Made by a program: the position numbers and the translations under genes | Origin: a virus | Lineage: Duplodnaviria; Heunggongvirae; Uroviricota; Caudoviricetes | Strand: one strand, 5' to 3' | IMG/VR virus record: IMGVR_UViG_3300032318_002198 | Length of the DNA: 64,000 nucleotides | Notes under the pieces: generated by a model | What the model was told of the DNA's origin: nothing | What the model saw: only the letters and a program-made list of their open reading frames with translations | Databases searched by the model: none | Part shown: positions 1 through 64,000 of the stretch, in pieces | Layout: each line of letters opens with the position of its first letter | How positions within the stretch are numbered: the stretch's first letter is position 1

Positions 1-8714: not shown

Positions 8715-9593
8715 ATGACGAATAAACCTAAGACTTATCGCAGTATTTTTATTAGTGACATACACCTCGGGACGAGAGACTGTAAAGCAGAACAACTTAA
8801 TAATTTTCTCAAACACAACACTTGTGAGACTTTGTATTTGGTCGGAGACGTGATAGATGCTTGGAAAATTCAACAAAACAAATGGCGATGGAAACAAAGT
8901 CATACCAATGTTGTCCGACGTGTGCTGGGCCATGCTAAAAGAGGTACTAGGGTAGTTTATATAGCAGGCAATCATGATGAGTTTTTGCGTCCAATGATCC
9001 CATATGGTTTTTCATTTGGCATGATAGAGATACACAATCAAATAGAACACATTGGTGCAGACGGTAAGCATTATCTCGTAGTACATGGTGATTTGTTTGA
9101 TGGCATTACTAGATTGGCTCCTTGGGTGAGCTTTTTAGGAGACAAAGCATATGATATCATGCTTGTACTCAATTCAAAATTTAATTGGATCCGTCACAGA
9201 CTGGGTTTTGGGTACTTTAGTCTTAGTCGTTATCTCAAGCACAGAGTAAAAAAAGCAGTAGACTTCATATTCAAGTTTGAAGAAAATCTAGCAGGTTATT
9301 GTAAAAAGCGTGGTTTTGATGGAGTTATCGTAGGTCACATCCACTCGGCTGAAATAAAAGAAATAGATGGCATTTGGTACGGCAATTCCGGTGATTGGGT
9401 CGAAAGTTGCACTGCCCTGTGTGAAACACACGATGGTGATTGGATTATTATTCAGTTAGTAGGAGATCAATTTCAGCCGGTGACAGTGCGACCCGTCCAT
9501 AGCTATCAAACACTAACAGGAGAACTTTGTATCCCTTGGTTTGAGCAGAAAGGATTTTCTGTTTTACAATATCAAGATCGCGACTCAAAGTAA
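8715..9593 (+). CDS. Calcineurin-like metallophosphoesterase (LpxH-like architecture)
   Basis: Motifs SDIHLG, LVGDVIDAW, IAGNHDEF and VVHGDLFDG. Confidence 0.65.
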   Translation: MTNKPKTYRSIFISDIHLGTRDCKAEQLNNFLKHNTCETLYLVGDVIDAWKIQQNKWRWKQSHTNVVRRVLGHAKRGTRVVYIAGNHDEFLRPMIPYGFSFGMIEIHNQIEHIGADGKHYLVVHGDLFDGITRLAPWVSFLGDKAYDIMLVLNSKFNWIRHRLGFGYFSLSRYLKHRVKKAVDFIFKFEENLAGYCKKRGFDGVIVGHIHSAEIKEIDGIWYGNSGDWVESCTALCETHDGDWIIIQLVGDQFQPVTVRPVHSYQTLTGELCIPWFEQKGFSVLQYQDRDSK

Positions 9594-9679
9594 ATGGGCT
9601 TTTGATTTCTACTACTAAGTTATCGTCTGCTACGAAGAAATCACAAATATAGGAAATAAATACAATAAGGAGAATGACG

Positions 9680-9853
9680 ATGATGTGGTTGATGATACTA
9701 GTAGCAGTACACATACACAATCCAAACGACATTCCAGGAAGAATAGAACTGACGTTTCAGGATCAGAAAACTTGTCAACAAACATTAGATACAATTAAAT
9801 GGTGGCTAAAGTTTGATAACTTTAAGATAACAGGGAGATGCGAAAAAAAATGA
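9680..9853 (+). CDS. Small hypothetical protein (57 aa)
   Basis: AAGGAG RBS 6 nt upstream of ATGATG; overlaps the PAP2 start. Not in the track (under 60 aa). The overlapping minus ORF 9448-9732 is more likely spurious. Confidence 0.35.
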   Translation: MMWLMILVAVHIHNPNDIPGRIELTFQDQKTCQQTLDTIKWWLKFDNFKITGRCEKK

Positions 9854-10380
9854 ATAATATCTTTAAAATAATTTTAGGGCTAGTTTTTATATTTTGTTCA
9901 ATATCGTCGTCGGCAAAAGAACTTAGACAAATAGGAGATTATCTACAAATTGCTATACCTGCTTATGCTATTGGTAGGGCCTACGGCTTAGATGATCAAG
10001 AAGGACTTAGACAAATGGGTACAGGATTGATTGTAAATTTAGCAGCAACACAAGCAATTAAAAAATCAACTCTACAAATGAGACCAGACGGTAGTAACAG
10101 ATTAAGTTTTCCTAGTGGTCACACATCTGCTGCATTTCAAGGTGCTGCATTTATACATAAAAGATATGGTTGGGACAAAGCCTGGCCGCACTACATTGCC
10201 GCTAGCATAGTTGGTTATAGTAGAGTAGAAAGTAATAGACATTATTGGAGAGATGTAATTGCAGGTGCAGCATTAGGAATAGGAGTAAGTTGGTATTTAA
10301 CAACACCAAGACAAGAATCTAGTCTGATTATATCTCATGATAGAAATTCTACTAATTTACTTTATATTGCGTCATTCTAA
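9850..10380 (+). CDS. PAP2-family lipid phosphatase, secreted or membrane (signal peptide). Alternative upstream start at 9838.
   Basis: Motifs KxxxxxxRP (MRPDGSNRLSFP), PSGHTS and SRVESNRHYWRDV. N-terminal signal peptide MNNIFKIILGLVFIFCSISSSA. Confidence 0.8.
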   Translation: MNNIFKIILGLVFIFCSISSSAKELRQIGDYLQIAIPAYAIGRAYGLDDQEGLRQMGTGLIVNLAATQAIKKSTLQMRPDGSNRLSFPSGHTSAAFQGAAFIHKRYGWDKAWPHYIAASIVGYSRVESNRHYWRDVIAGAALGIGVSWYLTTPRQESSLIISHDRNSTNLLYIASF

Positions 10381-11378
10381 TGAAAACAATCTTGATAATT
10401 ACTGACAATCTGAAAGATCAAATAAATGGAGTGGTTACGACCTATAAAAATATTGAGGCTTGTGCGATTTTGGATGGTTATCGCGTCGTTTATATTACTC
10501 CCGGGGACTTCTGCTACTTTAATTGTCCTGGCTACAACGAAGTCAAGATTGCCTATCCGAGGGAGATGGGCAAGAAGATTACGGAGATCAATCCGGATTA
10601 TATCCATATCGCCACAGAGGGTCTTGTTGGTCTGTTTGCTAGAAAATATCTTTCAAAACATAATATTAGGTACAATACTGCTTATCATACTAAGTTCCCT
10701 GAAGGACTTAGAGCCTTATTTGGCATTCCTGAGTCAGTTACTTGGCCTTTAATACGCTGGTTTCATAAACGTAGTAATCGAGTGCTAACTACTACCGATT
10801 CAATGGTTAACGAACTACAGAATCATGGGTTTGATAAAAATGTTATATCTTGGACTAGGGGAGTTGACTGCAACATTTTCTATCCTGCTACTGATTTTAC
10901 CAACACCGGTATGTTACTATGCGTTAGCAGAGTTAGTAAAGAAAAAAATTTAGAAGACTTTTTTCGTTTAGACTATCTGGGATATCGTAAGATTATGGTA
11001 GGGGATGGACCTATGTTGGAAGAATATAAAGCACAATACCCTAGCGTAGAGTTTGTAGGATTTAAAACAGGACACGAATTGGCTGAATACTACCGACAGG
11101 CGGATGTGTTCGTATTTCCAAGCCGTTGGGAAACATTTGGTATAGTTATGATAGAGGCTATGGCCTGTGGAACTCCTGTAGCAGCATACCCTTGCCAAGG
11201 ACCTTTAGATGTTATAGATGAAGGCATTACTGGTTGTATGAATGACGAATTGAAGCAAGCAGTAAAAGACGCCCTAATGTTGGATAGACAGCGTATTTGG
11301 GAAGGAAGTTTTCGCTGGTCTTGGGAAAATGCTTGGCAAATTTTTAAAGACAACTTAGTAGAAAAATTGGGCACATAA
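10380..11378 (+). CDS. Glycosyltransferase family 4 (GT-B)
   Basis: C-terminal FVFPSRWETFGIVMIEAMACGTPVAA, the GT4 E-x7-E region. Confidence 0.75.
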   Translation: MKTILIITDNLKDQINGVVTTYKNIEACAILDGYRVVYITPGDFCYFNCPGYNEVKIAYPREMGKKITEINPDYIHIATEGLVGLFARKYLSKHNIRYNTAYHTKFPEGLRALFGIPESVTWPLIRWFHKRSNRVLTTTDSMVNELQNHGFDKNVISWTRGVDCNIFYPATDFTNTGMLLCVSRVSKEKNLEDFFRLDYLGYRKIMVGDGPMLEEYKAQYPSVEFVGFKTGHELAEYYRQADVFVFPSRWETFGIVMIEAMACGTPVAAYPCQGPLDVIDEGITGCMNDELKQAVKDALMLDRQRIWEGSFRWSWENAWQIFKDNLVEKLGT

Positions 11379-11409
11379 TAACGTGTCGCTGGACTTGCAT
11401 AACCAGCAG

Positions 11410-11434
11410 TAGGGCCAAAAGGCCCTATTTTTTT
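11410..11434. terminator. Bidirectional rho-independent terminator (TAGGGCC-AAAA-GGCCCTA followed by T7) between convergent genes
   Basis: Perfect 7-bp GC stem with T-run on + and A-run on -. Confidence 0.7.
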
Positions 11435-11441
11435 GACTATA

Positions 11442-12269
11442 TTATCTTGACATAAACTCTTTGAGTTCAACTAATTGCGTATCATAGTCTGGTATATCAA
11501 ATTCAAACTCTTTTCTAGTGTCTACTAGAATTTTATTCACAGTTTTTGGACCTTGAGTTTTGTTGATCGTTTTGTTCAATCCAAATATGTTATTGATCTT
11601 TGAAAGTAAATCAAATTTATTGATATTTACATTGTTATTGACAACGTTGTATATTCCAGTAATTTTTGGATCGTTGATATATTTTTCAATACATTTGGCT
11701 AATTGCAATGTAGTAATTCCATTCCACCAAGCATTTTCCCAACCCGACAATGTTGATTCTTTATTGGTATATATCCATTGAAATAATCCACTGCCATTGG
11801 ATTTCAATTCCGGTCCTATGATGCTCATTCGAAATGTAATATCTTTGTTGTTAGATATCTCTCCCAACGACTTAGACCTACCATACACATTTGTTTCCGT
11901 ATGTGCATCTTGTTCTGTATAATTACCTTGTTTACCGTCGAACACACAATCAGTGGATATATGAATCAAACGAGTATTTCTATTGTATAACGACTGTGCA
12001 AGATATTGAGGGAACCAACTGTTGAGCATGATTGCCTTAGCAGGATTTTTTAAACTATCTGGTTGTAAATATCCGATACAATTAATCATAAAATCACATT
12101 GAGCATTTTGTGATTGTAAGAAATTATCCAATTGATCTTTGTTCTCAACATCTACATTGCAATCTGCATTATTTCTTGCAACAGTGAGCACATTGAAATT
12201 CTTTGATTTTAGGTATTTGGTGATCATATGACCAGCCATACCATTAGATCCTAACAAAACTATTTTCAT
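11442..12269 (-). CDS. dTDP-4-dehydrorhamnose reductase-like (RmlD-like) NAD(P)-dependent reductase
   Basis: N-terminal MKIVLLGSNGMAGHMI Rossmann motif; about 275 aa; downstream of an RmlC-like gene. Confidence 0.6.
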   Translation of the reverse strand: MKIVLLGSNGMAGHMITKYLKSKNFNVLTVARNNADCNVDVENKDQLDNFLQSQNAQCDFMINCIGYLQPDSLKNPAKAIMLNSWFPQYLAQSLYNRNTRLIHISTDCVFDGKQGNYTEQDAHTETNVYGRSKSLGEISNNKDITFRMSIIGPELKSNGSGLFQWIYTNKESTLSGWENAWWNGITTLQLAKCIEKYINDPKITGIYNVVNNNVNINKFDLLSKINNIFGLNKTINKTQGPKTVNKILVDTRKEFEFDIPDYDTQLVELKEFMSR

Positions 12270-12721
12270 CTATATTCATCCTTCCAAATGTTTACTATAT
12301 CATAGTCAAATCTAACATCGTCTTTGATTGATTCTTCTAGTGTACTTGTGCTGAAGAATTGTACTATGGTGCCTTGTTCTAGTGTTTTGAATCCATTTGC
12401 ATATCCTGGTGGTATGAATAGTATTCTTGGGTTAACAGCTGACAAAACTGTTTTGTATATATCTGGAATTACTGACAGCGAATTTTCTTTTATATCTATC
12501 ATCGTATCTAAACTAACTGCTCCAACAAGTGCAGAACCTTTTACTACATATATGTACTTGCCTTCATGTTTATGTCCATGCCATGCTCGGACAAAACCAG
12601 ACGAATGATTTTCGACTTGATAAAATCGTTTTACCGTATCAAAGTTAAAATCATTTACAAATCTCACCGAGCCCCTATCGTCGACAGAAACTCCACCAGT
12701 TATCAATTTTATTTGATCCAT
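12266..12721 (-). CDS. dTDP-4-dehydrorhamnose 3,5-epimerase-like cupin (RmlC-like)
   Basis: VRAWHGHKHEGKYIYVVKGSALVGAVSLD resembles the RmlC RGLHxQ...KLVRCV.GEVFDVAVD block. Confidence 0.55.
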   Translation of the reverse strand: MDQIKLITGGVSVDDRGSVRFVNDFNFDTVKRFYQVENHSSGFVRAWHGHKHEGKYIYVVKGSALVGAVSLDTMIDIKENSLSVIPDIYKTVLSAVNPRILFIPPGYANGFKTLEQGTIVQFFSTSTLEESIKDDVRFDYDIVNIWKDEYR

Positions 12722-13671
12722 AATAATTGTTTTTCGTCTTTCTTATTTTTTAGGTATATACCATTATGATATAATTTATCTTCAGGATTTTCGATTCGAT
12801 TTTCTTCAAATAAACGTATCATTCTAATAACTTCTTCTTCGACTGTTACTATCGGTTTATATTCAAAATCTCTTAAAGATTTGCTGTTATCTACTTGATA
12901 GTTTCGAGCATCTTGAAATGAAATTTCAGAATATTCGATTGTGGTATTAGGAATCAATTTAGCTACTCTTTCCCCAAGTTCTCGAATGACAACGTTTTCT
13001 TTTGAAAGTACATATACTCCATTGATTTTCTTTTCGCATGCCTCTGTTATATATCCTGCTATATCTTTGACAGCAATAATTGGCCGCCATTGATTGCCAC
13101 CATTGATTTTTATCTTACCTTCTTTCACGGCCTTCATCGTAAGAACATTTACAACTAAATCCAATCTGATTCTTGAGTAGGTATCTCCTAAACCAAATAC
13201 TGTTCCTAATCTGAATACAGTACCATTCTTTTTAAGTACATGTTCTTCTGCTCTTAATTTAGTAGAGGCATATGATGATAATGGGTTAGTAGGACTTTCT
13301 TCATTTAATAATCCATCTTGTGCTCCGTATACTGAACAGGTTGACATAAAGACGATGTGAATGTCATTTCCGACACCGTTGCAAAAATCTCTAATTGCAC
13401 GATAGTTTATCTCTTCGGTAAGTAAAGGATCTACGCTACAAGCAGGATCACCTACCAATGCTGCCATTAATACCACAATGTCGAATTGTTTAGATACATT
13501 TACTAGTTTTTCAGTATCACGTATGTCACCTGATATAAATGGGACTTCTTTTAAAAAACGTGATTCATACAATAAACTATCATAAACTGTTACATCAAAT
13601 CCTTTTTTAATAAGAGCGTCACAAGTTAGTCCACCAATATAACCTGCTCCTCCAACAACTAAAATATTCAT
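12709..13671 (-). CDS. NAD-dependent sugar epimerase/dehydratase (extended SDR)
   Basis: MNILVVGGAGYIGG Rossmann motif; 320 aa. Confidence 0.7.
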   Translation of the reverse strand: MNILVVGGAGYIGGLTCDALIKKGFDVTVYDSLLYESRFLKEVPFISGDIRDTEKLVNVSKQFDIVVLMAALVGDPACSVDPLLTEEINYRAIRDFCNGVGNDIHIVFMSTCSVYGAQDGLLNEESPTNPLSSYASTKLRAEEHVLKKNGTVFRLGTVFGLGDTYSRIRLDLVVNVLTMKAVKEGKIKINGGNQWRPIIAVKDIAGYITEACEKKINGVYVLSKENVVIRELGERVAKLIPNTTIEYSEISFQDARNYQVDNSKSLRDFEYKPIVTVEEEVIRMIRLFEENRIENPEDKLYHNGIYLKNKKDEKQLLWIK

Positions 13672-14279
13672 TTACTTTCCAATAAATATAAAAATAATTG
13701 GTCTTGCCTGAAGCTATCGCTTTTTATTATCTTAAAAAGAGAACTTATTTCTTTATCCCAGAATTGTTTATTTTCTTGTGTTAAATGTAATTCTAGACCC
13801 TCGGGATCACTATGCCTGTCGCTATGATTAGCAATGCCTATAAAAAATAGTTTTCCATAAGGTTTAATTTTTGATAAAACTTCTACAGATTTTGGTAACG
13901 GTAAATGTTCTATAACATCACAACAAATTAACAAATCATATTGTTTATCTAAGATTAATTCTTCCATCAAATTTATTTCTTTAAATGGAAAATCAAACTT
14001 TAAAAAATTAGATAAATCGGCAGCTAGTATATCAACATTAGTATCTTTAAAGAAACTAAGCATTGTCCCCTTCCCGGAACCTATATCTACTACAGATGTT
14101 GGTTTATATGTCGATGCTATGTTAACTAACCAATCATGTTTTGGCTCTGATAAATCTATGCCATCACAACAATAGTTTCCCACTGATGAAAAAATTCTTG
14201 TGTATACTTTTTTAAAATCCATATTAAATTCCATACCTTTTATATAATTCCTCTCTTTGTAAATCAATCTCTGCAACAT
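13668..14279 (-). CDS. Class I SAM-dependent methyltransferase. The true start is probably an internal Met near 14234 or 14222, avoiding the overlap with the upstream GT2.
   Basis: VVDIGSGKGTM is SAM-binding motif I. Confidence 0.6.
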   Translation of the reverse strand: MLQRLIYKERNYIKGMEFNMDFKKVYTRIFSSVGNYCCDGIDLSEPKHDWLVNIASTYKPTSVVDIGSGKGTMLSFFKDTNVDILAADLSNFLKFDFPFKEINLMEELILDKQYDLLICCDVIEHLPLPKSVEVLSKIKPYGKLFFIGIANHSDRHSDPEGLELHLTQENKQFWDKEISSLFKIIKSDSFRQDQLFLYLLESK

Positions 14280-14925
14280 GCAAATATGATCTTCTATCTC
14301 GGTGACATCTACAATATCCTAGTTGTTTGTCTAAATATCCAATGTCAATATTATTTAATTCCATTCTTACACAATAGTCATAGTCCTGAACATGGTTAAT
14401 CCCTTCGGCAAAACTACCCACAATTTCATAGACTTCTTTTTTATATATGAAACACATTCCTTGTGACCATCTATTTTTTATAAATGCGTTAGTAAAATAA
14501 TCTTCTTTAGATGCTACAACTTTAGTTCCGTCCGGAAACAAATAATAGAAACTACTGTATATAAAACTTTTATTAGAAGATTCTATACAATTGATTAATT
14601 CTTCAAAGCAGTTAGGTGAATATATGTTATCACTAGTTATCCACGAAATAAATTTATGATTGTTACTTAATGCGGCAGTATGTCCAGAATTTAAAGCAGA
14701 GCCAATAAATTTATTAGATTCATGTCTAATATAGTTAATTTTTATTTCAGGATGACCGGAAATAAATTCTTTAATTATAGATACAGAGTTATCTGTAGAT
14801 GCGTCATCGACTATGTATAAAGTAAAATCTTTATAAGTTTGATTTTTTATACTGTCTAGTAATTCTAATATATACTCTTCATAATTGTAATGAGGTAAAA
14901 TTATGGCTAATTTTGATGTATTCAT
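14224..14925 (-). CDS. Glycosyltransferase family 2
   Basis: LAIILPHYNYEEYILELLDSIKNQTYKDFTLYIVDDASTDNS, a canonical GT2 N-terminus. Confidence 0.75.
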   Translation of the reverse strand: MNTSKLAIILPHYNYEEYILELLDSIKNQTYKDFTLYIVDDASTDNSVSIIKEFISGHPEIKINYIRHESNKFIGSALNSGHTAALSNNHKFISWITSDNIYSPNCFEELINCIESSNKSFIYSSFYYLFPDGTKVVASKEDYFTNAFIKNRWSQGMCFIYKKEVYEIVGSFAEGINHVQDYDYCVRMELNNIDIGYLDKQLGYCRCHRDRRSYLHVAEIDLQREELYKRYGI

Positions 14926-16239
14926 TTATTTGTTTATTATTAATTTAAACCTAATATCCGGTCCATTCGGTTCGTTGGGGATCTTAACAGCTTCTTGTAC
15001 CGTAATATTAATGTCGTCCCAGTTATATATTTTTCCATTAACATACAAAGGTTTTGTTGAATCAAAATAATCAAAAGTCCTAGTTGTTAGCGGTAATTTA
15101 TGAGTAGGATCTGTCCAGAAATTATCAGATCCTGCATAAGGAGAATCAATATTGATTACAGCTCCGTTACAGCATACTCTATATATTTCTCTTAAAAACG
15201 GAATAAAGTTTTCTTTGGAAATATGTTCTAGTACATGATGCATTCTTATTTCGGTTACTGTATTATTGGCAAAAGGCCATGGAAATATTTCTAAATCATG
15301 TTTAACATCGCATACTGTGTTACCACTGTCAACATTGACCCATCCCTGAAGATACTCGGTGCCGCATCCTAAATTAAGTTTTTTCATTTTTATTTTATTA
15401 ATAATTTGTATTAAACTTTCGACATATCTTTTATAGGTTAAACCTTCCGTAGAACTTCTTCTACTACGTATCGGTTTTAAAATGTTTTCTAAAATATTAA
15501 TCAATCCGTTTAGATCGTTTGGTTTAAAAACATAATCAACCGGAAAATCGCCAACGAATCCAACATCGGCGCTAATAATTTCTTTTCCGCACGACAATGC
15601 TTCTAAAATAATCATTGGACCTCCTTCCCATAATGAAGGCACTAAAATATAATCAGTGTCATGAATTTGTGCTGGATATAATGAATATTCTTCATCGGTA
15701 AAATATTCAACTTCGACATTTTTAGATTTTAATTTATCTACAACAGCATCCCAATCTTTGCCAACAAATTTAAATCTAAAATTTTCAACAATTGGATCGT
15801 CTACTAGATCTAACATAAAATGAAAGCCCTTGCCTTCGTATTTGCCACGTTGAAATATTCCTATTTTAGGTTTGTATTGAGTAAATTTAGTGTTTACCTC
15901 TGCCGGAAAAAGTACAGACATTTTATTTTCATCAAAGATTGATTTAAATTTTTCATAATATCTGGAACACATATGAATTATATAGTCTAAACTTAAACAA
16001 TTTTTATTAACAGTTTCTATAGAATCTAAATCCATATGCGTAAAAAATCCAATATCTATGGTTTTAGATTTTTGAACGAAACAATTTTGTATATCTACAT
16101 ATATGTTACAATCGACGTCATCGGATGATTGATTAGACAATCTAAAATCATATCCTTGATTTTTACCTTCGTTAACAATACGCTCGGCAATTTTTTGCAA
16201 GATCCAACCGCTGTGAACGGTTACTATATTAATAACCAT
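14926..16239 (-). CDS. Bifunctional glycosyltransferase (GT-B C-terminal-half-like) fused to a SAM methyltransferase domain
   Basis: VPSLWEGGPMIILEALSCGKEIIS (GT4-type) is followed by LNLGCGTEYLQGWVNVD (methyltransferase motif I). Confidence 0.55.
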   Translation of the reverse strand: MVINIVTVHSGWILQKIAERIVNEGKNQGYDFRLSNQSSDDVDCNIYVDIQNCFVQKSKTIDIGFFTHMDLDSIETVNKNCLSLDYIIHMCSRYYEKFKSIFDENKMSVLFPAEVNTKFTQYKPKIGIFQRGKYEGKGFHFMLDLVDDPIVENFRFKFVGKDWDAVVDKLKSKNVEVEYFTDEEYSLYPAQIHDTDYILVPSLWEGGPMIILEALSCGKEIISADVGFVGDFPVDYVFKPNDLNGLINILENILKPIRSRRSSTEGLTYKRYVESLIQIINKIKMKKLNLGCGTEYLQGWVNVDSGNTVCDVKHDLEIFPWPFANNTVTEIRMHHVLEHISKENFIPFLREIYRVCCNGAVINIDSPYAGSDNFWTDPTHKLPLTTRTFDYFDSTKPLYVNGKIYNWDDINITVQEAVKIPNEPNGPDIRFKLIINK

Positions 16240-16250
16240 TTAATTTATAC

Positions 16251-17327
16251 CTAGTTGATGTGGTTGGATAATAATATATTCAACACAGTTTGTGATACAT
16301 TTTTTTTGATATATTCCTCGGGTACATTCCAATTGTTCGGTTTATTATCGATAATAAAGTTATAACACCTAAGAATACTATCAACATTTAATCCACTAAT
16401 AATATTAGATCCACACCAAACTGTTTCAGGACGTTCCGTACTATCTCTAATCGTTATAGTCGGTATGTTAAAAATACACATTTCCTCTTGTACTGTTCCG
16501 CTATCAGAAATAGCCATCTTACTATTCTTTTCTAAATTAATAAAATCAAAAAAGCCAAACGGTTCTGACACAATTATATTTTTTGATTGCAAATTTAATT
16601 TTTCCATTCTGTTTTTAGTTCTTGGGTGACAACTAAAAACAACTTTATTATCTTTTGAAATAACTTCTAACGCAGAGAAAATGTTTTTTAACCGTTGATC
16701 AACATCAACATTTTCAGATCGATGTGCCGTTACAATTACATATTGAGCTTTTTCTAAATTTAGTTCATTCAAAATATTAGAAGAATCTATTTGATCTCGG
16801 TAATATTCGATTACTTCATTTATGGGGTTTCCGACTACAAAAATTTTATCATTCGCTATACCTTCTCTTAATAAATTTTGTCGACTTGTTTCAGTATAAG
16901 GCATATTGATCGATGAAATAGTATCGATAATTTTTCTATTCTTTTCCTCGGGAACTTTGAGATCGTAACATCTATTACCCGCTTCCATGTGATAGACCGG
17001 TACTCCTAAACGTTCGCATACGATTGCTGCTAAACTTGAGTTAGTGTCACCCAGTATTAATACTTTATCTGGTTTAAAGGAATTAATAGCATTTTCTACA
17101 CCCACGAATATCTTACCTAACTGTTCAGATAAAGAATTTGATTTACTGTCAATTATAAAATCACACTGTCGAACTCCTAACTGTGAGAAAAATATATCAT
17201 TAAGATTAGCATCATAATTTTGTCCTGTGTGAAGGATTTTATGATTCACATATCTGTCTAATAAAGGTATAATTCTCGACAGTCTGATAATTTCGGGTCT
17301 TGTTCCTAAAATAGTTAAAACATTCAT
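16251..17327 (-). CDS. wecB: UDP-N-acetylglucosamine 2-epimerase (non-hydrolysing, WecB-like)
   Basis: LTILGTRPEIIRLS, HTGQNYD, LGDTNSSLA and HMEAGNR are all in the WecB/MnaA order. Confidence 0.8.
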   Translation of the reverse strand: MNVLTILGTRPEIIRLSRIIPLLDRYVNHKILHTGQNYDANLNDIFFSQLGVRQCDFIIDSKSNSLSEQLGKIFVGVENAINSFKPDKVLILGDTNSSLAAIVCERLGVPVYHMEAGNRCYDLKVPEEKNRKIIDTISSINMPYTETSRQNLLREGIANDKIFVVGNPINEVIEYYRDQIDSSNILNELNLEKAQYVIVTAHRSENVDVDQRLKNIFSALEVISKDNKVVFSCHPRTKNRMEKLNLQSKNIIVSEPFGFFDFINLEKNSKMAISDSGTVQEEMCIFNIPTITIRDSTERPETVWCGSNIISGLNVDSILRCYNFIIDNKPNNWNVPEEYIKKNVSQTVLNILLSNHIN

Positions 17328-17367
17328 AAAGTTCTTTCTTTAATTATTATTATACACAATTCGGTTA

Positions 17368-18984
17368 TCAAAGGTCAATAAGTTTCCTGTTAATTAATGA
17401 TGGTATTCTACTTTTAATAGTTTCGGGTAAGTTAGATGTAGGTATGTTTATTTTTTCTAATGGTTGTTCATTAAAATGAACTTTTTTATTTTTAATTGAT
17501 GTCTCTAATAATAATTGATTTTCCTTGAACTGTTCATGCATGTTAGATTCACAAACGCTGTTAAGTTTTTGCACTACAGCATCTAATCCTCCAAGATAAG
17601 AAAAATGCCATCCACCGTGTACATGCAATCTATTACCTTTAAATCTTTGATTTCTAATTTCTTGAGGAGTTGTTCCATCTAACAATATATGCCATCTTGT
17701 TAAATGACTACCACACCATTTATAATTGGCTTTGTAATTTAGATAATAATAATACATGTCCTGTTCCAGACCAAATGTCAATTGAACATTATTATTATGA
17801 TAAAATTTAATAGCTTCGTGATTAGGAATCTCATCTAAATCAGATATCATTACTATATCATCACGATTTAAATCTAATCTATCTAACCCTACTCTAATGT
17901 TATTTCTTTGATAATGTTCATTATCCCAAGAACCATACGCAGTAGATATAGGATTGTCAACAATTACATGTACAATTTTATGTAAGTATTTTGAAAAACG
18001 GTGTTTATTCTTTTCAAAGTATAATTCTTTTTTATTACCCAATTGAGTGAATCTTGCTTCGACTAATACAAAATGATCTATTATAGGATCAAGATATTCT
18101 AACCGTATCTCCAAAAGATCCAATTCGTATTCTAATCCAAACATGAAACAATCCACTATTTGATCTTTGAAATTTGATCGATTTTTATCAAAAACCTTGT
18201 GTTCATTAAAGTTACCTATTTGTGTTTCATTTTGAATAGATTCCAATAATACTCTATTTTTTTCTACTAACGAAGGTAATAAATCCGTAGGGAATTGACT
18301 AGTATGATATTGATGTACACAAAGAGGCGATTCGACAAATTTAACATTTAAATTCTTTCGTTTAATTCTGATAACAAATTCGTCATCATCATAACTCACT
18401 CCGTTTGAAAATCTTTCATCAAATCCATTTAATTCTGTTAAATCAAATCTAGTAATTGCAGACATAAAATGATACATCACCGGTCTATATGTTGGATGAT
18501 TATACCAAGCAGAGATACTAGGATCAACTACTCCTACATTGTTAAATGTAACGACACCGCCGCCCTTCATTATGTTTGTCTCGTGCTCATTTGTAGCATA
18601 ACAATTAAAAGAAAAATATTCTCCAATGTTTAAATTATTTTCAACGTATGAGATAATATCGCCTATGTGACAACATTCAGGATTTTGAATAATTATCTTA
18701 TCACCTTTAGCGTGTCTAAATCCAGTATTGTAAACCACACATGGATTATAATATGATCTTTCGTCATATAGATCGGACATTTTTATTACGGTGATAGGTA
18801 ATTGAGGGTAATTCATTTTACCGATCAATGGATCGTGTACTTGATCACTGAAATCATCTACGATAATTATTTCATAGTCAGTGGATTTTGTGTAACGTAT
18901 GGTTTCTAAGGTATATAGTAAATGTGGCAATCTATTTTTATATGCCATGACGATTGAAATCATCTTAAATCCTTTGCAAAGCAA
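17368..18984 (-). CDS. Two-domain glycosyltransferase: N-terminal GT2 plus C-terminal GT-A-like domain (GT17/MGAT3-like?)
   Basis: ISIVMAYKNRLPHLLYTLETI (GT2 start). The C-terminal half has DCFMFGLEYELDLLEIRLEYLDPIIDHFVLVEA...ISDLDEIP. Confidence 0.55.
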   Translation of the reverse strand: MLCKGFKMISIVMAYKNRLPHLLYTLETIRYTKSTDYEIIIVDDFSDQVHDPLIGKMNYPQLPITVIKMSDLYDERSYYNPCVVYNTGFRHAKGDKIIIQNPECCHIGDIISYVENNLNIGEYFSFNCYATNEHETNIMKGGGVVTFNNVGVVDPSISAWYNHPTYRPVMYHFMSAITRFDLTELNGFDERFSNGVSYDDDEFVIRIKRKNLNVKFVESPLCVHQYHTSQFPTDLLPSLVEKNRVLLESIQNETQIGNFNEHKVFDKNRSNFKDQIVDCFMFGLEYELDLLEIRLEYLDPIIDHFVLVEARFTQLGNKKELYFEKNKHRFSKYLHKIVHVIVDNPISTAYGSWDNEHYQRNNIRVGLDRLDLNRDDIVMISDLDEIPNHEAIKFYHNNNVQLTFGLEQDMYYYYLNYKANYKWCGSHLTRWHILLDGTTPQEIRNQRFKGNRLHVHGGWHFSYLGGLDAVVQKLNSVCESNMHEQFKENQLLLETSIKNKKVHFNEQPLEKINIPTSNLPETIKSRIPSLINRKLIDL

Positions 18985-19040
18985 GATATTTATTGCTTAA
19001 AAAACATCTTGTTTTGTTTTTTGAAGTTGCTTCAAAAAAT

Positions 19041-19070
19041 TTGATAAATTAATACAACATATGTTATAAT
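19041..19070 (+). promoter_or_regulatory. Sigma70-like promoter (TTGATA, 18 nt spacer, TATAAT) with AAGGAG RBS before 19089
   Basis: TTGATA at 19041-19046, TATAAT at 19065-19070, AAGGAG at 19077-19082. Confidence 0.5.
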
Positions 19071-19088
19071 AGAGTAAAGGAGAATATC

Positions 19089-19274
19089 ATGGCCACCAAA
19101 TATAAAAAGTTTGAACCAATGTCGCCTACTGCTAATCAAAAAATCGAAGAACTTGTAAAACGTGGCGGTATCATTGTTAATGAACGCAGAGATCATGTTT
19201 TGATTCAACGAATGGAAAGTGTTGCCAAAATAGATCAATACGGCAGAGTAGAATGGAGTTCTGGTAATACATGA
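19089..19274 (+). CDS. Hypothetical protein
   Basis: 61 aa ORF with a strong RBS. Confidence 0.5.
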   Translation: MATKYKKFEPMSPTANQKIEELVKRGGIIVNERRDHVLIQRMESVAKIDQYGRVEWSSGNT

Positions 19275-19801
19275 AACAAAAATTTGTTAATTTATATATG
19301 GATTTTGCACAACGAGTATCACAATTAAGTTATGCACGTAGACTAAAAGTCGGTTCTGTTATAGTTAAAGACGATACTGTTATTAGTTATGGTTACAATG
19401 GCTCTCCTTCGGGCTGGGATAATAACTGTGAAGATATAGAATGGTGTAGCGCCGGCGGCTGGCTAAGTCCGGAAGAAATTGAAGAAGGTTGGCCTTATGA
19501 AGGTGAATATACTGATGTAAACGGAAATATAATGCAAGGTCGCTATAGACTCAAAACCAAACCAGAAGTATTACATGCTGAAATGAACAGTTTAATGAAA
19601 CTGGCTAAGGGACCAAATTCCGGAAACAATGCAGTTATGTTTATTACACATTCTCCATGTATGGAATGTGCCAAAGGAATTTATCAATCTGGCATAAAAC
19701 AGGTATATTATCGAGATCAATATAGATCCAACGAAGGTATAGAATTTTTAGAAAAGTGTGGAATCGAAGTTAAAAAAGTGGATGAAACCATAAAAGATTA
19801 A
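19271..19801 (+). CDS. dCMP deaminase (cytidine/deoxycytidylate deaminase zinc-binding family)
   Basis: HAEMN...PCMECAK zinc-ligand motifs (H-A-E and P-C-x-x-C). Confidence 0.8.
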   Translation: MKQKFVNLYMDFAQRVSQLSYARRLKVGSVIVKDDTVISYGYNGSPSGWDNNCEDIEWCSAGGWLSPEEIEEGWPYEGEYTDVNGNIMQGRYRLKTKPEVLHAEMNSLMKLAKGPNSGNNAVMFITHSPCMECAKGIYQSGIKQVYYRDQYRSNEGIEFLEKCGIEVKKVDETIKD

Positions 19802-19834
19802 AAGGATAAATAATTTTAGCTTGATATAACAAAT

Positions 19835-20563
19835 ATGGCTAAAATTGAATTCAATTGGTCTACTTTAACTAGAGATAAGATATTTGAACTGTGTTATAGC
19901 TTGAGACCTTTCGTTATAAACAAAGAACTCACTATAGACGAATTTCATATCATATTTAAAAACCATCTCAAAAAACACTTTCCAATTTTAATCACTAAAA
20001 AATTCTTTCATAAAGTACCACTCAATCGTGTTTCTATAGGTGGTGCATATTATAGTGATTACGACAAAAACAATCAAAAATGCATTCAACTTGAAGCCTT
20101 TTATAACCCTAGCTTTCCTTTTTTGAAATTACCTGCATTAAGATTTAAAAGGGTTTGTATGCTAGTAGCAGATACCATATTACACGAGATAATACATATG
20201 CGCCAATATAGGCGTAGAGAATTCAAGATTCTTCCTGATTACGCTAGTACAGCCAAAAAATCCTCGCAACGTAAAGAACAAAGTTATCTTGGAAAATCCG
20301 ACGAAATTGATGCATATGGTTTCAATATTGCATGTGAATTATATTCGAGATTTCAAGGAAACCGCCGAGAGATTGTAAAACATCTAAATAAAAATTTGAA
20401 AAACCGTAGAAGTAAAAATGACTCGTGGAGAATGTATCTTAAAGCATTTGATCACCAGCACGATCATGTCATAATTAAACGTCTCAAGAAAAAAATCATA
20501 CGTTATTTACCATATGCCAGTATAGGTAAACCGTATCTCACAACAGATTGGATTAGAAAATAA
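19835..20563 (+). CDS. HExxH zinc-metallopeptidase-like protein (SprT/WLM-like?)
   Basis: ADTILHEIIHMRQY contains HExxH; basic C-terminus. Confidence 0.35.
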   Translation: MAKIEFNWSTLTRDKIFELCYSLRPFVINKELTIDEFHIIFKNHLKKHFPILITKKFFHKVPLNRVSIGGAYYSDYDKNNQKCIQLEAFYNPSFPFLKLPALRFKRVCMLVADTILHEIIHMRQYRRREFKILPDYASTAKKSSQRKEQSYLGKSDEIDAYGFNIACELYSRFQGNRREIVKHLNKNLKNRRSKNDSWRMYLKAFDHQHDHVIIKRLKKKIIRYLPYASIGKPYLTTDWIRK

Positions 20564-20598
20564 TTGACTTTAATTATAATCATTGTTAATATATAACA

Positions 20599-20832
20599 AT
20601 GAAACTAACCAAAAGCCGGTCTACTATAAAATTTATAGATAGTAATGATCCTTTATTCGTCATCAGAGATGGAGATTACCTTGCAAAACGTGCAGGATTT
20701 AAAATAAATCCACATGCTCCTGCGGAGTACAAACGGATAATCTTCGAATGTATCGATAACGGATGGCTTACGCCTGTTGCATATATGACTAACAAGGAAA
20801 TTGTGTTGGCTGGTTTATCAAATTCTAAATAA
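20599..20832 (+). CDS. Hypothetical protein
   Basis: 77 aa ORF. Confidence 0.4.
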   Translation: MKLTKSRSTIKFIDSNDPLFVIRDGDYLAKRAGFKINPHAPAEYKRIIFECIDNGWLTPVAYMTNKEIVLAGLSNSK

Positions 20833-20853
20833 TAGTTTAACCCGGAGCAAAAA

Positions 20854-21543
20854 TTGCAAAATAAAGAAAAACACCTATCAGAAATAATTAGAGATAGAAT
20901 AAAAAATCACAACACTTCGCCCAGATTTCATGCTAATGATAACATATCAGAATTTATTAAAGAAGGCGAACTAGATCTTTTAGTCGATGAAGTAGCAGAA
21001 AAATTTCAAGGTGTATTAACATCATTGGTAATAGATACTGAAAATGACCATAATACACAAGACACTGCCCGACGTGTGGCAAAGATGTTTATATTAGAAA
21101 CATTCAGCGGCCGTTATAGACCAGTACCAAAAATTACATCATTTCCAAATGTAGGCTATCGAAGTTTATATACCACTGGCCCTATTAGTATTCGCAGTAC
21201 CTGTGCGCATCATTTCCAAAATATAGTAGGACGTTGTTGGGTTGGAATCATCCCGCAGGATGAAGTTATCGGATTAAGCAAGTTTAATCGTTTAGTTCAT
21301 CACATTTGTGAACGTCCACAAATTCAAGAAGAAATGACTTCTCAGATAGCTGATGCGCTGAAACAATATGCCAAGACTGAACATATCGCTGTGGTCGTTA
21401 AGGCAGAACATCATTGTATGACCATGCGCGGAGTGCGAGAACACGAAAATGATATGGTTACTGCTATTATGTTGGGTGCATTTAATACCGATGCTGCACT
21501 TAAAAAAGAATTCTACGACATTCTTAAACTAAACAACAAATAA
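20854..21543 (+). CDS. folE: GTP cyclohydrolase I (FolE)
   Basis: STCAHHFQNIVGRCWVGIIP...VIGLSKFNRLVHHICERPQIQEEMTSQIA is co-linear with the FolE SxCEHH...GLSK...RLQVQERLT block. Confidence 0.7.
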   Translation: MQNKEKHLSEIIRDRIKNHNTSPRFHANDNISEFIKEGELDLLVDEVAEKFQGVLTSLVIDTENDHNTQDTARRVAKMFILETFSGRYRPVPKITSFPNVGYRSLYTTGPISIRSTCAHHFQNIVGRCWVGIIPQDEVIGLSKFNRLVHHICERPQIQEEMTSQIADALKQYAKTEHIAVVVKAEHHCMTMRGVREHENDMVTAIMLGAFNTDAALKKEFYDILKLNNK

Positions 21544-21577
21544 AAATCATTTGTAAAATTACCAAAAAGGAAAAAAT

Positions 21578-22318
21578 ATGAAAAACAAGGGAAAATTGAA
21601 TATACCAACAAAGAAAACTTTTGTTGCACCTCCTCCTACTACTACAGCACCTGCTGCAACTACACAAGGTCAACTAGGCACTCCGGGTCAACGACCACCT
21701 AGTGTTATGATTGCAGTTCCTGCTATGGAAATGGTTAATGCAGAATTTGCACAACACTTGGCTATGGCTGCTGCTAACATGGTTGCTCATGGAATTAAGA
21801 TCAACTGTGCATTTAATATTGGTTCAGTAATTACTATCGCAAGACGTAATCTAGTTGAGATTTTTATGAAGTCGGATTTTGACTATATTTGGTGGGTTGA
21901 CAGCGATATGAAATTCCCCATCGATACTCCTATTAGATTACTTAAGAGAAATAAGGAAATCGTTGGTGCAAACTATCGTCGACGTCGTTTTCCTAATCCT
22001 AACTTTACAGGAATGGTTGGTAGTGCTGGAAATTTCCAAGAATTTCAAACTACTGATAATAGTCCTGCTATGGAATTATGCGATGTACTACCGCACGGTC
22101 TTTGTTTAATCAAACGTGAGGTATACGAAAAAGTAGCACAACCGCACTACTTACAAGAATTCATTCCACATTTGAATCTTGAAATTGGCGAGGATATTTA
22201 CTTTTTCCAAAAATGTCAACAAGCTGGATATCAGATCTGGTGTGACCAAGAATTGAGCCGCGAAACTTCACACATTGGAATATTCCACTTTAATTACAAC
22301 TTATCTGTACCTCGCTAA
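21578..22318 (+). CDS. Putative GT-A-like glycosyltransferase with Pro/Thr-rich N-terminal linker
   Basis: YIWWVDSDMKF is DxD-like; N-terminus PPPTTTAPAATTQGQLGTPGQRPP. Confidence 0.3.
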   Translation: MKNKGKLNIPTKKTFVAPPPTTTAPAATTQGQLGTPGQRPPSVMIAVPAMEMVNAEFAQHLAMAAANMVAHGIKINCAFNIGSVITIARRNLVEIFMKSDFDYIWWVDSDMKFPIDTPIRLLKRNKEIVGANYRRRRFPNPNFTGMVGSAGNFQEFQTTDNSPAMELCDVLPHGLCLIKREVYEKVAQPHYLQEFIPHLNLEIGEDIYFFQKCQQAGYQIWCDQELSRETSHIGIFHFNYNLSVPR

Positions 22319-22330
22319 AAGGCAAAATAT

Positions 22331-22501
22331 ATGTTTGAATCTATAGAAATTCGAAAAGTACAAAATGGCGTAATTGTAACCTTGAGAACCCAAGACGAAG
22401 ATTACGAATATGTTTATGATACTGATAGAAAAGCAATTAAGTTTATTAAAGATCAATTGGATTCTAAACAAAATTTATCAAATAAAAACTCAACATCATG
22501 A
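22331..22501 (+). CDS. Small hypothetical protein (56 aa)
   Basis: Fills the 22318-22498 gap with an ATGA overlap to the next gene. Not in the track. Confidence 0.3.
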   Translation: MFESIEIRKVQNGVIVTLRTQDEDYEYVYDTDRKAIKFIKDQLDSKQNLSNKNSTS

Positions 22502-22947
22502 TTAAAAAATCATACTCACTAAATGATCCTGTATGGATACATGGAATATCTCCAAATAATAAACTTACAGAAGGTACGGTAATTGCTTTGGTTGACTTGA
22601 AATCTTGCGGATATACTGAAATCCACTATGTTATCGAAATACCAACTCATATAGAACCATTATTGGAAATTCGCACTTGGCAAACTATGAGCCAAGATAT
22701 GGAAGGCCCAATTGGTTCGATGAGAGAATTTGGCAAAACTTTATCTGCCGATAATAAAAAAATTCGTCAAACAGGTTACATATATTCTGAAGATAGCCAC
22801 TATGACGATAATGATCCTAGCCCAGATCAAATAATGGAAGCACTAGAAAAACGTGCAGATGAATTAAAACATAAACCATTAAACCTTAAAGATACTACGA
22901 AGAAAAAGAAATATTATCCAAGAAAGAAAAAACATGACTCTATTTGA
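22498..22947 (+). CDS. Hypothetical protein
   Basis: 149 aa ORF with a basic C-terminus. Confidence 0.45.
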   Translation: MIKKSYSLNDPVWIHGISPNNKLTEGTVIALVDLKSCGYTEIHYVIEIPTHIEPLLEIRTWQTMSQDMEGPIGSMREFGKTLSADNKKIRQTGYIYSEDSHYDDNDPSPDQIMEALEKRADELKHKPLNLKDTTKKKKYYPRKKKHDSI

Positions 22948-23245
22948 TACCGAAAGTATTATTCTACGTTCATTAGGGTTGATTGACTGTTCGATATTAA
23001 TAAAGAAAAATGCAATAGGTACAGAAATTTATTTAACCGAACATTTGGTTCCAGTTGATTATGGCTGTACTGAAGGTACATATAAGTTGGAACTTGCTGT
23101 TAATTGGTGCAACGAGCAATTGAAAAATTGGAATGGGTGTACCGGAAGAAATAAATGGAATTCATGGAAATTCTATTCTAATAACGAAGCAGATAAATTC
23201 ATTACATATTATAATCTAGCATGTCCACATTTTATAAAACAGTAG
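22934..23245 (+). CDS. Hypothetical protein
   Basis: 103 aa ORF. Confidence 0.4.
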   Translation: MTLFDTESIILRSLGLIDCSILIKKNAIGTEIYLTEHLVPVDYGCTEGTYKLELAVNWCNEQLKNWNGCTGRNKWNSWKFYSNNEADKFITYYNLACPHFIKQ

Positions 23246-23520
23246 ATGACAATGGAGTTATCGTCGAAATACATAAATTTGTTGCTCATACTTTTCAAAT
23301 AAGCGACGTCGAAGATCCAGATATTGCTGCCGGAAGTTTCTTATATAATTGGGAAAAAAGCGAGTCTGGCAAATTTATAATGGAAAACGCATACGAAACT
23401 CCATCTTGGCATAGACAACAATCACCAGAATTTTATGGATGGAAATATATTATTGTTGTCACAATGGAGAAAAAGAAATTATCCGAATATTATTTAAAAT
23501 GGGGAAATAAAATAAAATGA
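23221..23520 (+). CDS. Hypothetical protein
   Basis: 99 aa ORF. Confidence 0.4.
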   Translation: MSTFYKTVDDNGVIVEIHKFVAHTFQISDVEDPDIAAGSFLYNWEKSESGKFIMENAYETPSWHRQQSPEFYGWKYIIVVTMEKKKLSEYYLKWGNKIK

Positions 23521-23885
23521 ATGTATTTAAAGACCAATCTAAATTTATGCGAGCGTGTGATCAAACTACTGATCAATGGAATCTAGGTCAATTTGAACTT
23601 TACACAAAGTTAATCGACGAAGAACGCGACGAACTAGAAACAGCCTACGTAAACGGTGATCGAGTAGAAATACTAGATGCATTGACTGACATCTTGGTAG
23701 TTACAATTGGTGCTATGCACAGTGCAGGGTTTGACGCCGAGGGCGCGTGGCGGGAAGTTATGCGATCCAATCTCAGTAAGATTGATAAAGAAACCGGCAA
23801 AGTTCGTAAACGTGAGGACGGGAAAGTGTTAAAACCAATTAACTTCTCTCCGCCAAATCTTGCACCTTTTATCACAAAGAAATAA
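23517..23885 (+). CDS. mazG: MazG-like nucleoside triphosphate pyrophosphohydrolase
   Basis: LIDEERDELETAY...EILDALTDILVVTIGAMHSAGFD...VMRSNLSKIDKETGKVRKREDGKVLKP follows the EExxE...DxxDAL...SNxSK MazG pattern typical of marine-phage MazG. Confidence 0.7.
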   Translation: MNVFKDQSKFMRACDQTTDQWNLGQFELYTKLIDEERDELETAYVNGDRVEILDALTDILVVTIGAMHSAGFDAEGAWREVMRSNLSKIDKETGKVRKREDGKVLKPINFSPPNLAPFITKK

Positions 23886-23891
23886 GTTCAA

Positions 23892-23920
23892 TTGACAATT
23901 GCCTGTTGATGTGCTACAAT
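23892..23920 (+). promoter_or_regulatory. Sigma70-like promoter (TTGACA, 17 nt spacer, TACAAT)
   Basis: TTGACA at 23892-23897 and TACAAT at 23915-23920. Confidence 0.55.
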
Positions 23921-23943
23921 ATTATTGTCAAGGAAAACCTAGC

Positions 23944-24228
23944 ATGAAATATAGAAAAAAGCCGGTTGAAATCGAAGCATTGCAATTCGAATATAGTGCA
24001 ACAGGCATCGAAAAGCTTAAAGAATTCTGCGGCTCTGCATTAGGAAAAACGTCCAAATATCGTCATCCTACTGCCAAAGGAGAAGCAGAAATCGGAACCC
24101 TCGAGGATGGTGTTCATCTAACAGTTAAACACATTGCGACAGAAGGTGATTTTATCATCAAAGGTGTACAAGGAGAGTTTTATCCCTGCAAACCTGATAT
24201 TTTTTGGCAAACTTACGAAAAGGTATAA
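23944..24228 (+). CDS. Hypothetical protein. The track start at 23899 lies inside the promoter; Met16 was chosen.
   Basis: ATG about 24 nt after the -10 element; 94 aa. Confidence 0.45.
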   Translation: MKYRKKPVEIEALQFEYSATGIEKLKEFCGSALGKTSKYRHPTAKGEAEIGTLEDGVHLTVKHIATEGDFIIKGVQGEFYPCKPDIFWQTYEKV

Positions 24229-25091
24229 TCGTGGCACAACGTTCTAACTATTGGTCTTGTTCAAAATTCGCTAACTGGCTTCGCGGTACTGCCAAGCCTC
24301 CCGCCGAAACTGGAGCAGGATGGCGTAAATGGAACCGTGCGGCTAAAGCAAGTCATCCACTTCGCTATTGGCTTGCCGAAGAAGGTTTGGATAAAATTCA
24401 AAATGCCATTTGGTGGCCCGTTGATAAGATTTACGATGCCAAATATTATGTCAACAATCGTTGGGTTACCCGAACTCATACTCTTACTTCTCACCCTAAA
24501 GACATCAAAAGAGGTCAGTGGTGCGATGTTGGTAATCGTTTCCTGCCCTGCTTGTTTAATGAGCTTGTGGAATTTGTCGAAGTAGAAAAGGCATGGAGTA
24601 ACATTGCCTGGAGCAAAGAATCGCGTGAAAAATACAATGTTCCGTTTTGGGGTGTTGGTTGGTTTCGCTGGAGAACCTGGCGCAGTGCAGAAGCAGGTAT
24701 TGAACATCTCAAGTGGGAAATTGGTCTTACTAACGAGGAATGGTTAGACGAAGACAAGAAGCACGAGGCAGAACCAACTGGGCAAGCAAAGGCTGCCAAA
24801 GAAATGCTTGAACTTTACACATGGTGGACGGAAGTTTATCCTAATCGTAAAGATCCAATTGAGTTGAGCGGTTGGAGCGATTGGTGTGATCGTCGCAGAA
24901 ACAAAATTAAACAAGAAGAGCCGGATGCTGATGAATTTGCTATCCTTGATTCGTCTGATGAAGATGAAAATGAGCAAGCAGAAACTCGCCGTATTCTTGA
25001 TCTTTGCAACACGATTGAAAAACAGCAAGAAGACGAGGACACAGAAATGTTGATTCGACTGATTCGCATTCGAAATCACATGTGGACTTAA
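24204..25091 (+). CDS. Hypothetical Trp-rich protein with acidic C-terminus
   Basis: 295 aa ORF. The internal minus-strand ORFs are judged spurious. Confidence 0.5.
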   Translation: MANLRKGIIVAQRSNYWSCSKFANWLRGTAKPPAETGAGWRKWNRAAKASHPLRYWLAEEGLDKIQNAIWWPVDKIYDAKYYVNNRWVTRTHTLTSHPKDIKRGQWCDVGNRFLPCLFNELVEFVEVEKAWSNIAWSKESREKYNVPFWGVGWFRWRTWRSAEAGIEHLKWEIGLTNEEWLDEDKKHEAEPTGQAKAAKEMLELYTWWTEVYPNRKDPIELSGWSDWCDRRRNKIKQEEPDADEFAILDSSDEDENEQAETRRILDLCNTIEKQQEDEDTEMLIRLIRIRNHMWT

Positions 25092-25107
25092 CCTAGAAAA
25101 AACATAT

Positions 25108-25317
25108 ATGAAACCAATAAAAATCACATTTACAGATCAATTTTTAAATTCCTTTACCGGAACCCAAGAAGAATTCGATGCCCTTGTAAAGGAACTTGAA
25201 GAAAAATTTGCCAACGGCGACTTCGAAGAAATATTCGACGAAGATCTAGGAAATGAATTTGCTGTTGGCTTCGATCCTGCAGATATGTACGATCAACATC
25301 CACGAATCTTGCACTAA
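25108..25317 (+). CDS. Hypothetical acidic protein
   Basis: 69 aa ORF. Confidence 0.4.
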   Translation: MKPIKITFTDQFLNSFTGTQEEFDALVKELEEKFANGDFEEIFDEDLGNEFAVGFDPADMYDQHPRILH

Positions 25318-25318
25318 A

Positions 25319-25675
25319 ATGAATTACAAAAAAATGAATTACGAAAAACCCGCAGAAGGTATACTAAAAACTAATGACTGGGGCGATTCAAAAGCCTACA
25401 AAGTTTCTTGTAGTTGCGGTGCCGATGGTCACGATCATGATGTTTGGGTAGAATCAGATGAACATCATGTAACCGTTACTATATACACTAAAGTAAAAAG
25501 CAATTGGCGAGTCAATCGATTCCGTCAAATTTGGAACTTGTTGACCAAGGGTTATTTGGAACATAGTGTAGACATTGCACTAACCGAACAACAAGCATTT
25601 AATTACGCTTATACATTACATGAGGCTGTAAAAGATGTCGAACAATTCAAAAAAGAAGCTAGCAACAAGTCCTGA
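25319..25675 (+). CDS. Hypothetical protein
   Basis: Starts MNYKKMNYEKP immediately after the previous stop. Confidence 0.4.
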   Translation: MNYKKMNYEKPAEGILKTNDWGDSKAYKVSCSCGADGHDHDVWVESDEHHVTVTIYTKVKSNWRVNRFRQIWNLLTKGYLEHSVDIALTEQQAFNYAYTLHEAVKDVEQFKKEASNKS

Positions 25676-26207
25676 ACGTTATTCATTCAGCAAAAAATCC
25701 TGTGAAAAACAAATACAAGAAGATCCTACAAATCGAGAGGCAGCACAGGCTTTACTTGATTATTATTTAGATTCTATTAAACAAGAAGATAAGTTTTTTG
25801 AAGATTCAAAAAATCAAAAAAATAATCTAGAATATGATTTGCGTACATCGGAAGTTGTTTGCCAAAAAGCAAAATCTTCTAAACACTATGCACAAAATCT
25901 TTATGCTGCACTATGCAATAACGAGTTCCAAAAATTAGATGTGGTGACTATTCTAAAAGAAGAACAATGGGGGTGTAGTTGGAGATCTGCCGGTGGTATT
26001 GTAGCTCATGTTACAGGTAAGGGTGATTATATTGATTGGTATTGCTCGGGTATTCGTAATAATGGCGACGATAACGAATCTGAAGACCCTTTGTACGACA
26101 AACTAAAATATGTCCCCGAAGGAAAAATCACCGAAGAAATTTGGCAAGATCTAAAAAACCTCGGTTGGATTCCTGCTCCAGGAGGCGATTGGGAACACTT
26201 TGAGTAA
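25635..26207 (+). CDS. Hypothetical protein
   Basis: 190 aa ORF. Confidence 0.45.
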   Translation: MSNNSKKKLATSPERYSFSKKSCEKQIQEDPTNREAAQALLDYYLDSIKQEDKFFEDSKNQKNNLEYDLRTSEVVCQKAKSSKHYAQNLYAALCNNEFQKLDVVTILKEEQWGCSWRSAGGIVAHVTGKGDYIDWYCSGIRNNGDDNESEDPLYDKLKYVPEGKITEEIWQDLKNLGWIPAPGGDWEHFE

Positions 26208-26460
26208 ACCTATAAAAATTTCTCACACAGAATGGCTTAATCTGAGCATTAAAATTCTAGAAAAACATCCTTTGAGCGTAATCTTGATACGAGATAAAAT
26301 GAAAAAAGTGTTGGGTTTCACGGTTAGAGAACATACAATATGGAATAAAGAAGAATCAATGCATGAAACCATATTGTATTTAGATTTTTATGACGAAACA
26401 AAACGTACATACTTTCTACTAAAATATGGAGAATATCTTACTCATTATGATGTACTATAA
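26200..26460 (+). CDS. Hypothetical protein
   Basis: 86 aa ORF. Confidence 0.4.
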   Translation: MSKPIKISHTEWLNLSIKILEKHPLSVILIRDKMKKVLGFTVREHTIWNKEESMHETILYLDFYDETKRTYFLLKYGEYLTHYDVL

Positions 26461-26713
26461 AATTAGAGACAAAACTAATACAGAATATTATGTCGGAGGC
26501 ACTCCTGGAAAATTTAGTTATAATAAAACAGGAAGAATTTTTAAATTAGGACAATTAAGATTATTCTTGACCAATATTATGAAATATGATAATCGACGAA
26601 GAGATATCGGAAATTGGGAAATTGTAGAACTAGAAATGCATATTAAAGATGTTAAAGAAATTTTTAACATTATTAAACCAGAAAAAATGATGCAACTAAT
26701 AAAGGATTTTTAA
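26447..26713 (+). CDS. Hypothetical protein
   Basis: Start chosen at the ATGATG overlapping the previous stop. Confidence 0.4.
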   Translation: MMYYKIRDKTNTEYYVGGTPGKFSYNKTGRIFKLGQLRLFLTNIMKYDNRRRDIGNWEIVELEMHIKDVKEIFNIIKPEKMMQLIKDF

Positions 26714-27072
26714 TGCCAGGACTAACTACAAATGCTTTTGTTTTTGCGTGGGATACTCACGGAGTTGAATCTATTATTCCTATAACACAATATGAGACTG
26801 TTGATCGAGAAAATACCATGCGAATCCTCAGGGGTGAAGAAATCGTTAGAAATCCTTTAAATGGTATTATTCGAACGCTTATTCTAAGAGCTCGATATAA
26901 TTCTCAAAGACATTATGAAATATATGCAATTGATTGTTCGGAAGATTTAGACCAGGAATTTTGGAAAAAACAATGGGAAGAATATCCGCAAGAAACTGCC
27001 GAACTGATAAGAGAACGTGGTCATAAAATACACAGTGATCGTTTAAAAATTAATCAATCTCGAATTACATGA
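26713..27072 (+). CDS. Hypothetical protein
   Basis: 119 aa ORF. Confidence 0.4.
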   Translation: MPGLTTNAFVFAWDTHGVESIIPITQYETVDRENTMRILRGEEIVRNPLNGIIRTLILRARYNSQRHYEIYAIDCSEDLDQEFWKKQWEEYPQETAELIRERGHKIHSDRLKINQSRIT

Positions 27073-27332
27073 AAACTAAAATTGAAAAAAATTACGGACA
27101 TTGTGATAAATTAGGTAGAACTATTAGTCTCGATGATTTTGTTGCCATCCCTGATCATGATATTCTGTTAGTTGGCAAAATTATCAAGTTGAATCCAGGG
27201 ACAGTTCAAATCAAAGTATTTGATCCACAAAATGATTACTACAACGGAAGCACTATTAACAAATATTCCATGGATACTGCTATTATAAATGGTCCGGATG
27301 TTAGCCTATACCTATTGAAAAATTCAAGTTGA
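27069..27332 (+). CDS. Hypothetical protein
   Basis: 87 aa ORF. Confidence 0.4.
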   Translation: MKTKIEKNYGHCDKLGRTISLDDFVAIPDHDILLVGKIIKLNPGTVQIKVFDPQNDYYNGSTINKYSMDTAIINGPDVSLYLLKNSS

Positions 27333-27357
27333 CAAAATGTATAGATGAAGTTAAAAT
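27329..27357 (+). promoter_or_regulatory. Sigma70-like promoter (TTGACA, 17 nt spacer, TAAAAT)
   Basis: TTGACA at 27329-27334 and TAAAAT at 27352-27357. Confidence 0.5.
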
Positions 27358-27377
27358 GTATCTAGTTAACACTATTG

Positions 27378-28577
27378 ATGAGACCAATGGCAACTGAAAA
27401 GAAAATTCGTAATACTGCACTTACTCGTGTTAGAGCAAATGCAAAACGTGACCCAAGCCCTGGCTGGGATGATAACGAGTCTTGGTCTGCTGAACAATTT
27501 GCTTCGCATTTTCGCGAAGCAATGAAATACTACAATATCGAACACACCGGTAAAGATCTTAAAGTAAAGGTTATTGACTGGATGGGCCGTACTGGTTATA
27601 CCCGAAACGAAATTGCTGCATTTAAGCGTACTAAAGATTCTCGTTGCGGAGTCACCATGGGTGCCATTGCTGCTTGTCTAATCAAAGGCATGCCTTCAGT
27701 ACGAGCAGATTTTAACAACGGTCGAGATACCGAAGAATGGTTGCGTAAAGAAATCAGTAAGGTAACTAACGAAGGTAGAGAAGACATTGAGGTCGTTGAT
27801 GCTGTTAAGCCTTCAAAATCTCAAGCTCCTGCATATAACATTCAAGATAGAATCAGAGAACAAGCAGGAATGATGAGCGAAGAACTTGATGCTGCAATCG
27901 ATCAGTTTATTACTGATCCTACTGCGTTTGATCCAAAAGCATTCAAGATTGTGAATCTATTGCGTGGCAAGGGTGCCAAGGCCGCGCATGCAAGATACAT
28001 TCGCGGCTTTTTTGAGTACAGTCACAATGAATTGATGGAATTGGCTAGCGGTGAAGCCGATGAACAATTACGCGAAGCATATCGTCACCATCCGCGTAAA
28101 AATATCAAGAAATTGATGGAGTTTTATGATTCTATTTCGCAAGCATGTGACCAGATCACTGCTGAATCGAAGATCATGAAAAAGCCACGTGCCAAGAAAG
28201 TTAAACCTGCAGAGGACTTGGTTAAGAAACTCAAATTCTGTGTCAAGGACGATAAGTTGGGTGTCGTTAGTGTTCCGCCTGCAGGTATCATCGGAGCTCA
28301 GGGTGTTGTAGTTTACAATATCAGAACAAGAAAAATGGGATATGCTATTGCAAAAAGTACAACCGGGCTAACTGTTAAAGGTACGACCATTATTGAATTA
28401 ACTGATAAGAGTTTGCAAAAAACTCTCCGTAATCCACAAGTTTCTATTAAAGAATTCAGAGAACAAAATACACAGAAGAGATTCGAAACTTGGTTTGCAA
28501 AAAATGTCAAAACTACCGAAACACAATTTACCGGTAGACTAAATGAAGACACAATTATTCTGAAAATTTTCAAATAA
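27378..28577 (+). CDS. Hypothetical protein (about 400 aa)
   Basis: Long ORF; first ATG about 20 nt after the -10 element. Confidence 0.55.
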   Translation: MRPMATEKKIRNTALTRVRANAKRDPSPGWDDNESWSAEQFASHFREAMKYYNIEHTGKDLKVKVIDWMGRTGYTRNEIAAFKRTKDSRCGVTMGAIAACLIKGMPSVRADFNNGRDTEEWLRKEISKVTNEGREDIEVVDAVKPSKSQAPAYNIQDRIREQAGMMSEELDAAIDQFITDPTAFDPKAFKIVNLLRGKGAKAAHARYIRGFFEYSHNELMELASGEADEQLREAYRHHPRKNIKKLMEFYDSISQACDQITAESKIMKKPRAKKVKPAEDLVKKLKFCVKDDKLGVVSVPPAGIIGAQGVVVYNIRTRKMGYAIAKSTTGLTVKGTTIIELTDKSLQKTLRNPQVSIKEFREQNTQKRFETWFAKNVKTTETQFTGRLNEDTIILKIFK

Positions 28578-28635
28578 TAGTAGACAACGACTTAACTTCA
28601 CGGTTCTTGCTTTGTAAAACAGTAAGGAATAAACA

Positions 28636-28842
28636 ATGACATTTAATGATATTTTTTCTATCAGTATGCTTATTGGATGGGCTGGCTTAGTTGGATATAT
28701 CCATGAAGTCTCTCAAGGGAGAATCAATAGATGGACCACTTGGAGCGAGATGTCTAACCGACAATGGGCCTATTGGTACATGCTGATCCAATTCGTCGCT
28801 GTATTGTTTGTTGCGTTAATGTATCTTGCGTTTAAAGGTTGA
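28636..28842 (+). CDS. Small membrane protein (2 TM)
   Basis: Two hydrophobic helices; AAGGAA RBS. Confidence 0.45.
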   Translation: MTFNDIFSISMLIGWAGLVGYIHEVSQGRINRWTTWSEMSNRQWAYWYMLIQFVAVLFVALMYLAFKG

Positions 28843-28843
28843 T

Positions 28844-29080
28844 ATGAACGAACGAATTAGAGAACTTAAACTTGAAGCCGCTAACTGGGCGAGACAGAAT
28901 CATCGGGCAGTGGATCCTCAAAATTTGACCATGCAAGAATATGAACAGAGGGTCTTGATGATGACTGATAAGTTCGCCGAACTGATTGTGCGCGAATGTG
29001 CTAATCAATGTGGAAATGTTTTGGACTATCACGCTATTTTAGAACGTTTCGGATTTGAATTTAAATGGAGCCAAGAATGA
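28844..29080 (+). CDS. MNERI-family small protein
   Basis: ATGAACGAACGAAT start; KFAELIVRECANQCG core. Confidence 0.6.
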   Translation: MNERIRELKLEAANWARQNHRAVDPQNLTMQEYEQRVLMMTDKFAELIVRECANQCGNVLDYHAILERFGFEFKWSQE

Positions 29081-29301
29081 ACGAACATATTCAAGAATTG
29101 ATTAAAAAGTCCACTACGGTTAAGCATGGAGTAATTCAACCTAGAAAAGTCGGTACTGTTTATCATTTTGACGAAGAAAAATTTGCCCAATTACTTTACA
29201 ATGATATTATTGTTGTAATTTCAGCACATGTATTGCTGAATGAATCTGCACTAGATGTTTATAAAAACTTGCGACGTATCTACGAAGGCGTCGAAAAATA
29301 A
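29077..29301 (+). CDS. MNERI-family-related small protein (MNEHIQELIKK variant)
   Basis: Start ATGAACGAACATAT is a one-codon variant of the family 5' motif. Confidence 0.45.
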   Translation: MNEHIQELIKKSTTVKHGVIQPRKVGTVYHFDEEKFAQLLYNDIIVVISAHVLLNESALDVYKNLRRIYEGVEK

Positions 29302-29366
29302 ACTTTTTGTTGTATGTTATCAATGTTCAGAACGAGTGTGTTGTGGATTACTTTGAGAGGTAAACG

Positions 29367-29585
29367 ATGGATGAACAACTAATGATCAAAAAGAAATACG
29401 ATCAGATTCAAAAAAAACTCAAAGGAGTACAGTCTGAATTAGATTGGTTGCAAGAAACATGTAAGCATCCATCTGCCAACGCAAAGCACAGGGGAGATAG
29501 AGGTAACTACGATCCATCAATGGATCGGTACTGGATTGAATACGATTGCCCGGACTGCGGCAAATTTTGGACGGAGGACAAATGA
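29367..29585 (+). CDS. Zn-ribbon small protein, paralogue A (C-terminal CPDCGKFW)
   Basis: About 80% nucleotide identity to 40686-40907, with shared KYxQIQKKLK...HRGDRGNYDPSMDRYWIEY.CPDCGKFWT. Confidence 0.55.
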   Translation: MDEQLMIKKKYDQIQKKLKGVQSELDWLQETCKHPSANAKHRGDRGNYDPSMDRYWIEYDCPDCGKFWTEDK

Positions 29586-29788
29586 ACGAACGAATTCGAG
29601 AACTTGCTGATGAGGCTGCGAAATACAGTGCCATAATGGCTCTTCCTACAGGTGAGTCAGGAGACAAATTATTTGTTGAAAAGTTCGCCCATTTGCTTGT
29701 TAATAAGTGTGCCATGATTGGCAACTATGCTCACGACGGTGGCGAATATCCTGGACCAATGATCAAGGAATATTTTGGAGTTGAATGA
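29582..29788 (+). CDS. MNERI-family small protein
   Basis: ATGAACGAACGAAT start overlapping the upstream stop; ends YFGVE. Confidence 0.6.
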   Translation: MNERIRELADEAAKYSAIMALPTGESGDKLFVEKFAHLLVNKCAMIGNYAHDGGEYPGPMIKEYFGVE

Positions 29789-29964
29789 TGATTAAAATGA
29801 TTTTGATTTTTTTGTTTCTTTTTGCAGTATTCTTTTTTGGTCTGAAATACATCAAGCAAATAGATATTTCGGAAAAAAAGAAGTTGCTAAAAATTGCAGG
29901 ATATAGTATACTGTGTTCTGTGTTGACAGTAATGTCGTTGATTGTTTTTGTTCTAATTTTTTAA
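29788..29964 (+). CDS. Small 2-TM membrane protein, direct-repeat copy 1 (58 aa)
   Basis: MIKMILIFLFLFAVFFFG...YSILCSVLTVMSLIVFVLIF. Paralogue of 30923-31099 with an identical 21 nt TATAGTATACTGTGTTCTGTG. Not in the track. Confidence 0.45.
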   Translation: MIKMILIFLFLFAVFFFGLKYIKQIDISEKKKLLKIAGYSILCSVLTVMSLIVFVLIF

Positions 29965-29975
29965 AAGGATATACA

Positions 29976-30926
29976 ATGGGATGTTGGAATAAAACTTGCG
30001 GCCTCAGTAATCTGCATATTTACGCAGGAACTCCTGTATATGTGTTTGTTTTGGAAGAAAACAAACATAAAGATGACCATTGCTATGCGACCAGTCTATA
30101 TCGTCCTCTACTACTGCCGTTCGAAAGCGTATATAACGATTACGGCGGTGGTGAATCTAGCAGCGGTCCGGGTTTTGAAATGATCATGGACGGCATTCGT
30201 AAACTGTTGATTGAAACGCCAGCTGGTGAAAATAAATATCACGATATTGCCGTATCCCGCGACGGTTTTGGAGAAGAACAATTCTTTGATGCTGTTCATG
30301 AAAATCGAATGAACATCAGTTATCGTCATGACTTTTCTGATCCTACACCTGTTCAATTTACTATGTTTCGCAAGGATATTGTAGACGACATTCTCGAAAA
30401 TCGAGTAATTGAAGATTATGTAGGCAACGGTAAGGGAACTGGCGGATACGATAATAACTATAACTACTACACATTCAAAGATATTGTTGCCGACATCAAA
30501 CCTTTATTTAAAGAACTCAAGCAAATAATTGCTTCGTTGCAAACAGAAGGAGTGTCCGATGCAGTAATATTTAGCATGTGCGGCGGACTCGAGTATCTCG
30601 TTGATTACAACCATCCTAACAAAGCAGCAAAATGGTTTCGTAGCGATACCTATCGCTATAGTACGATCGTAGACATGCGTAAAGTTCTTTCCGACACTAT
30701 TAAGGTTGGCACAAACGAAGCATACGACAAACTAGAAATCATTCTCACAGAATATCTCAAGGGCAAGTTTATCGACGGCTTCATGCATGCTGCCCGCAAA
30801 ACTTGGATTCCCGGTGGTCACGAAGGTAGTCAAAATGATAGCGGAGATGCTTTACGAATTCTCTGTTCCGCTACAATCAAGGCATTGGATCGAGAGCGTG
30901 AGGAATATGGAGAAGACGACGAATGA
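29976..30926 (+). CDS. Hypothetical protein (316 aa), flanked by paralogous small membrane-protein genes
   Basis: AAAAGGAT RBS then ATGGGATGTTGG. The track start 29913 lies inside the upstream small ORF. Confidence 0.5.
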   Translation: MGCWNKTCGLSNLHIYAGTPVYVFVLEENKHKDDHCYATSLYRPLLLPFESVYNDYGGGESSSGPGFEMIMDGIRKLLIETPAGENKYHDIAVSRDGFGEEQFFDAVHENRMNISYRHDFSDPTPVQFTMFRKDIVDDILENRVIEDYVGNGKGTGGYDNNYNYYTFKDIVADIKPLFKELKQIIASLQTEGVSDAVIFSMCGGLEYLVDYNHPNKAAKWFRSDTYRYSTIVDMRKVLSDTIKVGTNEAYDKLEIILTEYLKGKFIDGFMHAARKTWIPGGHEGSQNDSGDALRILCSATIKALDREREEYGEDDE

Positions 30927-31099
30927 TTAAAATTATTCTCTCATTTCTTATCTTGTTTGGTGTCTTTTTCTTCGGAATTAAATTCATTCGCGAAATGACT
31001 AAAACGGAGAAATGGACATTGACAAAATACACAGTCTATAGTATACTGTGTTCTGTGTCGGCGCTTTGTGCGTTGACTATTTTTGTGGTACTTTTTTAA
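30923..31099 (+). CDS. Small 2-TM membrane protein, direct-repeat copy 2 (58 aa)
   Basis: MIKIILSFLILFGVFFFG...YSILCSVSALCALTIFVVLF. Not in the track. Confidence 0.45.
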   Translation: MIKIILSFLILFGVFFFGIKFIREMTKTEKWTLTKYTVYSILCSVSALCALTIFVVLF

Positions 31100-31111
31100 A
31101 GGAAATTTAAT

Positions 31112-31528
31112 ATGAATCGAATTCTTATCGTATCAGCAGTTATCGCAGCAACCATGCTTACTGCATGTAAAGAAAAGCAAGAGGTATCATTTGCCTCATT
31201 GGAAGAAGCAAAGGGTACTGCCCGCGAGAACGCATTGTTTAATGCACAAATGTATCGCCAAAGTAATATTCTTTACAAGGGCTGGGACATTGTTGGTCGA
31301 GGTGATTCTACACAATCCAATACTTGCCCGCAAGGCGACGGTTGGGCTACAATGGAATTTGTAAATCCCGAAAAGACAAAACTAGTCAAGGCTAAGTGTT
31401 CTACTGTTAGTGGAAATACCGGTTGTCTGGAAGATGCTGACTTCAAGACCAAGCCTTTTGCAGGCGAAGATGGCGCTTGTGCTCCGTTGAACCGAGTTCC
31501 TTATCCGTTGCCTAAGATTGCAAAATGA
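31112..31528 (+). CDS. Lipoprotein (lipobox LTAC)
   Basis: MNRILIVSAVIAATMLTAC is a signal peptidase II signal. Confidence 0.55.
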   Translation: MNRILIVSAVIAATMLTACKEKQEVSFASLEEAKGTARENALFNAQMYRQSNILYKGWDIVGRGDSTQSNTCPQGDGWATMEFVNPEKTKLVKAKCSTVSGNTGCLEDADFKTKPFAGEDGACAPLNRVPYPLPKIAK

Positions 31529-31564
31529 TCTTCGTTGAGATATTGATTGCAATTGGTCTCGTTG

Positions 31565-31582
31565 TGACCCACAGTACTGTGG
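31565..31582. promoter_or_regulatory. Perfect 18-bp palindrome ACCCACAGTACTGTGGGT (hairpin or dimeric-protein operator)
   Basis: Exact inverted repeat between two lipoprotein genes, with no T-tract after it. Confidence 0.35.
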
Positions 31583-31633
31583 GTTACATTAGTTATAAAC
31601 TTGGTAAACAATTTACAAAAAAGGAAATTTAAT

Positions 31634-32437
31634 ATGAAGCGTATTTTTACACTAGGCATTCTCGCAGCAGCAGTTATTGCAGCCGGCTGCACTCGAATCG
31701 AAACCGGAGAGGTGGGAGTTCGTATCGGCTTTGACAAGCAGGTCAAGCCCGGTGAGCTTCAACCCGGATCGTTCAATCAAACACTGGTTGGTGAGGTGCT
31801 AACATTCCCTATCAAGGATGTTGCTGTTCCTGTTGAGAATATGACTCCGTTGGCCAAGGACAACAGTACGATGAAGGACGTTGACATGACGGTGATCTAT
31901 TCGATCAACCCCAGTCAGGTCAGTGAACTCTATACCAGCAAAAATAAGAGTTTTCACGCCATTAATAAGGATGACACTTTGTTGATGTTCAACTATATGC
32001 ATCAGGCTGCACGTAATGCTCTTTACAAGGCATCGCGAGAATACGAAGCGTTGGACATGAACGATAACCGTGTTGCTATCGAACAGAAGGTGCGCGAAAA
32101 TCTTCTGGCAACTCTGTCAAGCGAAAAGTTGGATGGGAGTCTTTCTATTCAACAGGTTTTGGTTCGTCAGTTGACTCCAGCTGATAGCGTGGTTGCAAGT
32201 GCAAACGAATTAGTTCGTTCCAAGAATGAATTGCGACAGAAGGAAGTTGAGGTTAAGACTGCCGAGGCTGAAAGTCGTCGTATGCAAGCACTTGCTTCTC
32301 AAGGTAGCCAAAGTATTGCATATATGAATGCACAAACTGAACAAATGAAGGCACAGGCTATGCTTGAGGCTGCTAAGAAGGGTTCGTTGATGATGGTTCC
32401 TGTTGGCACCACTCCAATGATCAACGTCAATAAGTAA
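31634..32437 (+). CDS. Lipoprotein (lipobox AAGC), possibly SPFH/band-7-like
   Basis: MKRIFTLGILAAAVIAAGC. AAGGAAA RBS. Confidence 0.5.
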   Translation: MKRIFTLGILAAAVIAAGCTRIETGEVGVRIGFDKQVKPGELQPGSFNQTLVGEVLTFPIKDVAVPVENMTPLAKDNSTMKDVDMTVIYSINPSQVSELYTSKNKSFHAINKDDTLLMFNYMHQAARNALYKASREYEALDMNDNRVAIEQKVRENLLATLSSEKLDGSLSIQQVLVRQLTPADSVVASANELVRSKNELRQKEVEVKTAEAESRRMQALASQGSQSIAYMNAQTEQMKAQAMLEAAKKGSLMMVPVGTTPMINVNK

Positions 32438-32458
32438 AAAATTGATTGTTCAAAGAAC

Positions 32459-32487
32459 CAGGTGCTTATTGCACCTGTTTCTTTATC
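32459..32487 (+). terminator. Rho-independent terminator (CAGGTGC-TTATT-GCACCTG followed by TTTCTTTAT)
   Basis: 7-bp stem plus U-rich tail after the 32437 stop. Confidence 0.6.
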
Positions 32488-32557
32488 AACGTAAATTGAC
32501 TTTAAAACAGTTTATACTATAATTATCACTATAGTAAAGTTACAAAAGAAAGTAATT

Positions 32558-32947
32558 ATGAATGCTACTAAGAAATCTTCTGTATATGATCGAAAAATTA
32601 AAAAATTTCATAGAAATACAGAAGTGATTAGCTATCGAGATCTGCATACTTTTGACGAATTTATTGAGAAAATTAAATCATTAAAACAAAAATATCTGGA
32701 ACATGAATTTTTGTATAAGAGAACAGTTACTTTTGATTTACATGGTCATCTTGTGATGGATGTAACAGTATCCGGCGTGGAATCTGAGAACGAATATAAG
32801 AAAAGAATCGACAAATACGAAAAGACTAAGATAGCTAGGAATGCAGCGGCAGAAAAAAGACGTGCCCAATTATTGAAGAAAGAAATAGAAGAGTTTAAGA
32901 AACTGAAGAAATCACTAGAATCCAAAGTTAATCTTGATGCTATTTGA
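32558..32947 (+). CDS. Hypothetical Lys/Glu-rich coiled-coil protein
   Basis: 129 aa ORF. Confidence 0.45.
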   Translation: MNATKKSSVYDRKIKKFHRNTEVISYRDLHTFDEFIEKIKSLKQKYLEHEFLYKRTVTFDLHGHLVMDVTVSGVESENEYKKRIDKYEKTKIARNAAAEKRRAQLLKKEIEEFKKLKKSLESKVNLDAI

Positions 32948-32997
32948 AATGTGTGTTACATATTGACTATATCACTGCTTTACGTTATAATTAAAAT

Positions 32998-33312
32998 ATG
33001 ATATTAGAACTGTTAACTAACCTCGAATATGCTGCAAAAGCAGGGAGATATCAGTCATGTATACAAAAAGACAACAATATTTCTATCTTGTACAACGATG
33101 AATGGATTAAATGGGATCCGGTTAACGATGATGGCGATTCTATAAGATTAGCAAATAAATGCAATTTATCTATTAGTCGTCGCAATGGTGCAGTATTCGT
33201 GGTAGGCGACGATTATTTTTGCTGTCAAGAAAAGTACTACGATGATCCTAATGCTGCTCTCCGAACTGCAATTTTTCGAGTAGCTGTTGATATAGGAAAA
33301 AATTTAAAATGA
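32998..33312 (+). CDS. Hypothetical protein
   Basis: 104 aa ORF. Confidence 0.4.
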   Translation: MILELLTNLEYAAKAGRYQSCIQKDNNISILYNDEWIKWDPVNDDGDSIRLANKCNLSISRRNGAVFVVGDDYFCCQEKYYDDPNAALRTAIFRVAVDIGKNLK

Positions 33313-33629
33313 AACTATATATCGCCGTTCTTGACGAATTTCCTGACTACATGACTCCTACTCTTGTAGCACATAGCGTATTATCCTCTCACCTCAAATT
33401 TCAAGACGATCTTACCTATAAAAAATGGTTAGCTGACTCATTTAAAAAATGTGTAGTTAGAGTCAATCAAAAAGAATTTGATAAGATCGCAGAACTTCCC
33501 AATGTTCATTTAGGACACGAAAACAATACATTGGGTGGAAAAAAGTCATGTGCTGTTGTATGCCCAACTGAGGATAATCTTCCTAACGTTCTTAAATATG
33601 CTAAACTTTGGAAACCATTAATTGTATGA
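33309..33629 (+). CDS. Peptidyl-tRNA hydrolase PTH2-like protein (tentative)
   Basis: About 106 aa. CVVRVNQKEFDKIAEL...SCAVVCP resembles PTH2 IVLKVNSEEEL...TVLGIGP. Confidence 0.3.
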   Translation: MKLYIAVLDEFPDYMTPTLVAHSVLSSHLKFQDDLTYKKWLADSFKKCVVRVNQKEFDKIAELPNVHLGHENNTLGGKKSCAVVCPTEDNLPNVLKYAKLWKPLIV

Positions 33630-34063
33630 AGAAATTTTTTTTAGACACTGAATTTAACGGCTTCGGCGGAAAACTGATATCTATGGCGATAGTACCAGAA
33701 GATCGTAACATAAGAGAATTTTATGTAGAATTAGAGATAAAGGAACAACTACATCCATGGGTCAAAGAAAATGTAGTACCGCATTTAATTTTAGTCCCAC
33801 AGTCTATGAATTCGTTTCAACAATCTCTTGCACAATATCTTTGGGAAATAGGAGAGTGTGTTATTGTTGCGGACTGGCCAGATGACATTAAATATTTTTG
33901 CGAGTCATTGATCACTGGCCCTGGCATGTCTATTAATTTGATGCATAATATCAAATTTGAATTGAATTTTAGTATTCAATATGAATCTTCGGTACCACAT
34001 AATGCATTGCATGATGCTAGGGCAATACGTGATTCTTACTTAAAAAATATACAAAATGGATAA
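33626..34063 (+). CDS. DEDDh 3'-5' exonuclease (DnaQ/oligoribonuclease-like)
   Basis: Exo I motif FLDTEFNGFGG, Exo III motif HNALHDARA. Confidence 0.7.
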   Translation: MKKFFLDTEFNGFGGKLISMAIVPEDRNIREFYVELEIKEQLHPWVKENVVPHLILVPQSMNSFQQSLAQYLWEIGECVIVADWPDDIKYFCESLITGPGMSINLMHNIKFELNFSIQYESSVPHNALHDARAIRDSYLKNIQNG

Positions 34064-34382
34064 GATATTTAAAAAAGTAGATCGTAGAACTCCGGGACAC
34101 GAAAATTGGAAATATTATATTCCGAGACCCAAAACTCATTATATGCCAACATATACTTTGTATGAAAGCAAACAAACGTTCTTTGAATGGAGGAAATGGT
34201 GTACCGAAACTTGGGGACATAGTAAAGAATTCAATGATTGGTTAGAAGACTTAGCACAATCTCCTGAGCAAAGAAGTTGTTTTAACGAGCATTGGTGTTA
34301 TCAAAACAATGAATATCATTGTAGAATATTCTTACGTACAGACAAAGATTTGAGCATTTTTTTACTTAAATGGGCGAGTTAA
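34056..34382 (+). CDS. LRWS-array family member (divergent, ends LLKWAS)
   Basis: The start overlaps the exonuclease stop. The next start is embedded in the KWA codons (AAATGGGCG). Confidence 0.5.
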   Translation: MDKIFKKVDRRTPGHENWKYYIPRPKTHYMPTYTLYESKQTFFEWRKWCTETWGHSKEFNDWLEDLAQSPEQRSCFNEHWCYQNNEYHCRIFLRTDKDLSIFLLKWAS

Positions 34383-34603
34383 AATTTATCGATATTAAAA
34401 TAAACGACTTCATGGAATTATTACATGAATTAAAATCAAACGGATTGATACTTAATCAAGACTTCGAATGGCGTTATCAACCTACTAAAATTATCGAAAC
34501 TCACGACCATAAATTTGAAGTAGAAGAAAAATATTGTATTATTAAATTTTATAATTTAAAACATCTCACCTTTTATTCTTTAAAATGGAACAAGTATCTA
34601 TAA
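34370..34603 (+). CDS. LRWS-array family member (divergent, ends SLKWNKYL)
   Basis: Array position; K-W motif near the C-terminus. Confidence 0.45.
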   Translation: MGELKFIDIKINDFMELLHELKSNGLILNQDFEWRYQPTKIIETHDHKFEVEEKYCIIKFYNLKHLTFYSLKWNKYL

Positions 34604-34815
34604 GCGGTTACGTACAACCATGGCATAGTGTTAAATTACAGTTTTATTCCTTGGGAAGAATATCCCCCGCACACTGGTGTGATAAACAAAACTGGCAGGA
34701 AAATGTAGATTATATTATCTTGACAGAAAAACGAGTAATTAACTACTTGTTCAAAAATGCAAAACATGCTACAATGTTTAGACTGTATTGGTCTTCCTAC
34801 ATAAAGGATTCGTAA
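34585..34815 (+). CDS. LRWS-array family member (divergent, ends MFRLYWSSYIKDS)
   Basis: MFRLYWS retains the family core. Confidence 0.45.
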   Translation: MEQVSISGYVQPWHSVKLQFYSLGRISPAHWCDKQNWQENVDYIILTEKRVINYLFKNAKHATMFRLYWSSYIKDS

Positions 34816-35108
34816 TGAATAATTCTGCAATTAACAATGCAATTACTGCTGTTGCTCAAGCATTAGATAACATTGACCTTGGTCCGAACAAAATCCAGAT
34901 GAAAACTGGAAAGGCAAAAAGTTGGCTCGGAGAATATCATTGGGCTAGTCTTGCAAAAGATCCCGATGCCGACGATAATACTGATCCTGCCATTGAATGG
35001 TGTTTGGAACATTTTGGCAAAAGTGGTGCTAGGTGGTATCCTTATAATGGAAAATTCTTTTTCAAAGACGAACGAGATATGAGTATGTTTATTCTAAGAT
35101 GGTCATGA
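34815..35108 (+). CDS. LRWS-array family member (ends KDERDMSMFILRWS)
   Basis: TAATG overlap start; canonical C-terminus. Confidence 0.6.
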   Translation: MNNSAINNAITAVAQALDNIDLGPNKIQMKTGKAKSWLGEYHWASLAKDPDADDNTDPAIEWCLEHFGKSGARWYPYNGKFFFKDERDMSMFILRWS

Positions 35109-35389
35109 CATATGATATCCCCGATACTACGCTAGTAGACGACTATATTCTAATAAAACTGTGGAACGATTATATCGTTAATCATCCAGACCTTAATCTC
35201 ATAGGTAAACGACTTGTTCGAGGTTACTATACAAAACATATTCACAAGTTTGGTTATAATATATTTGTAAAAGAATTTCAAGATTGGTTATGGAATCAAG
35301 GTGGAACAGTAATACTAAAAGATAAAAAGCAGTATATTCAATTTACTGATCCACAACAGGCAACTGTATTTCTGTTGAGGTGGGCATGA
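35099..35389 (+). CDS. LRWS-array family member (ends QQATVFLLRWA)
   Basis: ATGGTCATGA junction. Confidence 0.6.
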   Translation: MVMTYDIPDTTLVDDYILIKLWNDYIVNHPDLNLIGKRLVRGYYTKHIHKFGYNIFVKEFQDWLWNQGGTVILKDKKQYIQFTDPQQATVFLLRWA

Positions 35390-35622
35390 AACGATCGACA
35401 ATTCATAAAATTTCATTCGGTCGAAATCGATATCACCAACATATTGAAATGTATAATTGGTGTGAAAGGCGTTTCGGTTACGGCAAATGGCTTACGGGCA
35501 CACCAAACAGTTGGGTAGGATTGGAAAATCTAAATTGGTGTGTTGATAGTATGTTTGGTAATACTACATTTGCTTTCAAAGATCCAAAACATTTATCTAT
35601 GTTTTTACTGAGGTGGTCATGA
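35386..35622 (+). CDS. LRWS-array family member (ends KDPKHLSMFLLRWS)
   Basis: GGGCATGA junction. Confidence 0.6.
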   Translation: MKRSTIHKISFGRNRYHQHIEMYNWCERRFGYGKWLTGTPNSWVGLENLNWCVDSMFGNTTFAFKDPKHLSMFLLRWS

Positions 35623-35858
35623 TACCAAAATTTAAGAAGGCTCAACACCCCGATCTTTGCGATAGATGGGAAATCTACTTCGATATGTGGGATCCAAATC
35701 GTAAATTTGATTTAGTAATGGAATGGTGTTGGACCACATTTGGTCGCCCAAATATTAAGTTTGTAACCGGAGTAAAAAGCGTTTGGGATTCTCACGGGAG
35801 ATTCATATATTTTTATGACGAAAAGTGTGTTACAATGTATATGTTGAGGTGGTCATGA
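35619..35858 (+). CDS. LRWS-array family member (ends DEKCVTMYMLRWS)
   Basis: GAGGTGGTCATGA junction. Confidence 0.6.
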   Translation: MIPKFKKAQHPDLCDRWEIYFDMWDPNRKFDLVMEWCWTTFGRPNIKFVTGVKSVWDSHGRFIYFYDEKCVTMYMLRWS

Positions 35859-36220
35859 GAACTAGTATTTGGTATCGCACTAACCAACATCAACCTGATT
35901 CATCAGGTTACTACCTGTCTTATCGTGGTTGGGGGCTGGGCGGCAAAGCAGACGGTGATAGTACGTATGGATATTTGTGGTACAGTAAGAAAACTAATAA
36001 ATGGTATGAATATCAAGGAGATGAACGATCCATGCATCCAAGTACCTGTATGGTTTATTATTGGACTGATGCTACACCAGATGACTGGGTAGACAACGAG
36101 CAAGTAGGAAGCCAGTATCAAAACATCTCCAAAAATCCTACATTAAAAAGTGCTTGGCAAGATGTGTTAGCTGCTATTGAAAAATTTAAAATAATCGAAG
36201 CATTAGTAAAGCAAGCGTAA
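35855..36220 (+). CDS. Trp/Tyr-rich hypothetical protein embedded in the array (no LRWS tail)
   Basis: Starts at the canonical junction ATG but ends ALVKQA. Confidence 0.5.
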   Translation: MRTSIWYRTNQHQPDSSGYYLSYRGWGLGGKADGDSTYGYLWYSKKTNKWYEYQGDERSMHPSTCMVYYWTDATPDDWVDNEQVGSQYQNISKNPTLKSAWQDVLAAIEKFKIIEALVKQA

Positions 36221-36221
36221 T

Positions 36222-36448
36222 ATGGGATACAAACTTTCTATTGAACGCCATGAAAACAACGGAATTAATGCCGATGCTTTTGGTAATTTCATCATGCATT
36301 ATATCGACCTTTGGGAGCTAGAAGGCTCCGGCTTCGACAGGAAGATTGACAACGTTCTAAAAACATACGGTGCCAAAGATATATTGGGCGAGCCAGCTAT
36401 AGAGTTTGAAACTTAACAACAGGCACTATTTTTATTGAGGTGGTCATG
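36222..36448 (+). pseudogene. LRWS-array member interrupted by an in-frame TAA (36414-36416). Readthrough would add QQALFLLRWS.
   Basis: ...IEFET*QQALFLLRWS* in one frame, comparable to the intact ...FTDPQQATVFLLRWA of 35099-35389. Confidence 0.5.
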
Positions 36449-36649
36449 AGAGTAGATATAAGGCCCTACTGGAAAAATCTAACTAATTGGTATTGGGACG
36501 AAAGTCAAAACAATAGGGGCGGATTTAGCATTTGGGAAATACTAGAAGAAGACTACGGGGCCCGCTGTGTCCATGTGAGCGGCCGGGGATTTCTCATGGA
36601 GTTCCCAGATGAAAAAGCGTATATGTTGTTTGTGTTGAGGTGGTCATGA
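36446..36649 (+). CDS. LRWS-array family member (ends DEKAYMLFVLRWS)
   Basis: GAGGTGGTCATGA junction. Confidence 0.6.
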   Translation: MRVDIRPYWKNLTNWYWDESQNNRGGFSIWEILEEDYGARCVHVSGRGFLMEFPDEKAYMLFVLRWS

Positions 36650-36900
36650 AAATTACAAAATATTGGGAAATTTCTGCCAATAACATAAGTGCAGATGATT
36701 ATGATTTTTATTAAAATTAAATTGTGATGTTGAAACTATTGAAGCAGAAATAACAACTCTTACTACTGTTACTGGATTCACTTATAAGGTCATAACTAGT
36801 CCGCAAAAAATAATAATCAAAACCGCTTGCGAAAAACAAGAAATTATGTTATTATTAAAGTACGATTCTAAGATATTCCTCACTAATCGAGAAATTACAT

Positions 36901-37303
36901 ATGAATTTGATTGAAAAATATCGTGCTTGGAAAGAAAAACAATTTCTAAAAAAAACACGGCTGTGAGACTCGCGAACAATACAATTATAAGTACGACCCT
37001 GATATAAACGATCGTGCTACTAGAATAAAAGATTATTACCATGGATATCCCTATTTTTATTGTTTCGAAGATCGTGAACATGAAATATATTATTGGGATT
37101 TAGGAATCGACGGGGTTTATGTAACCAATAAATCGTGTAAAGAGAATCTAACAGGTATGTTTCGTTTTGACTTTCACCGTGCTACAAAGGCACCATCTAC
37201 TGCCAATGAATGGGTAACAAATGAGCTTGGCGGTGGCGACTATATTTTCTTTGCATGCAAAGATCCAAAAGATTATACACTGTTTTTGTTGAAGTGGTCA
37301 TGA
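36901..37303 (+). pseudogene. LRWS-array member disrupted by a frameshift in an A8 homopolymer (36948-36955). ATG at 36901 gives MNLIEKYRAWKEKQFLKKTRL*, and the +1 frame continues ...CETREQY...DYTLFLLKWS.
   Basis: The family C-terminus FLLKWS plus the canonical GTGGTCATGA junction occur in the +1 frame with no in-frame ATG. A poly-A tract sits at the frame switch. Confidence 0.5.
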
Positions 37304-37545
37304 AAATTACACAAGATCAAATCAAGAATCAAATTAATAATTGTTTCGAAGCATTTGACCCTCGGTGGCTAGAATCTTTCGGAACAGCCCAGCAAAAAAA
37401 TAGTTTCAAACAGCATCTTGAAAAAACTGCTGGAATAAAAGTTGAAATAGAAAACGATTATAGAGAGAGAATGTCATACAGACTTGCAAGTATTGAAGTT
37501 GTTGATGAATCCAAATTAACTTGGTGGATCCTGAAATGGTCATGA
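37300..37545 (+). CDS. LRWS-array family member (ends ESKLTWWILKWS)
   Basis: Junction ATG. Confidence 0.55.
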   Translation: MKITQDQIKNQINNCFEAFDPRWLESFGTAQQKNSFKQHLEKTAGIKVEIENDYRERMSYRLASIEVVDESKLTWWILKWS

Positions 37546-37862
37546 CAATTAGCATACCAAAACTTAAAAATATTGATCCCGTACTTGTGGCACCTAGGAT
37601 ACAATCTTATCCTGTTAAATCTCCAAAACATTGGCCATGGCAGTATTATTTACGAGAGTTAGAAGTAGAATACAACAATTGGCGGCGTACTTATACTACA
37701 AACGAAAGAGGTATGAAGGATGTAAATGATATTATGCAGGACCTGTATCCTGGACCATATCGTGTTGTAGAAAAGTATCTATCAGATAGAATGGTTATTG
37801 GATTTGGTTTAGAATTTGATGATCCTAAAGAAGAAACTTTTTGGCTATTGAAAAACTCATGA
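37536..37862 (+). CDS. LRWS-array family member (ends DDPKEETFWLLKNS)
   Basis: AAATGGTCATGA junction. Confidence 0.55.
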   Translation: MVMTISIPKLKNIDPVLVAPRIQSYPVKSPKHWPWQYYLRELEVEYNNWRRTYTTNERGMKDVNDIMQDLYPGPYRVVEKYLSDRMVIGFGLEFDDPKEETFWLLKNS

Positions 37863-38083
37863 ATACTACAATTAAATTGCCTGAGTCTCCCATAACAGTA
37901 TGGGATAACAAAATCCTGGTAGACTACCCATTTATATATCAATTAAACAGAGTTGGTATTTATATTGACGCATTAACATTTGCAAGAGAAAACTTTAATA
38001 CAGGTTCATATACTTGGAAAGGCACGAAGTTCTTTTTTAAGAATGAAAAAGATGCTATTTGGTTCGCATTGAGGTGGTCATGA
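37859..38083 (+). CDS. LRWS-array family member (ends NEKDAIWFALRWS)
   Basis: TCATGA junction. Confidence 0.6.
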   Translation: MNTTIKLPESPITVWDNKILVDYPFIYQLNRVGIYIDALTFARENFNTGSYTWKGTKFFFKNEKDAIWFALRWS

Positions 38084-38337
38084 AAGTAAGTCGTAGAACA
38101 ATTAATTCAGCATTTCATAACGCATCAAACACGTTTAGGAAACAATGGAATTCCACATGTTATGCCGGATACACTACTGCAGAAATAAAAAAACAATTTT
38201 GGAAAGACTTTAGTAAAGCACATAATATCAATATTACCATCAATGAATTTAAATCGGATTATTATCCTGTTATCAACGACACTATAGAATTTAATAACGA
38301 GCAAGATTATCTTATGTTTTTGTTGAGGTGGTCATGA
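38080..38337 (+). CDS. LRWS-array family member (ends NEQDYLMFLLRWS)
   Basis: GAGGTGGTCATGA junction. Confidence 0.6.
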   Translation: MKVSRRTINSAFHNASNTFRKQWNSTCYAGYTTAEIKKQFWKDFSKAHNINITINEFKSDYYPVINDTIEFNNEQDYLMFLLRWS

Positions 38338-38516
38338 AATTTGAAAAGAGAAGTAACGGATGGTTTATGACAAATATACAAGGTGATACCATTGATATTT
38401 ACATCTGGTGTCAAAAATTGTATGGGCCGTGCGGCTCACGGTGGGAACACTACTCAGGAAATTTCATGTTTCAAAAAGAATCTGACATGACAATGTTTGT
38501 ATTGAAGTGGGCATGA
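38334..38516 (+). CDS. LRWS-array family member (ends KESDMTMFVLKWA)
   Basis: GAGGTGGTCATGA junction. Confidence 0.6.
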   Translation: MKFEKRSNGWFMTNIQGDTIDIYIWCQKLYGPCGSRWEHYSGNFMFQKESDMTMFVLKWA

Positions 38517-38722
38517 TTAAGAAACAATATCACCGCCATGTCGCCGATCCTTGTTACTTTAATAATTTCTTGCAATCATTGGGCGTTGACGTTACATTAG
38601 ATAAGTTAAACGTTAAACTAACACTATATAAAGCTACTATTGCCAAGTCAAAGTTTAATAAAATAAATGTTAAATGGAATGATCCTAAATTGTATGCTTA
38701 TTTTATTTTGAGATGGTCATGA
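38513..38722 (+). CDS. LRWS-array family member (ends NDPKLYAYFILRWS)
   Basis: GTGGGCATGA junction. Confidence 0.6.
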   Translation: MIKKQYHRHVADPCYFNNFLQSLGVDVTLDKLNVKLTLYKATIAKSKFNKINVKWNDPKLYAYFILRWS

Positions 38723-38940
38723 AAACAATTAATGTATCAGCAGAAAAATGGTATAACTATTGGACACAGGCGGCTTATGTACATGGTGAATGTTACCGAG
38801 GCAGCATAGCAATGTATAAGATGCTAGAAGAAGATTATTCAATTATCAGATGGCGAGTAGGTCACTATGACGAAAATAACGTCACGATAACTTATACCGA
38901 CGAAAAGTTAATCACAAAATTTATCTTGCAATATGCATGA
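38719..38940 (+). CDS. LRWS-array family member, last in the array (ends DEKLITKFILQYA)
   Basis: AGATGGTCATGA junction. Followed by a 9-codon stub starting at GCATGA. Confidence 0.55.
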   Translation: MKTINVSAEKWYNYWTQAAYVHGECYRGSIAMYKMLEEDYSIIRWRVGHYDENNVTITYTDEKLITKFILQYA

Positions 38941-39036
38941 AAGTTAATCTTCAACTTGTTCTGTAGCAATGGTCATCCGACAGCATTGGTATTTTAACGA
39001 AATAGGCCATCAATTTTAAATGTTAAGGTTAATTAA

Positions 39037-39423
39037 ATGAATAAAAATCATGTACATTGTTTCGAAAGAGAATTTGAAGCAACAGTAACACAGTCTACTA
39101 ACAGAAGAATGCAAATAATTGAACCGTATACTCTTGATTATAAGTATCCTGGCATTACACTTCAAACAAAGTCAGTACCTGCTGTTGAAATTGTAATGCC
39201 CGAGGATCAATTTTATAATCTTCTTGAAGAAGTAGACAAAAAAAGCGATGAGAATATACATTGGTTAACCTATAAACAATATCAGAATATATACGGAACA
39301 GAATGGCCTTATCGATTTTCTGATATGATGACAAGAGAAGCACTAGAAGAAAAACTACGTAATTCAAATGCTGCACTCAAAAAAGCATGGGATTATTATC
39401 AACTGCTGTTAAAAATGTCATGA
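39037..39423 (+). CDS. Hypothetical protein
   Basis: 128 aa ORF. Confidence 0.45.
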   Translation: MNKNHVHCFEREFEATVTQSTNRRMQIIEPYTLDYKYPGITLQTKSVPAVEIVMPEDQFYNLLEEVDKKSDENIHWLTYKQYQNIYGTEWPYRFSDMMTREALEEKLRNSNAALKKAWDYYQLLLKMS

Positions 39424-39607
39424 TTAGTTTAGAAATTCCATATGAAAAATACTTCGCCGTTTGTGATTGATGTAAAAAGAATATCAGCGAACAAAAATAT
39501 TACTTACATCATAGATGTGGTGGCGATGGCTGGGAATTAATAGATCGTAAAACAATTATGATAAAAGATGAGAAAAAAGCATCGATGCTGATTTTAACAT
39601 GTTTGAC

Positions 39608-39636
39608 TTGACTATTTCCAAAAAAAAGCGTACAAT
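39608..39636 (+). promoter_or_regulatory. Sigma70-like promoter (TTGACT, 17 nt spacer, TACAAT)
   Basis: TTGACT at 39608-39613 and TACAAT at 39631-39636. Confidence 0.5.
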
Positions 39637-39714
39637 AGATGTTGTGTGCTATTAAAAAACATTTCGGAATTGAACAATGAGTCTTAATCCCTTGATACTA
39701 TTAGGAATTGAATA

Positions 39715-40035
39715 ATGACTTTGTTTAGACACATCAACAGTCTTGTTATGAACAATCAATTCTTAGAGAGCGAGGCTAACATGACACTGAGCAAATACAC
39801 ATTTGAGCGAACTGAACTCCGAACTCTACAAAATATGTGTGAGGGAGACAATGAGAAATTTCTGAACCTACTTGCTGATATGATCGGCGAGCGTGATGAA
39901 CAGATTCACCATCTTAAACAACAAATAGCCGATGACAGTTGGGACATTAACCCAGATAACATGGGTGGTGCATTCACACAAGACGAAATTGATGATGCGG
40001 TAATGGCGTTAAAAGAACATTTGGGAGTAAAATGA
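39715..40035 (+). CDS. Hypothetical protein
   Basis: 106 aa ORF. Confidence 0.45.
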   Translation: MTLFRHINSLVMNNQFLESEANMTLSKYTFERTELRTLQNMCEGDNEKFLNLLADMIGERDEQIHHLKQQIADDSWDINPDNMGGAFTQDEIDDAVMALKEHLGVK

Positions 40036-40223
40036 TGAAAGAAGGAATTGACGAGTTCTTCAAAAAATCATGGAACGTAACCGGAACTAAATTCACACCA
40101 TCTCATTTGGAATGGTTAAGTTGGCTTGGTCAACCAATGCTGTATGACGGTGGGTTATGCGTGAATCGTAACCCAGAAGAACACTTTGTTAGTGATCAGC
40201 GCCGGGGGAGTTTGATGATATGA
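40032..40223 (+). CDS. Hypothetical protein
   Basis: 63 aa ORF. Confidence 0.4.
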   Translation: MMKEGIDEFFKKSWNVTGTKFTPSHLEWLSWLGQPMLYDGGLCVNRNPEEHFVSDQRRGSLMI

Positions 40224-40435
40224 ACGAACGAATCCAACAACTTGCTGAACAAGCAGGTTTGTATGATGAAAAATCTCCCGACGAGGTACCGGAGTTCACT
40301 GCTTGTTTTGAGAAGTTTGCCGAGTTGATTATTCGGGAATGTGCGGTGTATGTCAAAAATTCAAATTGCTTTACTTACGCTAGTCAAGCAGACTTATGTG
40401 CTGAAAGAATGAAAGAACACTTCGGGGTTGAATAG
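40220..40435 (+). CDS. MNERI-family small protein
   Basis: ATGAACGAACGAAT start; KFAELIIRECAVYV...HFGVE. Confidence 0.6.
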   Translation: MNERIQQLAEQAGLYDEKSPDEVPEFTACFEKFAELIIRECAVYVKNSNCFTYASQADLCAERMKEHFGVE

Positions 40436-40689
40436 TGAACGAAGCAATGAAAAATTGTCCATTCTGCGGACATATAGTAGACATGGATAACCCAGATACT
40501 CTATACCCTAACGGCACGGGATGGGCGATTCGCTCCAATGGAATGATTAGTTATCATTCGTTCCGTGATGTGCCAAAAGAACAATGGTGTTACAGCATTC
40601 ATTGTGTAACAACATCAGGCGGATGCGGAGTTGAAATAAGTGGTAACTCTGTACAAGAATGTATTGAAAAATGGAATAGACGTTCATGA
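40435..40689 (+). CDS. Lar-family restriction-alleviation protein (zinc ribbon)
   Basis: N-terminal NCPFCGH...; C-terminal C..C...VQECIEKWNRRS matches the Lar pattern CPFCG...C..C....A..aWNrR. Confidence 0.55.
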   Translation: MNEAMKNCPFCGHIVDMDNPDTLYPNGTGWAIRSNGMISYHSFRDVPKEQWCYSIHCVTTSGGCGVEISGNSVQECIEKWNRRS

Positions 40690-40907
40690 ACCTAGAACAA
40701 ATAATTATCAAAAACAAATACAATCAAATTCAAAAAAAACTCAAGAGCGCACAGTCTGAGTTAGAACGATTGCAGGGAACTTGTGAGCATCCAAATGCTG
40801 AAGTAAAGCATAAGGGTGATAGGGGAAACTATGATCCTTCAATGGATCGATACTGGATTGAATACAATTGCCCTGACTGCGGCAAATTTTGGACAGATGA
40901 AGAATGA
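40686..40907 (+). CDS. Zn-ribbon small protein, paralogue B (C-terminal CPDCGKFW)
   Basis: About 80% nucleotide identity to 29367-29585. Confidence 0.55.
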   Translation: MNLEQIIIKNKYNQIQKKLKSAQSELERLQGTCEHPNAEVKHKGDRGNYDPSMDRYWIEYNCPDCGKFWTDEE

Positions 40908-41341
40908 ACGCTTGTAGTCATTTGCCTAATGCGGCACATATTGACCGTATTATTGAGTCTGTAAAATCACATACTAAAGTTTGGGATGCGGCTTATAATG
41001 CGGCTTGGGAGGCGGCTCAGATTGCGGCTCGGGATGAGGCTTATAATGTGGCTCGGGGTGAGGCTTGGTTTGCGGCTAGTGATGCGGCTCGGAATGCGGC
41101 TTATTATGCGGCTCGGGTCGTGGCTTCTGGTGCGGCTCGGGGTCCGGCCTGGCTTGCGGCTTCTGGTGCAGCTTGGGGTGCGATTCTAGCACTTATCGCA
41201 TACGATGATGCTGCCAAATACCTGAACATGTCTGTTGATCAATTAAAGATGTGGGCAATACTTAGTGAAGAACCAGCCGCAATTCTACTACTACCAGCAG
41301 TGATTGCATTTGAAAAAATTAGTGTATTGGAGTTGGCATGA
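40904..41341 (+). CDS. Ala-rich protein with 4-residue periodic repeats (x-A-A-[RWY])
   Basis: AAYNAAWEAAQIAARDEAYNVARGEAWFAASDAARNAAYYAARVVASGAARGPAWLAASGAAWGA. The underlying 12-nt unit NNNGCGGCTYGG repeats about 16 times. Its start reuses the MNERI-family ATGAACG. Confidence 0.5.
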   Translation: MNACSHLPNAAHIDRIIESVKSHTKVWDAAYNAAWEAAQIAARDEAYNVARGEAWFAASDAARNAAYYAARVVASGAARGPAWLAASGAAWGAILALIAYDDAAKYLNMSVDQLKMWAILSEEPAAILLLPAVIAFEKISVLELA

Positions 41342-41598
41342 ACGAACGAATTAAAGAACTATATCTCAAAGCACACAGCACTCGCTACTACGATGGTGAT
41401 CCTGCACTTGATGGAAATCCTCCTACCGTATATTGGGGTGGTGAGCGTAGTGCTGAAAAATTCGCCGAGTTGATCCTTACTGAAGTCACAGATATTCTTG
41501 CTACTTATCGTATGAAGGCTATATTTGTAGACGGTATTGAATATAATTGTCAACACCCTATCTACGCAATACGAAAACATTTTGGAGTTGAAGAATGA
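41338..41598 (+). CDS. MNERI-family small protein
   Basis: ATGAACGAACGAAT start; KFAELILTEV...HFGVEE. Confidence 0.6.
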   Translation: MNERIKELYLKAHSTRYYDGDPALDGNPPTVYWGGERSAEKFAELILTEVTDILATYRMKAIFVDGIEYNCQHPIYAIRKHFGVEE

Positions 41599-42227
41599 AC
41601 GACATTACAGGGAGGACAGATTTTATAGAAACTTGGCTAACTGAGATGCCACAAGGGCTAGGTTCATTTCCTACTTTTGATCAGGTAGAATACACAATCA
41701 AAGATCGCATTAAATCTGGTAGCCCTGTTATTGATGTATCTAACAATACAAAAAAAATTGTTGGTCAACAGGTTATGTACTATTGGGTAGAATCTTCATT
41801 TGGAGAAATTATTCTAGGAATAGAACTACAAATCAAACTTCAGGGTTTGGTAGTATCAGTTACTGGTAAAAATCCAAAATATAGTGGAAACCCGCCCTAT
41901 GCTTCTGATCTATATAATCTTATTCTCAAGGATAGTGGAAAAAGCATCAGACTTATCAGCGATGATTCATTGAGCGATGAAGGATATAGTATTTGGAAAA
42001 GGCTATTTCAACAGGGACACCATATTTCAGTATATGATCGCACATCGCCAGGCAAAAGTTTTACCACACTGAATTCCATACAGGATATGGATAGATACTT
42101 TGCTAATGACGATACTAATTTTAGACAATATCAATATGTTTTATCTGAAGCTGGAGAAGTACTGGCAGAAACAAGAAGTTACTTTAACACACGACGAATG
42201 CGTGAACTAATACCGGGGTTACTATGA
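41595..42227 (+). CDS. Hypothetical protein
   Basis: 210 aa ORF. Confidence 0.5.
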   Translation: MNDITGRTDFIETWLTEMPQGLGSFPTFDQVEYTIKDRIKSGSPVIDVSNNTKKIVGQQVMYYWVESSFGEIILGIELQIKLQGLVVSVTGKNPKYSGNPPYASDLYNLILKDSGKSIRLISDDSLSDEGYSIWKRLFQQGHHISVYDRTSPGKSFTTLNSIQDMDRYFANDDTNFRQYQYVLSEAGEVLAETRSYFNTRRMRELIPGLL

Positions 42228-42463
42228 ACGAACGAATCTATGAACTTGCAGAGAGTTGCACCGTTGATTTTGTTGATGGTCGCGGTGTGTCTCTCAGTGA
42301 AATTGATGTGGGAAAATTCGCCGAACTAATTGTTCAGGAATGTGTTACAATTTGCGAACAACAAAGAACAAAGATTTTGCAAAACCCCAACGACCCGAGT
42401 TGGACTGAGCATTTGGCAGAAGTTCAAACCAATATTAAACAACGCTTTGGAGTTGAAAAATGA
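42224..42463 (+). CDS. MNERI-family small protein
   Basis: ATGAACGAACGAATCTATGAACTTGC start, identical over 26 nt to 3948. KFAELIVQEC...RFGVEK. Confidence 0.6.
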   Translation: MNERIYELAESCTVDFVDGRGVSLSEIDVGKFAELIVQECVTICEQQRTKILQNPNDPSWTEHLAEVQTNIKQRFGVEK

Positions 42464-42681
42464 ATTGCACACATAGCAGAACCAAACAAACATATGTCAC
42501 CACAAATTGCTTTGGTGAAGAAACTGAAGGTGAATGGGAGTCTGAAACGGTTAACACTACCATAGACATTGACCTTCATCGCTATAAATGTGTACAATGC
42601 AATAAAGTAATGTATTATTCAGGTGCAGCACGTGAGTATTACGAAACTGGCTTGGATAGAAAAGGATTGTTTGAGATTTAA
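42460..42681 (+). CDS. Small Cys-containing (zinc-ribbon-like) hypothetical protein
   Basis: C..C...C..C spacing (TNCFGEE...YKCVQCNK). Confidence 0.4.
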   Translation: MNCTHSRTKQTYVTTNCFGEETEGEWESETVNTTIDIDLHRYKCVQCNKVMYYSGAAREYYETGLDRKGLFEI

Positions 42682-42696
42682 ATAACTGTTAAAAAT

Positions 42697-42960
42697 ATGG
42701 ATTCAGACCTCAGTAGATTATTGCGAAATAAAGTATCTTTTCTTCTCGGAAACGATACAAAAATCTACGTCCACAATAAAATAATTCTCATCGATTGTCC
42801 TAGAAGTTTTCCTAATAGGGGTGCAATGCAGAGTAAGATAACTCAGAATTTTAATCAAGAAAGACAACTTCGTTCTTATAAAATTATTTTTGTAGACCCT
42901 GATTCTATTATAACAAACGAATTAAGGCGATTTCGTATTCTAGCTAAAGAAATTATCTAA
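42697..42960 (+). CDS. Hypothetical protein
   Basis: 87 aa ORF. Confidence 0.4.
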   Translation: MDSDLSRLLRNKVSFLLGNDTKIYVHNKIILIDCPRSFPNRGAMQSKITQNFNQERQLRSYKIIFVDPDSIITNELRRFRILAKEII

Positions 42961-42981
42961 GAATATTTCAAGGAGTAACTA

Positions 42982-43308
42982 ATGAAATTCAGTGAACTAA
43001 AAAGATTAGTTGATCTATACTACCGAGACGACTACGAAGATCCAGAAGTGGTTATCCAAATCAAACTACCATACTCCACTGTCGGTGGTCAACCTACTGT
43101 GAAAGTAAAGAATATCCAAATGGGCTTTGATTGGGACCAAGGTAAATTCATCATAACACCAGAAGAAGACCTAACACCAAGTGATCGTGACTTTGCAAAG
43201 CAAATGAAGGATATGCAAGAGCGTGCTGGATGGGCAGACTACGAAAATCGTAATCTTAAAGCCGAGATATCAAAACTAAAGAGAAAACTAAATAATGAAA
43301 AAGTTTGA
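42982..43308 (+). CDS. Hypothetical protein
   Basis: 108 aa ORF; AAGGAG RBS. Confidence 0.5.
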   Translation: MKFSELKRLVDLYYRDDYEDPEVVIQIKLPYSTVGGQPTVKVKNIQMGFDWDQGKFIITPEEDLTPSDRDFAKQMKDMQERAGWADYENRNLKAEISKLKRKLNNEKV

Positions 43309-43918
43309 TCCGTTTGAAACTTTAACATTTGGTGTGCAACCTTGTTCGTCGTTGGTACATACCGAAGACTATAAGATCTATGAATTCCTCAACATCAAAA
43401 AATATAATGCAATAATTGCAGGTGGTTGTGCATTATCGTGGTATCAACATCAACCAGTAGGATTAAAAGATATTGACCTTTGGTTCGATAATCAAGATCA
43501 TCTTAATGAGATGTCTAGATTTTTGTCCGATTATTCATTTAATCGTCGAGCATTTCAAAGTGCAAATGCAGAAACATGGCAATGTACAGCCGATAACAAT
43601 AAAACATATCGAATACAATTAATCAAGAATTACTTCTACACCGATATACACGAGGTTATTAACAACTTTGATATTAGTGTATGTCAGATTGCAACGGACG
43701 GACATACATGGTATCACAGTGATCAATTTTGTGCTGACTTAAAAGAAAAACGTCTAAGATTTATTAAAAATACTCCAGGCAGTTTAAAAAGGTTGATAAA
43801 ATATTGGGGCTATGGTTTTCACCCCGATGATAACACTTTACATATGATTATTAATAATTCTCAAATAAAATGGGATTTTTCTGCGGAAACTGAAGAGGAG
43901 TATGCCGATGCGTTCTGA
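43295..43918 (+). CDS. Hypothetical protein
   Basis: 207 aa ORF. Confidence 0.5.
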   Translation: MKKFDPFETLTFGVQPCSSLVHTEDYKIYEFLNIKKYNAIIAGGCALSWYQHQPVGLKDIDLWFDNQDHLNEMSRFLSDYSFNRRAFQSANAETWQCTADNNKTYRIQLIKNYFYTDIHEVINNFDISVCQIATDGHTWYHSDQFCADLKEKRLRFIKNTPGSLKRLIKYWGYGFHPDDNTLHMIINNSQIKWDFSAETEEEYADAF

Positions 43919-44315
43919 ACTTGCATGGAGCTTAATTGATCCGAAACCTGTCTTTCTATACGATCCAAAATACGATGCACACATAACCATTTGGAATGGT
44001 GTTGCTATGACTAGAACGTATGCCTTGATGATCTATTCGGTTTTTTGGTGCAATATATATCCAAGTCCTTCGCAGAAAAAAGCAGCATGGGATGAATATA
44101 TAAGAATTTATCGCTCTGGCGGATTTAAGACAAGAGACTGGGATAATATCATAAATGACATTCAACCCGAACAACTGCATAATAGATTGAGTGCAATGAT
44201 GGTTATCAAAGATCCAATGTTTTTGATGAGGCTCAAAAACAAATATTCCGCCAAGGATGCGTTGAGTTGGTTTTTACCTAGTAAAGAAATCGTTGACAAG
44301 AATATTAAAATCTAG
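43902..44315 (+). CDS. Hypothetical protein
   Basis: 137 aa ORF. Confidence 0.45.
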   Translation: MPMRSELAWSLIDPKPVFLYDPKYDAHITIWNGVAMTRTYALMIYSVFWCNIYPSPSQKKAAWDEYIRIYRSGGFKTRDWDNIINDIQPEQLHNRLSAMMVIKDPMFLMRLKNKYSAKDALSWFLPSKEIVDKNIKI

Positions 44316-44327
44316 TATAATTGTTCT

Positions 44328-44795
44328 ATGAAAAAGATATTTTATGAAAAGAAAGGCCGTCGTTATGTTCCAGTTGCGGAATATGATTCGGACTATATGG
44401 ATAGTTTTCCAAAAGGTAATCATCTAGTAATGTGTTATCCTGGTGGAGCTAGTCGGCGTTTTCATATCGATCCAAACTATGCTGCTATGATTGCAGCAGG
44501 CCGAGTTGCCGAGGACAAAATTTGCTCAGCATTGGTTAAGGCTAGCGAATTAAAACCTCAACGAGTTCCTCTTACACCGGGTCAAATTGAAGCATGGAAT
44601 CGTCTAAAGAAAGAATTTGGCGATGATATGTACGGTCTACGTGGCGTTAGTGTCCGAGACTGTGTGGAAGAAGGAATGAATTCAATGATGGAAGAAGCAA
44701 ACAAATTAATGACCAATCCTGTTGTCAAAAAAGCGTTTGAAAATTTTATATTGGTGTGTGAACTTACTAAGGAGAAAGAAAATGATCACAATTAA
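44328..44795 (+). CDS. Hypothetical protein
   Basis: 155 aa ORF. Confidence 0.45.
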   Translation: MKKIFYEKKGRRYVPVAEYDSDYMDSFPKGNHLVMCYPGGASRRFHIDPNYAAMIAAGRVAEDKICSALVKASELKPQRVPLTPGQIEAWNRLKKEFGDDMYGLRGVSVRDCVEEGMNSMMEEANKLMTNPVVKKAFENFILVCELTKEKENDHN

Positions 44796-45357
44796 AACTT
44801 GGATGGAAATTTTTAACTATCGCATTACCGAAGGTGATACCTACGGTTGGCAGTGCTATGGGCAAAATGCATACCAACTGTCTGCGTGGAATGGAATTCA
44901 TGACACCGGCGGTTGGAGTGGCAACATTGTTATTGATTCCGAAAATCAAACAGTCTACGAAGTAACAGTATGCGATTATACTAACCAACGTGCATATCGC
45001 ATAATTAATCCCGATTATACGAAGTCTTATAATGAAGAAGCTAAATCTCGTGGTGTATCTGCTAATGAAGCATGGGATGACGTTAACTACGTTGATCTTG
45101 AAGTAGACGAAGATTGGATTGCTAAGTCGCAAGCGATTGTTGATGGTCAAGATTATGATACTCGTATTAGTGTTCCTATTGATCTTCGTGATGATGAATT
45201 GTTAGTACTATTCAAAATGGCACACGAAAAAAATATGACTTTTAACGATTTTGTCGAAGAGATTCTTGTTCAGGCATTAGCTAGGTACGAAAGCGATCCT
45301 GCTCTTGCAAAAAAACATTCAGAAGAATTTAGACCTTCTGTTCCACACGGATATTGA
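44782..45357 (+). CDS. Hypothetical protein (start set at Met21 after GGAGAAAGAAA RBS)
   Basis: 192 aa. Confidence 0.45.
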   Translation: MITIKTWMEIFNYRITEGDTYGWQCYGQNAYQLSAWNGIHDTGGWSGNIVIDSENQTVYEVTVCDYTNQRAYRIINPDYTKSYNEEAKSRGVSANEAWDDVNYVDLEVDEDWIAKSQAIVDGQDYDTRISVPIDLRDDELLVLFKMAHEKNMTFNDFVEEILVQALARYESDPALAKKHSEEFRPSVPHGY

Positions 45358-45358
45358 A

Positions 45359-45610
45359 ATGACATTACCTGACGAGAGATATCGTAGTTTAGTGCAAACT
45401 AAAAACTTTCTTACAGAACTATTGTATCCAAGTTTAACTCCACGAGTTCCTAAAATCGTTAGACAACGGGCACGTAGTCTACTACGTCATTGGCCCGATG
45501 ACTATCATCTAAACTTAATGTGTGAGAATATGCCAGGTGCGTTTGCTAAACAAATGGAACCATTATATCGAATGACGAAACAATACGATATTGAAAAAAA
45601 TAACAAGTAA
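45359..45610 (+). CDS. Hypothetical protein
   Basis: Start just after the previous stop; basic protein. Confidence 0.4.
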   Translation: MTLPDERYRSLVQTKNFLTELLYPSLTPRVPKIVRQRARSLLRHWPDDYHLNLMCENMPGAFAKQMEPLYRMTKQYDIEKNNK

Positions 45611-45614
45611 ATTA

Positions 45615-45640
45615 ATGCACCTTAGGGTGCATTTTTTATT
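45615..45640 (+). terminator. Rho-independent terminator (ATGCACC-TTAG-GGTGCAT followed by T6ATT)
   Basis: 7-bp stem plus T-run immediately after the 45610 stop. Confidence 0.7.
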
Positions 45641-45703
45641 TGTAGATACTTGTTTTATTAAACATTAGAGTATATTATTATCTAAGAGATCGAGGAATAA
45701 TAA

Positions 45704-46291
45704 ATGACAATAAAAATTAAATCTACAAAAGTTTTTAAATACTTACCTTGCGGTCATGCTCAATATTTTGATAAAGAGCTCGATGGCAGTTCAGGTGAGT
45801 GTGCTAGTATACATGGTTACGACCGCGAAGTTGAATTTACATTTGCAGGAGACATTGATGATCACGGATGGATAGTACCGTTCGGTGAGCTAGGCCCTAT
45901 TAAAAAATTCCTAGAATACTATTTTGATCACGTAACTGTCCTACCTGCAGATGATCCGAGATTAAACCAGATTAGTCAAGAAATGATTGGACCCGGAGGA
46001 TTATTGGGAACATTAAGAATTTTACCAAGTGGTGTTTCAATGGAAATGAGTTCCGTCTTTATTTGGGAACATGTGAATCACTATATCTATAAAATAACTA
46101 ATGGTAGATGTTATGTAGAACGTGTTCGTGTTTACGAACATAATCGTAATGATGCAATGTGTGAAGTATCTGAAGCAACTGCCCGCGCAGATGCGCAACG
46201 TAAAATGTGTAGTACGTTAGAAGTGTTGCCAATGAAACCGCGTTGGGAATGGGAATCGCCAAAGGATCTTATTGGGAGAATATATGAATGA
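45704..46291 (+). CDS. QueD/6-pyruvoyl-tetrahydropterin-synthase-fold protein (divergent; HGH to HGY)
   Basis: LPCGHAQY...GECASIHGYDREVEFTFAGDIDDHGWIVPFGEL...LEYYFDHVTVLP is co-linear with E. coli QueD HRLPH...[34 protein letters not shown]...LDHHYLN. Confidence 0.5.
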   Translation: MTIKIKSTKVFKYLPCGHAQYFDKELDGSSGECASIHGYDREVEFTFAGDIDDHGWIVPFGELGPIKKFLEYYFDHVTVLPADDPRLNQISQEMIGPGGLLGTLRILPSGVSMEMSSVFIWEHVNHYIYKITNGRCYVERVRVYEHNRNDAMCEVSEATARADAQRKMCSTLEVLPMKPRWEWESPKDLIGRIYE

Positions 46292-46422
46292 TAAACAATG
46301 GCTAGAACGTGTAACTATTGCATATAAAGTTTACTGTGAAAAAGTTGGCCCAAGTTTACCCATAGAAAATTTCATTGCTTGGATATACAATGAATATGGA
46401 ATTGTACAACCCAAATGATCAA

Positions 46423-46451
46423 TTGACTTTATGTCATATCTATGTTACAAT
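46423..46451 (+). promoter_or_regulatory. Sigma70-like promoter (TTGACT, 17 nt spacer, TACAAT)
   Basis: TTGACT at 46423-46428 and TACAAT at 46446-46451. Confidence 0.5.
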
Positions 46452-46456
46452 GTACT

Positions 46457-46648
46457 ATGAATGAATCAAAAAAAATTAAATATACAGTAAGTTGGACTCA
46501 ACATCCTAACGATTGGGATGTTAAAAAACTTGCTCAAATGTTAGAAATTGGCCGGCAAAAAGCAATCGAGCTAGATCGGCAACGTTTAGAAGATATTTCT
46601 ATCCAAGAAACCCAAGCACTAATTAAGAGGCTAACATGCAAAAAGTAA
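46457..46648 (+). CDS. Hypothetical protein (possibly leaderless; the track start 46442 lies within the promoter)
   Basis: MNESKK... 63 aa. Confidence 0.4.
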   Translation: MNESKKIKYTVSWTQHPNDWDVKKLAQMLEIGRQKAIELDRQRLEDISIQETQALIKRLTCKK

Positions 46649-46812
46649 ATTCACTAACATGGACATTGACTGTCGAGGAAGATCCTGAAACTGGAGAAAG
46701 TATCCTACAATTTCCTCCTGACTTGTTAGAGAATGTCGGGTGGAAAGAAGGCGATGTTCTTGAATGGAATGATAATGGAGATGGCTCATGGAGTCTCGCA
46801 AAAAAAGTCTAA
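46636..46812 (+). CDS. AbrB/MazE/SpoVT-type (swapped-hairpin) small DNA-binding protein or antitoxin-like (58 aa)
   Basis: LQFPPDLLENVGWKEGDVLEW is the characteristic AbrB-domain core. Not in the track. The minus ORF 46631-46864 is probably spurious. Confidence 0.5.
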   Translation: MQKVNSLTWTLTVEEDPETGESILQFPPDLLENVGWKEGDVLEWNDNGDGSWSLAKKV

Positions 46813-47021
46813 TGTTTCGTCCGCAAGAAATGAATGGGGAATTTAAATTAAAAAATAATCCCATAGGACATTATCATTATCATATAAGATCTCATACTGA
46901 TAAACATTTTTTAAGAGTTGGTGGATATCTGCATTATCTTGCTGACCATGCTCCTCTAGCTGTTAATAAAAAATGGAAAAAAGTATTTCGTAAATTTTGT
47001 AAACTACATCCTAAATTCTAA
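46812..47021 (+). CDS. His-rich small protein (70 aa)
   Basis: TAATG overlaps on both sides; HYHYHIRSHTDKH. Confidence 0.35.
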   Translation: MFRPQEMNGEFKLKNNPIGHYHYHIRSHTDKHFLRVGGYLHYLADHAPLAVNKKWKKVFRKFCKLHPKF

Positions 47022-48037
47022 TGACTAAACGTATCGGTTTTTGCTGCAAGATTTCTGAAATGGATCCTAAGAAGGGTCTAACTTCGATTCCAGAATATAA
47101 TTCTCAAACTACCACAGTTGCTTGGTTAAATAGACAAAGCAAAGGTGTTGCGGAGGAAAAACTATGGGATTGTATAAAGCACAACATCGAAGCAGCAAGA
47201 AAGGCTGTCGAATATGTTGGTAGTAAGGAAAAAACTCTTAGATTGTTTCGATTGGGTAGCGATATCCTTCCTATGTTTACTGAGCCAAAGTGGAGCTCAT
47301 TCTATGGGTCACTTGACGTTAAAAATTACATCGAACGACATTTTAAACGAGTTGGGGATACTGCACGTTCGTTGGATGTTCGGCTTAGTTTTCATCCTGG
47401 TCAATATACCGCTATGGCTAGCGATAATCCTGCAATTGTAGAAAAGAGTATCGAAGAATTCGAATATCATGCCACTATGGCTCGGCTAATGGGTTATGGT
47501 GTTAAATTTCAAGATTTTGTTATCAACGTGCATATTTCGGGTAGACAAGGACCAAATGGTATCCGCGAGGCTTATAAGAAATTGTCGCCCGAGGCACGAA
47601 ATTGCATTACTATAGAAAATGAGGAAATAAGTCATGGATTGGATGATTGTCTTAGTATTAGCGATATTATTCCTATCGTTTTTGATTGCCATCACCACTG
47701 GATCCGCGAGGGAGAGTATATTGATCCTACTGACTCACGTATTCAGAAGGTTATTGATAGTTGGCGCGGTAATCGCCCTCTTATGCATTATAGTGTCAGC
47801 AGGGAAGACTATCTCGTTGATCACGCCAGAGACGCCTTTCCTTCCCTTGACACGCTAATTAACAATGGTTATAAAAAGCAAAAACTTCGTGCTCACAGTG
47901 ACTTCTATTGGAATACTGCCGTAAATGATTGGGCATTGAGCTTTGTCAATCAGTTCGATATGGATTGCGAGGCTAAAGCAAAAAATCTTGCTTCATTTGC
48001 ACTACACGATTACGCTAGACAAAAACAAATAGTGTAA
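47021..48037 (+). CDS. uvdE: UV damage endonuclease (UvdE/UVDE)
   Basis: RLSFHPGQYTAMAS...YHATMARLMGYGVKFQDFVINVHISG...ITIENEE...VFDCHHHW is co-linear with B. subtilis UvsE RTSFHPNQFT...YHYRMLEAMGI...VINIHIGG...MTLENDD...VFDFHHF. Confidence 0.75.
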   Translation: MTKRIGFCCKISEMDPKKGLTSIPEYNSQTTTVAWLNRQSKGVAEEKLWDCIKHNIEAARKAVEYVGSKEKTLRLFRLGSDILPMFTEPKWSSFYGSLDVKNYIERHFKRVGDTARSLDVRLSFHPGQYTAMASDNPAIVEKSIEEFEYHATMARLMGYGVKFQDFVINVHISGRQGPNGIREAYKKLSPEARNCITIENEEISHGLDDCLSISDIIPIVFDCHHHWIREGEYIDPTDSRIQKVIDSWRGNRPLMHYSVSREDYLVDHARDAFPSLDTLINNGYKKQKLRAHSDFYWNTAVNDWALSFVNQFDMDCEAKAKNLASFALHDYARQKQIV

Positions 48038-48054
48038 ATTAGATACCCACAAAA

Positions 48055-48084
48055 AAGCCCCATATATTGGGGCTTTTTCTTTCC
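48055..48084. terminator. Bidirectional terminator (AAGCCCCA-TATAT-TGGGGCTT followed by TTTCTTTCC)
   Basis: 8-bp stem between convergent uvdE and the minus-strand Lys-rich gene. Confidence 0.7.
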
Positions 48085-48091
48085 TTCAAAA

Positions 48092-48400
48092 TCAAGACTT
48101 TTTAGGCACTTTTGCTGCACCTTTTGCAGTAACCTTCTTACTTGGTTTTTCTGCTACCACTTTCACCTTGGCTGGTGTTTCAGCCTTAGGTGTGCGTGGC
48201 TTACGTGTTTTCTTGACTGGTTCCTCAGCTACAACAACAGGTTCTGGTTGTACGACAGGTTCTGTTTGCACTACAGGTTCGCCCGATTTGTTATTAACAA
48301 CAAGTGGTTCGAACGTGTATGTAACATTTCGTTGAGCCTTAGCTGCTTCAATTTCTGCCTGCGTAGGAAATCCAAATATTTTTTTGATAAAATCTAACAT
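48092..48400 (-). CDS. Histone H1-like Lys/Ala/Pro-rich DNA-binding protein
   Basis: C-terminal KKTRKPRTPKAETPAKVKVVAEKPSKKVTAKGAAKVPKKS. The only minus-strand gene in its neighbourhood. Confidence 0.5.
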   Translation of the reverse strand: MLDFIKKIFGFPTQAEIEAAKAQRNVTYTFEPLVVNNKSGEPVVQTEPVVQPEPVVVAEEPVKKTRKPRTPKAETPAKVKVVAEKPSKKVTAKGAAKVPKKS

Positions 48401-48418
48401 ATAAATCCTTTATATTAA

Positions 48419-49024
48419 ATGTTAATATATTTAACCTCGATAAATACTTATATGAAAAATTCATTAGTCGAGTTTCGAAGTTTAATTATCGAAGCTGAAA
48501 AAGTTAAAGATACGTTAGTGTTAGACAAATTATCTTATGCTAGGTCTGACTTAGCACCATGTCTAAGTGAAAAAAATATTGATATACATTACGGCACATT
48601 AGCTAAAACTTATGTAGATCGTTACAATGCCGGTGAAGGAGATGCTGATTTTAACCGTGCAGGAGCTGTACTACATAATATCTTTTTCTCTCAATTTAAA
48701 CCTCCTTCTTCATCAAATAAGCCAGTGGGAGCAAGTTTGGAATTAATCAATAAACATTACGAAAATTTTACCAAATTCAAAGAAGAATTTGTAAAAACTG
48801 CAATGAGTATACAAGGTAGTGGTTGGGTTTATTTGTCATCTAAGGGAAAAATTAAAACTATAAAAAATCACGAAGTTTTCCAAGATATTTTATTATTAAT
48901 AGATTGGTGGGAACATGCGTGGTTTGTGGATTATGGCGCTGACAAGCAAAAATACATTAACAATATATGGAGGATAATAGACTGGGCGGTGATTAACGAT
49001 AGAATCAATCTAAAAAATAGTTGA
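48419..49024 (+). CDS. Fe/Mn superoxide dismutase-like protein (likely start Met12 at 48452)
   Basis: [22 protein letters not shown]..KTYV matches [44 protein letters not shown] and [11 protein letters not shown]...NIWRIIDW match DVWEHAYYIDY...HFWALVNW. All four metal ligands (H, H, D, H) are present. Confidence 0.7.
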   Translation: [201 protein letters not shown]

Positions 49025-49054
49025 TTCAAAACAAACAATATATTGGAGTTTAAT

Positions 49055-49276
49055 ATGTCTAATGCACTTAATAACGATACATCTATCGAAGAGCCGGACG
49101 ACGATGGTGATTTTACACAAGACGATTTTGGATTTATAATTGGCCCGGATGGCGAATTAAAAAGCATAATGTACCCAGAAAACCTCATGGAAGATCCTCC
49201 CGAAGAAATCAAAATGATTTTAGAAATTTTCGGAATTGATAGCCTAGAAACTGCTGAGCACAGAACTTTACATTAA
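49055..49276 (+). CDS. Acidic hypothetical protein
   Basis: 73 aa, Asp/Glu-rich. Confidence 0.4.
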   Translation: MSNALNNDTSIEEPDDDGDFTQDDFGFIIGPDGELKSIMYPENLMEDPPEEIKMILEIFGIDSLETAEHRTLH

Positions 49277-49311
49277 TAATTTTTGGTAAATAGTTAAAAC
49301 AACTATTTACT

Positions 49312-51393
49312 ATGAATCCTAATGCACCAACGTGGGTAACTCCCAAAGGTTTTTTATTTACTGGTACTGAATTAACTTTTAATTCATATACCATAACGGC
49401 AACGAATACTAGTTCATATCTATTATTGAACGGTTCGTTGCCGCCTGGGTTAACATTAACCACTACAACAGGTGTTATATCCGGAACACCAGCAGCAGTA
49501 ACTAATTTAACTGCTAGCAAATTCACTGTTAGAGCATATAATTCTCAAGCATCTATCGATCGAACATTCTCGATAGACATTCGTGGATCAGATCTCCCAA
49601 TTTGGAATACAATAACAATAACCACAGCATCTGTAACCACCTTAACTACTAGTACTACCCGGGGATATTTGCCTTTGGGTTTACAACAACAGCCATATGG
49701 ATTAAATCGTCAATATATCGACTTTCAATTTGTTGCAAATGCTGTAGAAGCACCTACAAACACCAAGATTCGATATTATATACCCGATCAAGGAGGAACA
49801 TTACCTCCAAACTTAACATTAAGTGAAGATGGAAAATTAAATGGTATTCTAGATTGTTTCACTATATCAGATCCTATAACTACTCTAAATAATACAACCA
49901 CAGTATATCTACCCAAAGAATATCAATTCTATGTATCAGCAACTGATTCCGTGAGATTTCAAACGAGACTATTTAAAATATTAGTAGTTGATCCCGAAAT
50001 GCTGCGTTATCAAACATTAACTAAAAATACTAATTTTAATATTTTAGATATAAGTTTACAAACTCAACCATTTAATTACTTACAATCACCGCAATTCTTA
50101 CAAAATCAAAATTTAGGTACATTTAGATCAGAAAACTTTCAAACTATTTCTGTTGCTGCTTATAATCCTGCTCCTTTGGTAGGAACATTAACGTATTCTT
50201 TAGTAACAAGTACAAATGTTTATAATAATTTACCAAATGAATTAACATTAGATACTACTTCGGGAATTATATCTGGATATATTCCTTATCAACCGGCATA
50301 TACAAAATCATATCAATTTGCTATAAAAGCACAAAAAATTGACGGAAATATCACCACTTCTACTAATAAAACTTTTAATTTAGCAGTAAAAGGTATTGTA
50401 GAAAGCACCATCGAATGGGTTTCTACTAGCAGTTTAGGTTCTATATATGGCGGCCAAATTAGTGAATTAGCAGTAAAGGCTAGACAAGTATCATCTGAAT
50501 ACGCAATTAAATACATTCAAACCAGCGGAACATTGCCCACAGGATTAACCTTAAAAAACGATGGATCTATCGTAGGAAAAACAAATTATAATACCAGTGG
50601 AACATACCAATTTACTGTTGTTGCTAAAGATGTATATGAATTAAGTGCCATAGAGAAGACATTTTCGTTAACTGTAATTCCATTATCAAAACAATATAAT
50701 GAAATTTATATAAAAGCATTATTGCCAAAAGAAAAATTAAGATCTTATACTGATTTTTTAGATAACGATACTATATTTGATCCGAAATTAATATATAGAT
50801 ATTTTGACTCCAATTTTGGAATACAACGAATACCTAAGATTGTATTAGAATTTGGGTTGGAAAGAATTGACCTTGAAGATTTTTACCCGTCATTAAACAA
50901 TAATTTTTATCGTAGAAGATTTTATTTTGGTGATATTAAAGTTGCTGTGGCAAAAGATAATCATGGAGAAAGTTTATATGAATTGATCTATGTAGAAGCT
51001 GTTGATGTGTTGGGTTTGAACAATAAATCTGTAGATTTAACATTCACATTAAATTCATCTACTTATTATCCTGCAAGTATAGATAACATGAAATATCGAT
51101 TACAAAATATATCCGTAAACAATTCTGCAACTATAACTGTAAATACCGACTTTAATCCGAAATTTTTCAAAGATTTTCCTCAAGTCGAGGAAGATTCAAT
51201 ATCTTATATAAAATTTATTCCTTTATGTTATGCTTTGCCCGGACAGAGTACTAAAATATTGAATAAAATTATAGTTAGTAAGTTTGATTTTAAGCAATAT
51301 TATATCGAAGCAGATAGGCTTATAGTCGGCGGTACGAATAATAGTCCGGCAGAAAAATATGTATTTTTTCCTAAAAAGGATCTCGGATCTTAA
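49312..51393 (+). CDS. Virion structural protein with tandem putative Ig-like (He_PIG-type) domains
   Basis: Four repeats of the LPxGLxLxxxTGxISGTP type: LPPGLTLTTTTGVISGTP, LPPNLTLSEDGKLNGI, PNELTLDTTSGIISGYIP and LPTGLTLKNDGSIVGKT. 693 aa, directly upstream of the tail fibre genes. Confidence 0.6.
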   Translation: MNPNAPTWVTPKGFLFTGTELTFNSYTITATNTSSYLLLNGSLPPGLTLTTTTGVISGTPAAVTNLTASKFTVRAYNSQASIDRTFSIDIRGSDLPIWNTITITTASVTTLTTSTTRGYLPLGLQQQPYGLNRQYIDFQFVANAVEAPTNTKIRYYIPDQGGTLPPNLTLSEDGKLNGILDCFTISDPITTLNNTTTVYLPKEYQFYVSATDSVRFQTRLFKILVVDPEMLRYQTLTKNTNFNILDISLQTQPFNYLQSPQFLQNQNLGTFRSENFQTISVAAYNPAPLVGTLTYSLVTSTNVYNNLPNELTLDTTSGIISGYIPYQPAYTKSYQFAIKAQKIDGNITTSTNKTFNLAVKGIVESTIEWVSTSSLGSIYGGQISELAVKARQVSSEYAIKYIQTSGTLPTGLTLKNDGSIVGKTNYNTSGTYQFTVVAKDVYELSAIEKTFSLTVIPLSKQYNEIYIKALLPKEKLRSYTDFLDNDTIFDPKLIYRYFDSNFGIQRIPKIVLEFGLERIDLEDFYPSLNNNFYRRRFYFGDIKVAVAKDNHGESLYELIYVEAVDVLGLNNKSVDLTFTLNSSTYYPASIDNMKYRLQNISVNNSATITVNTDFNPKFFKDFPQVEEDSISYIKFIPLCYALPGQSTKILNKIIVSKFDFKQYYIEADRLIVGGTNNSPAEKYVFFPKKDLGS

Positions 51394-51439
51394 CTTTTAA
51401 AATGAATAAATACATAAATTATCAAGGTACATTATAATT

Positions 51440-54352
51440 ATGACAACCCGTGCTCCATTATCACAAGTTACACAAGATCCTGGATTAACTAATCCTACCG
51501 AACAGGAAACAATATTTGTTGTAGTCGATTCAGGTGTTGAACAGAAACTAACTGTTGCACGAGCTCGCCAATTATTAAACACACAAGGTATTCAAGGTGC
51601 TAGTGGTGTACAAGGACGTCAAGGTTTCCAAGGACCACAAGGGTTTCAAGGACGTCAAGGTTTTCAAGGTGCTCAAGGTTTGCAAGGAGCATCTGGTGTT
51701 CAAGGATTTACTGGATTTCAAGGTTTCCAAGGTGCGCAGGGTATTCAAGGTCGTCAAGGATTTACTGGTACCCAGGGTGTTGGCGGGCCAGGTATACAAG
51801 GATTTCCAGGTACACAAGGTTTTCAAGGTGCTCAGGGTTTTGGTGGTGCAGGTATTCAAGGTGCTCAAGGTGCCCAAGGTTTCCAAGGATTTACAGGTCA
51901 TCAAGGTTTCCAAGGACATCAAGGTATGCAGGGTTCTCAGGGATTCCAAGGATTCCAAGGTGCTCAGGGAGTGGGCGGGGCACCGACCGGTCCTCAAGGT
52001 TTTCAAGGTTTTGATGGTCGCCAAGGACAGCTAGGAAGACAAGGTTTCCAAGGTGCTGATGGTATACAAGGAAGACAAGGTTTCCAAGGTGCTGATGGTA
52101 TACAAGGAGCTCAAGGATTCGGAGGCACAGGAATTCAAGGTGCTCAAGGTGCTATAGGTACTCAAGGTTTCCAAGGTGCTCAGGGTATACAAGGATTGCA
52201 AGGATTTCAAGGTGCTCAAGGTGCACCATCGGCAGGCGGTGTACAAGGTGCGCAAGGACCTCAAGGTATTCAAGGACCTCAAGGTTTCCAAGGTAATTCA
52301 GGTTTTCAAGGCGCTCAAGGTTTCCAAGGAAGTCAAGGAAATCTAGGAAATCGAGGTACTCAAGGATTTGATGGATTTCAAGGTATTCAAGGAGCTCAGG
52401 GATTACAAGGTGCTCAGGGTGTTGGTGGACTTGGTATACAAGGATTTCCAGGTACACAAGGTTTTCAAGGTGCGCAAGGAAATCAAGGTTTCCAAGGTCA
52501 TCAAGGATTCCAAGGCGCTCAAGGTATGGGTGGAGCACCAACGGGACCACAAGGTTTCCAGGGTGCGCAGGGATTCCAGGGCAATCAAGGATTCCAAGGT
52601 GCGCAAGGATTCGGTGGCGTTGGTTTCCAAGGTCAACCTGGTTTCCAAGGCGAAACAGGTTTCCAAGGTTTCCAAGGCAATCAAGGTTTCCAAGGTGCTC
52701 AAGGTATAGGCGGTGCACCGACCGGTCCTCAAGGTTTTCAAGGCCATCAAGGTTTTCAAGGACGTCAAGGTTTCCAAGGTGCCCAAGGTGTCGGTGGGCC
52801 TGGTATACAAGGATTTCCAGGTACACAAGGTATTCAAGGTGCGCAAGGATTCGGTGGACCAGGTATTCAAGGTCCGCAAGGTATTCAAGGACCGCAAGGT
52901 ATTCAAGGACGTCAAGGTTTCCAAGGTGCGCAGGGTGTCGGCGGGCCAGGTATTCAAGGATTTCCAGGCACACAAGGTTTCCAGGGTGCTCAAGGACCGC
53001 AAGGTATTCAAGGTCGCCAAGGTTTTCAAGGTTTCCAAGGTGTTCAAGGCGCTCAAGGTAATATAGGTGGTCCAGGTACACAAGGTTTCCAAGGTCACCA
53101 AGGATTTCAAGGTAATCAAGGTAATCAAGGTTCTATAGGATTAAGAGGTATTCAAGGTTCTCAAGGTGCCCAAGGTTTCCAAGGTGCTCAAGGTATTCAA
53201 GGTTTTCAAGGAGCGCAAGGTTTTGCTGGAGTCGGGAACCAAGGTGTTCAAGGCGCTCAAGGTATACAAGGACATCAGGGATTCCAAGGTGCTCAAGGCC
53301 CTAGAGGTCAACAAGGTATACAGGGTCCTGAAGGTATACAAGGGCCTCAAGGATTTACTGGCAATCAAGGCTTCGTGGGAGATGCCGGTGCTCAAGGGCC
53401 CCAAGGATATCAAGGATATCAAGGTATTCAAGGTGCGCAAGGTTTACAAGGTGCTCGAGGAACTCAAGGATTAGATGGCGTTCAAGGTTCATCAGGTGTG
53501 ATAGGAATACAAGGTGCTCAAGGTTCTCAAGGACAGGTAGGCCCGCAAGGATTACCTGGTATTCAAGGTTCTCAAGGACGAGATGGATACCAAGGACCAC
53601 AAGGTTTTACCGGACGACAAGGTGTTCAAGGAGCACCGGGTTTCCAAGGAGAACCAGGTTTCCAAGGAAATCAAGGTTTTGCTGGACTAGGTGCTCAAGG
53701 TTTCCAAGGTGCTCCTGGAATTCTAGGAGTACAAGGACGAGATGGATTCCAAGGTCAACCAGGTTTCCAAGGTAATCCAGGTTTCCAAGGTGCTCCAGGT
53801 CCAAACGGTATTCCCGGTAGTCCAGGTCCAAACGGTATTCCCGGTAGTCCAGGTCCAAACGGTATTCCCGGTAGTCCAGGTCCAAACGGTATTCCCGGTA
53901 GTCCAGGTCCAAACGGTAGTCCAGGTCCAAACGGTACCCCCGGAACATTGAGTTTAGCAAATGCTGTAGTGTATACCAACGGCTCAGCGACCGCACAAAC
54001 CACAACCAGTCTCCGTTATGACGGATCTACCTTAAGTGTTACTGGAGCAATTGTTGCAACCGGTGACATAACTGCATTTTCAGACGAAAGACTAAAGACC
54101 AATATTACAACTATTGACGATGCCTTAACTAAACTTGATCAGATTAATGGATATTTGTATACTAATTCAACTACTGGTAAACGTCACACTGGTGTTATTG
54201 CACAAGAAATTATTAAAGTATTACCAGAAGCAGTAATGAAAAATAACAATGATTATTATTCAGTTGCATACGGTAATTTAATTGGTTTATTAATACAAGG
54301 TATTAAGGAACTCAATACAGAAGTAAATTCATTAAAGAAAAAATTACAGTAA
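51440..54352 (+). CDS. Collagen-like (G-X-Y triple-helix repeat) tail fibre with C-terminal S74 intramolecular-chaperone autoproteolytic domain
   Basis: About 750 residues of uninterrupted GXY (GFQGAQG...). The C-terminus [29 protein letters not shown]...[15 protein letters not shown] matches peptidase_S74. Confidence 0.85.
53795..53920 (+). repeat. Four perfect tandem copies of a 27-nt unit (CCAGGTCCAAACGGTATTCCCGGTAGT, encoding PGPNGIPGS) plus a partial copy, inside the collagen-like gene
   Basis: Exact nucleotide identity across all four units. Confidence 0.85.
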
Positions 54353-54388
54353 ATACTAACAATAAATATATTAAATACGGAGTTTATA

Positions 54389-56074
54389 GTGTCAACACCA
54401 AATACAGCTAGTAATTTTATTAGTGCAATTAATCAATCTTATCCAACTGCCGGACAAGATAACAACAGTCAAGGTTTTAGAAATAACTTTAAAAACATCA
54501 AACAAGCATTATCATGGATCGATACTGACGTATATGACCTGCAACTCAATGGTGTGAAAAAGACAGAAAATAATAATTTTAATAACAATATAATAGAAAA
54601 AGCCACATTTAAAGATTGTGCCATTACAGTATTTGACGATAGTCAAACTGTACGAACAGGTGACGTAGTAGTTGATTACGAAAAAGGAAACTATCAAAAA
54701 TTCAAAGTTTCGGCAGGTCTACATACTTTTACATTTGTCAATTGGCCGGATTTTTCTAAATCGGGTAAACTCACATTATCTATTATAAGCGATAATACCG
54801 TAGGATCAACTGTTGATTTTGGTGCTGTTACTGTTAACAATTTAGGTACAACTTCTTTTCCTATGAATATATCGGGAACTTTTCCTAATGTATTTGAAGT
54901 ATGGAATGAAGGTGACGCCAATACGATATTTGTTTATGGATATGATCCTATAGGAAACGAATCATCTTTACCTCTTTCTATTGAATCATTGAGTATAGGA
55001 ACAAATACATATAGCACTGTTACTAATACATATGCAAAATATGCAACTTCAGTTAAAGCTAATAATAAAGCTGGCAATATTTCCTTAGTTCCAAATAAGA
55101 TCTTATGCACAGTAGCAAATGCAAGTTTGATAAATGTAGATCCAGGAACTCTTACTGCAACTGGTTTTAAAGTTAATAGTACCAACGGGTTAATGGTAAA
55201 TTCTACCTGTGATTTACCGTTATCAACTAATTTAACCAAATATAATGTAACTGCATTAACTGCTGATACTATCACAGTTACACCTCCTTTTGAAATTACA
55301 GCATTTAATATTGGTGATGTTATAACTTTTGTAAATCCAACATTTAATGATCAACCTACCGTTGTAACTTTTAAACCTACTGCTCAAACTACTACAACCT
55401 CAGTTCCAAATGATTTGAAAGGAACTGTATATGCTAGTAGTACCACTCTTTACATGTCTCATTCCGATTATCTTTATAATAAACAAGGATGGATTAAACT
55501 TAGTGCAGATCATGTACCAAAACAATTGGTCGATGGTAGCACCGCAGTTACTCAACCAAGCAATGATGACTCTACTAAAATTGCCACTACTGAATTTGTT
55601 AAAAATTCAGTAGATGCAGTATTTGCTGTACCAGCCGGCGGAATAATTTTATGGTCCGGATCCATTTCTAACATTCCTGCAGGATGGTCATTATGCAATG
55701 GAGCAAACGGCACTCCAGACTTAAGGGATCGATTTGTGGTCGGAGCAGGAAATACATATGCCGCCGGATCTTCAGGCGGCTCATTAACTACAGGAAATAG
55801 TGGTGATCATAATCACGGTGGAACAAATACTACCGAACTTACTGTATCAAATGCCGGATGGTCAACTGGAGGCGGTGCTCCTGGTACTATTACACAAGGA
55901 ACCTTACTAGCAGGGTCAGGCAACCTAGAAGTAAACGAGGTATTGGAATCTATCCGTGCAGCAAATTCTCCATTGTCGATCGGTTCACATTCACATAATA
56001 TTCCTAACTCCGGTAATCACAATCACTCTATACTACCACCATACTATGCGTTATGCTATATTATGAAATTATAA
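54389..56074 (+). CDS. Tail fibre / receptor-binding protein with C-terminal phage tail-collar domain
   Basis: IPAGWSLCNGANGTPDLRDRFVVGAG...GDHNHGG...GSHSHNIPNSGNHNHSILPPYYALCYIMKL fits the collar domain (PaGW.lCdG...PDLRgRF.vGaG...H.H...QPYl.lnYII). Confidence 0.75.
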   Translation: MSTPNTASNFISAINQSYPTAGQDNNSQGFRNNFKNIKQALSWIDTDVYDLQLNGVKKTENNNFNNNIIEKATFKDCAITVFDDSQTVRTGDVVVDYEKGNYQKFKVSAGLHTFTFVNWPDFSKSGKLTLSIISDNTVGSTVDFGAVTVNNLGTTSFPMNISGTFPNVFEVWNEGDANTIFVYGYDPIGNESSLPLSIESLSIGTNTYSTVTNTYAKYATSVKANNKAGNISLVPNKILCTVANASLINVDPGTLTATGFKVNSTNGLMVNSTCDLPLSTNLTKYNVTALTADTITVTPPFEITAFNIGDVITFVNPTFNDQPTVVTFKPTAQTTTTSVPNDLKGTVYASSTTLYMSHSDYLYNKQGWIKLSADHVPKQLVDGSTAVTQPSNDDSTKIATTEFVKNSVDAVFAVPAGGIILWSGSISNIPAGWSLCNGANGTPDLRDRFVVGAGNTYAAGSSGGSLTTGNSGDHNHGGTNTTELTVSNAGWSTGGGAPGTITQGTLLAGSGNLEVNEVLESIRAANSPLSIGSHSHNIPNSGNHNHSILPPYYALCYIMKL

Positions 56075-56077
56075 TTT

Positions 56078-56317
56078 ATGTACCATCCTTTAGTCGAAGA
56101 TACCAAAAATATAAAAGATAACGATTTAGAAAATCGTATATCAGATCTTAATCGGAAATATTACATAGCAGCAAGATCCGGTCAGGGCGGACTATGTGGA
56201 CAAATTCTAACTATTTTAGATATGTTAAAAGAAGAACAGCAATCTAGATATAAGAAGAATTTAGAAGGTTTGAACAAGAAAAATCAAGATCTAGATGATT
56301 TAATTAATGTCAAATAA
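56078..56317 (+). CDS. Hypothetical coiled-coil protein
   Basis: 79 aa. Confidence 0.4.
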   Translation: MYHPLVEDTKNIKDNDLENRISDLNRKYYIAARSGQGGLCGQILTILDMLKEEQQSRYKKNLEGLNKKNQDLDDLINVK

Positions 56318-56320
56318 CTG

Positions 56321-56896
56321 TTGATTTTACTATATCTTTATGGTATAATATCAACTATGCATATTGATATTTACGGCAGAGTAATTTTAACAGAATCTGA
56401 ACTTACAGAAGCATTATATACTCATGGTTTAAATAACCTTGGAGATGTTTTTATCGACGATCAAAAAATAGTCGATCAATATAATAAATCTAAGAAAATT
56501 AATTATGATTCTATCCCGGATTTAAAAATATCGAACGAATTAGATATATCTGTTGAAGATTATGATAAAATCAATCAATCACAATGGTTTATGCCCAAAG
56601 ATTATTGCCCAGATCTTGTAGCATTAATTTATGATCAATGTCAAACTGAAGAACAAAAATCTAGAGTTACACAAGAATTAGAATTGTTTATCAAACATAA
56701 TATGTTTGACTTGTTACATTATCTTAAATACTTAGTTGATACTATGAGACAACACAATATAGTTTGGGGAGTCGGAAGAGGATCCAGCGTATCAAGTTAT
56801 GTACTATATCTCATAGGCATTCACAAAATAGATTCGCTGAAATATAAATTGAACATAGAAGAATTTTTTAAAGAAGGAAATCAAAATGAAACATAG
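56321..56896 (+). CDS. Hypothetical protein (the start may be the internal Met at 56357)
   Basis: 191 aa. Confidence 0.45.
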   Translation: MILLYLYGIISTMHIDIYGRVILTESELTEALYTHGLNNLGDVFIDDQKIVDQYNKSKKINYDSIPDLKISNELDISVEDYDKINQSQWFMPKDYCPDLVALIYDQCQTEEQKSRVTQELELFIKHNMFDLLHYLKYLVDTMRQHNIVWGVGRGSSVSSYVLYLIGIHKIDSLKYKLNIEEFFKEGNQNET

Positions 56897-57086
56897 AACT
56901 ATGCAAGGTAGAGAGATTGATCTCGAAAAACTAATGCGCGAAAATGAACTAATGCCGGCTATTGGAAATATGCGTGTAAATGCACGTGGTGACGAATTAG
57001 GACCCGGTGGAAAGATTATTCGTAAAAAAGAAGAAATCATAAACGAATATTACGAAACTAATCCTAAAGCAAAACCAAAAACCTAA
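56886..57086 (+). CDS. Hypothetical protein
   Basis: 66 aa. Confidence 0.4.
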   Translation: MKHRTMQGREIDLEKLMRENELMPAIGNMRVNARGDELGPGGKIIRKKEEIINEYYETNPKAKPKT

Positions 57087-57097
57087 AAGAGGAAAAT

Positions 57098-57433
57098 ATG
57101 ACGAAAGTAATAGGAAAAATTGTTCCGTTGCGTGATAATGTATTAGTATCGGATATGGAATTTGGATCTGAGAAAACTAAATCTGGAATTATTGTTACCA
57201 GCGACAATGGTAAAACACAAGGCATTCATCCAAGATGGGGTAAAGTATGGGCAGTAGGCCCCGAACAAACTGATATTAAAGTAGGCGAATGGGTTTGTGT
57301 AGAGCACGGAAGATGGACTAGAACTGTTGAGGTAAAAACTGACGATGGTGTGATCGAATTACGAATGGTCGACACTAACGCTATCTTAATGACAGCCGAC
57401 GAAAAACCCCAAGATGTAATAAGAGCCGCTTGA
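57098..57433 (+). CDS. Co-chaperonin GroES-like (T4 gp31 functional analogue)
   Basis: IVPLRDNVLV...KSGIIV...VGEWVCV has the GroES pattern (PL.DRVlV...aGGIvL...GD.V). AGAGGAAAA RBS. Confidence 0.6.
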   Translation: MTKVIGKIVPLRDNVLVSDMEFGSEKTKSGIIVTSDNGKTQGIHPRWGKVWAVGPEQTDIKVGEWVCVEHGRWTRTVEVKTDDGVIELRMVDTNAILMTADEKPQDVIRAA

Positions 57434-57434
57434 C

Positions 57435-57674
57435 ATGGGATATCGCAAACCAATCAATCTAGTAGAAGTGTTAATACAGATTCGTGCAGCATCGTATGAA
57501 ACTTCTGATCCACGCACAGATAGTTGGGTCGCTTGGGGTTTAAAACAAGACTTATATGAAATTAAATGGGCACTCGACGAAGCAATTCGTCGGTGTCCTG
57601 CCTTTTCGCCCGAAGACGAATGGTTACATGAACAAGAAAAAAATCGTGTTATAAAAATTCTTAAAGAAAAATAA
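57435..57674 (+). CDS. Hypothetical protein
   Basis: 79 aa. Confidence 0.4.
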   Translation: MGYRKPINLVEVLIQIRAASYETSDPRTDSWVAWGLKQDLYEIKWALDEAIRRCPAFSPEDEWLHEQEKNRVIKILKEK

Positions 57675-57677
57675 TTT

Positions 57678-58151
57678 ATGATTTTTAATAAAGTTAAAGA
57701 ACTAAAAAAACAAGGACTTAAAATTGGAATAACTTTCTCGTCTTTTGATTTACTTCATGCCGGACACATTGCAATGTTATCAGAAGCTAAAAATCATTGC
57801 GATTATCTAATTGCAGCACTGCAAACAGATCCAACAATTGATCGACCTGATACTAAAAATAAACCAGTACAGACTATTGTAGAACGACAAATACAACTAG
57901 CAGCAACTCGCTACGTGGATGAAATAGTTGTTTATCAAACCGAAAAAGACCTCGAGGATTTATTGCTTATTTTGCCGGTAGATGTTAGAATATTAGGTAT
58001 AGAATATCAACATAATAACTTTACTGGACGGGCTATTTGCGAAAAACGCTGTATCGAACTAGTGTTTAATAGTCGCGATCATAGTTTTAGTTCAAGTAGT
58101 CTGCGTAAACGTGTTGCGGATTCAGAAAACGGAAAGGCAAAAGCAGAATGA
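57678..58151 (+). CDS. Cytidylyltransferase-like nucleotidyltransferase (RfaE-II/TagD-like)
   Basis: GITFSSFDLLHAGHIAML is the (H/T)xGH nucleotidyltransferase motif. 157 aa. Confidence 0.65.
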   Translation: MIFNKVKELKKQGLKIGITFSSFDLLHAGHIAMLSEAKNHCDYLIAALQTDPTIDRPDTKNKPVQTIVERQIQLAATRYVDEIVVYQTEKDLEDLLLILPVDVRILGIEYQHNNFTGRAICEKRCIELVFNSRDHSFSSSSLRKRVADSENGKAKAE

Positions 58152-58450
58152 TACAATATAGATTTCGTCGTTGGTTGAAAAATTGGCTAACCGCCGATCA
58201 GGACCTTGAAACAGCAGTAGTAACATCACGAAAAAATACTATTGGTAGTATTAGACCAAGCGAAGATCCAGATCACGAAAAATCTCTTAACTTTCGTGTA
58301 TGGTTTGCCAATGGCGGCCGTGTAATTCAAACTAGTCGGTATGATCGCATTAAGGATCGTACTTTAACATCTATGTATGTAATTACCGAATATCAAGATT
58401 TCGGTGAAGAAATCAATAAAATCATAACGATAGAGGGACTCCGTGGATAA
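58148..58450 (+). CDS. Hypothetical protein
   Basis: 100 aa. Confidence 0.4.
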   Translation: MIQYRFRRWLKNWLTADQDLETAVVTSRKNTIGSIRPSEDPDHEKSLNFRVWFANGGRVIQTSRYDRIKDRTLTSMYVITEYQDFGEEINKIITIEGLRG

Positions 58451-58572
58451 ATGTAATACTTGCCATAATCCGTATAGACCGGATTGTGATTGGAATCAAG
58501 GCAGATGTCCAAATCATCCTCCATTAATTAAGATTACAAAAATTATCAATTGGTTTAAAAAGAAGGAAAATA

Positions 58573-59502
58573 ATGGCAAAAGAACTGTGGGTTGAAAAAT
58601 TCCGACCCAAAACTGTAAATGAATATGTTTTTAAAGATTCTACACAAAAAAGACAGGTAGAATCGTGGATAAAAGAAAAAAGTATCCCTCATTTATTGCT
58701 TAGTGGTGTTGCAGGAATTGGTAAGACTACATTAGCAAAAGTTCTTATAAATGAACTCGGCATTGAACAATTTGATGTGTTAGAAATTAATGCATCACGA
58801 GAAAATAATGTAGACACTGTGCGAGATAAAATTATTAATTTTGTTCAAATGATTCCGTTTGGACCATTCAAGGTAGTATTATTAGACGAAGCAGATTTTC
58901 TTACGCCAAATGCGCAGGCAGTATTGCGAGGTGTTATGGAAACCTATAGCAATCATAGTAGATTTATTCTCACCTGCAACTATCCAACTAGAATCATTCC
59001 TGCTTTGCATAGTCGTTGTCAAGGCTTTCATATTGAAAAAACTGATCAAACCGAGTTTACAGCAAGAGCAGCAACTATCCTAGTAGAGGAAAATGTTGAA
59101 TTTGATTTAGATTTGTTAGATACATTTGTAAAAGCAACTTATCCGGATTTAAGAAAATGCATTAATGCATTACAACAAAATACCATGGATAACCAACTAA
59201 TTGCTCCTGTAAAAAATGATGTAGATGGCGGCGATTACAAAATAGAAATGGTTGAGTTGTTTAAAAAACGTCAAATAGACAATGCCCGGAAGTTGATATG
59301 TAAACATGCAAGACCCGAAGAAATCGTCGATATCTATACTTGGTTATATCAAAATGTAGACTTACTAGGTGACACTGATGAAAAGAAAGACAGTGCTATC
59401 TTAATTATTAAACAAGGTATTTGCGACCATACAATCTGTGCTGATTCTGAAATAAATCTGTCAGCAGTTATGATAAAACTTGCACGTAATTGTAAAGTGT
59501 AA
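58573..59502 (+). CDS. 44: Clamp-loader ATPase subunit (T4 gp44 / RFC small-subunit homologue)
   Basis: LWVEKFRP (RFC box II), LLLSGVAGIGKTT (Walker A), VVLLDEADFLT (Walker B/DEAD), SRC motif (HSRCQGF). Confidence 0.85.
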   Translation: MAKELWVEKFRPKTVNEYVFKDSTQKRQVESWIKEKSIPHLLLSGVAGIGKTTLAKVLINELGIEQFDVLEINASRENNVDTVRDKIINFVQMIPFGPFKVVLLDEADFLTPNAQAVLRGVMETYSNHSRFILTCNYPTRIIPALHSRCQGFHIEKTDQTEFTARAATILVEENVEFDLDLLDTFVKATYPDLRKCINALQQNTMDNQLIAPVKNDVDGGDYKIEMVELFKKRQIDNARKLICKHARPEEIVDIYTWLYQNVDLLGDTDEKKDSAILIIKQGICDHTICADSEINLSAVMIKLARNCKV

Positions 59503-59505
59503 GGT

Positions 59506-59543
59506 AAGTCAAACAGCCGATGGCAGGTTGTGCTGTTTGACTT
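59506..59543. terminator. 12-bp stem hairpin (AAGTCAAACAGC...GCTGTTTGACTT) between convergent gp44 and phoH; terminator-like but without a strong U-tract
   Basis: Perfect 12-bp inverted repeat with a 14-nt loop. Confidence 0.45.
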
Positions 59544-59550
59544 GATTTAC

Positions 59551-60303
59551 TTACTCTTCTTTATATATTTTTAGTATCTCTCTCACTACAGGATGTCTTT
59601 CGATATCCTTAGTTTCAAACTTTGCCATAGCAATCATACGATAATCACCTCCTTGGTCGTATAACTTGCAAAATTCTAGCAAGCCGTTTTCTTTAGGCCG
59701 GTCCGCCTGATTTAAATCCCCTGTTATTACCATTCTGCTACCGTCTCCTATACGAGTAAGTAGCATTTTCATTTGACTAGCTGTGGTATTTTGACATTCA
59801 TCTGCTATAACAAATGCATTTTTGAATGTTCTACCTCTCATCATAGCCAACGGACTAATCTCAATGACTCCATCTTCTAACATTCCTTGAATATCTTTGG
59901 GATGATAATATTCTTCGAATACATCAAAGATAGGCTTTGTCCATGGTTCCATTTTTTGATTTAATGTTCCTGGTAAAAATCCGTGTTCTTCATCAACACT
60001 TACTGCTGGTCTGGTAACTATAATTTTACCTATAGAGCCTTCTTTAAATAATTTTATTGCCATTTGTACAGCTAACATAGTTTTACCCGTGCCAGCTGGA
60101 CCTATAGCAAAAATAATATATTTTTTTGGATTTTTTAGTAACTCTAAGTAGTTTTCTTGACTTAGATTTCTAGGAATTATAGAAACTTCTTGTTTTCGTT
60201 TCAAATATGATTTGATTTGTATTAAATTACTTCCAACATCTCGTTGGAACCTCGGATCTTTTTCTGGGAAAAAGTCTCGTTCTCTTCTTTTGGTTCTAGG
60301 CAA
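59551..60303 (-). CDS. phoH: PhoH-like ATPase
   Basis: IFAIGPAGTGKTMLAV (Walker A)...VIADECQNTT...VITGDLNQADRP are the canonical PhoH blocks. Confidence 0.85.
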   Translation of the reverse strand: MPRTKRRERDFFPEKDPRFQRDVGSNLIQIKSYLKRKQEVSIIPRNLSQENYLELLKNPKKYIIFAIGPAGTGKTMLAVQMAIKLFKEGSIGKIIVTRPAVSVDEEHGFLPGTLNQKMEPWTKPIFDVFEEYYHPKDIQGMLEDGVIEISPLAMMRGRTFKNAFVIADECQNTTASQMKMLLTRIGDGSRMVITGDLNQADRPKENGLLEFCKLYDQGGDYRMIAMAKFETKDIERHPVVREILKIYKEE

Positions 60304-60431
60304 TTGTTATCCTCCTTGTAGAGATCAACCTGCAATTTTATTTAAATCTAATAGAAAAAAAACCCACTAAACAGGCCAAAAATTGACATCTTATAGTTAA
60401 TAGATAAATATCTGTATATAGAGAACCCATT

Positions 60432-60941
60432 ATGTACGATATATTAGATGTTATTAAAAACTTAAACAATTTGACTGAACATACTCCTGCTTTCAAAGTA
60501 ATTAAAGATTTTGAACGTGTGTTTGACGAATTAGATGTATATGTGTTTAAAAATTGGCTAGACGGCGAATTAGTCGAAGGACCAATTATTAATAGATATA
60601 CAGTAATATGTAAATTCATGTGGTCGCGATCTCAAATGCCTGATCCCAAGGGCGGTGAACGGTTGACCAAATATGACTGTGTCGTTAAATACGGCAAAAG
60701 TCATATTTTGAAACCAAGAAAAATTAAAGATCCCGACGATTTTAGACCAGGAACTAAAAAAGGCAAAATCGACGCCCACCCTGTTTGGATCGTTAGCGTC
60801 GAAATGCCTAAAAAACTCATGCAAGATGTTGCCGTTGGTAAAGATAATAAGATGAACAATAAACTTGCTGAACTAATGAAATATAGAAAAATCGATGTAG
60901 ACCCAGAAACAGCAGCACAGGAGACACCACCAAATGTCTAA
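60432..60941 (+). CDS. Hypothetical protein
   Basis: 169 aa. Confidence 0.45.
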   Translation: MYDILDVIKNLNNLTEHTPAFKVIKDFERVFDELDVYVFKNWLDGELVEGPIINRYTVICKFMWSRSQMPDPKGGERLTKYDCVVKYGKSHILKPRKIKDPDDFRPGTKKGKIDAHPVWIVSVEMPKKLMQDVAVGKDNKMNNKLAELMKYRKIDVDPETAAQETPPNV

Positions 60942-61683
60942 GGAACATATACTCAACGAAGATCTTAGAGAAAAAGACCTTAACGGCTTTATATCCGAAG
61001 TCGTTAGTGTTGATAGATTTAAAAGCAAAATGGGCGAGGATCAAGATATTATCGTCTTAAGTTTTAAAGTCAAAGAAAAATACCCTGCAATCGATCTTGT
61101 AGAATTTATTGAAAAAGGCTATGACTTCATTTTGGATGCCGATATGAGTGCCGGCGAAGAACACGACGGTCAATATCAGGTTTTTGTCGAAATGGAAAGA
61201 AATAATAAATTTCCGGGTCAACTAAAAGATCTATTACGTGGTATAGAACGATTAACTGACAACATCGATTGGAGACTACGCTATCAATCAGAACCTGCTA
61301 GCATAGAACTAAATTCTGATACAATACTTGAAAAAATTCCATTGACACCTGCCGATTACGAAAAATACATGTTCGAAAGAAAAACTAACGATTTAAAAGA
61401 ATTCTTCGATCAAGGATCAACTGATTTATCATTAGAAGAAAATAATACCATTACATTCTCCAAACCATTTAGCGGTACTGTATCAGCTAAATTTGTTTCT
61501 ATAGGAGATTACGACGATGTTGTAAAAACTGTTCCCGGCGCATTAGATATCAGTGAAAGCGGCCAAGGTGAAGTACTATTCTTAACTAAATTTCTCGGCA
61601 ATTACGATATAGATAAAATAGGAAATAAATTTCTAATCAGAAACGGCGATAAAGCCGTTGTTTTAGAAAAGGATAGAATCTAA
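60934..61683 (+). CDS. Hypothetical acidic protein
   Basis: 249 aa. Confidence 0.5.
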   Translation: MSKEHILNEDLREKDLNGFISEVVSVDRFKSKMGEDQDIIVLSFKVKEKYPAIDLVEFIEKGYDFILDADMSAGEEHDGQYQVFVEMERNNKFPGQLKDLLRGIERLTDNIDWRLRYQSEPASIELNSDTILEKIPLTPADYEKYMFERKTNDLKEFFDQGSTDLSLEENNTITFSKPFSGTVSAKFVSIGDYDDVVKTVPGALDISESGQGEVLFLTKFLGNYDIDKIGNKFLIRNGDKAVVLEKDRI

Positions 61684-62190
61684 ATGTGGCTGTTAAAGTT
61701 TATACCTGACTGGTTTTATTACTTTCTTGTATTTACTGGATTATTAGGGTATATAGGAAGTGTGATTTTAACATTCATGCCTGTTATAAACTTATATAAG
61801 TCAGTTATTAGAGTATGTTCTACTATATTGATAATTATTGGTATTTGGTTCATTGGTTTTAACACTGGTTTTAATAAAAACGAAGAAACTTGGCAAACTA
61901 AAATTAAAGTAGCTGAAGAAAAAATAAAAATCGCTGAGATTAAATCAACTGAAATAAACGATCAATTAAGAATTGCTGCCGAAGAAAATGAAAAATTAAG
62001 AAATCAAAAAAATAAAACTGTAATTCAATATATCGATAGTTGGGTTACTAAAGAAATTATAAAAAACGTCGAAGGGCCAGAACGGGTAAGAATAGAAAAA
62101 GTTATTGAATATATTGAAAGATGCCCTGTGCCTAAAGAGTTATTAGATGCTCACAACGCCGCTGCTAAAAACGAAGGGATGAAGAGATGA
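61684..62190 (+). CDS. Membrane protein with periplasmic coiled-coil; candidate i-spanin (Rz-like)
   Basis: N-terminal TM helices followed by a Lys/Glu coiled-coil. ATGA overlap with a downstream lipoprotein, next to the endolysin. Confidence 0.4.
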   Translation: MWLLKFIPDWFYYFLVFTGLLGYIGSVILTFMPVINLYKSVIRVCSTILIIIGIWFIGFNTGFNKNEETWQTKIKVAEEKIKIAEIKSTEINDQLRIAAEENEKLRNQKNKTVIQYIDSWVTKEIIKNVEGPERVRIEKVIEYIERCPVPKELLDAHNAAAKNEGMKR

Positions 62191-62468
62191 AATATTACAT
62201 TATTTGCCTTTCTCTTTTAGTTGCAGGTTGTGCAACCCCGGTTCCTATAACACCAAAGTTTCCAGAACCATATTCAATCGGTGTTCAAAAAGAAAAACCA
62301 AAATGTCAAGACCTTGCAATACAAGAAGGCGATGACATTCCGATTACAGATTTACTAAAAACAATAGTTAATAATTATAAATTGTATCATCAATGTGCTG
62401 ATTATGTTAATGGCTGGAATAAATGGTACGAACAACAACGAGAAAATTTTGAACAATTAAAAAAATAA
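62187..62468 (+). CDS. Outer-membrane lipoprotein; candidate o-spanin (Rz1-like)
   Basis: MKYYIICLSLLVAGC lipobox with a Pro-rich mature N-terminus (ATPVPITPKFPEP). Confidence 0.45.
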   Translation: MKYYIICLSLLVAGCATPVPITPKFPEPYSIGVQKEKPKCQDLAIQEGDDIPITDLLKTIVNNYKLYHQCADYVNGWNKWYEQQRENFEQLKK

Positions 62469-62477
62469 GGTTAACAC

Positions 62478-63104
62478 ATGTCTGAATTTATTTTAACAAA
62501 AGAACAACTAGAAAAACTAATGCCAGGTAATTCTTATATAAACGAATGGTATGAGGCTTTTTCACAAATGTTACCACAATATGATATCAATACTCCTGAA
62601 CGTATCGCTGCTTTTATTGCACAATGTGGGCACGAAAGTGGAGGATTTAAATTCTTGAAAGAAAATCTAAATTATAGAGCAGAAAGCCTTATGAGAACTT
62701 GGCCTTCGCGTTTTCCTACTTTAGATTTTGCACGTGAATATGCTCACAAACAAGAAAAAATAGCCAACTATGTATATGCAAATCGTATGGGGAATGGACC
62801 CGAAACTAGCGGCGATGGTTGGAACTTTTTAGGCAGGGGTCTAATTCAACTTACAGGCCGCAATAACTACGAAGCATTCGCTGAGAGTATAGAGACACCG
62901 GTAGAAGAAATTCCCGAATATTTAATGACTTTCGAAGGTGCAGTACAGAGCGCCTGTTGGTTTTTTGAAACCAACAATCTAAACAAATGGGCCGACGCAG
63001 GAGACATACTGACTCTTACAAAGAAAATCAATGGAGGAACCATTGGATTAGCCGATCGACAAAAACATTACGAACATGCATTACATGTTTTAGGAGTTGA
63101 TTAA
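62478..63104 (+). CDS. Glycoside hydrolase family 19 (chitinase-like) endolysin
   Basis: AAFIAQCGHESGGFKFLKENLNY...GDGWNFLGRGLIQLTGRNNY are the GH19 catalytic-region motifs. Confidence 0.8.
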   Translation: MSEFILTKEQLEKLMPGNSYINEWYEAFSQMLPQYDINTPERIAAFIAQCGHESGGFKFLKENLNYRAESLMRTWPSRFPTLDFAREYAHKQEKIANYVYANRMGNGPETSGDGWNFLGRGLIQLTGRNNYEAFAESIETPVEEIPEYLMTFEGAVQSACWFFETNNLNKWADAGDILTLTKKINGGTIGLADRQKHYEHALHVLGVD

Positions 63105-63129
63105 TAAAAAGTACTGCCAAGGATCAGAA

Positions 63130-63654
63130 ATGAAAAAAGATATTAAAAAAGGAGATGATTGGATCCAGAAAAAATGGAGACCGGCCATGGCTGTAATGTA
63201 TATGGTCGTTTGTACTTTTGATTTTATTCTATTTCCAATAATGTTTACAATAGTTCAGTTTTGGGAGGTTCAGGCAGTAAACGATGCATTTAGACAATGG
63301 CAACCTATCACATTATTAGGTGGCGGTTTATTTCATGTTGCAATGGGAGCAGTATTAGGAGTAACTGCTTGGAGCAGAGGACAAGAAAAAATTGCAGGAG
63401 CCTCAACAAATTTAGGAGTAACACAAATTGGATACCATACACCAACAAGCATGTCTGCAACACCTAGCCAAACTTCGTATGGCGGATTCGACAATACCGC
63501 CAACAATAATTTTTCAACACCAACATATTCATCAAATCAAACATACACAAGAAACACACCAAGAGGAACAGAAAATTATTCAGGATTTACAGAAGTGAGC
63601 ACTAGTGTTAACAGAAAAAAAGCACCTATACAACCTGACGATCCTGCTATCTAA
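63130..63654 (+). CDS. Two-TM membrane protein; candidate holin (track start 63097)
   Basis: Two hydrophobic helices (AMAVMYMVVCTFDFILFPIMF; TLLGGGLFHVAMGAVLGVTAW) immediately downstream of the endolysin. Confidence 0.4.
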   Translation: MKKDIKKGDDWIQKKWRPAMAVMYMVVCTFDFILFPIMFTIVQFWEVQAVNDAFRQWQPITLLGGGLFHVAMGAVLGVTAWSRGQEKIAGASTNLGVTQIGYHTPTSMSATPSQTSYGGFDNTANNNFSTPTYSSNQTYTRNTPRGTENYSGFTEVSTSVNRKKAPIQPDDPAI

Positions 63655-63663
63655 GGAGCAAAC

Positions 63664-63867
63664 ATGAAGTCATTTATATCATTATTAGTCATTATCGCAC
63701 TAGTTGGTACAGCATATGCCGAAGTCAAAGAAAAACAAATATGTAAAGATAAAAAAGATAAAGCAGGTAATGTAATTAAAGATAAACAAGGAAAATCTGT
63801 GCAAACTTGCAAAACTATTAAAGTTCGAAAAAAAGCAGAAGGTACAAAAATTCCTGAAAAAAAATAA
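63664..63867 (+). CDS. Small secreted Lys-rich protein (signal peptide)
   Basis: MKSFISLLVIIALVGTAYA signal peptide; AAGGAG RBS. Confidence 0.45.
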   Translation: MKSFISLLVIIALVGTAYAEVKEKQICKDKKDKAGNVIKDKQGKSVQTCKTIKVRKKAEGTKIPEKK

Positions 63868-63910
63868 TCTTGACAAATTGCTTGTAATAGGGTAAAATAA
63901 CAAACTTATT

Positions 63911-64000
63911 ATGAGTAATTTATATTCAATCCTCGGCGTCGACCGATCTGCAAGTGCAGAAGAAATAAAACATGCCTATCGAAAGCTGGCAGGAAAACAT
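63911..64000 (+). CDS. DnaJ J-domain protein (5' partial; continues beyond the window)
   Basis: MSNLYSILGVDRSASAEEIKHAYRKLAGKH is the J-domain opening (Y.iLGV...A...EIK.AYRKLA.K.HPD). Confidence 0.6.
   Translation, partial: MSNLYSILGVDRSASAEEIKHAYRKLAGKH

Follow-up and report, generated by a model that had tools for sequence, protein, structure and literature searches.

Two separately inserted modules form a sugar-synthesis and sugar-transfer island at a variable hotspot of a jumbo phage

Pathways for UDP-6-deoxy-L-HexNAc sugars are known from several organisms, including WbjB/C/D of P. aeruginosa and WbvB/R/D of V. cholerae, and the A064R protein of chlorovirus PBCV-1 is a GT-GT-methyltransferase protein. 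In Megavirus chilensis, the genes Mg534-Mg539 provide UDP-L-RhaNAc and UDP-L-QuiNAc for the fibril glycans, and virion glycosylation has been demonstrated in this virus (PMC10117803). A different logic is found in the heptose trio of C. jejuni, in which Cj1427, Cj1430 and Cj1428 act as C4-dehydrogenase, C3/C5-epimerase and C4-reductase, respectively (PMC10680097). Glycosylation of virions has also been described in mycobacteriophages, at least as the work of Freeman et al. 2023 is cited in PMC12619734.

The window analysed here, a stretch of 64,000 nucleotides, belongs to a jumbo phage that is a distant relative of Pseudomonas phage PA5oct. It carries a 10.4 kb island of sugar-synthesis and sugar-transfer genes (Table 1). 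The eleven ORFs listed in a preliminary description of this DNA are all present at the coordinates and on the strands assigned to them, and each has a significant family match, although there are three + strand genes (A, B and C) and not two. The suggestion that the locus is an acquired module is strongly supported. In the related contig L084 the site is empty, and a blastn alignment joins window position 8661 to position 19062, which lie 13 bp apart in L084. The sister contig L389 is half-filled, since it has the eight minus-strand genes only, lacks module 1 (genes A-C) and resumes its homology to the window at 11410. Genes D-K occur in none of the 136 related loci in which the flanking genes are present. 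Because L084 has an empty site and L389 only the minus-strand block, the island consists of two independent modules that were inserted separately at one variable hotspot. This hotspot lies between a DUF2828/VWA gene and a small ORF/dCMP-deaminase operon and holds other cargo in three further contigs; the flanks of island-bearing and island-free genomes are 72-87% identical. A promoter/terminator scan places a promoter-like TTGATA-18-TATAAT at 19041-19070. Module 1 is flanked on both sides by copies of one terminator, whose first copy corresponds to a single hairpin element in L084 and again in L389. The second copy had been described as a bidirectional terminator at 11410-11434 that brackets the block. 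Its T-run is on the + strand only, so the hairpin is not bidirectional by the usual criterion, and it divides the two modules instead, with its twin at 8629-8652. The island is a real feature, and it is not unprecedented.

Table 1. Coordinates of the island, its genes and associated features in the window
Feature	Position	Strand	Evidence
Whole inserted island (modules 1 and 2)	8657..19061	.	blastn alignment with L084 (empty site)
Terminator hairpin copy 1, native terminator of DUF2828/VWA gene, then TTTTTTTTGACTT	8629..8652	+	terminator scan, sequence comparison
A: calcineurin-like metallophosphoesterase, distantly LpxH-like	8715..9593	+	PF00149 Metallophos 9.8e-9
B: PAP2 lipid-phosphate phosphatase, N-terminal signal-like segment	9838..10380	+	PF01569 3.9e-14
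C: GT4-family (GT-B) glycosyltransferase, GT4/GT1	10380..11378	+	PF13692 and PF00534 1.7e-23; PF13439 3e-14
Terminator hairpin copy 2, module 1/module 2 boundary	11408..11429	+	terminator scan
D: RmlD-like SDR keto-reductase	11442..12269	-	PF04321 RmlD_sub_bind 2.7e-26
E: small RmlC/FdtA-superfamily cupin	12266..12721	-	PF00908 dTDP_sugar_isom 3.1e-12; PF05523 0.009
F: extended SDR, Cj1427-like (C4-dehydrogenase type)	12709..13671	-	Epimerase 1.3e-29
G: SAM methyltransferase (Methyltransf_23)	13668..14234 (ORF to 14279)	-	PF13489 5.4e-8
H: GT2 (GT-A) glycosyltransferase	14224..14925	-	PF00535 4.2e-28
I: compact GT1-type glycosyltransferase + SAM methyltransferase fusion	14926..16239	-	PF13692 9.1e-10; phrog_6636 2.2e-14
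J: WecB-family non-hydrolysing UDP-HexNAc 2-epimerase, closest to CapG	16251..17327	-	PF02350 Epimerase_2 1.4e-91
K: two-domain GT2 (N-terminal) + GT17-like (C-terminal)	17368..18963 (ORF to TTG 18984)	-	PF00535 8.3e-7; PF04724 1.1e-26
Divergent promoter region	18985..19088	.	contains right insertion junction ~19061/19062 (alignment with L084, L389)
Collagen-like tail fibre, candidate acceptor	51440..54352	+	Collagen 2.1e-103; Peptidase_S74 2.3e-15; tail-fibre PHROGs

Within module 2, genes J, F, E and D make up a nucleotide-sugar cassette. The earlier WecB call for gene J is borne out by a score of 269 bits against the TIGR00236 wecB cut-off of 210, and in the PDB this gene matches CapG at 7.9e-95 as compared with 4e-41 for E. 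coli WecB; homologues with 60-71% identity are present in about 40 viral contigs. The best PDB match of gene F is 6vo6, which we take to be Cj1427 (2e-40, with the runner-up at 7e-15), and more than 7000 metagenomic homologues are found at E<1e-30. Gene F carries a conserved S-T-C-S-V-Y-G where dehydratases have T-D-E or T-D-K, which rules it out as a 4,6-dehydratase, while a counterpoint to the C4-dehydrogenase reading is that F could be a plain 4-epimerase. RmlC is the sole PDB relative of gene E (6e-7). By its sequence, E would act on a keto-sugar as an epimerase or a keto-isomerase, the chemistry being uncertain because the tyrosine conserved at the RmlC acid position is missing and the HxH of the invariant RAxHxH motif is FdtA-like. 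Gene D reaches 86 bits against TIGR01214, with a cut-off of 224, has the motifs STDxVFDG and YGxSK, and is 55-62% identical to reductases that in 60 of 80 viral loci adjoin CapE/Mg534-type dehydratases. A rhamnose pathway was rejected, since the RmlC-like and RmlD-like genes fall far under the equivalog cut-offs, and so was the canonical L-RhaNAc/L-QuiNAc pathway, because other genes take the place of its 4,6-dehydratase. The nearest homologues of J and D flank a dehydratase of the PseB/CapE/Mg534 class. Many aquatic phage contigs also carry the cassette, as do a few MAGs: J-F-E-D is contiguous in five viral and four MAG contigs, MT-F-E-D adjoins PhoH in abundant contigs of 100-230 kb, and one contig has the F-E-D trio without J. 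The idea of a self-contained pathway is borne out only in part: the RmlC-like and RmlD-like genes belong to a conserved 2-epimerase/SDR/cupin/reductase cassette, and a nucleotidyltransferase, 4,6-dehydratase, initiating phosphoglycosyl transferase, flippase and polymerase are missing.

We propose that J, F, E and D would convert a host UDP-HexNAc, most likely UDP-GlcNAc, into a rare stereoisomer that is probably of L configuration. In this scheme J would invert C2, F would oxidise C4, E would rearrange the keto-sugar at C3 and/or C5, and D would carry out the reduction. Such a route would be a variant of those to L-RhaNAc, L-QuiNAc and L-FucNAc, with a Cj1427-like dehydrogenase and a cupin in place of the inverting 4,6-dehydratase, so that the product may keep its 6-hydroxyl.

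The rest of module 2 consists of two methyltransferase domains and four glycosyltransferase domains (GT2, GT1 and GT2+GT17). Gene G likely starts at ATG 14234, with a public-assembly gene call of 188 aa, and its position in L389 is occupied by an FkbM-type methyltransferase. Gene H has weak matches of the TuaG/EpsE/WcaA type. The glycosyltransferase-methyltransferase fusion noted previously was recovered in gene I, whose GT1-type domain spans residues 1-285 and whose methyltransferase spans about 267-392; homologues of the former part stand alone, at about 285 aa, and only close relatives have the fusion. Gene K, taken before for a two-domain GT2, combines GT2 with GT17. It probably starts at ATG 18963, downstream of an AAGGA ribosome-binding site, its model has a GT-A fold (pLDDT 74), and its top BFVD matches are viral GT17-annotated proteins. 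No membrane segment was found in any island glycosyltransferase, and neither a flippase nor a polymerase nor an initiating transferase turned up among the ORFs scanned. Module 2 may therefore be viewed as a putative cytoplasmic glycan-building unit, in which the glycosyltransferase domains of H, I and K would build a short oligosaccharide and G and the methyltransferase domain of I would O-methylate it. The probable role of the island is to produce a rare modified sugar and transfer it to some target.

Module 1 is a separate unit. Gene A matches NCBIfam LpxH at 2.2e-11, far under the cut-off, and LpxH is its sole PDB relative (E about 4e-4). A copy with 85% identity is at the same position in L143, and another in L152 directly adjoins a GT4 homologue of gene C (57% identical), without B between them. 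Gene B (GC3 = 0.17) has three intact PAP2 motifs, KxxxxxxRP, PSGH and SRxxxxxHxxxD, a hydrophobic segment at residues 4-29, and weak LpxE and undecaprenyl-diphosphatase matches; gene C has generic GT4 matches only in the PDB. An LpxH-like phosphoesterase, an exported PAP2 and a GT4 would more probably target lipid-linked phosphates or glycolipids in the host envelope.

The acceptor is the part of the scheme that we put forward most cautiously. We tentatively favour virion-protein glycosylation, in which the acceptor would most likely be a surface protein of the phage particle, as in Megavirinae fibrils, chloroviruses and mycobacteriophages. The collagen-like fibre is only a candidate, indirectly supported by the proximity of GT17 and collagen genes: of 65 viral loci with a GT17-like gene, 10 have a collagen-like ORF within 10 kb, as compared with 1 of 158 controls (p = 2e-5), a statistic that ignores phylogeny and mixes phages with giant viruses. 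In four contigs a GT17x2 gene is followed by a GT-sized gene, annotated as FUT8-like in three of them, and then by two collagen-like ORFs that share the C-terminal domain of the fibre. Two points speak against the fibre as acceptor: a distance of 32 kb separates it from the island, and by composition analysis its collagen part, Gly-X-Gln, lacks lysine and is poor in Ser/Thr. Host-surface and virion-protein roles cannot be told apart from these sequences. The best explanation as a whole combines strain-variable cargo built by two insertions, a module 2 that makes the rare sugar and puts it on a virion protein, and a separate module 1 that acts on the host envelope; we consider that it has an even chance of being correct.

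A possible but rather doubtful alternative is that the island remodels the host envelope. The rare methylated sugar would be added at the cytoplasmic face to undecaprenyl-diphosphate-linked O-antigen, capsule or LOS intermediates, host Wzx/Wzy or ABC systems would export the product, the LpxH-like phosphoesterase, PAP2 and GT4 would alter lipid A or carrier-lipid phosphates, and the altered surface would block superinfection or keep progeny off debris. A lipid-linked host acceptor is possible for the island enzymes, given that soluble GT2 and GT4 enzymes of bacterial O-antigen pathways have no membrane segments either. The signal-like N-terminus and intact catalytic motifs of the PAP2 indicate that it should act outside the cytoplasm, which together with the weak LpxE, undecaprenyl-diphosphatase and LpxH similarities, and the resemblance of H and C to O-antigen, teichuronic-acid and colanic-acid transferases, is consistent with this alternative. 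Comparable cyanomyovirus clusters are usually read in this way (PMC12801897), although that published reading is itself putative. However, no initiating transferase, flippase, polymerase, ligase or Gtr-type membrane protein is found in the island or the scanned window ORFs, every LpxH/LpxE match falls far under its family cut-off, and the envelope-type genes sit in module 1, which is independent of module 2 and absent from L389.

A role that was absent from the preliminary proposals is glycan hypermodification of phage DNA, in which the glycosyltransferases would decorate a modified base with the cassette sugar against restriction or other nucleases. The island abuts genes for dCMP deaminase, GTP cyclohydrolase I and a MazG-like protein, nucleotide-metabolism neighbours that are also typical of DNA-modification clusters, related cassettes adjoin PhoH or a helicase, and known phage clusters pair sugar epimerases with at least one GT-A/GT-B among DNA-metabolism genes (bioRxiv 10.1101/2023.12.21.572611). 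But close relatives share the nucleotide-metabolism genes without the island, four glycosyltransferase and two methyltransferase domains exceed the apparent need of the mono- or disaccharide systems in that study, and neither a thymidylate-synthase-like hydroxymethylase nor a TET/JBP-type dioxygenase was found among the scanned ORFs and precomputed Pfam calls, covering most of the 64 kb; we regard this role as improbable. The gene-mean GC of the minus-strand block is lower than that of 60 other genes (0.309 vs 0.369 +/- 0.042; Mann-Whitney p = 3e-5), in keeping with an insertion; the three + strand genes show no such difference. Lower GC and the strand switch at the block would also fit host DNA mis-joined to phage DNA, yet the gene order and junctions are repeated in two more assemblies (ERZ21844512 and Logan ERR2848567) and in L389, which comes from a different sample and has 81-84% nucleotide identity, and a nearest-neighbour search places the closest homologues of F, E, J, D and K on phage-like contigs. 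The independent assemblies already refute such an artefact or bacterial contamination, whose chance is negligible. The island is of mosaic origin; phage contigs with a GC content of 27-29% are the closest F/E donors, and module 2 (11410-19061) would have come from a low-GC pool of aquatic phages.

Returning to virion glycosylation, the island resembles the Megavirus cluster in having a reductase of ~270 aa, a WecB-type 2-epimerase of ~360 aa and glycosyltransferases in a viral genome, and the closest viral J/D homologues have the exact Megavirus trio of dehydratase, reductase and 2-epimerase (PMC10117803). Unlike Megavirus, the window has the Cj1427-like SDR and the cupin in place of an Mg534/CapE-type inverting 4,6-dehydratase/5-epimerase, and in its phage, which infects a bacterium, virion glycosylation is putative. 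S. aureus CapE/CapF/CapG is similar in that CapG is the best solved relative of J and a reductase and a cupin function are involved, but CapF fuses these two functions, which are separate genes in the window, where no PF02719 dehydratase is present and the Asp-Lys or Asp-Glu pair is missing from F. The proposed three-step logic without dehydration is that of the C. jejuni trio, which acts on a GDP-heptose, whereas the island has no heptose-nucleotide genes and has a UDP-HexNAc 2-epimerase attached; E in turn differs from RmlC in being shorter (about 140-150 aa) and in its missing tyrosine. An epimerase with sequential transferases beside DNA-metabolism genes is shared with phage DNA sugar-hypermodification clusters (bioRxiv 10.1101/2023.12.21.572611), but an enzyme generating 5-hydroxymethyl-pyrimidines was not found in the window. 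In its putative role the island is also like mycobacteriophages and PBCV-1, whose virus-encoded soluble transferases and methyltransferases act cytoplasmically on capsid or tail proteins, and gene I is, like A064R, a transferase-methyltransferase fusion, a likeness by domain type. The T4-like cyanomyoviruses P-SSM2, S-SCSM1 and S-SCSM2R similarly have several glycosyltransferases, NDP-sugar epimerases and an RmlC-like gene (PMC12801897), with a putative role in both cases; they belong to another phage lineage with another gene set, while the insertion described here is mapped to the base against an empty-site relative.

The glycan island of this jumbo phage sits in a cargo hotspot and consists of two modules, one with three plus-strand genes (A to C, module 1) and one with eight minus-strand genes (D to K, module 2). 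To compare loci, we collected viral contigs encoding relatives of the flanking genes and searched them with all island proteins, and none of the 136 flank-bearing related loci carries genes D to K. In the empty-site relative (L084) the DUF2828/VWA gene of the left flank is intact and the dCMP deaminase follows 274 bp later; by blastn, window position 8661 is joined there to 19062 with 13 bp between, and the terminator hairpin leads directly into the TTGACT-N17-TATAAT promoter of the small ORF. Other relatives hold 3.6-8.7 kb of different genes at the same site, including 2OG-Fe(II) oxygenases, a JmjC protein, another phosphoesterase, a GT1 and an AdoHcy hydrolase. The sister contig L389, to which a homologue of protein I with 91% identity led us, carries K-J-I-H-methyltransferase-F-E-D between the same flanks at 81-84% nucleotide identity, without A-B-C and with an unsplit DUF2828 gene. 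Its homology to the window ends at 8656 and restarts at 11410, and copies of one terminator lie at both points. Thus, a duplicated terminator encloses module 1, which forms a unit separate from module 2. The two copies of this terminator-plus-TTGACT element are direct repeats around module 1, and in the empty-site relative the single copy also serves as the -35 region of the next operon's promoter. Gene A is found at the same site in another relative (L143) and beside a C homologue, without B, in a further one (L152), and a K homologue (86% identity) adjoins the same right flank in a relative from an NCBI assembly. The acquired module proposed in the preliminary description is therefore well documented by the empty site, the module-2-only sister and the mapped junctions. 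Gene G, of the Methyltransf_23 family, has no counterpart in L389, where an unrelated FkbM-type methyltransferase is found (L389 9836-10540), a single-gene replacement inside an otherwise collinear block of 82-84% identity.

Coordinates of features in the window and the island genes they comprise
Feature	Position	Strand	Remark
Transposase	55-1365		phrog_506
DUF2828/DUF7788 gene	6075-8612		two ORFs
Inserted segment	about 6549-7619
ORF of inserted segment	6615-7406	minus	263 aa
Terminator-plus-TTGACT, first copy	8629-8656
Module 1	8657-11409		genes A-C
A, metallophosphoesterase (LpxH-like)	8715-9593	plus
Small ORF between A and B	9674-9853		59 aa
B, PAP2 phosphatase	9838-10380	plus
C, GT4	10380-11378	plus
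Terminator-plus-TTGACT, second copy	11408-11434
Hairpin of second copy	11408-11429
Module 2	11410-19061	minus	D RmlD-like, E RmlC/FdtA-like cupin, F Cj1427-like SDR, G methyltransferase, H GT2, I GT1+methyltransferase, J WecB/CapG-like 2-epimerase, K GT2+GT17-like
G	13668-14234	minus
GTP cyclohydrolase I	20854-21543
Conserved protein	21578-22318		246 aa
SPFH/Band-7 protein	31601-32437
Gad2-family protein	43295-43918
PTPS/QueD-family protein	45704-46291
UvdE endonuclease	47021-48037
Fe/Mn superoxide dismutase	48419-49024
Collagen-like tail fibre	51440-54352	plus
DNA pol III alpha domain ORF	56321-56896		short, fragment-like
Cytidylyltransferase-like protein	57678-58151

All eleven ORFs have the order and strands given earlier, every one has a significant family match, and the earlier gene labels are correct apart from four adjustments. 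The plus-strand genes number three instead of two, and the last minus-strand gene, K, which had been called a two-domain GT2, encodes a GT2 and a GT17-like domain (PF04724, 1.1e-26; 94.2 bits against a cut-off of 26) and probably starts at the ATG at 18963, with an AAGGA site ahead of it. Likewise, the hairpin taken for a bidirectional terminator has a T-run on the plus strand only. The fusion described for I does combine a compact GT1 domain with a methyltransferase domain, the latter weak in Pfam and clear in PHROGs (2.2e-14). A deviating base composition applies to the minus-strand block, with a gene GC of 0.309 against 0.369 +/- 0.042 in 60 other window genes (p = 3e-5), and not to the three plus-strand genes. 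Sigma-70-like promoter matches show no excess (67 versus 62.5 +/- 6.9 in shuffled sequence). The small ORF between A and B, a putative gene, has a hydrophobic N-terminus and overlaps the start of B.

Among the products encoded in the window are a T4-type clamp loader, tail-fibre proteins, PhoH and a holin-like protein; many further ORFs match no family, and two other public assemblies contain the same sequence. The clamp loader shares 58% identity with its counterpart in the Pseudomonas phage PA5oct group, which makes the cultured relatives too distant, and 40-47% with those of other jumbo phages; when the island and a 20-kb core region were compared by megablast with 50,697 phage records, neither matched and no near-identical DNA turned up. 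Judged from these sequence comparisons, the source is an uncultured jumbo phage. A flanking 242-aa ORF has no match among cultured phages. The DUF2828/DUF7788 gene (TROVE-like 'RNA-binding protein'), uninterrupted in both L084 and L389, is cut in the window by a segment of about 1.07 kb, whose ORF has no Pfam or PHROG match and in which an Rfam scan found no intron family. Another relative, L140, shares this insert with an ORF 96% identical to that of the window, whereas identity drops to 75-81% in the flanking exons, a difference that points to a mobile element, possibly of the homing-endonuclease type. The window also holds genes for GTP cyclohydrolase I and a PTPS/QueD-family protein, and this pair suggests a 7-deazaguanine (DNA base modification) or a pterin pathway. 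The generic GT4 matches of protein C include cyanobacterial tetrahydrobiopterin glucosyltransferases at about 1e-9, matched through the C-terminal domain alone; alongside the pterin-type genes of the window they offer a weak lead, which probably reflects family resemblance. The 246-aa conserved protein is 73-81% identical across nearly all relatives, matches phrog_1574 at 2.7e-21 and two glycosyltransferase PHROGs weakly, so the core genome may carry a transferase of its own beside the hotspot.

As far as its protein families can tell, the sugar pathway of module 2 is a new variant of the routes to rare L-HexNAc and not a rhamnose pathway. The dTDP-L-rhamnose pathway (RmlA-D) was rejected because the equivalog scores are missed (RmlC TIGR01221, 36.6 bits where 155.75 are required; RmlD TIGR01214, 86.4 where 224.05 are) and RmlA and RmlB are absent. 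Scans of the island and other ORFs gave no hit to nucleotidyltransferase or dehydratase families. The canonical L-QuiNAc/L-FucNAc pathway was rejected as well, for the dehydratase is missing: PF02719 has no hit in the window, and F has S-T-C-S at the dehydratase active-site position, where (Ser/Thr)-Cys-Ser is invariant in F and five homologues. At this position 4,6-dehydratases have Thr-Asp-Glu (RmlB) or Thr-Asp-Lys (PseB/CapE). Next to the pathway genes lies D, by family an SDR C4-reductase (RmlD_sub_bind, 2.7e-26) and 55-62% identical to viral reductases of dehydratase cassettes. J scores above the curated wecB cut-off, and its best solved relative is S. aureus CapG (321 bits, 7.9e-95; E. 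coli WecB, 144 bits, 4e-41), the 2-epimerase of the UDP-L-FucNAc pathway; it also matches a true archaeal UDP-GlcNAc 2-epimerase at 260 bits, so the CapG match alone does not fix the substrate. E has RmlC-family matches in Pfam, NCBIfam and PDB. Since it is only 151 residues long, carries an invariant RAxHxH motif reminiscent of keto-isomerases of the FdtA type, and combines a conserved catalytic His with Phe, Tyr or Trp at the position of the RmlC acid Tyr across the family, we call it only a putative keto-sugar epimerase or isomerase. The best solved relative of F is 6vo6 (2e-40; next hit 7e-15), which we take to be Cj1427. Cj1427 is the C4-dehydrogenase that opens heptose modification in C. 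jejuni (PMC10680097). A family scan of the island showed no heptose-nucleotide genes, and the linkage to a UDP-HexNAc 2-epimerase suggests that the cassette substrate differs from GDP-heptose. In the simplest reading, F and E would take over the function of the dehydratase/epimerase ahead of the same reductase, and the product may retain its 6-hydroxyl because F is without the dehydratase residues. In the literature searched we found no paper describing a UDP-HexNAc pathway of the F/E/D type.

Homologues of J are present in 80 viral contigs, with a D homologue within 10 kb in 60 and a homologue of the N-terminal GT2 of K within 10 kb in 61. In the closest J/D group (J 60-71%, D 55-62% identical) a 2OG oxygenase and a PF02719 enzyme stand between J and D. 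J-F-E-D is contiguous in five viral contigs, and the four genes are clustered in MAG contigs assigned to Fibrobacter, Ca. Actinomarina and Patescibacteria, with a looser grouping in a Solirubrobacterales contig. At E<1e-30, over 7000 metagenomic sequences are homologous to F, and the best 120 of them are all at least 74% identical. The methyltransferase-F-E-D unit adjoins PhoH in phage-like contigs of 100-230 kb, where the transferase cargo upstream is variable, in one case without a nearby WecB. By these apparent affinities the window cassette is a mosaic, F and E being nearest to phage-like contigs of 27-29% GC (78% and 59% identity) and J and D nearest to dehydratase-type cassettes. A tblastn search of cultured phages with WecB returned distant or contaminant records only.

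What the island glycosylates was earlier left between host surface glycans and virion proteins such as the collagen-like fibre. We tentatively prefer virion proteins, a target that is possible rather than probable. The transferases C, H, I and K are without membrane segments, and neither the island nor the other scanned ORFs encode an initiating phosphoglycosyl transferase, a flippase, a polymerase or a Gtr-type protein, as would be expected if a soluble acceptor were glycosylated directly in the cytoplasm. Since the O-antigen transferases of bacteria are soluble as well, lipid-linked host intermediates are compatible with these data too, and host envelope glycoconjugates are a rather doubtful but real candidate. 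Module 1 looks envelope-directed, given the signal-like N-terminus of the PAP2 protein, which has intact catalytic motifs, and the LpxH likeness of phosphoesterase A, whose only solved relatives are LpxH enzymes, weakly matched; these matches are far below family cut-offs. The PAP2 protein alone has a hydrophobic N-terminus, and the other island proteins stay below the membrane-span threshold except for two borderline Rossmann-core stretches in F. Glycosylation of the phage DNA, as described for other phages, appears very improbable, since neither a ThyS-like hydroxymethylase nor a 5mYOX/TET enzyme was found among the larger ORFs scanned in the window or in its precomputed Pfam calls.

Among virion proteins, the collagen-like fibre is a candidate acceptor, although it is encoded 32 kb from the island; its neighbours include a He_PIG protein and a tail fibre. 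It has 254 Gly-X-Y triplets with Gln at Y in 165 and Phe at X in 65; lysine is absent and Ser/Thr are scarce. Hydroxylysine is the site type in animal and Mimivirus collagen and GXT that in BclA; with its triplet composition, the fibre offers neither. Its repeats are dominated by Gly-Phe-Gln and Gly-Ala-Gln, with a Pro-rich stretch (GPNGIPGSP) ahead of the chaperone domain at the C-terminus. The GT17-like domain of K is predicted to adopt a GT-A fold (pLDDT 74), and its PDB fold matches are generic GT-A enzymes (TM 0.35-0.48), among which the collagen glycosyltransferases LH3 and COLGALT1 are not distinctive; the top BFVD matches are GT17-annotated proteins of uncultured tailed phages and algal viruses. 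By sequence, neither K nor I nor the GT17 profile found a relative in the PDB; the activity associated with family GT17 is beta-1,4-GlcNAc transfer to an N-glycan core mannose. GT17-like homologues of K in viral contigs amount to 443 hits, giant-virus MAGs included. In contigs L298-L300 (8001-15048) two collagen-like genes adjoin a tandem-GT17 gene and a transferase annotated as FUT8-like, with 2OG-Fe(II) oxygenases and DUF6445 upstream, and L369 (9998-18986) has the same order of a GT17x2 gene, a 311-aa GT-sized gene and two collagen-like ORFs. The chaperone-type domain at the C-terminus of the fibre recurs in these collagen-like genes, with 32-33% identity across about 110 residues. After removal of redundant loci, a collagen-like ORF (at least 20 Gly-X-Y triplets) lies within 10 kb in 10 of 65 GT17 loci and in 1 of 158 viral controls (odds ratio 28, Fisher p = 2e-5), a test that mixes virus groups and ignores kinship. 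We speculate, while holding it quite unlikely as a whole, that the SDR, cupin and reductase, whether or not the 2-epimerase joins them, form an undescribed pathway, widespread in abundant aquatic phages, to a non-deoxygenated L-HexNAc by C4 oxidation instead of 4,6-dehydration, and that phage transferases including the GT17-like one put this sugar on collagen-like tail fibres. If true, bacterial viruses would have an equivalent of the glycosylation of collagen and fibrils that animals and giant viruses carry out.

Glycan clusters are already known from large phages and giant viruses, so the feature type is not new; in large phages they are common, and none has a known product or target. The interest here lies in the natural series of sites, an abundant uncharacterised cassette and the GT17-collagen association. 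Sites that are empty, hold only module 2 or hold the two modules together provide a near-isogenic natural comparison. The product of the compact four-gene cassette is accessible in vitro, and the answer would annotate many environmental phage genomes, since the SDR has thousands of close metagenomic homologues. The pairing of a GT17-like transferase with a collagen-like fibre is testable, and if fibres bear a strain-variable rare sugar, host range, grazer or immune recognition and phage engineering would be affected.

Phage seroconversion Gtr and O-antigen systems use a GtrA flippase, a GtrB bactoprenol transferase and GtrC or an O-acetyltransferase, none of which was hit here. In Megavirus chilensis, a dehydratase/reductase/2-epimerase arrangement leads to UDP-L-RhaNAc and UDP-L-QuiNAc for fibril glycans (PMC10117803). 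That gene trio is matched by the nearest J/D relatives, whereas the window has F and E where the dehydratase stands. With the UDP-6-deoxy-L-HexNAc systems (CapEFG, WbjBCD, WbvBRD and Mg534-536) the island shares the C4-reductase and the CapG-type 2-epimerase but not the dehydratase. With the Cj1427/Cj1430/Cj1428 trio it shares a Cj1427-family SDR without dehydratase residues; however, that trio acts on GDP-heptose, whereas the cassette described here is linked to a UDP-HexNAc 2-epimerase.

Follow-up and report, generated by a model that had tools for sequence, protein, structure and literature searches.

Why should a long run of small phage genes end in nearly the same codons, gene after gene? 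The question is raised by a locus in a 64,000-nucleotide stretch of DNA (the window), which appears to be a tandem multigene family in an accessory region, probably transcribed early, of an uncultivated phage some 332 kb long. Taken as a whole, the locus is best explained as a dual-coding cassette array of an uncatalogued protein family, shuffled at its junctions and possibly serving as a host-interaction repertoire; we give this reading a probability of roughly 0.7.

As evident from the ORF listing and the sequence, the ORFs run consecutively from 34056 to 38940, all on the + strand. The array consists of 18 paralogous small genes (window 34056-38940, +): 15 are intact, an in-frame TAA truncates another, and single-base homopolymer frameshifts disrupt two more. 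An earlier note on this DNA had reported an array of at least 16 small paralogues; the array stands, and the count is corrected to 18, including the three disrupted genes. Most of the ORFs end in the consensus [FW]-x-[FWV]-[KND]-[DE]-x-x-x-x-x-[MWL]-F-x-L-[RK]-W-[SA]-stop. The features are as follows.

32963-32991, + strand: sigma70-like promoter candidate, TTGACT-17-TATAAT, 11/12, best match upstream of the block
34056-34382, + strand: member 1, 108 aa; tail FLLKWAS; start overlaps the end of the DexA-like exonuclease gene; HMM E=0.003
34370-34603, + strand: member 2, 77 aa; tail variant YSLKWNKYL; ATG formed within the K-W codons of member 1
34585-34815, + strand: member 3, 76 aa; tail MFRLYWS, extended by 7 residues; HMM E=3e-6
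34815-35108, + strand: member 4, 97 aa; canonical core EWCLEHFGKSGARW...FFFKDERDMSMFILRWS; junction CTAAGATGGTCATGA; HMM E=1e-21
35105-35389, + strand: member 5, 94 aa; tail VFLLRWA; HMM match; another cassette in its place in relative L001
35386-35622, + strand: member 6, 78 aa; tail MFLLRWS; HMM match
35619-35858, + strand: member 7, 79 aa; tail MYMLRWS; HMM match; not present in L001, where the junctions overlap by 14 nt at the site of the deletion
35855-36220, + strand: non-family gene, 121 aa, embedded in the array; its RBS and start are the family junction of member 7
36222-36449, + strand: member 8, with an in-frame TAA at 36414-36416 and 10 codons left after it (QQALFLLRWS)
36446-36649, + strand: member 9, 67 aa; tail LFVLRWS; HMM match; order differs in L001
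36646-36914, + strand: member 10, with a frameshift in the T5 run (36705-36709); tail degenerate and extended, MLLLKYDS before the extension
36901-37303, + strand: member 11, frameshifted at the A8 run 36948-36955; tail LFLLKWS; HMM match
37300-37545, + strand: member 12 (P0001), 81 aa; tail WWILKWS; HMM match
37542-37862, + strand: member 13, 106 aa; tail FWLLKNS; junction TTGAAAAACTCATGA without SD
37859-38083, + strand: member 14, 74 aa; tail WFALRWS; HMM match
38080-38337, + strand: member 15, 85 aa; tail MFLLRWS; HMM match
38334-38516, + strand: member 16, 60 aa, the minimal domain; HMM E=7e-16; AlphaFold2 beta-beta-alpha-beta-beta-alpha, pLDDT 92
38513-38722, + strand: member 17, 69 aa; tail YFILRWS; HMM match; orthologues P0007 and P0015-P0020
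38719-38940, + strand: member 18, 73 aa, at the end of the array and before a 96-nt gap; tail diverged to FILQYA, no SD

The 64 kb were searched with a family HMM trained solely on proteins from other metagenomes (A6). It matched 13 ORFs of the window (E<0.01), all on the + strand in 34044-38719, and none outside this interval at the same threshold. Members 1-3 have variant tails with short extensions (LLKWAS, SLKWNKYL, RLYWSSYIKDS) and overlaps that differ from the rest. Member 1 is identical to protein P0006 on a 332,457-bp contig, L001 177-413 is the orthologue of member 2, and the tail of member 15 is retained in orthologues P0004 and P0008-P0014. The L001 orthologue of the cut member 8 (1799-2041) reads through (...EFETEQQALFFILRWS...), and the surviving tail of the cut gene (36417-36449) still provides SD and ATG for the next gene. 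Member 10 has T5 in the window and T6 in L001, where the gene is intact (5363-5626); member 11 has A8 in the window and A7 in L001, where it is likewise intact (133 aa, 5613-6014). These two homopolymer differences could be assembly errors. The gene at 35855-36220 had been described as foreign to the family, and so it proved: it had no family HMM match, and it is kept at L001 1432-1797 with pN/pS ~0.36.

Each protein was found or predicted to carry a variable N-terminal part followed by a conserved C-terminal module of ~40 residues. The order in the module is helix (xWCxxxFG), beta-hairpin (RW...), strand (F-x-F), turn (K-D-E-K-D), and C-terminal amphipathic helix (x-x-M-F-x-L-R-W). In two AlphaFold2 models (pLDDT 94 and 92) the tail forms a strand and the C-terminal helix within a compact alpha/beta fold. 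Paralogues share 13-40% identity; BLASTP linked 53 of 74 members over at least half their length, the 74 fall into 59 orthologue groups, and pooled pN/pS was 0.42. A 'YHSPG' subfamily was joined by hhalign to the general family over the last 40 residues (probability 96%, E=2.8e-9). A full HMMER scan of metagenomes yielded at least 225 family clusters at 50% identity, all short hypothetical proteins with one exception: among the 150 clusters listed, lengths were 44-139 aa except for one protein of 2,194 aa, and nearly all were matched at the C-terminus.

Twenty proteins scanned singly (17 family members of the window and three drawn either from relatives or from homologue searches), together with 143 representatives from outside, gave no match of the conserved module in Pfam-A or PHROGs v4 at the thresholds used. 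The sole matches were Gp23 or major-head-protein models, to the N-terminal part of five to six members; one subfamily carries a fragment of the major capsid protein. The PDB gave no sequence-profile or fold match indicating homology to any protein of solved structure, and no sequence match to cultured phages was found. Judged by these scans, the family is absent from the searched domain catalogues, in agreement with the earlier impression of an unrecognised family. C-terminal conservation, named beforehand as a test, was maintained in close and distant relatives alike.

What might such proteins do? The array has a DexA-like exonuclease gene upstream and, downstream, a weak Lar-like restriction-alleviation match. 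Most likely the small proteins form a diversified repertoire for interaction with the host (host takeover or anti-defence), in which the conserved module would serve as folding scaffold and specificity would come from the variable parts. Doubtful, yet the strongest of the alternatives, is that the proteins are nucleic-acid-binding regulators or phage structural or assembly factors: the fold resembles ACT/KH/ferredoxin-like alpha/beta sandwiches, which often bind ligands or RNA, and the 'YHSPG' subfamily is widespread and highly conserved across many contigs, as a housekeeping protein would be. Somewhat less probable is a combinatorial display scaffold, in which the invariant ~40-residue C-terminal module stabilises diverse N-terminal baits or decoys, the array is a rapidly reshuffled anti-defence or host-takeover repertoire, and the junction has evolved so that any cassette order is expressible. 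A recurrent subfamily would then present that segment of the T4-type major capsid protein which is most conserved, and which we take to be the Gol/EF-Tu-binding region that the Lit abortive-infection system senses. If true, the array would correspond, at the level of translation, to integron or PeSL cassette systems.

The junctions suggest how genes in such an array could be expressed. The motif TTGAGGTGGTCATGA (≤2 mismatches) occurs 10 times, always on the + strand and in 35375-38722, against 0.17 occurrences expected from shuffles; 0 of 100 shuffles reached 10. The terminal codons are held as TTG AGG TGG TCA TGA, and therefore the helix end is also a strong Shine-Dalgarno: the LRWS codons double as GAGGTGG (GAGG to ATG, 5 nt) and as an ATG overlapping the TGA stop. 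The ATGA stop/start overlap was seen at 13 window junctions, where the genes overlap by 4 nt; TAATG or GTGA forms are present in relatives. The protein ends one residue past Trp, and this final residue is variable (S/T/A/P/E/L), its third base being always A, or G if the next start is GTG. In a simple ORF scan, GAGGTGG preceded none of the 34 other ATGA-type junctions of the window.

Codon usage was analyzed in 57 tails taken from three sources (the window, L001 and L003); orthologues are among them, and the tails are not independent. Arg at -3 was AGG in 38 of 43 tails (7% background in long ORFs of the window), Leu at -4 was TTG in 45 of 54 (20%), and Lys at -3 was AAG in 7 of 12 (27%); window tails alone gave AGG in 6/8 and TTG in 9/12. 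This synonymous choice in L-R-W shows that selection acts on nucleotides, which bears out the proposal that the LRWS codons encode both tail and start signals. Farther upstream, conservation over ~20 residues concerns the amino acids, their codon usage being ordinary, and at positions -6 to -17 conserved residues are written in mixed codons. Conservation is thus two-layered, at the protein level upstream and at the nucleotide level over the L-R-W codons. The conserved tail codons were shown to encode the SD, so that each gene carries the start signals of its downstream neighbour. The dual-coding scheme is not universal, since SD is absent at some junctions (LLKNS and the first three members); the SD-less form of member 13 is also kept in L001 and L003.

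The promoter-like site at 32963-32991 is a candidate start of a long polycistronic transcript. No + strand terminator-like site was found in 32500-41500. Promoter-like sites were not enriched inside the array (41 versus 38.6 ± 6.1 in shuffles), and none was positioned at junctions. Translation of the entire row probably proceeds from a single long transcript that has no intergenic space. Translational coupling had been called obligatory, which was not supported: a strong, well-spaced SD permits independent initiation, and predicted SD/AUG accessibility at junctions (0.42) did not differ from that at random positions (0.47 ± 0.15).

In comparisons with relatives, whole genes were seen to be inserted, deleted or swapped, and the breakpoints fell inside the junction. 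The close relative L001 has 42 listed members in 11 kb compared with 18 in the window. All 10 collinear blocks between the two begin 14-50 nt before a junction stop, and nine end ≤5 nt from one, the tenth continuing beyond the array end; the differences include one deletion (14-nt overlap), one order swap and a cassette replacement. L004 and L003, with flanks 95-99% identical, differ by two clean two-gene indels with junction overlaps of 25-38 nt. All informative breakpoints in these comparisons thus lay inside the junction, with overlaps of 14-38 nt, as expected from the earlier suggestion that junctions are recombination sites. Orthologue pairs from the same two genomes ranged in dS from 0.04 to 1.3, which indicates mosaic histories.

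All the junctions have in common a stretch of 15-25 nearly identical bases. Recombination that joins the junctions of two different members would add, remove, replace or rearrange whole genes, and frames and start signals would stay intact. Relatives show exactly the products expected of such exchange, so that array evolution is a birth-and-death process of cassettes. Breakpoint placement is partly built in, because similar tails draw BLAST blocks into them whatever the recombination mechanism, and the gene-precise look of the indels could also come from selection for intact genes. Illegitimate recombination or replication slippage, with selection for intact operons and no role of the repeats as substrate for homologous recombination, would fit the shortness of the junction identity and block ends that would fall in the tails anyway. 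We consider it improbable: every informative breakpoint keeps a single hybrid junction without a scar, order swaps and replacements occur besides deletions, and PeSL shuffling in T4-type phages is a precedent for short repeated motifs (PMC2839356, PMC4122927).

Could the tail itself be the message? A shared sorting, interaction or degradation signal (virion packaging, protease or chaperone recognition), with the SD as a secondary use, would account for the fact that most listed representatives of the metagenomic clusters stop one residue after Trp, for Arg/Lys at -3 in 55 of 57 tails although this position is probably solvent-exposed, as judged from helical periodicity, and perhaps for the capsid-protein fragment in one subfamily. 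This is more improbable still. The tail is predicted as core strand and packed helix rather than as a free peptide, SD-start spacing explains the fixed protein end equally well, and R-W is lost in the last member, which has no overlapping gene downstream, both in the window and in L001 (FILQYT). The confidently predicted fold likewise gave no support to the detachable targeting signal suggested earlier, of the kind known from T4, whose capsid-targeting sequence (CTS) is an N-terminal leader, cleaved by the prohead protease and outside the fold. That unrelated ORFs merely share an RBS-bearing 3' end, with no real protein family, is already largely refuted: strong synonymous bias towards the SD, the bodyless tail remnant before gene 36446 and an ATGA that is fixed while the last residue varies would suit it, but residues are conserved with mixed codons at least 17 positions upstream, BLASTP and the external HMM unite the members, distant phages keep the tail with different junction DNA (TCATAATG; Arg CGG), AlphaFold2 folds are confident, and the 'orphan' tail is accounted for by the nonsense mutation in member 8.

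The dual-coding cassette array was finally compared with known systems. Like T4 internal proteins, its members are otherwise diverse small phage proteins with a short conserved terminal peptide in common; here, however, the conserved part is C-terminal and a predicted structural core. Membership in that class was rejected, the N-termini being variable without a cleavable leader. Poxvirus 'gene accordions', ASFV multigene families and paralogue families of large phages are tandem paralogues whose copy number varies by strain and which presumably face host defences. The array shares tandem paralogy and variable copy number with them, whereas its copies are old (15-35% identity) without recent amplification, and its units are tiny (60-130 aa) and joined by the dual-coding junction. 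A recent 'gene accordion' was rejected, since there are no near-identical copies.

The significance of the array lies in a short sequence on which three constraints act at once: it is the last part of a protein helix, the RBS and start of the next gene, and a putative recombination site. It offers a simple account of how giant phages grow, shrink and reorder accessory gene sets without broken expression. The family, defined without a matching Pfam-A or PHROGs model and reaching up to 42 listed copies in an 11-kb stretch, is a candidate pool of host-interaction or anti-defence proteins. In translationally coupled gene pairs, ATGA overlaps also occur with the SD inside the upstream coding sequence (review PMC12548453); here the SD codons are in addition the conserved C-terminal motif of a protein family, and the arrangement is repeated >15 times in a row and reused as a putative recombination site. 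PeSL (promoter-early stem-loop) cassettes of the hyperplastic regions of T4-type phages (Arbiol et al. 2010, PMC2839356; Comeau et al. 2014, PMC4122927) are non-coding intergenic promoter and terminator units that make each ORF its own transcription unit. The array was rejected as a PeSL system proper, having neither sigma70-like promoters between its ORFs (no enrichment, none at junctions, 4-nt gene overlaps) nor adjacent + strand stem-loop terminators in 32500-41500. In both systems short repeated expression signals flank small accessory ORFs, and close relatives differ by whole-ORF insertion, deletion or replacement at the repeats. The array repeat, in contrast, is coding and acts at translation, leaves no intergenic space, and joins one paralogous family, whereas PeSL ORFs are unrelated ORFans. 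The array is thus a new form of the known, PeSL-like cassette shuffling of phages, built on an uncatalogued protein family.

The ORF listing showed that consecutive small ORFs fill 34056-38940 on the + strand, most of them ending in the pattern aromatic-x-aromatic-[KND]-[DE]-x-x-x-x-x-[MWL]-F-x-L-[RK]-W-[SA]-stop. After correction of start codons, 18 members of the LRW-tail family and one unrelated gene (35855-36220) were recognized. The array of paralogues described in the earlier note was thus real, and its count of at least 16 was replaced by 18. The junction TTGAGGTGGTCATGA, at which the last codons of one member double as Shine-Dalgarno (SD) sequence and ATG of the next gene, occurred 10 times with up to two mismatches, always on the + strand and between 35375 and 38722, compared with a mean of 0.17 and a maximum of 1 in shuffled sequences. 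An HMM built from proteins of other metagenomes alone matched 13 ORFs of the window at E<0.01, all on the + strand within 34044-38719, with no hit in the rest of the 64 kb.

For the analysis of codon choice, the window and two relatives supplied 57 tails, which were aligned by stop codon; the long ORFs of the window served as background.

Codon choice in the conserved tail (57 tails, orthologues included)
Position -3, Arg: AGG in 38/43, background 7%
Position -4, Leu: TTG in 45/54, background 20%
Position -3, Lys: AAG in 7/12, background 27%

Because of the orthologues, these tails are not all independent; in the window by itself, the counts were AGG 6/8 and TTG 9/12. The final residue was variable (S, T, A, P, E, L), and the third base of its codon was always A, or G if the next start was GTG. 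These codon choices are synonymous or near-neutral and together build GAGGTGG, with five bases from GAGG to an ATG that overlaps the TGA. Among 34 other ATGA-type junctions detected in the window by a simple ORF scan, GAGGTGG was never seen and GGAG was present in 13. The codon bias bears out the proposal that the LRWS codons dual-encode an SD and an ATG over the stop. Further upstream, residues were conserved as amino acids (F at -6; D, K, E/P and D/N at -10 to -13; F at -15; F/I at -17), and their codons were ordinary mixtures (TTT/TTC, GAT/GAC, CCA/CCT). Thus, two layers are superimposed in the tail. Member 38719-38940, which closes the array and precedes a gap of 96 nt, carries LQYA for LRWS both in the window and in L001, a close relative on an NCBI metagenome contig; a member with LLKNS shows that the protein tolerates loss of the tryptophan. 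Both members are in line with R-W being conserved in part because of the SD. In two more distant loci (L006 and L008; 8-11 members per 20 kb), the LRW tail was kept with different junction forms (TCATAATG, GCGCGATGA) and one CGG Arg codon, AGG still being dominant, which argues that the protein motif is older than the exact DNA junction.

Two further paralogous families of small proteins were observed. The second family has the N terminus MNERIKELAEQAG... and the C terminus ...HFGVE; the third has a ...AATRRAIVRAAAEIGRNMK-type C terminus.

Further small-protein families
Second family, window, dispersed: 39715-40435, 3395-3628, 29585-29788, 41341-41598, 42227-42463
Second family, L001, long tandem array: 12129-18584
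Third family, window, one copy just upstream of the LRW-tail array: 32998-33312
Third family, L001, tandemly repeated: 16582-17819

In the second family, the tail codons TTTGGAGTTGAAGAATGA likewise include an SD (GGAG) as well as an ATG that overlaps the stop, so that at least two families of this phage have a dual-coding tail. Neither second-family ORF 40220-40435 nor the third-family copy in the window had a significant Pfam match.

A scan for promoters and terminators revealed no enrichment inside the array, and the best sigma70-like site upstream of it lay at 32963-32991, which makes one long polycistronic transcript plausible from the sequence. Translational coupling had been called obligatory. 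This is unproven, because the strong and well spaced SD permits independent initiation. The predicted accessibility of the SD/AUG region (0.42) did not differ from that of random positions (0.47 +/- 0.15), which speaks neither for nor against structure-dependent coupling.

Comparison with L001 addressed the proposal that the junctions are recombination sites. L001 contains at least 42 family members in 11 kb, versus 18 in the window, and DNA identity in shared blocks was 75-95%. BLASTN gave 10 collinear blocks, of which all 10 started 14-50 nt upstream of a junction stop and nine ended within 5 nt of one, the tenth continuing beyond the array end; as all tails are alike, such blocks would reach into the tails whatever the mechanism. 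L001 lacks member 35619-35858, the two junctions overlapping by 14 nt; it carries an unrelated member in place of 35105-35389 and has 36446-36649 and 36646-37303 in reversed order. Five insertions of one to ~14 cassettes each lay between otherwise collinear genes. Two further relatives, L004 and L003, with flanks 95-99% identical, differed by two clean two-gene indels with a junction overlap of 25-38 nt. Breakpoints thus fell at junctions in both comparisons, in agreement with the proposal, and none was found inside a gene body in the compared relatives. Homologous exchange between junctions would be expected to leave just this picture of single hybrid junctions and no breakpoints in gene bodies. 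Among orthologue pairs of the same two genomes, dS ranged from 0.04 to 1.3, as expected if cassettes have separate histories.

Three family members in the window were damaged:
36222-36449, + strand: in-frame TAA at 36414-36416, eleven codons short of the normal end
36646-36914, + strand: one-base difference in the T run 36705-36709 (T5 in the window, T6 in L001)
36901-37303, + strand: one-base difference in the A run 36948-36955 (A8 in the window, A7 in L001)
The L001 orthologue of the first (1799-2041) reads through (...EFETEQQALFFILRWS...), and the L001 copies of the other two are intact. The T5/T6 and A8/A7 differences lie within 250 bp of each other and each throw one of two neighboring family genes out of frame; true pseudogenisation, sites prone to slippage or errors of assembly may be behind them. 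L001 has an A7-run frameshift of its own just before a tail (~6390-6428). Recent amplification as the origin of the array was rejected because the paralogues are too divergent, and an assembly artefact because independent assemblies from NCBI, ENA, JGI and Logan contain orthologues.

The LRW-tail proteins are a real protein family. The window, L001 and L003 together contributed 74 members in 59 orthologue groups; BLASTP connected 53 of these members across half or more of their length, and pooled pN/pS of window/L001 orthologues was 0.42. AlphaFold2 predicted a beta-beta-alpha-beta-beta-alpha fold for the 60-aa member 38334-38516 (pLDDT 92) and also modeled an 84-aa member of the widespread, highly conserved YHSPG subfamily (pLDDT 94). 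The final 40 residues tie this subfamily to the general family in hhalign (probability 96%, E=2.8e-9). In both models the tail comprises the final strand (F-x-F), the KDEKD turn and a C-terminal helix that ends at L-R-W; it is therefore part of the predicted folded core and not a free peptide.

The module gave no match in Pfam and PHROGs scans (17 window members, 3 from relatives or homologue searches, 2 further array ORFs and 143 outside representatives) or in a profile search of PDB sequences. Among 50,697 phage records, neither megablast with the region nor tblastn with three family proteins found a match, and hence there was no usable cultured relative. BFVD matches were limited to uncharacterised proteins of uncultured phages and, with weak E-values, Agrobacterium phage Atu_ph07. 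A word-indexed profile search returned 248 proteins, and 225 clusters were recovered (E <= 0.001) when all 1.84 billion representatives were scanned with HMMER. Among the 150 clusters listed, proteins had 44-139 aa, save one of 2,194 aa; the match was C-terminal in nearly all, and most ended in LRW/LKW plus one residue. Every source name shown was "hypothetical protein." Member-carrying contigs reached 213-343 kb, and window proteins also occurred on a 332,457-bp contig. Two neighboring proteins had their best matches (30% and ~45% identity) exclusively in jumbo phages (PA5oct-like; Dickeya/Erwinia), and the phage is thus not assignable to a known genus.

The array adjoins a DexA-like exonuclease gene. 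Downstream, 40447-40689 encodes a zinc-ribbon-like protein of 80 aa, whose match to restriction alleviation protein Lar (PF14354) stayed below threshold (E=4.7e-5, 24 bits versus a cutoff of 28.6). This DexA/Lar-like context, high copy-number turnover, relaxed purifying selection and conservation mostly confined to core-forming residues fit accessory host-interaction genes of a phage hyperplastic region, a tentative reading with a probability of roughly 35-40%; the architectural and evolutionary account is rated much higher. In a conserved subfamily absent from the window (L001 9625-9963 and L002 1641-1979; also 5-6 of the 143 outside representatives), ~50 N-terminal residues are fused to the LRW module. 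These match major capsid protein Gp23 (PF07068 positions 5-61, E=3e-9; phrog_138), and their segment IIPIIRNLYPKLIAQQIVGVQPM... resembles the highly conserved Gol region of T4 gp23. The Gol region binds EF-Tu and triggers the Lit system. The Gp23-like segment might act as a decoy or bind EF-Tu. Gol has been described (PMC3014915).

Elsewhere in the window, a 436-aa ORF (55-1365) matches phage "transposase" phrog_506 very strongly (E=3e-120), which suggests a mobile element inside the phage genome. Within the tail-fibre-like ORF 51440-54352, of which only the C-terminal ~130 residues (842-970) match Vibrio phage long-tail-fibre distal subunits, 52001-54000 has a GC of 0.50 versus ~0.35 elsewhere and long antisense ORFs; this part of the fibre may be rich in repeats or have been acquired horizontally. 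A gene block of low GC (0.30-0.32) on the - strand (11442-18984), including a methyltransferase-like ORF, adjoins the glycosyltransferase-like ORF 10380-11378 (+) and breaks the otherwise + organisation.

In the literature searched, no family or array like this one came up, only PeSL work and general coupling reviews. The closest known system is the PeSL-mediated modular shuffling of T4-type phages (PMC2839356, PMC4122927). Both share ORF-sized indels at a repeated expression signal; however, PeSL is non-coding and has a promoter and terminator, whereas neither was enriched inside the array and its junction is coding. To the known shuffling systems, the array adds a protein family without a Pfam-A or PHROGs model. 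Overlapping gene pairs with an embedded SD are commonplace (PMC12548453), but here the SD codons are the end of a conserved protein domain, and the unit is iterated through the array and probably reused as a recombination site.

Follow-up and report, generated by a model that had tools for sequence, protein, structure and literature searches.

Phage genomes are usually thought to hold very few pseudogenes. Multigene families with birth-and-death evolution are known from other viruses, namely the MGF360/505 families of African swine fever virus and the terminal families of poxviruses. Programmed frameshifts, a different way in which one protein can be encoded in two frames, are known from the tail assembly chaperone G/GT, from dnaX and prfB, and from A-run insertion-sequence transposases.

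In T4-type phages, hyperplastic regions are reported to be shuffled through PeSL motifs (PMC2839356, PMC4122927). In a cyanophage, a spontaneous laboratory deletion of an "ORFanage" region is reported to be linked to host adaptation (PMC4503421).

The locus described here is an array of small genes in a large phage. Three neighbouring members (m09, m11, and m12) are most probably young pseudogenes, each broken by one recent, lineage-specific point mutation, and the same holds for a further member (m21), along with the deletion of a whole cassette. The array occupies the following positions in the window, i.e. the whole stretch of 64,000 nt that was analysed.

34056-38940, + strand: tandem array of about 19 small genes (ORF list, three-frame view, junction census, and family alignment)
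39037-39611, + strand: two extra array members that follow the main array, giving a total of about 21 members

In the family alignment, most members share the C-terminus hh-L-[RK]-W-[SA] followed by the stop codon. The stop of one member overlaps the ATG of the next (ATGA) and is preceded by GAGGTGG, i.e. the junction is a coding 3' end (the L-R-W-S codons) that doubles as a Shine-Dalgarno sequence, combined with the ATGA stop/start overlap. With up to 2 mismatches allowed, the junction GAGGTGGTCATGA is present in 12 copies in the window (0.75 expected by chance), and a repeated 15-mer form of it, TTGAGGTGGTCATGA, marks the points at which strain differences begin and end. Within the window, identity between paralogues reaches 47% at most and is mostly confined to the C-terminal 17-40 residues (BLASTP); the paralogues are old. 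A consensus scan shows no excess of promoter-like sites (32 vs 32.4 expected) or of terminator-like sites (3 vs 3.6 expected).

The coding density of the window is 93.5%. The window comes from a large phage, with a source contig of the 0.2-1 Mb class, and elsewhere encodes a collagen-like tail fibre, a tail-collar-like protein, glycosyltransferases, UvdE, and PTPS. We read the array as an accessory, host-interaction region. Searches of ten array members against Pfam and PHROGs gave nothing above noise, Pfam gave nothing for all 95 homologues of the 133-residue protein described below, and a profile search of PDB sequences gave no match. In 50,697 phage records, megablast found no match to 36100-37400. 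A tail-fibre protein gave only distant partial matches there, so the phage has no cultured relative in that collection.

The comparison with relatives covers several levels of divergence. The sister contigs L006 (ERZ27272098), L007 (SRR27419734), L008 (3300034103), and L011 (ERZ28594509) show 97.5-98.4% nucleotide identity to the window; a 12,642-nt contig of 3300059473 has the same gene layout, known from gene calls alone, and the sister strains come from at least five samples in all. In the sister strains the genes follow in the order of 76, 80, 67, 89, 133, and 81 codons and all are intact, the 76-, 89-, and 133-residue proteins being the counterparts of m09, m11, and m12, respectively. A more distant relative, L009 (JACCDX011643262.1), was found by a metagenome contig scan with m13; the viral contig scan with the same member returned no locus. 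Still more distant are five full-length m12 orthologues in IMG/VR contigs (L001-L005, 56-67% identity), which serve as outgroups at that gene and are intact there. Pipelines differ in their gene calls on identical DNA, so the evidence for each lesion is based on DNA identity and on exact products, not on absent gene calls. A candidate further pseudogene in L014/L016 (a 32-residue vs a 75-residue call) was rejected on these grounds, as the DNA is identical in all four contigs and only the gene calling differs.

The first of the broken members is interrupted by a nonsense codon.

36222-36416, + strand: m09, cut short after 64 codons by a premature TAA (translation)
36414-36416, + strand: the nonsense TAA of m09, in frame with the ATG at 36222 (pairwise DNA alignment)
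36417-36449, + strand: orphaned tail of m09, QQALFLLRWS and a TGA stop, in which the Shine-Dalgarno-like GAGGTGG and the ATGA that starts the next gene are retained
36446-36649, + strand: m10, intact, 67 codons, located between broken genes

The first-pass annotation of this DNA had described a reading frame that starts at 36222, stops at the TAA, and resumes with QQALFLLRWS and the junction; translation confirms it. The stop of the tail lies inside a perfect GAGGTGGTCATGA junction at 36437-49. The ending FTDPQQATVFLLRWA, quoted there as that of an intact paralogue, does belong to the gene 35105-35389, but BLASTP finds no wider similarity between this gene and the one at 36222. The proper counterpart is the intact m09 of L007, with 76 residues (MGYKLS...EFETEQQALFFILRWS). 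At the site of the premature stop both L007 and L009 have GAA (Glu), i.e. the TAA results from a G to T substitution. The exact 64-residue product of m09 is also recorded on a 12,518-nt contig of ERZ21844512. The segment equivalent to the missing last 11 residues is, in a confident model of the 133-residue relative, a terminal helix placed after the last strand, and the truncated m09 protein is probably unstable. The dead tail of m09 retains GAGGTGG and the ATG, with which m10 should still be able to start translation.

The next two lesions are single-base changes in homopolymer runs, in two genes that overlap.

36646-36714, + strand: head of m11, 22 codons and a TAA that is reached after the frameshift
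36705-36709, + strand: T5 run in m11, one T lost, shift to the -1 frame
36705-36914, + strand: body of m11, open for 69 codons in the -1 frame, the first 47 of them without a start, ending in ...EIMLLLKYDSKIFLTNREITYEFD and a stop
36901-36966, + strand: head of m12, 21 codons and then TGA (36964-66), with its ATG within the end of m11
36948-36955, + strand: A8 run in m12, one A gained, shift to the +1 frame
36950-37303, + strand: body of m12, open for 117 codons in the +1 frame up to DYTLFLLKWS and the junction

Joined at the T5 run, the head and body of m11 give an 89-residue protein identical to that of the sister strain; the same N-terminus begins the 89-residue protein in L006, L007, and L008. 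The run is T6 in these three contigs as well as in L011 and L009. Among the uncovered + strand regions of the 64 kb, the body of m11 is the one long open frame that lacks a start. A scan for start-less frames in uncovered regions flagged five in total, four of them on the minus strand, and of the five only the m11 body resembles a broken gene.

The m12 frameshift within the A8 run, with DYTLFLLKWS and the junction in the +1 frame, had already been described from the reading frame at 36901 and is upheld. Removal of one A from the run restores an ORF of 133 codons. A search of a large protein database with the repaired 133-residue protein gave 97 homologues, nearly all of them full-length, the best being P0001 (133 residues, 94% identical), through which the sister contigs were reached. 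The run is A7 in L006, L007, L008, L011, and L009, while the distant orthologues have no A run and no shift at this site (CTAGCAGCACAT in L001-L004 and TTAAAGAAGCAC in L005). The body of m12 was masked in the start-less-frame scan by a spurious 99-codon antisense ORF at 36782-37081 that overlies it.

Between the T5 and A8 lesions lie 243 nt; their length changes offset each other, and nothing else differs from the sister strain across 36630-36980. The possibility that they compensate each other within one ORF was rejected, since m11 and m12 are two separate genes and the first frame meets a TAA at 36712. The ATG of m12 is placed 14 nt before m11 ends, and its Shine-Dalgarno-like sequence is weak. 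With such a start, the m11 frameshift may have uncoupled m12 from translation and silenced it first, relaxing selection on it. As a result of both shifts, about 590 nt (36715-37299) would now be untranslated.

The fourth lesion is located in one of the two members beyond the main array, which is separated from the latter by a short spacer with an ORF of its own.

38937-38966, + strand: 9-codon ORF and a TAG, after the last array member, in the 97-nt spacer before the next gene
39420-39611, + strand: m21, with an in-frame TGA at 39468-39470 (three-frame view, tblastn to L009, and DNA alignment)

The m21 frame reads MISLEIPYEKYFAVCD, a stop, and then CKKNISEQ...LILTCLT. L009, which is 92% identical in nucleotides to the window over this stretch, has TGG (Trp) at the site of the TGA, within the W-C motif of the family, and the window differs by a G to A substitution. 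Nothing indicates that the 9-codon ORF is a gene remnant: it resembles none of the members, and the GCATGA with which the preceding gene ends supplies its ATG. The whole 97-nt spacer, including the TAG of the stub, is also about 95% identical in L009.

The first-pass annotation had counted two disrupted members and two junction-led stubs. Both disruptions are present in the sequence as described; the lesions are, though, more numerous and extend to m11 and m21. Both stubs exist as well, at coordinates one base off (36646-36714 and 38937-38966), and neither is what it was taken for: the 22-codon stub is no junction remnant but the N-terminus of the third disrupted gene, m11, and the 9-codon stub follows automatically from a gene that ends in GCATGA, in a spacer shared with L009.

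All four lesion sites are intact in L009 (GAA, T6, A7, and TGG). As both the sister strains and the outgroups (L001-L005, L009, and the 97 database homologues) are intact, the lesions are derived and specific to the lineage of the window, and on the aligned DNA the intact state is shown to be ancestral for all four genes. The comparison of orthologous positions in related phages, which had been proposed as a check, thus yielded intact genes in sisters and distant relatives alike. The pseudogene interpretation, one of three offered at that stage, is the one that these data favour, every lesion having an intact counterpart either in the ~98% identical contigs or in L009. Loss of function in the four members would follow from the disrupted frames. 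Over 614 codons the dN/dS against the sister strain is ~0.63, calculated from small counts, which suggests that the array members are under weak constraint. The divergence from the sister strain is patchy (0 differences in m11 and m13, 4-6% in m10 and m15), a pattern that fits recombination between strains.

Cassette turnover is visible at the same place, next to m09.

36435-36449, + strand: a TTGAGGTGGTCATGA junction, scar of the missing cassette (BLAST coordinates and junction sequences)

In L007 two exact copies of TTGAGGTGGTCATGA flank an 80-codon gene (MNKEKFIV...) located between the 76- and 67-codon genes. The window lacks this gene and holds the single-copy junction expected from recombination between the two copies. 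The cassette is also present in L009 (3715-3957), which makes its loss in the lineage of the window the simpler reading. Other breakpoints between close relatives coincide with junctions too, at 36428-49, 36635-49, 38083, 35373-92, and 35581-632; L011 diverges from the window upstream of 36635-49, and L006 and L013 diverge downstream of 38083. Where the window has four cassettes, gene calls place ten in the 12,642-nt sister contig, and L009 has about 50 tiled members vs about 21 in the window.

Cassettes also move between diverged phages. Members m05, m06, and m07 have 91-98% nucleotide identity to their counterparts in L014-L022, whereas the backbone genes in L014-L017 are only 70-75% identical to the window. 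The cassette order there is m05-m07-m06, vs m05-m06-m07 in the window, with the breakpoints at junctions. Among 5.8 billion proteins, m07 forms a single cluster at 90% identity. The data do not support recent duplication as the origin of new members, as no paralogue pair is more than 47% identical. Of the birth and death that had been suggested for the array, death and cassette turnover are therefore borne out, and birth by duplication is not.

Taken together, the array would be a dispensable, weakly constrained accessory region that changes in two ways. Whole cassettes may be gained, lost, and reordered by recombination at the 15-20-nt junctions present at each gene boundary, while single members would decay by point mutation, especially at A/T homopolymers, which arise from the AT-rich, lysine-rich coding sequence.

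It is unlikely that the four lesions and the cassette deletion are selected OFF states and not the result of neutral decay. If they were, the A7 and T6 runs could let a phage population silence, and perhaps re-activate, single cassettes, and a host defence system that recognises the proteins of the contiguous m09-m12 block might be the reason for its being switched off in this strain. Of the four lesions, three might be partly suppressible to give the exact ancestral protein (by slippage at T5 and A8, and by reading of UGA as Trp), which might provide low, tunable expression.

Reversible phase variation, with A7 and T6 as contingency sites that switch cassettes off and on, is a quite improbable account of the two frameshifts. 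The runs do stay A7 and T6 in the sister strains and in L009, both tract lengths occur in nature, and a third frameshift of the A7/A8 type is found in L009 itself (L009 6385-6405, GATGAAAAAAATACTTGA), where one extra A would give ...VDEKKYLIFLLRWA and a stop. The tracts are, however, short (5-8 nt), and typical contingency tracts are longer than that. In the contigs, every OFF allele is on the window-type background and every ON allele on a sister background. The same strain also carries two non-reversible nonsense mutations and the cassette deletion, a combination that fits decay better.

The chance that the genes are intact in the real phage, and that the T5, the A8, and perhaps the stops are consensus errors, is likewise small. 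Both frameshifts are -1/+1 homopolymer changes, the classic signature of a sequencing error, and as two indels that cancel in length they are the only differences from the sister across 350 nt. Against this stands the separately assembled L010 (Logan assembly, run ERR2848567), whose 3,982 nt are 100% identical to window 36396-40377 across all four lesions. The 12,518-nt contig of ERZ21844512 carries, besides the exact truncated 64-residue product, an exact 48-residue internal-start product, although gene calls on this contig are soft evidence. The three assemblies with the lesions may derive from a single sample or read set; if they do, their agreement excludes an error of the assembler and leaves room for a systematic error in the reads. 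Two lesions of the four are base substitutions (G to T and G to A), the other two being single-base homopolymer changes. In addition, the window contains 41 homopolymer runs of at least 7 nt, among them 12 runs of 8, and the A8 at 36948 is the only one of these to which the whole-window frameshift scan pointed as gene-breaking; no other broken gene was indicated by that scan. The similar A-run frameshift in L009, which affects another gene in another phage, is a further argument against error. The homopolymer sequencing error raised in the first-pass annotation is thus an unlikely cause, given the exact match of L010 and the two substitutions.

Programmed recoding, i.e. read-through of the TAA and TGA together with -1/+1 ribosomal frameshifting or transcriptional slippage at T5 and A8, is very improbable. 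A runs cause both ribosome sliding and RNA polymerase slippage, and UGA is the leakiest stop, misread as Trp. A +1 slip on A AAA AAA (tRNA-Lys) or a -1 slip on T TTT T (tRNA-Phe) would give exactly the sister protein, and Trp, the ancestral residue at 39468, matches the misreading of UGA. A slippery sequence that allows re-pairing is necessary, not sufficient, for a programmed frameshift, and UAA, the stop in m09, usually terminates efficiently. None of the sites is conserved: the sister strains and all outgroups are in frame with a sense codon, and L001-L005 are without any A run. The RNA 3' of each site folds no better than shuffled sequence (z = -0.19, +0.35, and +1.05), and no adjacent in-frame stop of the prfB type or upstream Shine-Dalgarno-like stimulator is visible. 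The regulated readthrough or frameshifting that had been suggested earlier does not agree with orthologues that have neither stop nor shift, nor with the lack of downstream RNA structure. Some full-length protein might nevertheless be made through slippage or UGA read-through at a low level. A recoding of TGA as Trp is ruled out, since TGA is a functioning stop in more than 12 array genes.

With the four members regarded as pseudogenes, about one fifth of the members of one array are freshly broken while their ancestral state is kept in sister strains. This offers a clean natural snapshot of how accessory gene arrays turn over in large phages, with one short repeat acting as protein C-terminus, ribosome-binding site, and recombination site at once. 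For annotation, three pseudogenes should be placed in 36222-37303 and one at 39420-39611, and the short ORFs and the antisense ORF at 36782-37081 should not be treated as genes. Judged from the DNA, the four proteins appear dispensable for this strain, which would narrow what the family does.

In general, the array is an ordinary, well-documented case of a known process, with no new mechanism or genetic code, and each of the described systems resembles it in part. As in bacterial contingency loci, a single-base change in a coding homopolymer turns a gene off; here the tracts are much shorter, and the contigs show one tract length per strain background. With programmed frameshifts the array shares a homopolymeric slippery run at which two frames of one protein meet. 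Programmed sites, in contrast, are conserved among orthologues and usually accompanied by stimulators, whereas the array genes have in-frame orthologues and no stimulator is apparent at the lesions. The cyanophage ORFanage is similar in that a block of small accessory phage genes is lost within a short evolutionary time; it differs from the present case, which consists of point lesions and one cassette deletion inferred from a comparison of metagenomic strains.

The MGF360/505 and poxvirus families likewise consist of tandem divergent paralogues with strain-variable copy number, in which members are truncated or frameshifted, often at homopolymers. Unlike them, the array belongs to a bacteriophage, its genes overlap and are translationally coupled, recent duplicates are absent, and gain apparently occurs by cassette exchange and not by duplication. 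As in the T4-type PeSL system, clusters of small genes without assigned function vary by insertion, deletion, and replacement between near-identical phages, and a short conserved motif that recurs between genes is where the breakpoints are located. A PeSL combines an early promoter with a stem-loop terminator, whereas the junction here is a coding 3' end with a Shine-Dalgarno sequence and ATGA; and while the genes between PeSLs are unrelated, the cassettes of this array share a C-terminal protein module.

The cassettes m05, m06 and m07 of the array (window 35373-35858) are 91-98% identical to cassettes at 6769-7773 of L014 and 1573-2577 of L015, two contigs of a phage whose backbone genes are just 70-75% identical to the window. 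Their order is also changed in that phage, to m05-m07-m06, and the sequences point to a recent exchange of these genes as cassettes between diverged phages. The breakpoints of the rearrangement coincide with the junctions. At m15 (37859-38083), the comparison with the sister strain L006 (1295-1519) gives 11 non-synonymous codon differences and 1 synonymous, for strains that are ~98% identical; the neighboring m11 and m13 show 0 differences between the same strains. Diversifying selection or a recombined cassette are both possible explanations of the non-synonymous excess at m15.

In the more distant relative L009, the array member at 6217-6440 is frameshifted independently, at GATGAAAAAAATACTTGA (A7), and the ORF terminates in ...VDEKNT; with one added A it would read ...VDEKKYLIFLLRWA, followed by a canonical junction. 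The L009 orthologue of the 36222 gene (1799-2041) has lost its TGA, with TCATGC in place of TCATGA, and is extended by 6 codons (CASPKK), which, as read from the sequence, shows that the junctions themselves can decay.

Gene-call tables should not be taken as evidence of lesions, because identical DNA (L014 7946-8196 and L015 2750-3000) was called as a 75-residue gene by one pipeline, yet as a 32-residue gene by another. One reading frame that a gene caller could pick is very likely spurious:
36782-37081, minus strand, antisense ORF of 99 codons overlapping the dead m11/m12 region

Immediately downstream, the array is followed by further genes:
39715-41598, second small-gene family
39715-40035, 40220-40435 and 41338-41598, members of this second family
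40904-41341, alanine-rich protein of 145 residues with repeated AAxxAAxxAA-type units (…AARDEAYNVARGEAWFAASDAARNAAYYAARV…)

Several members of the second family begin with MNERI... and terminate in ...KEHFGVE, ...RKHFGVEE or ...KEHLGVK, and the family is also represented in L009 (12129-12407).

Other genes of the window are:
55-1365, TnpB / IS605 OrfB-type protein with OrfB_IS605, Cas12f1-like TNB and HTH domains, found here in a phage-like window
11442-18984, minus strand, ORF block with two or more glycosyltransferase genes, at 14926-16239 and 17368-18984
51440-54352, collagen-repeat protein of 970 residues with a C-terminal Peptidase_S74 chaperone domain

With its collagen repeats and Peptidase_S74 domain, the last of these is probably a tail fibre.

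About 1 kb past the array of L014, a gene (8734-9387) encodes a protein whose precomputed Pfam match is Gad2 (PF26128). In the window, the corresponding gene may be the ORF at 43295-43918, whose DNA match to L014 spans only part of its length and whose sole hit is a sub-threshold nucleotidyltransferase match (E = 6e-4). Gad2 is an anti-Gabija family, which may hint at this neighborhood being an anti-defence region.
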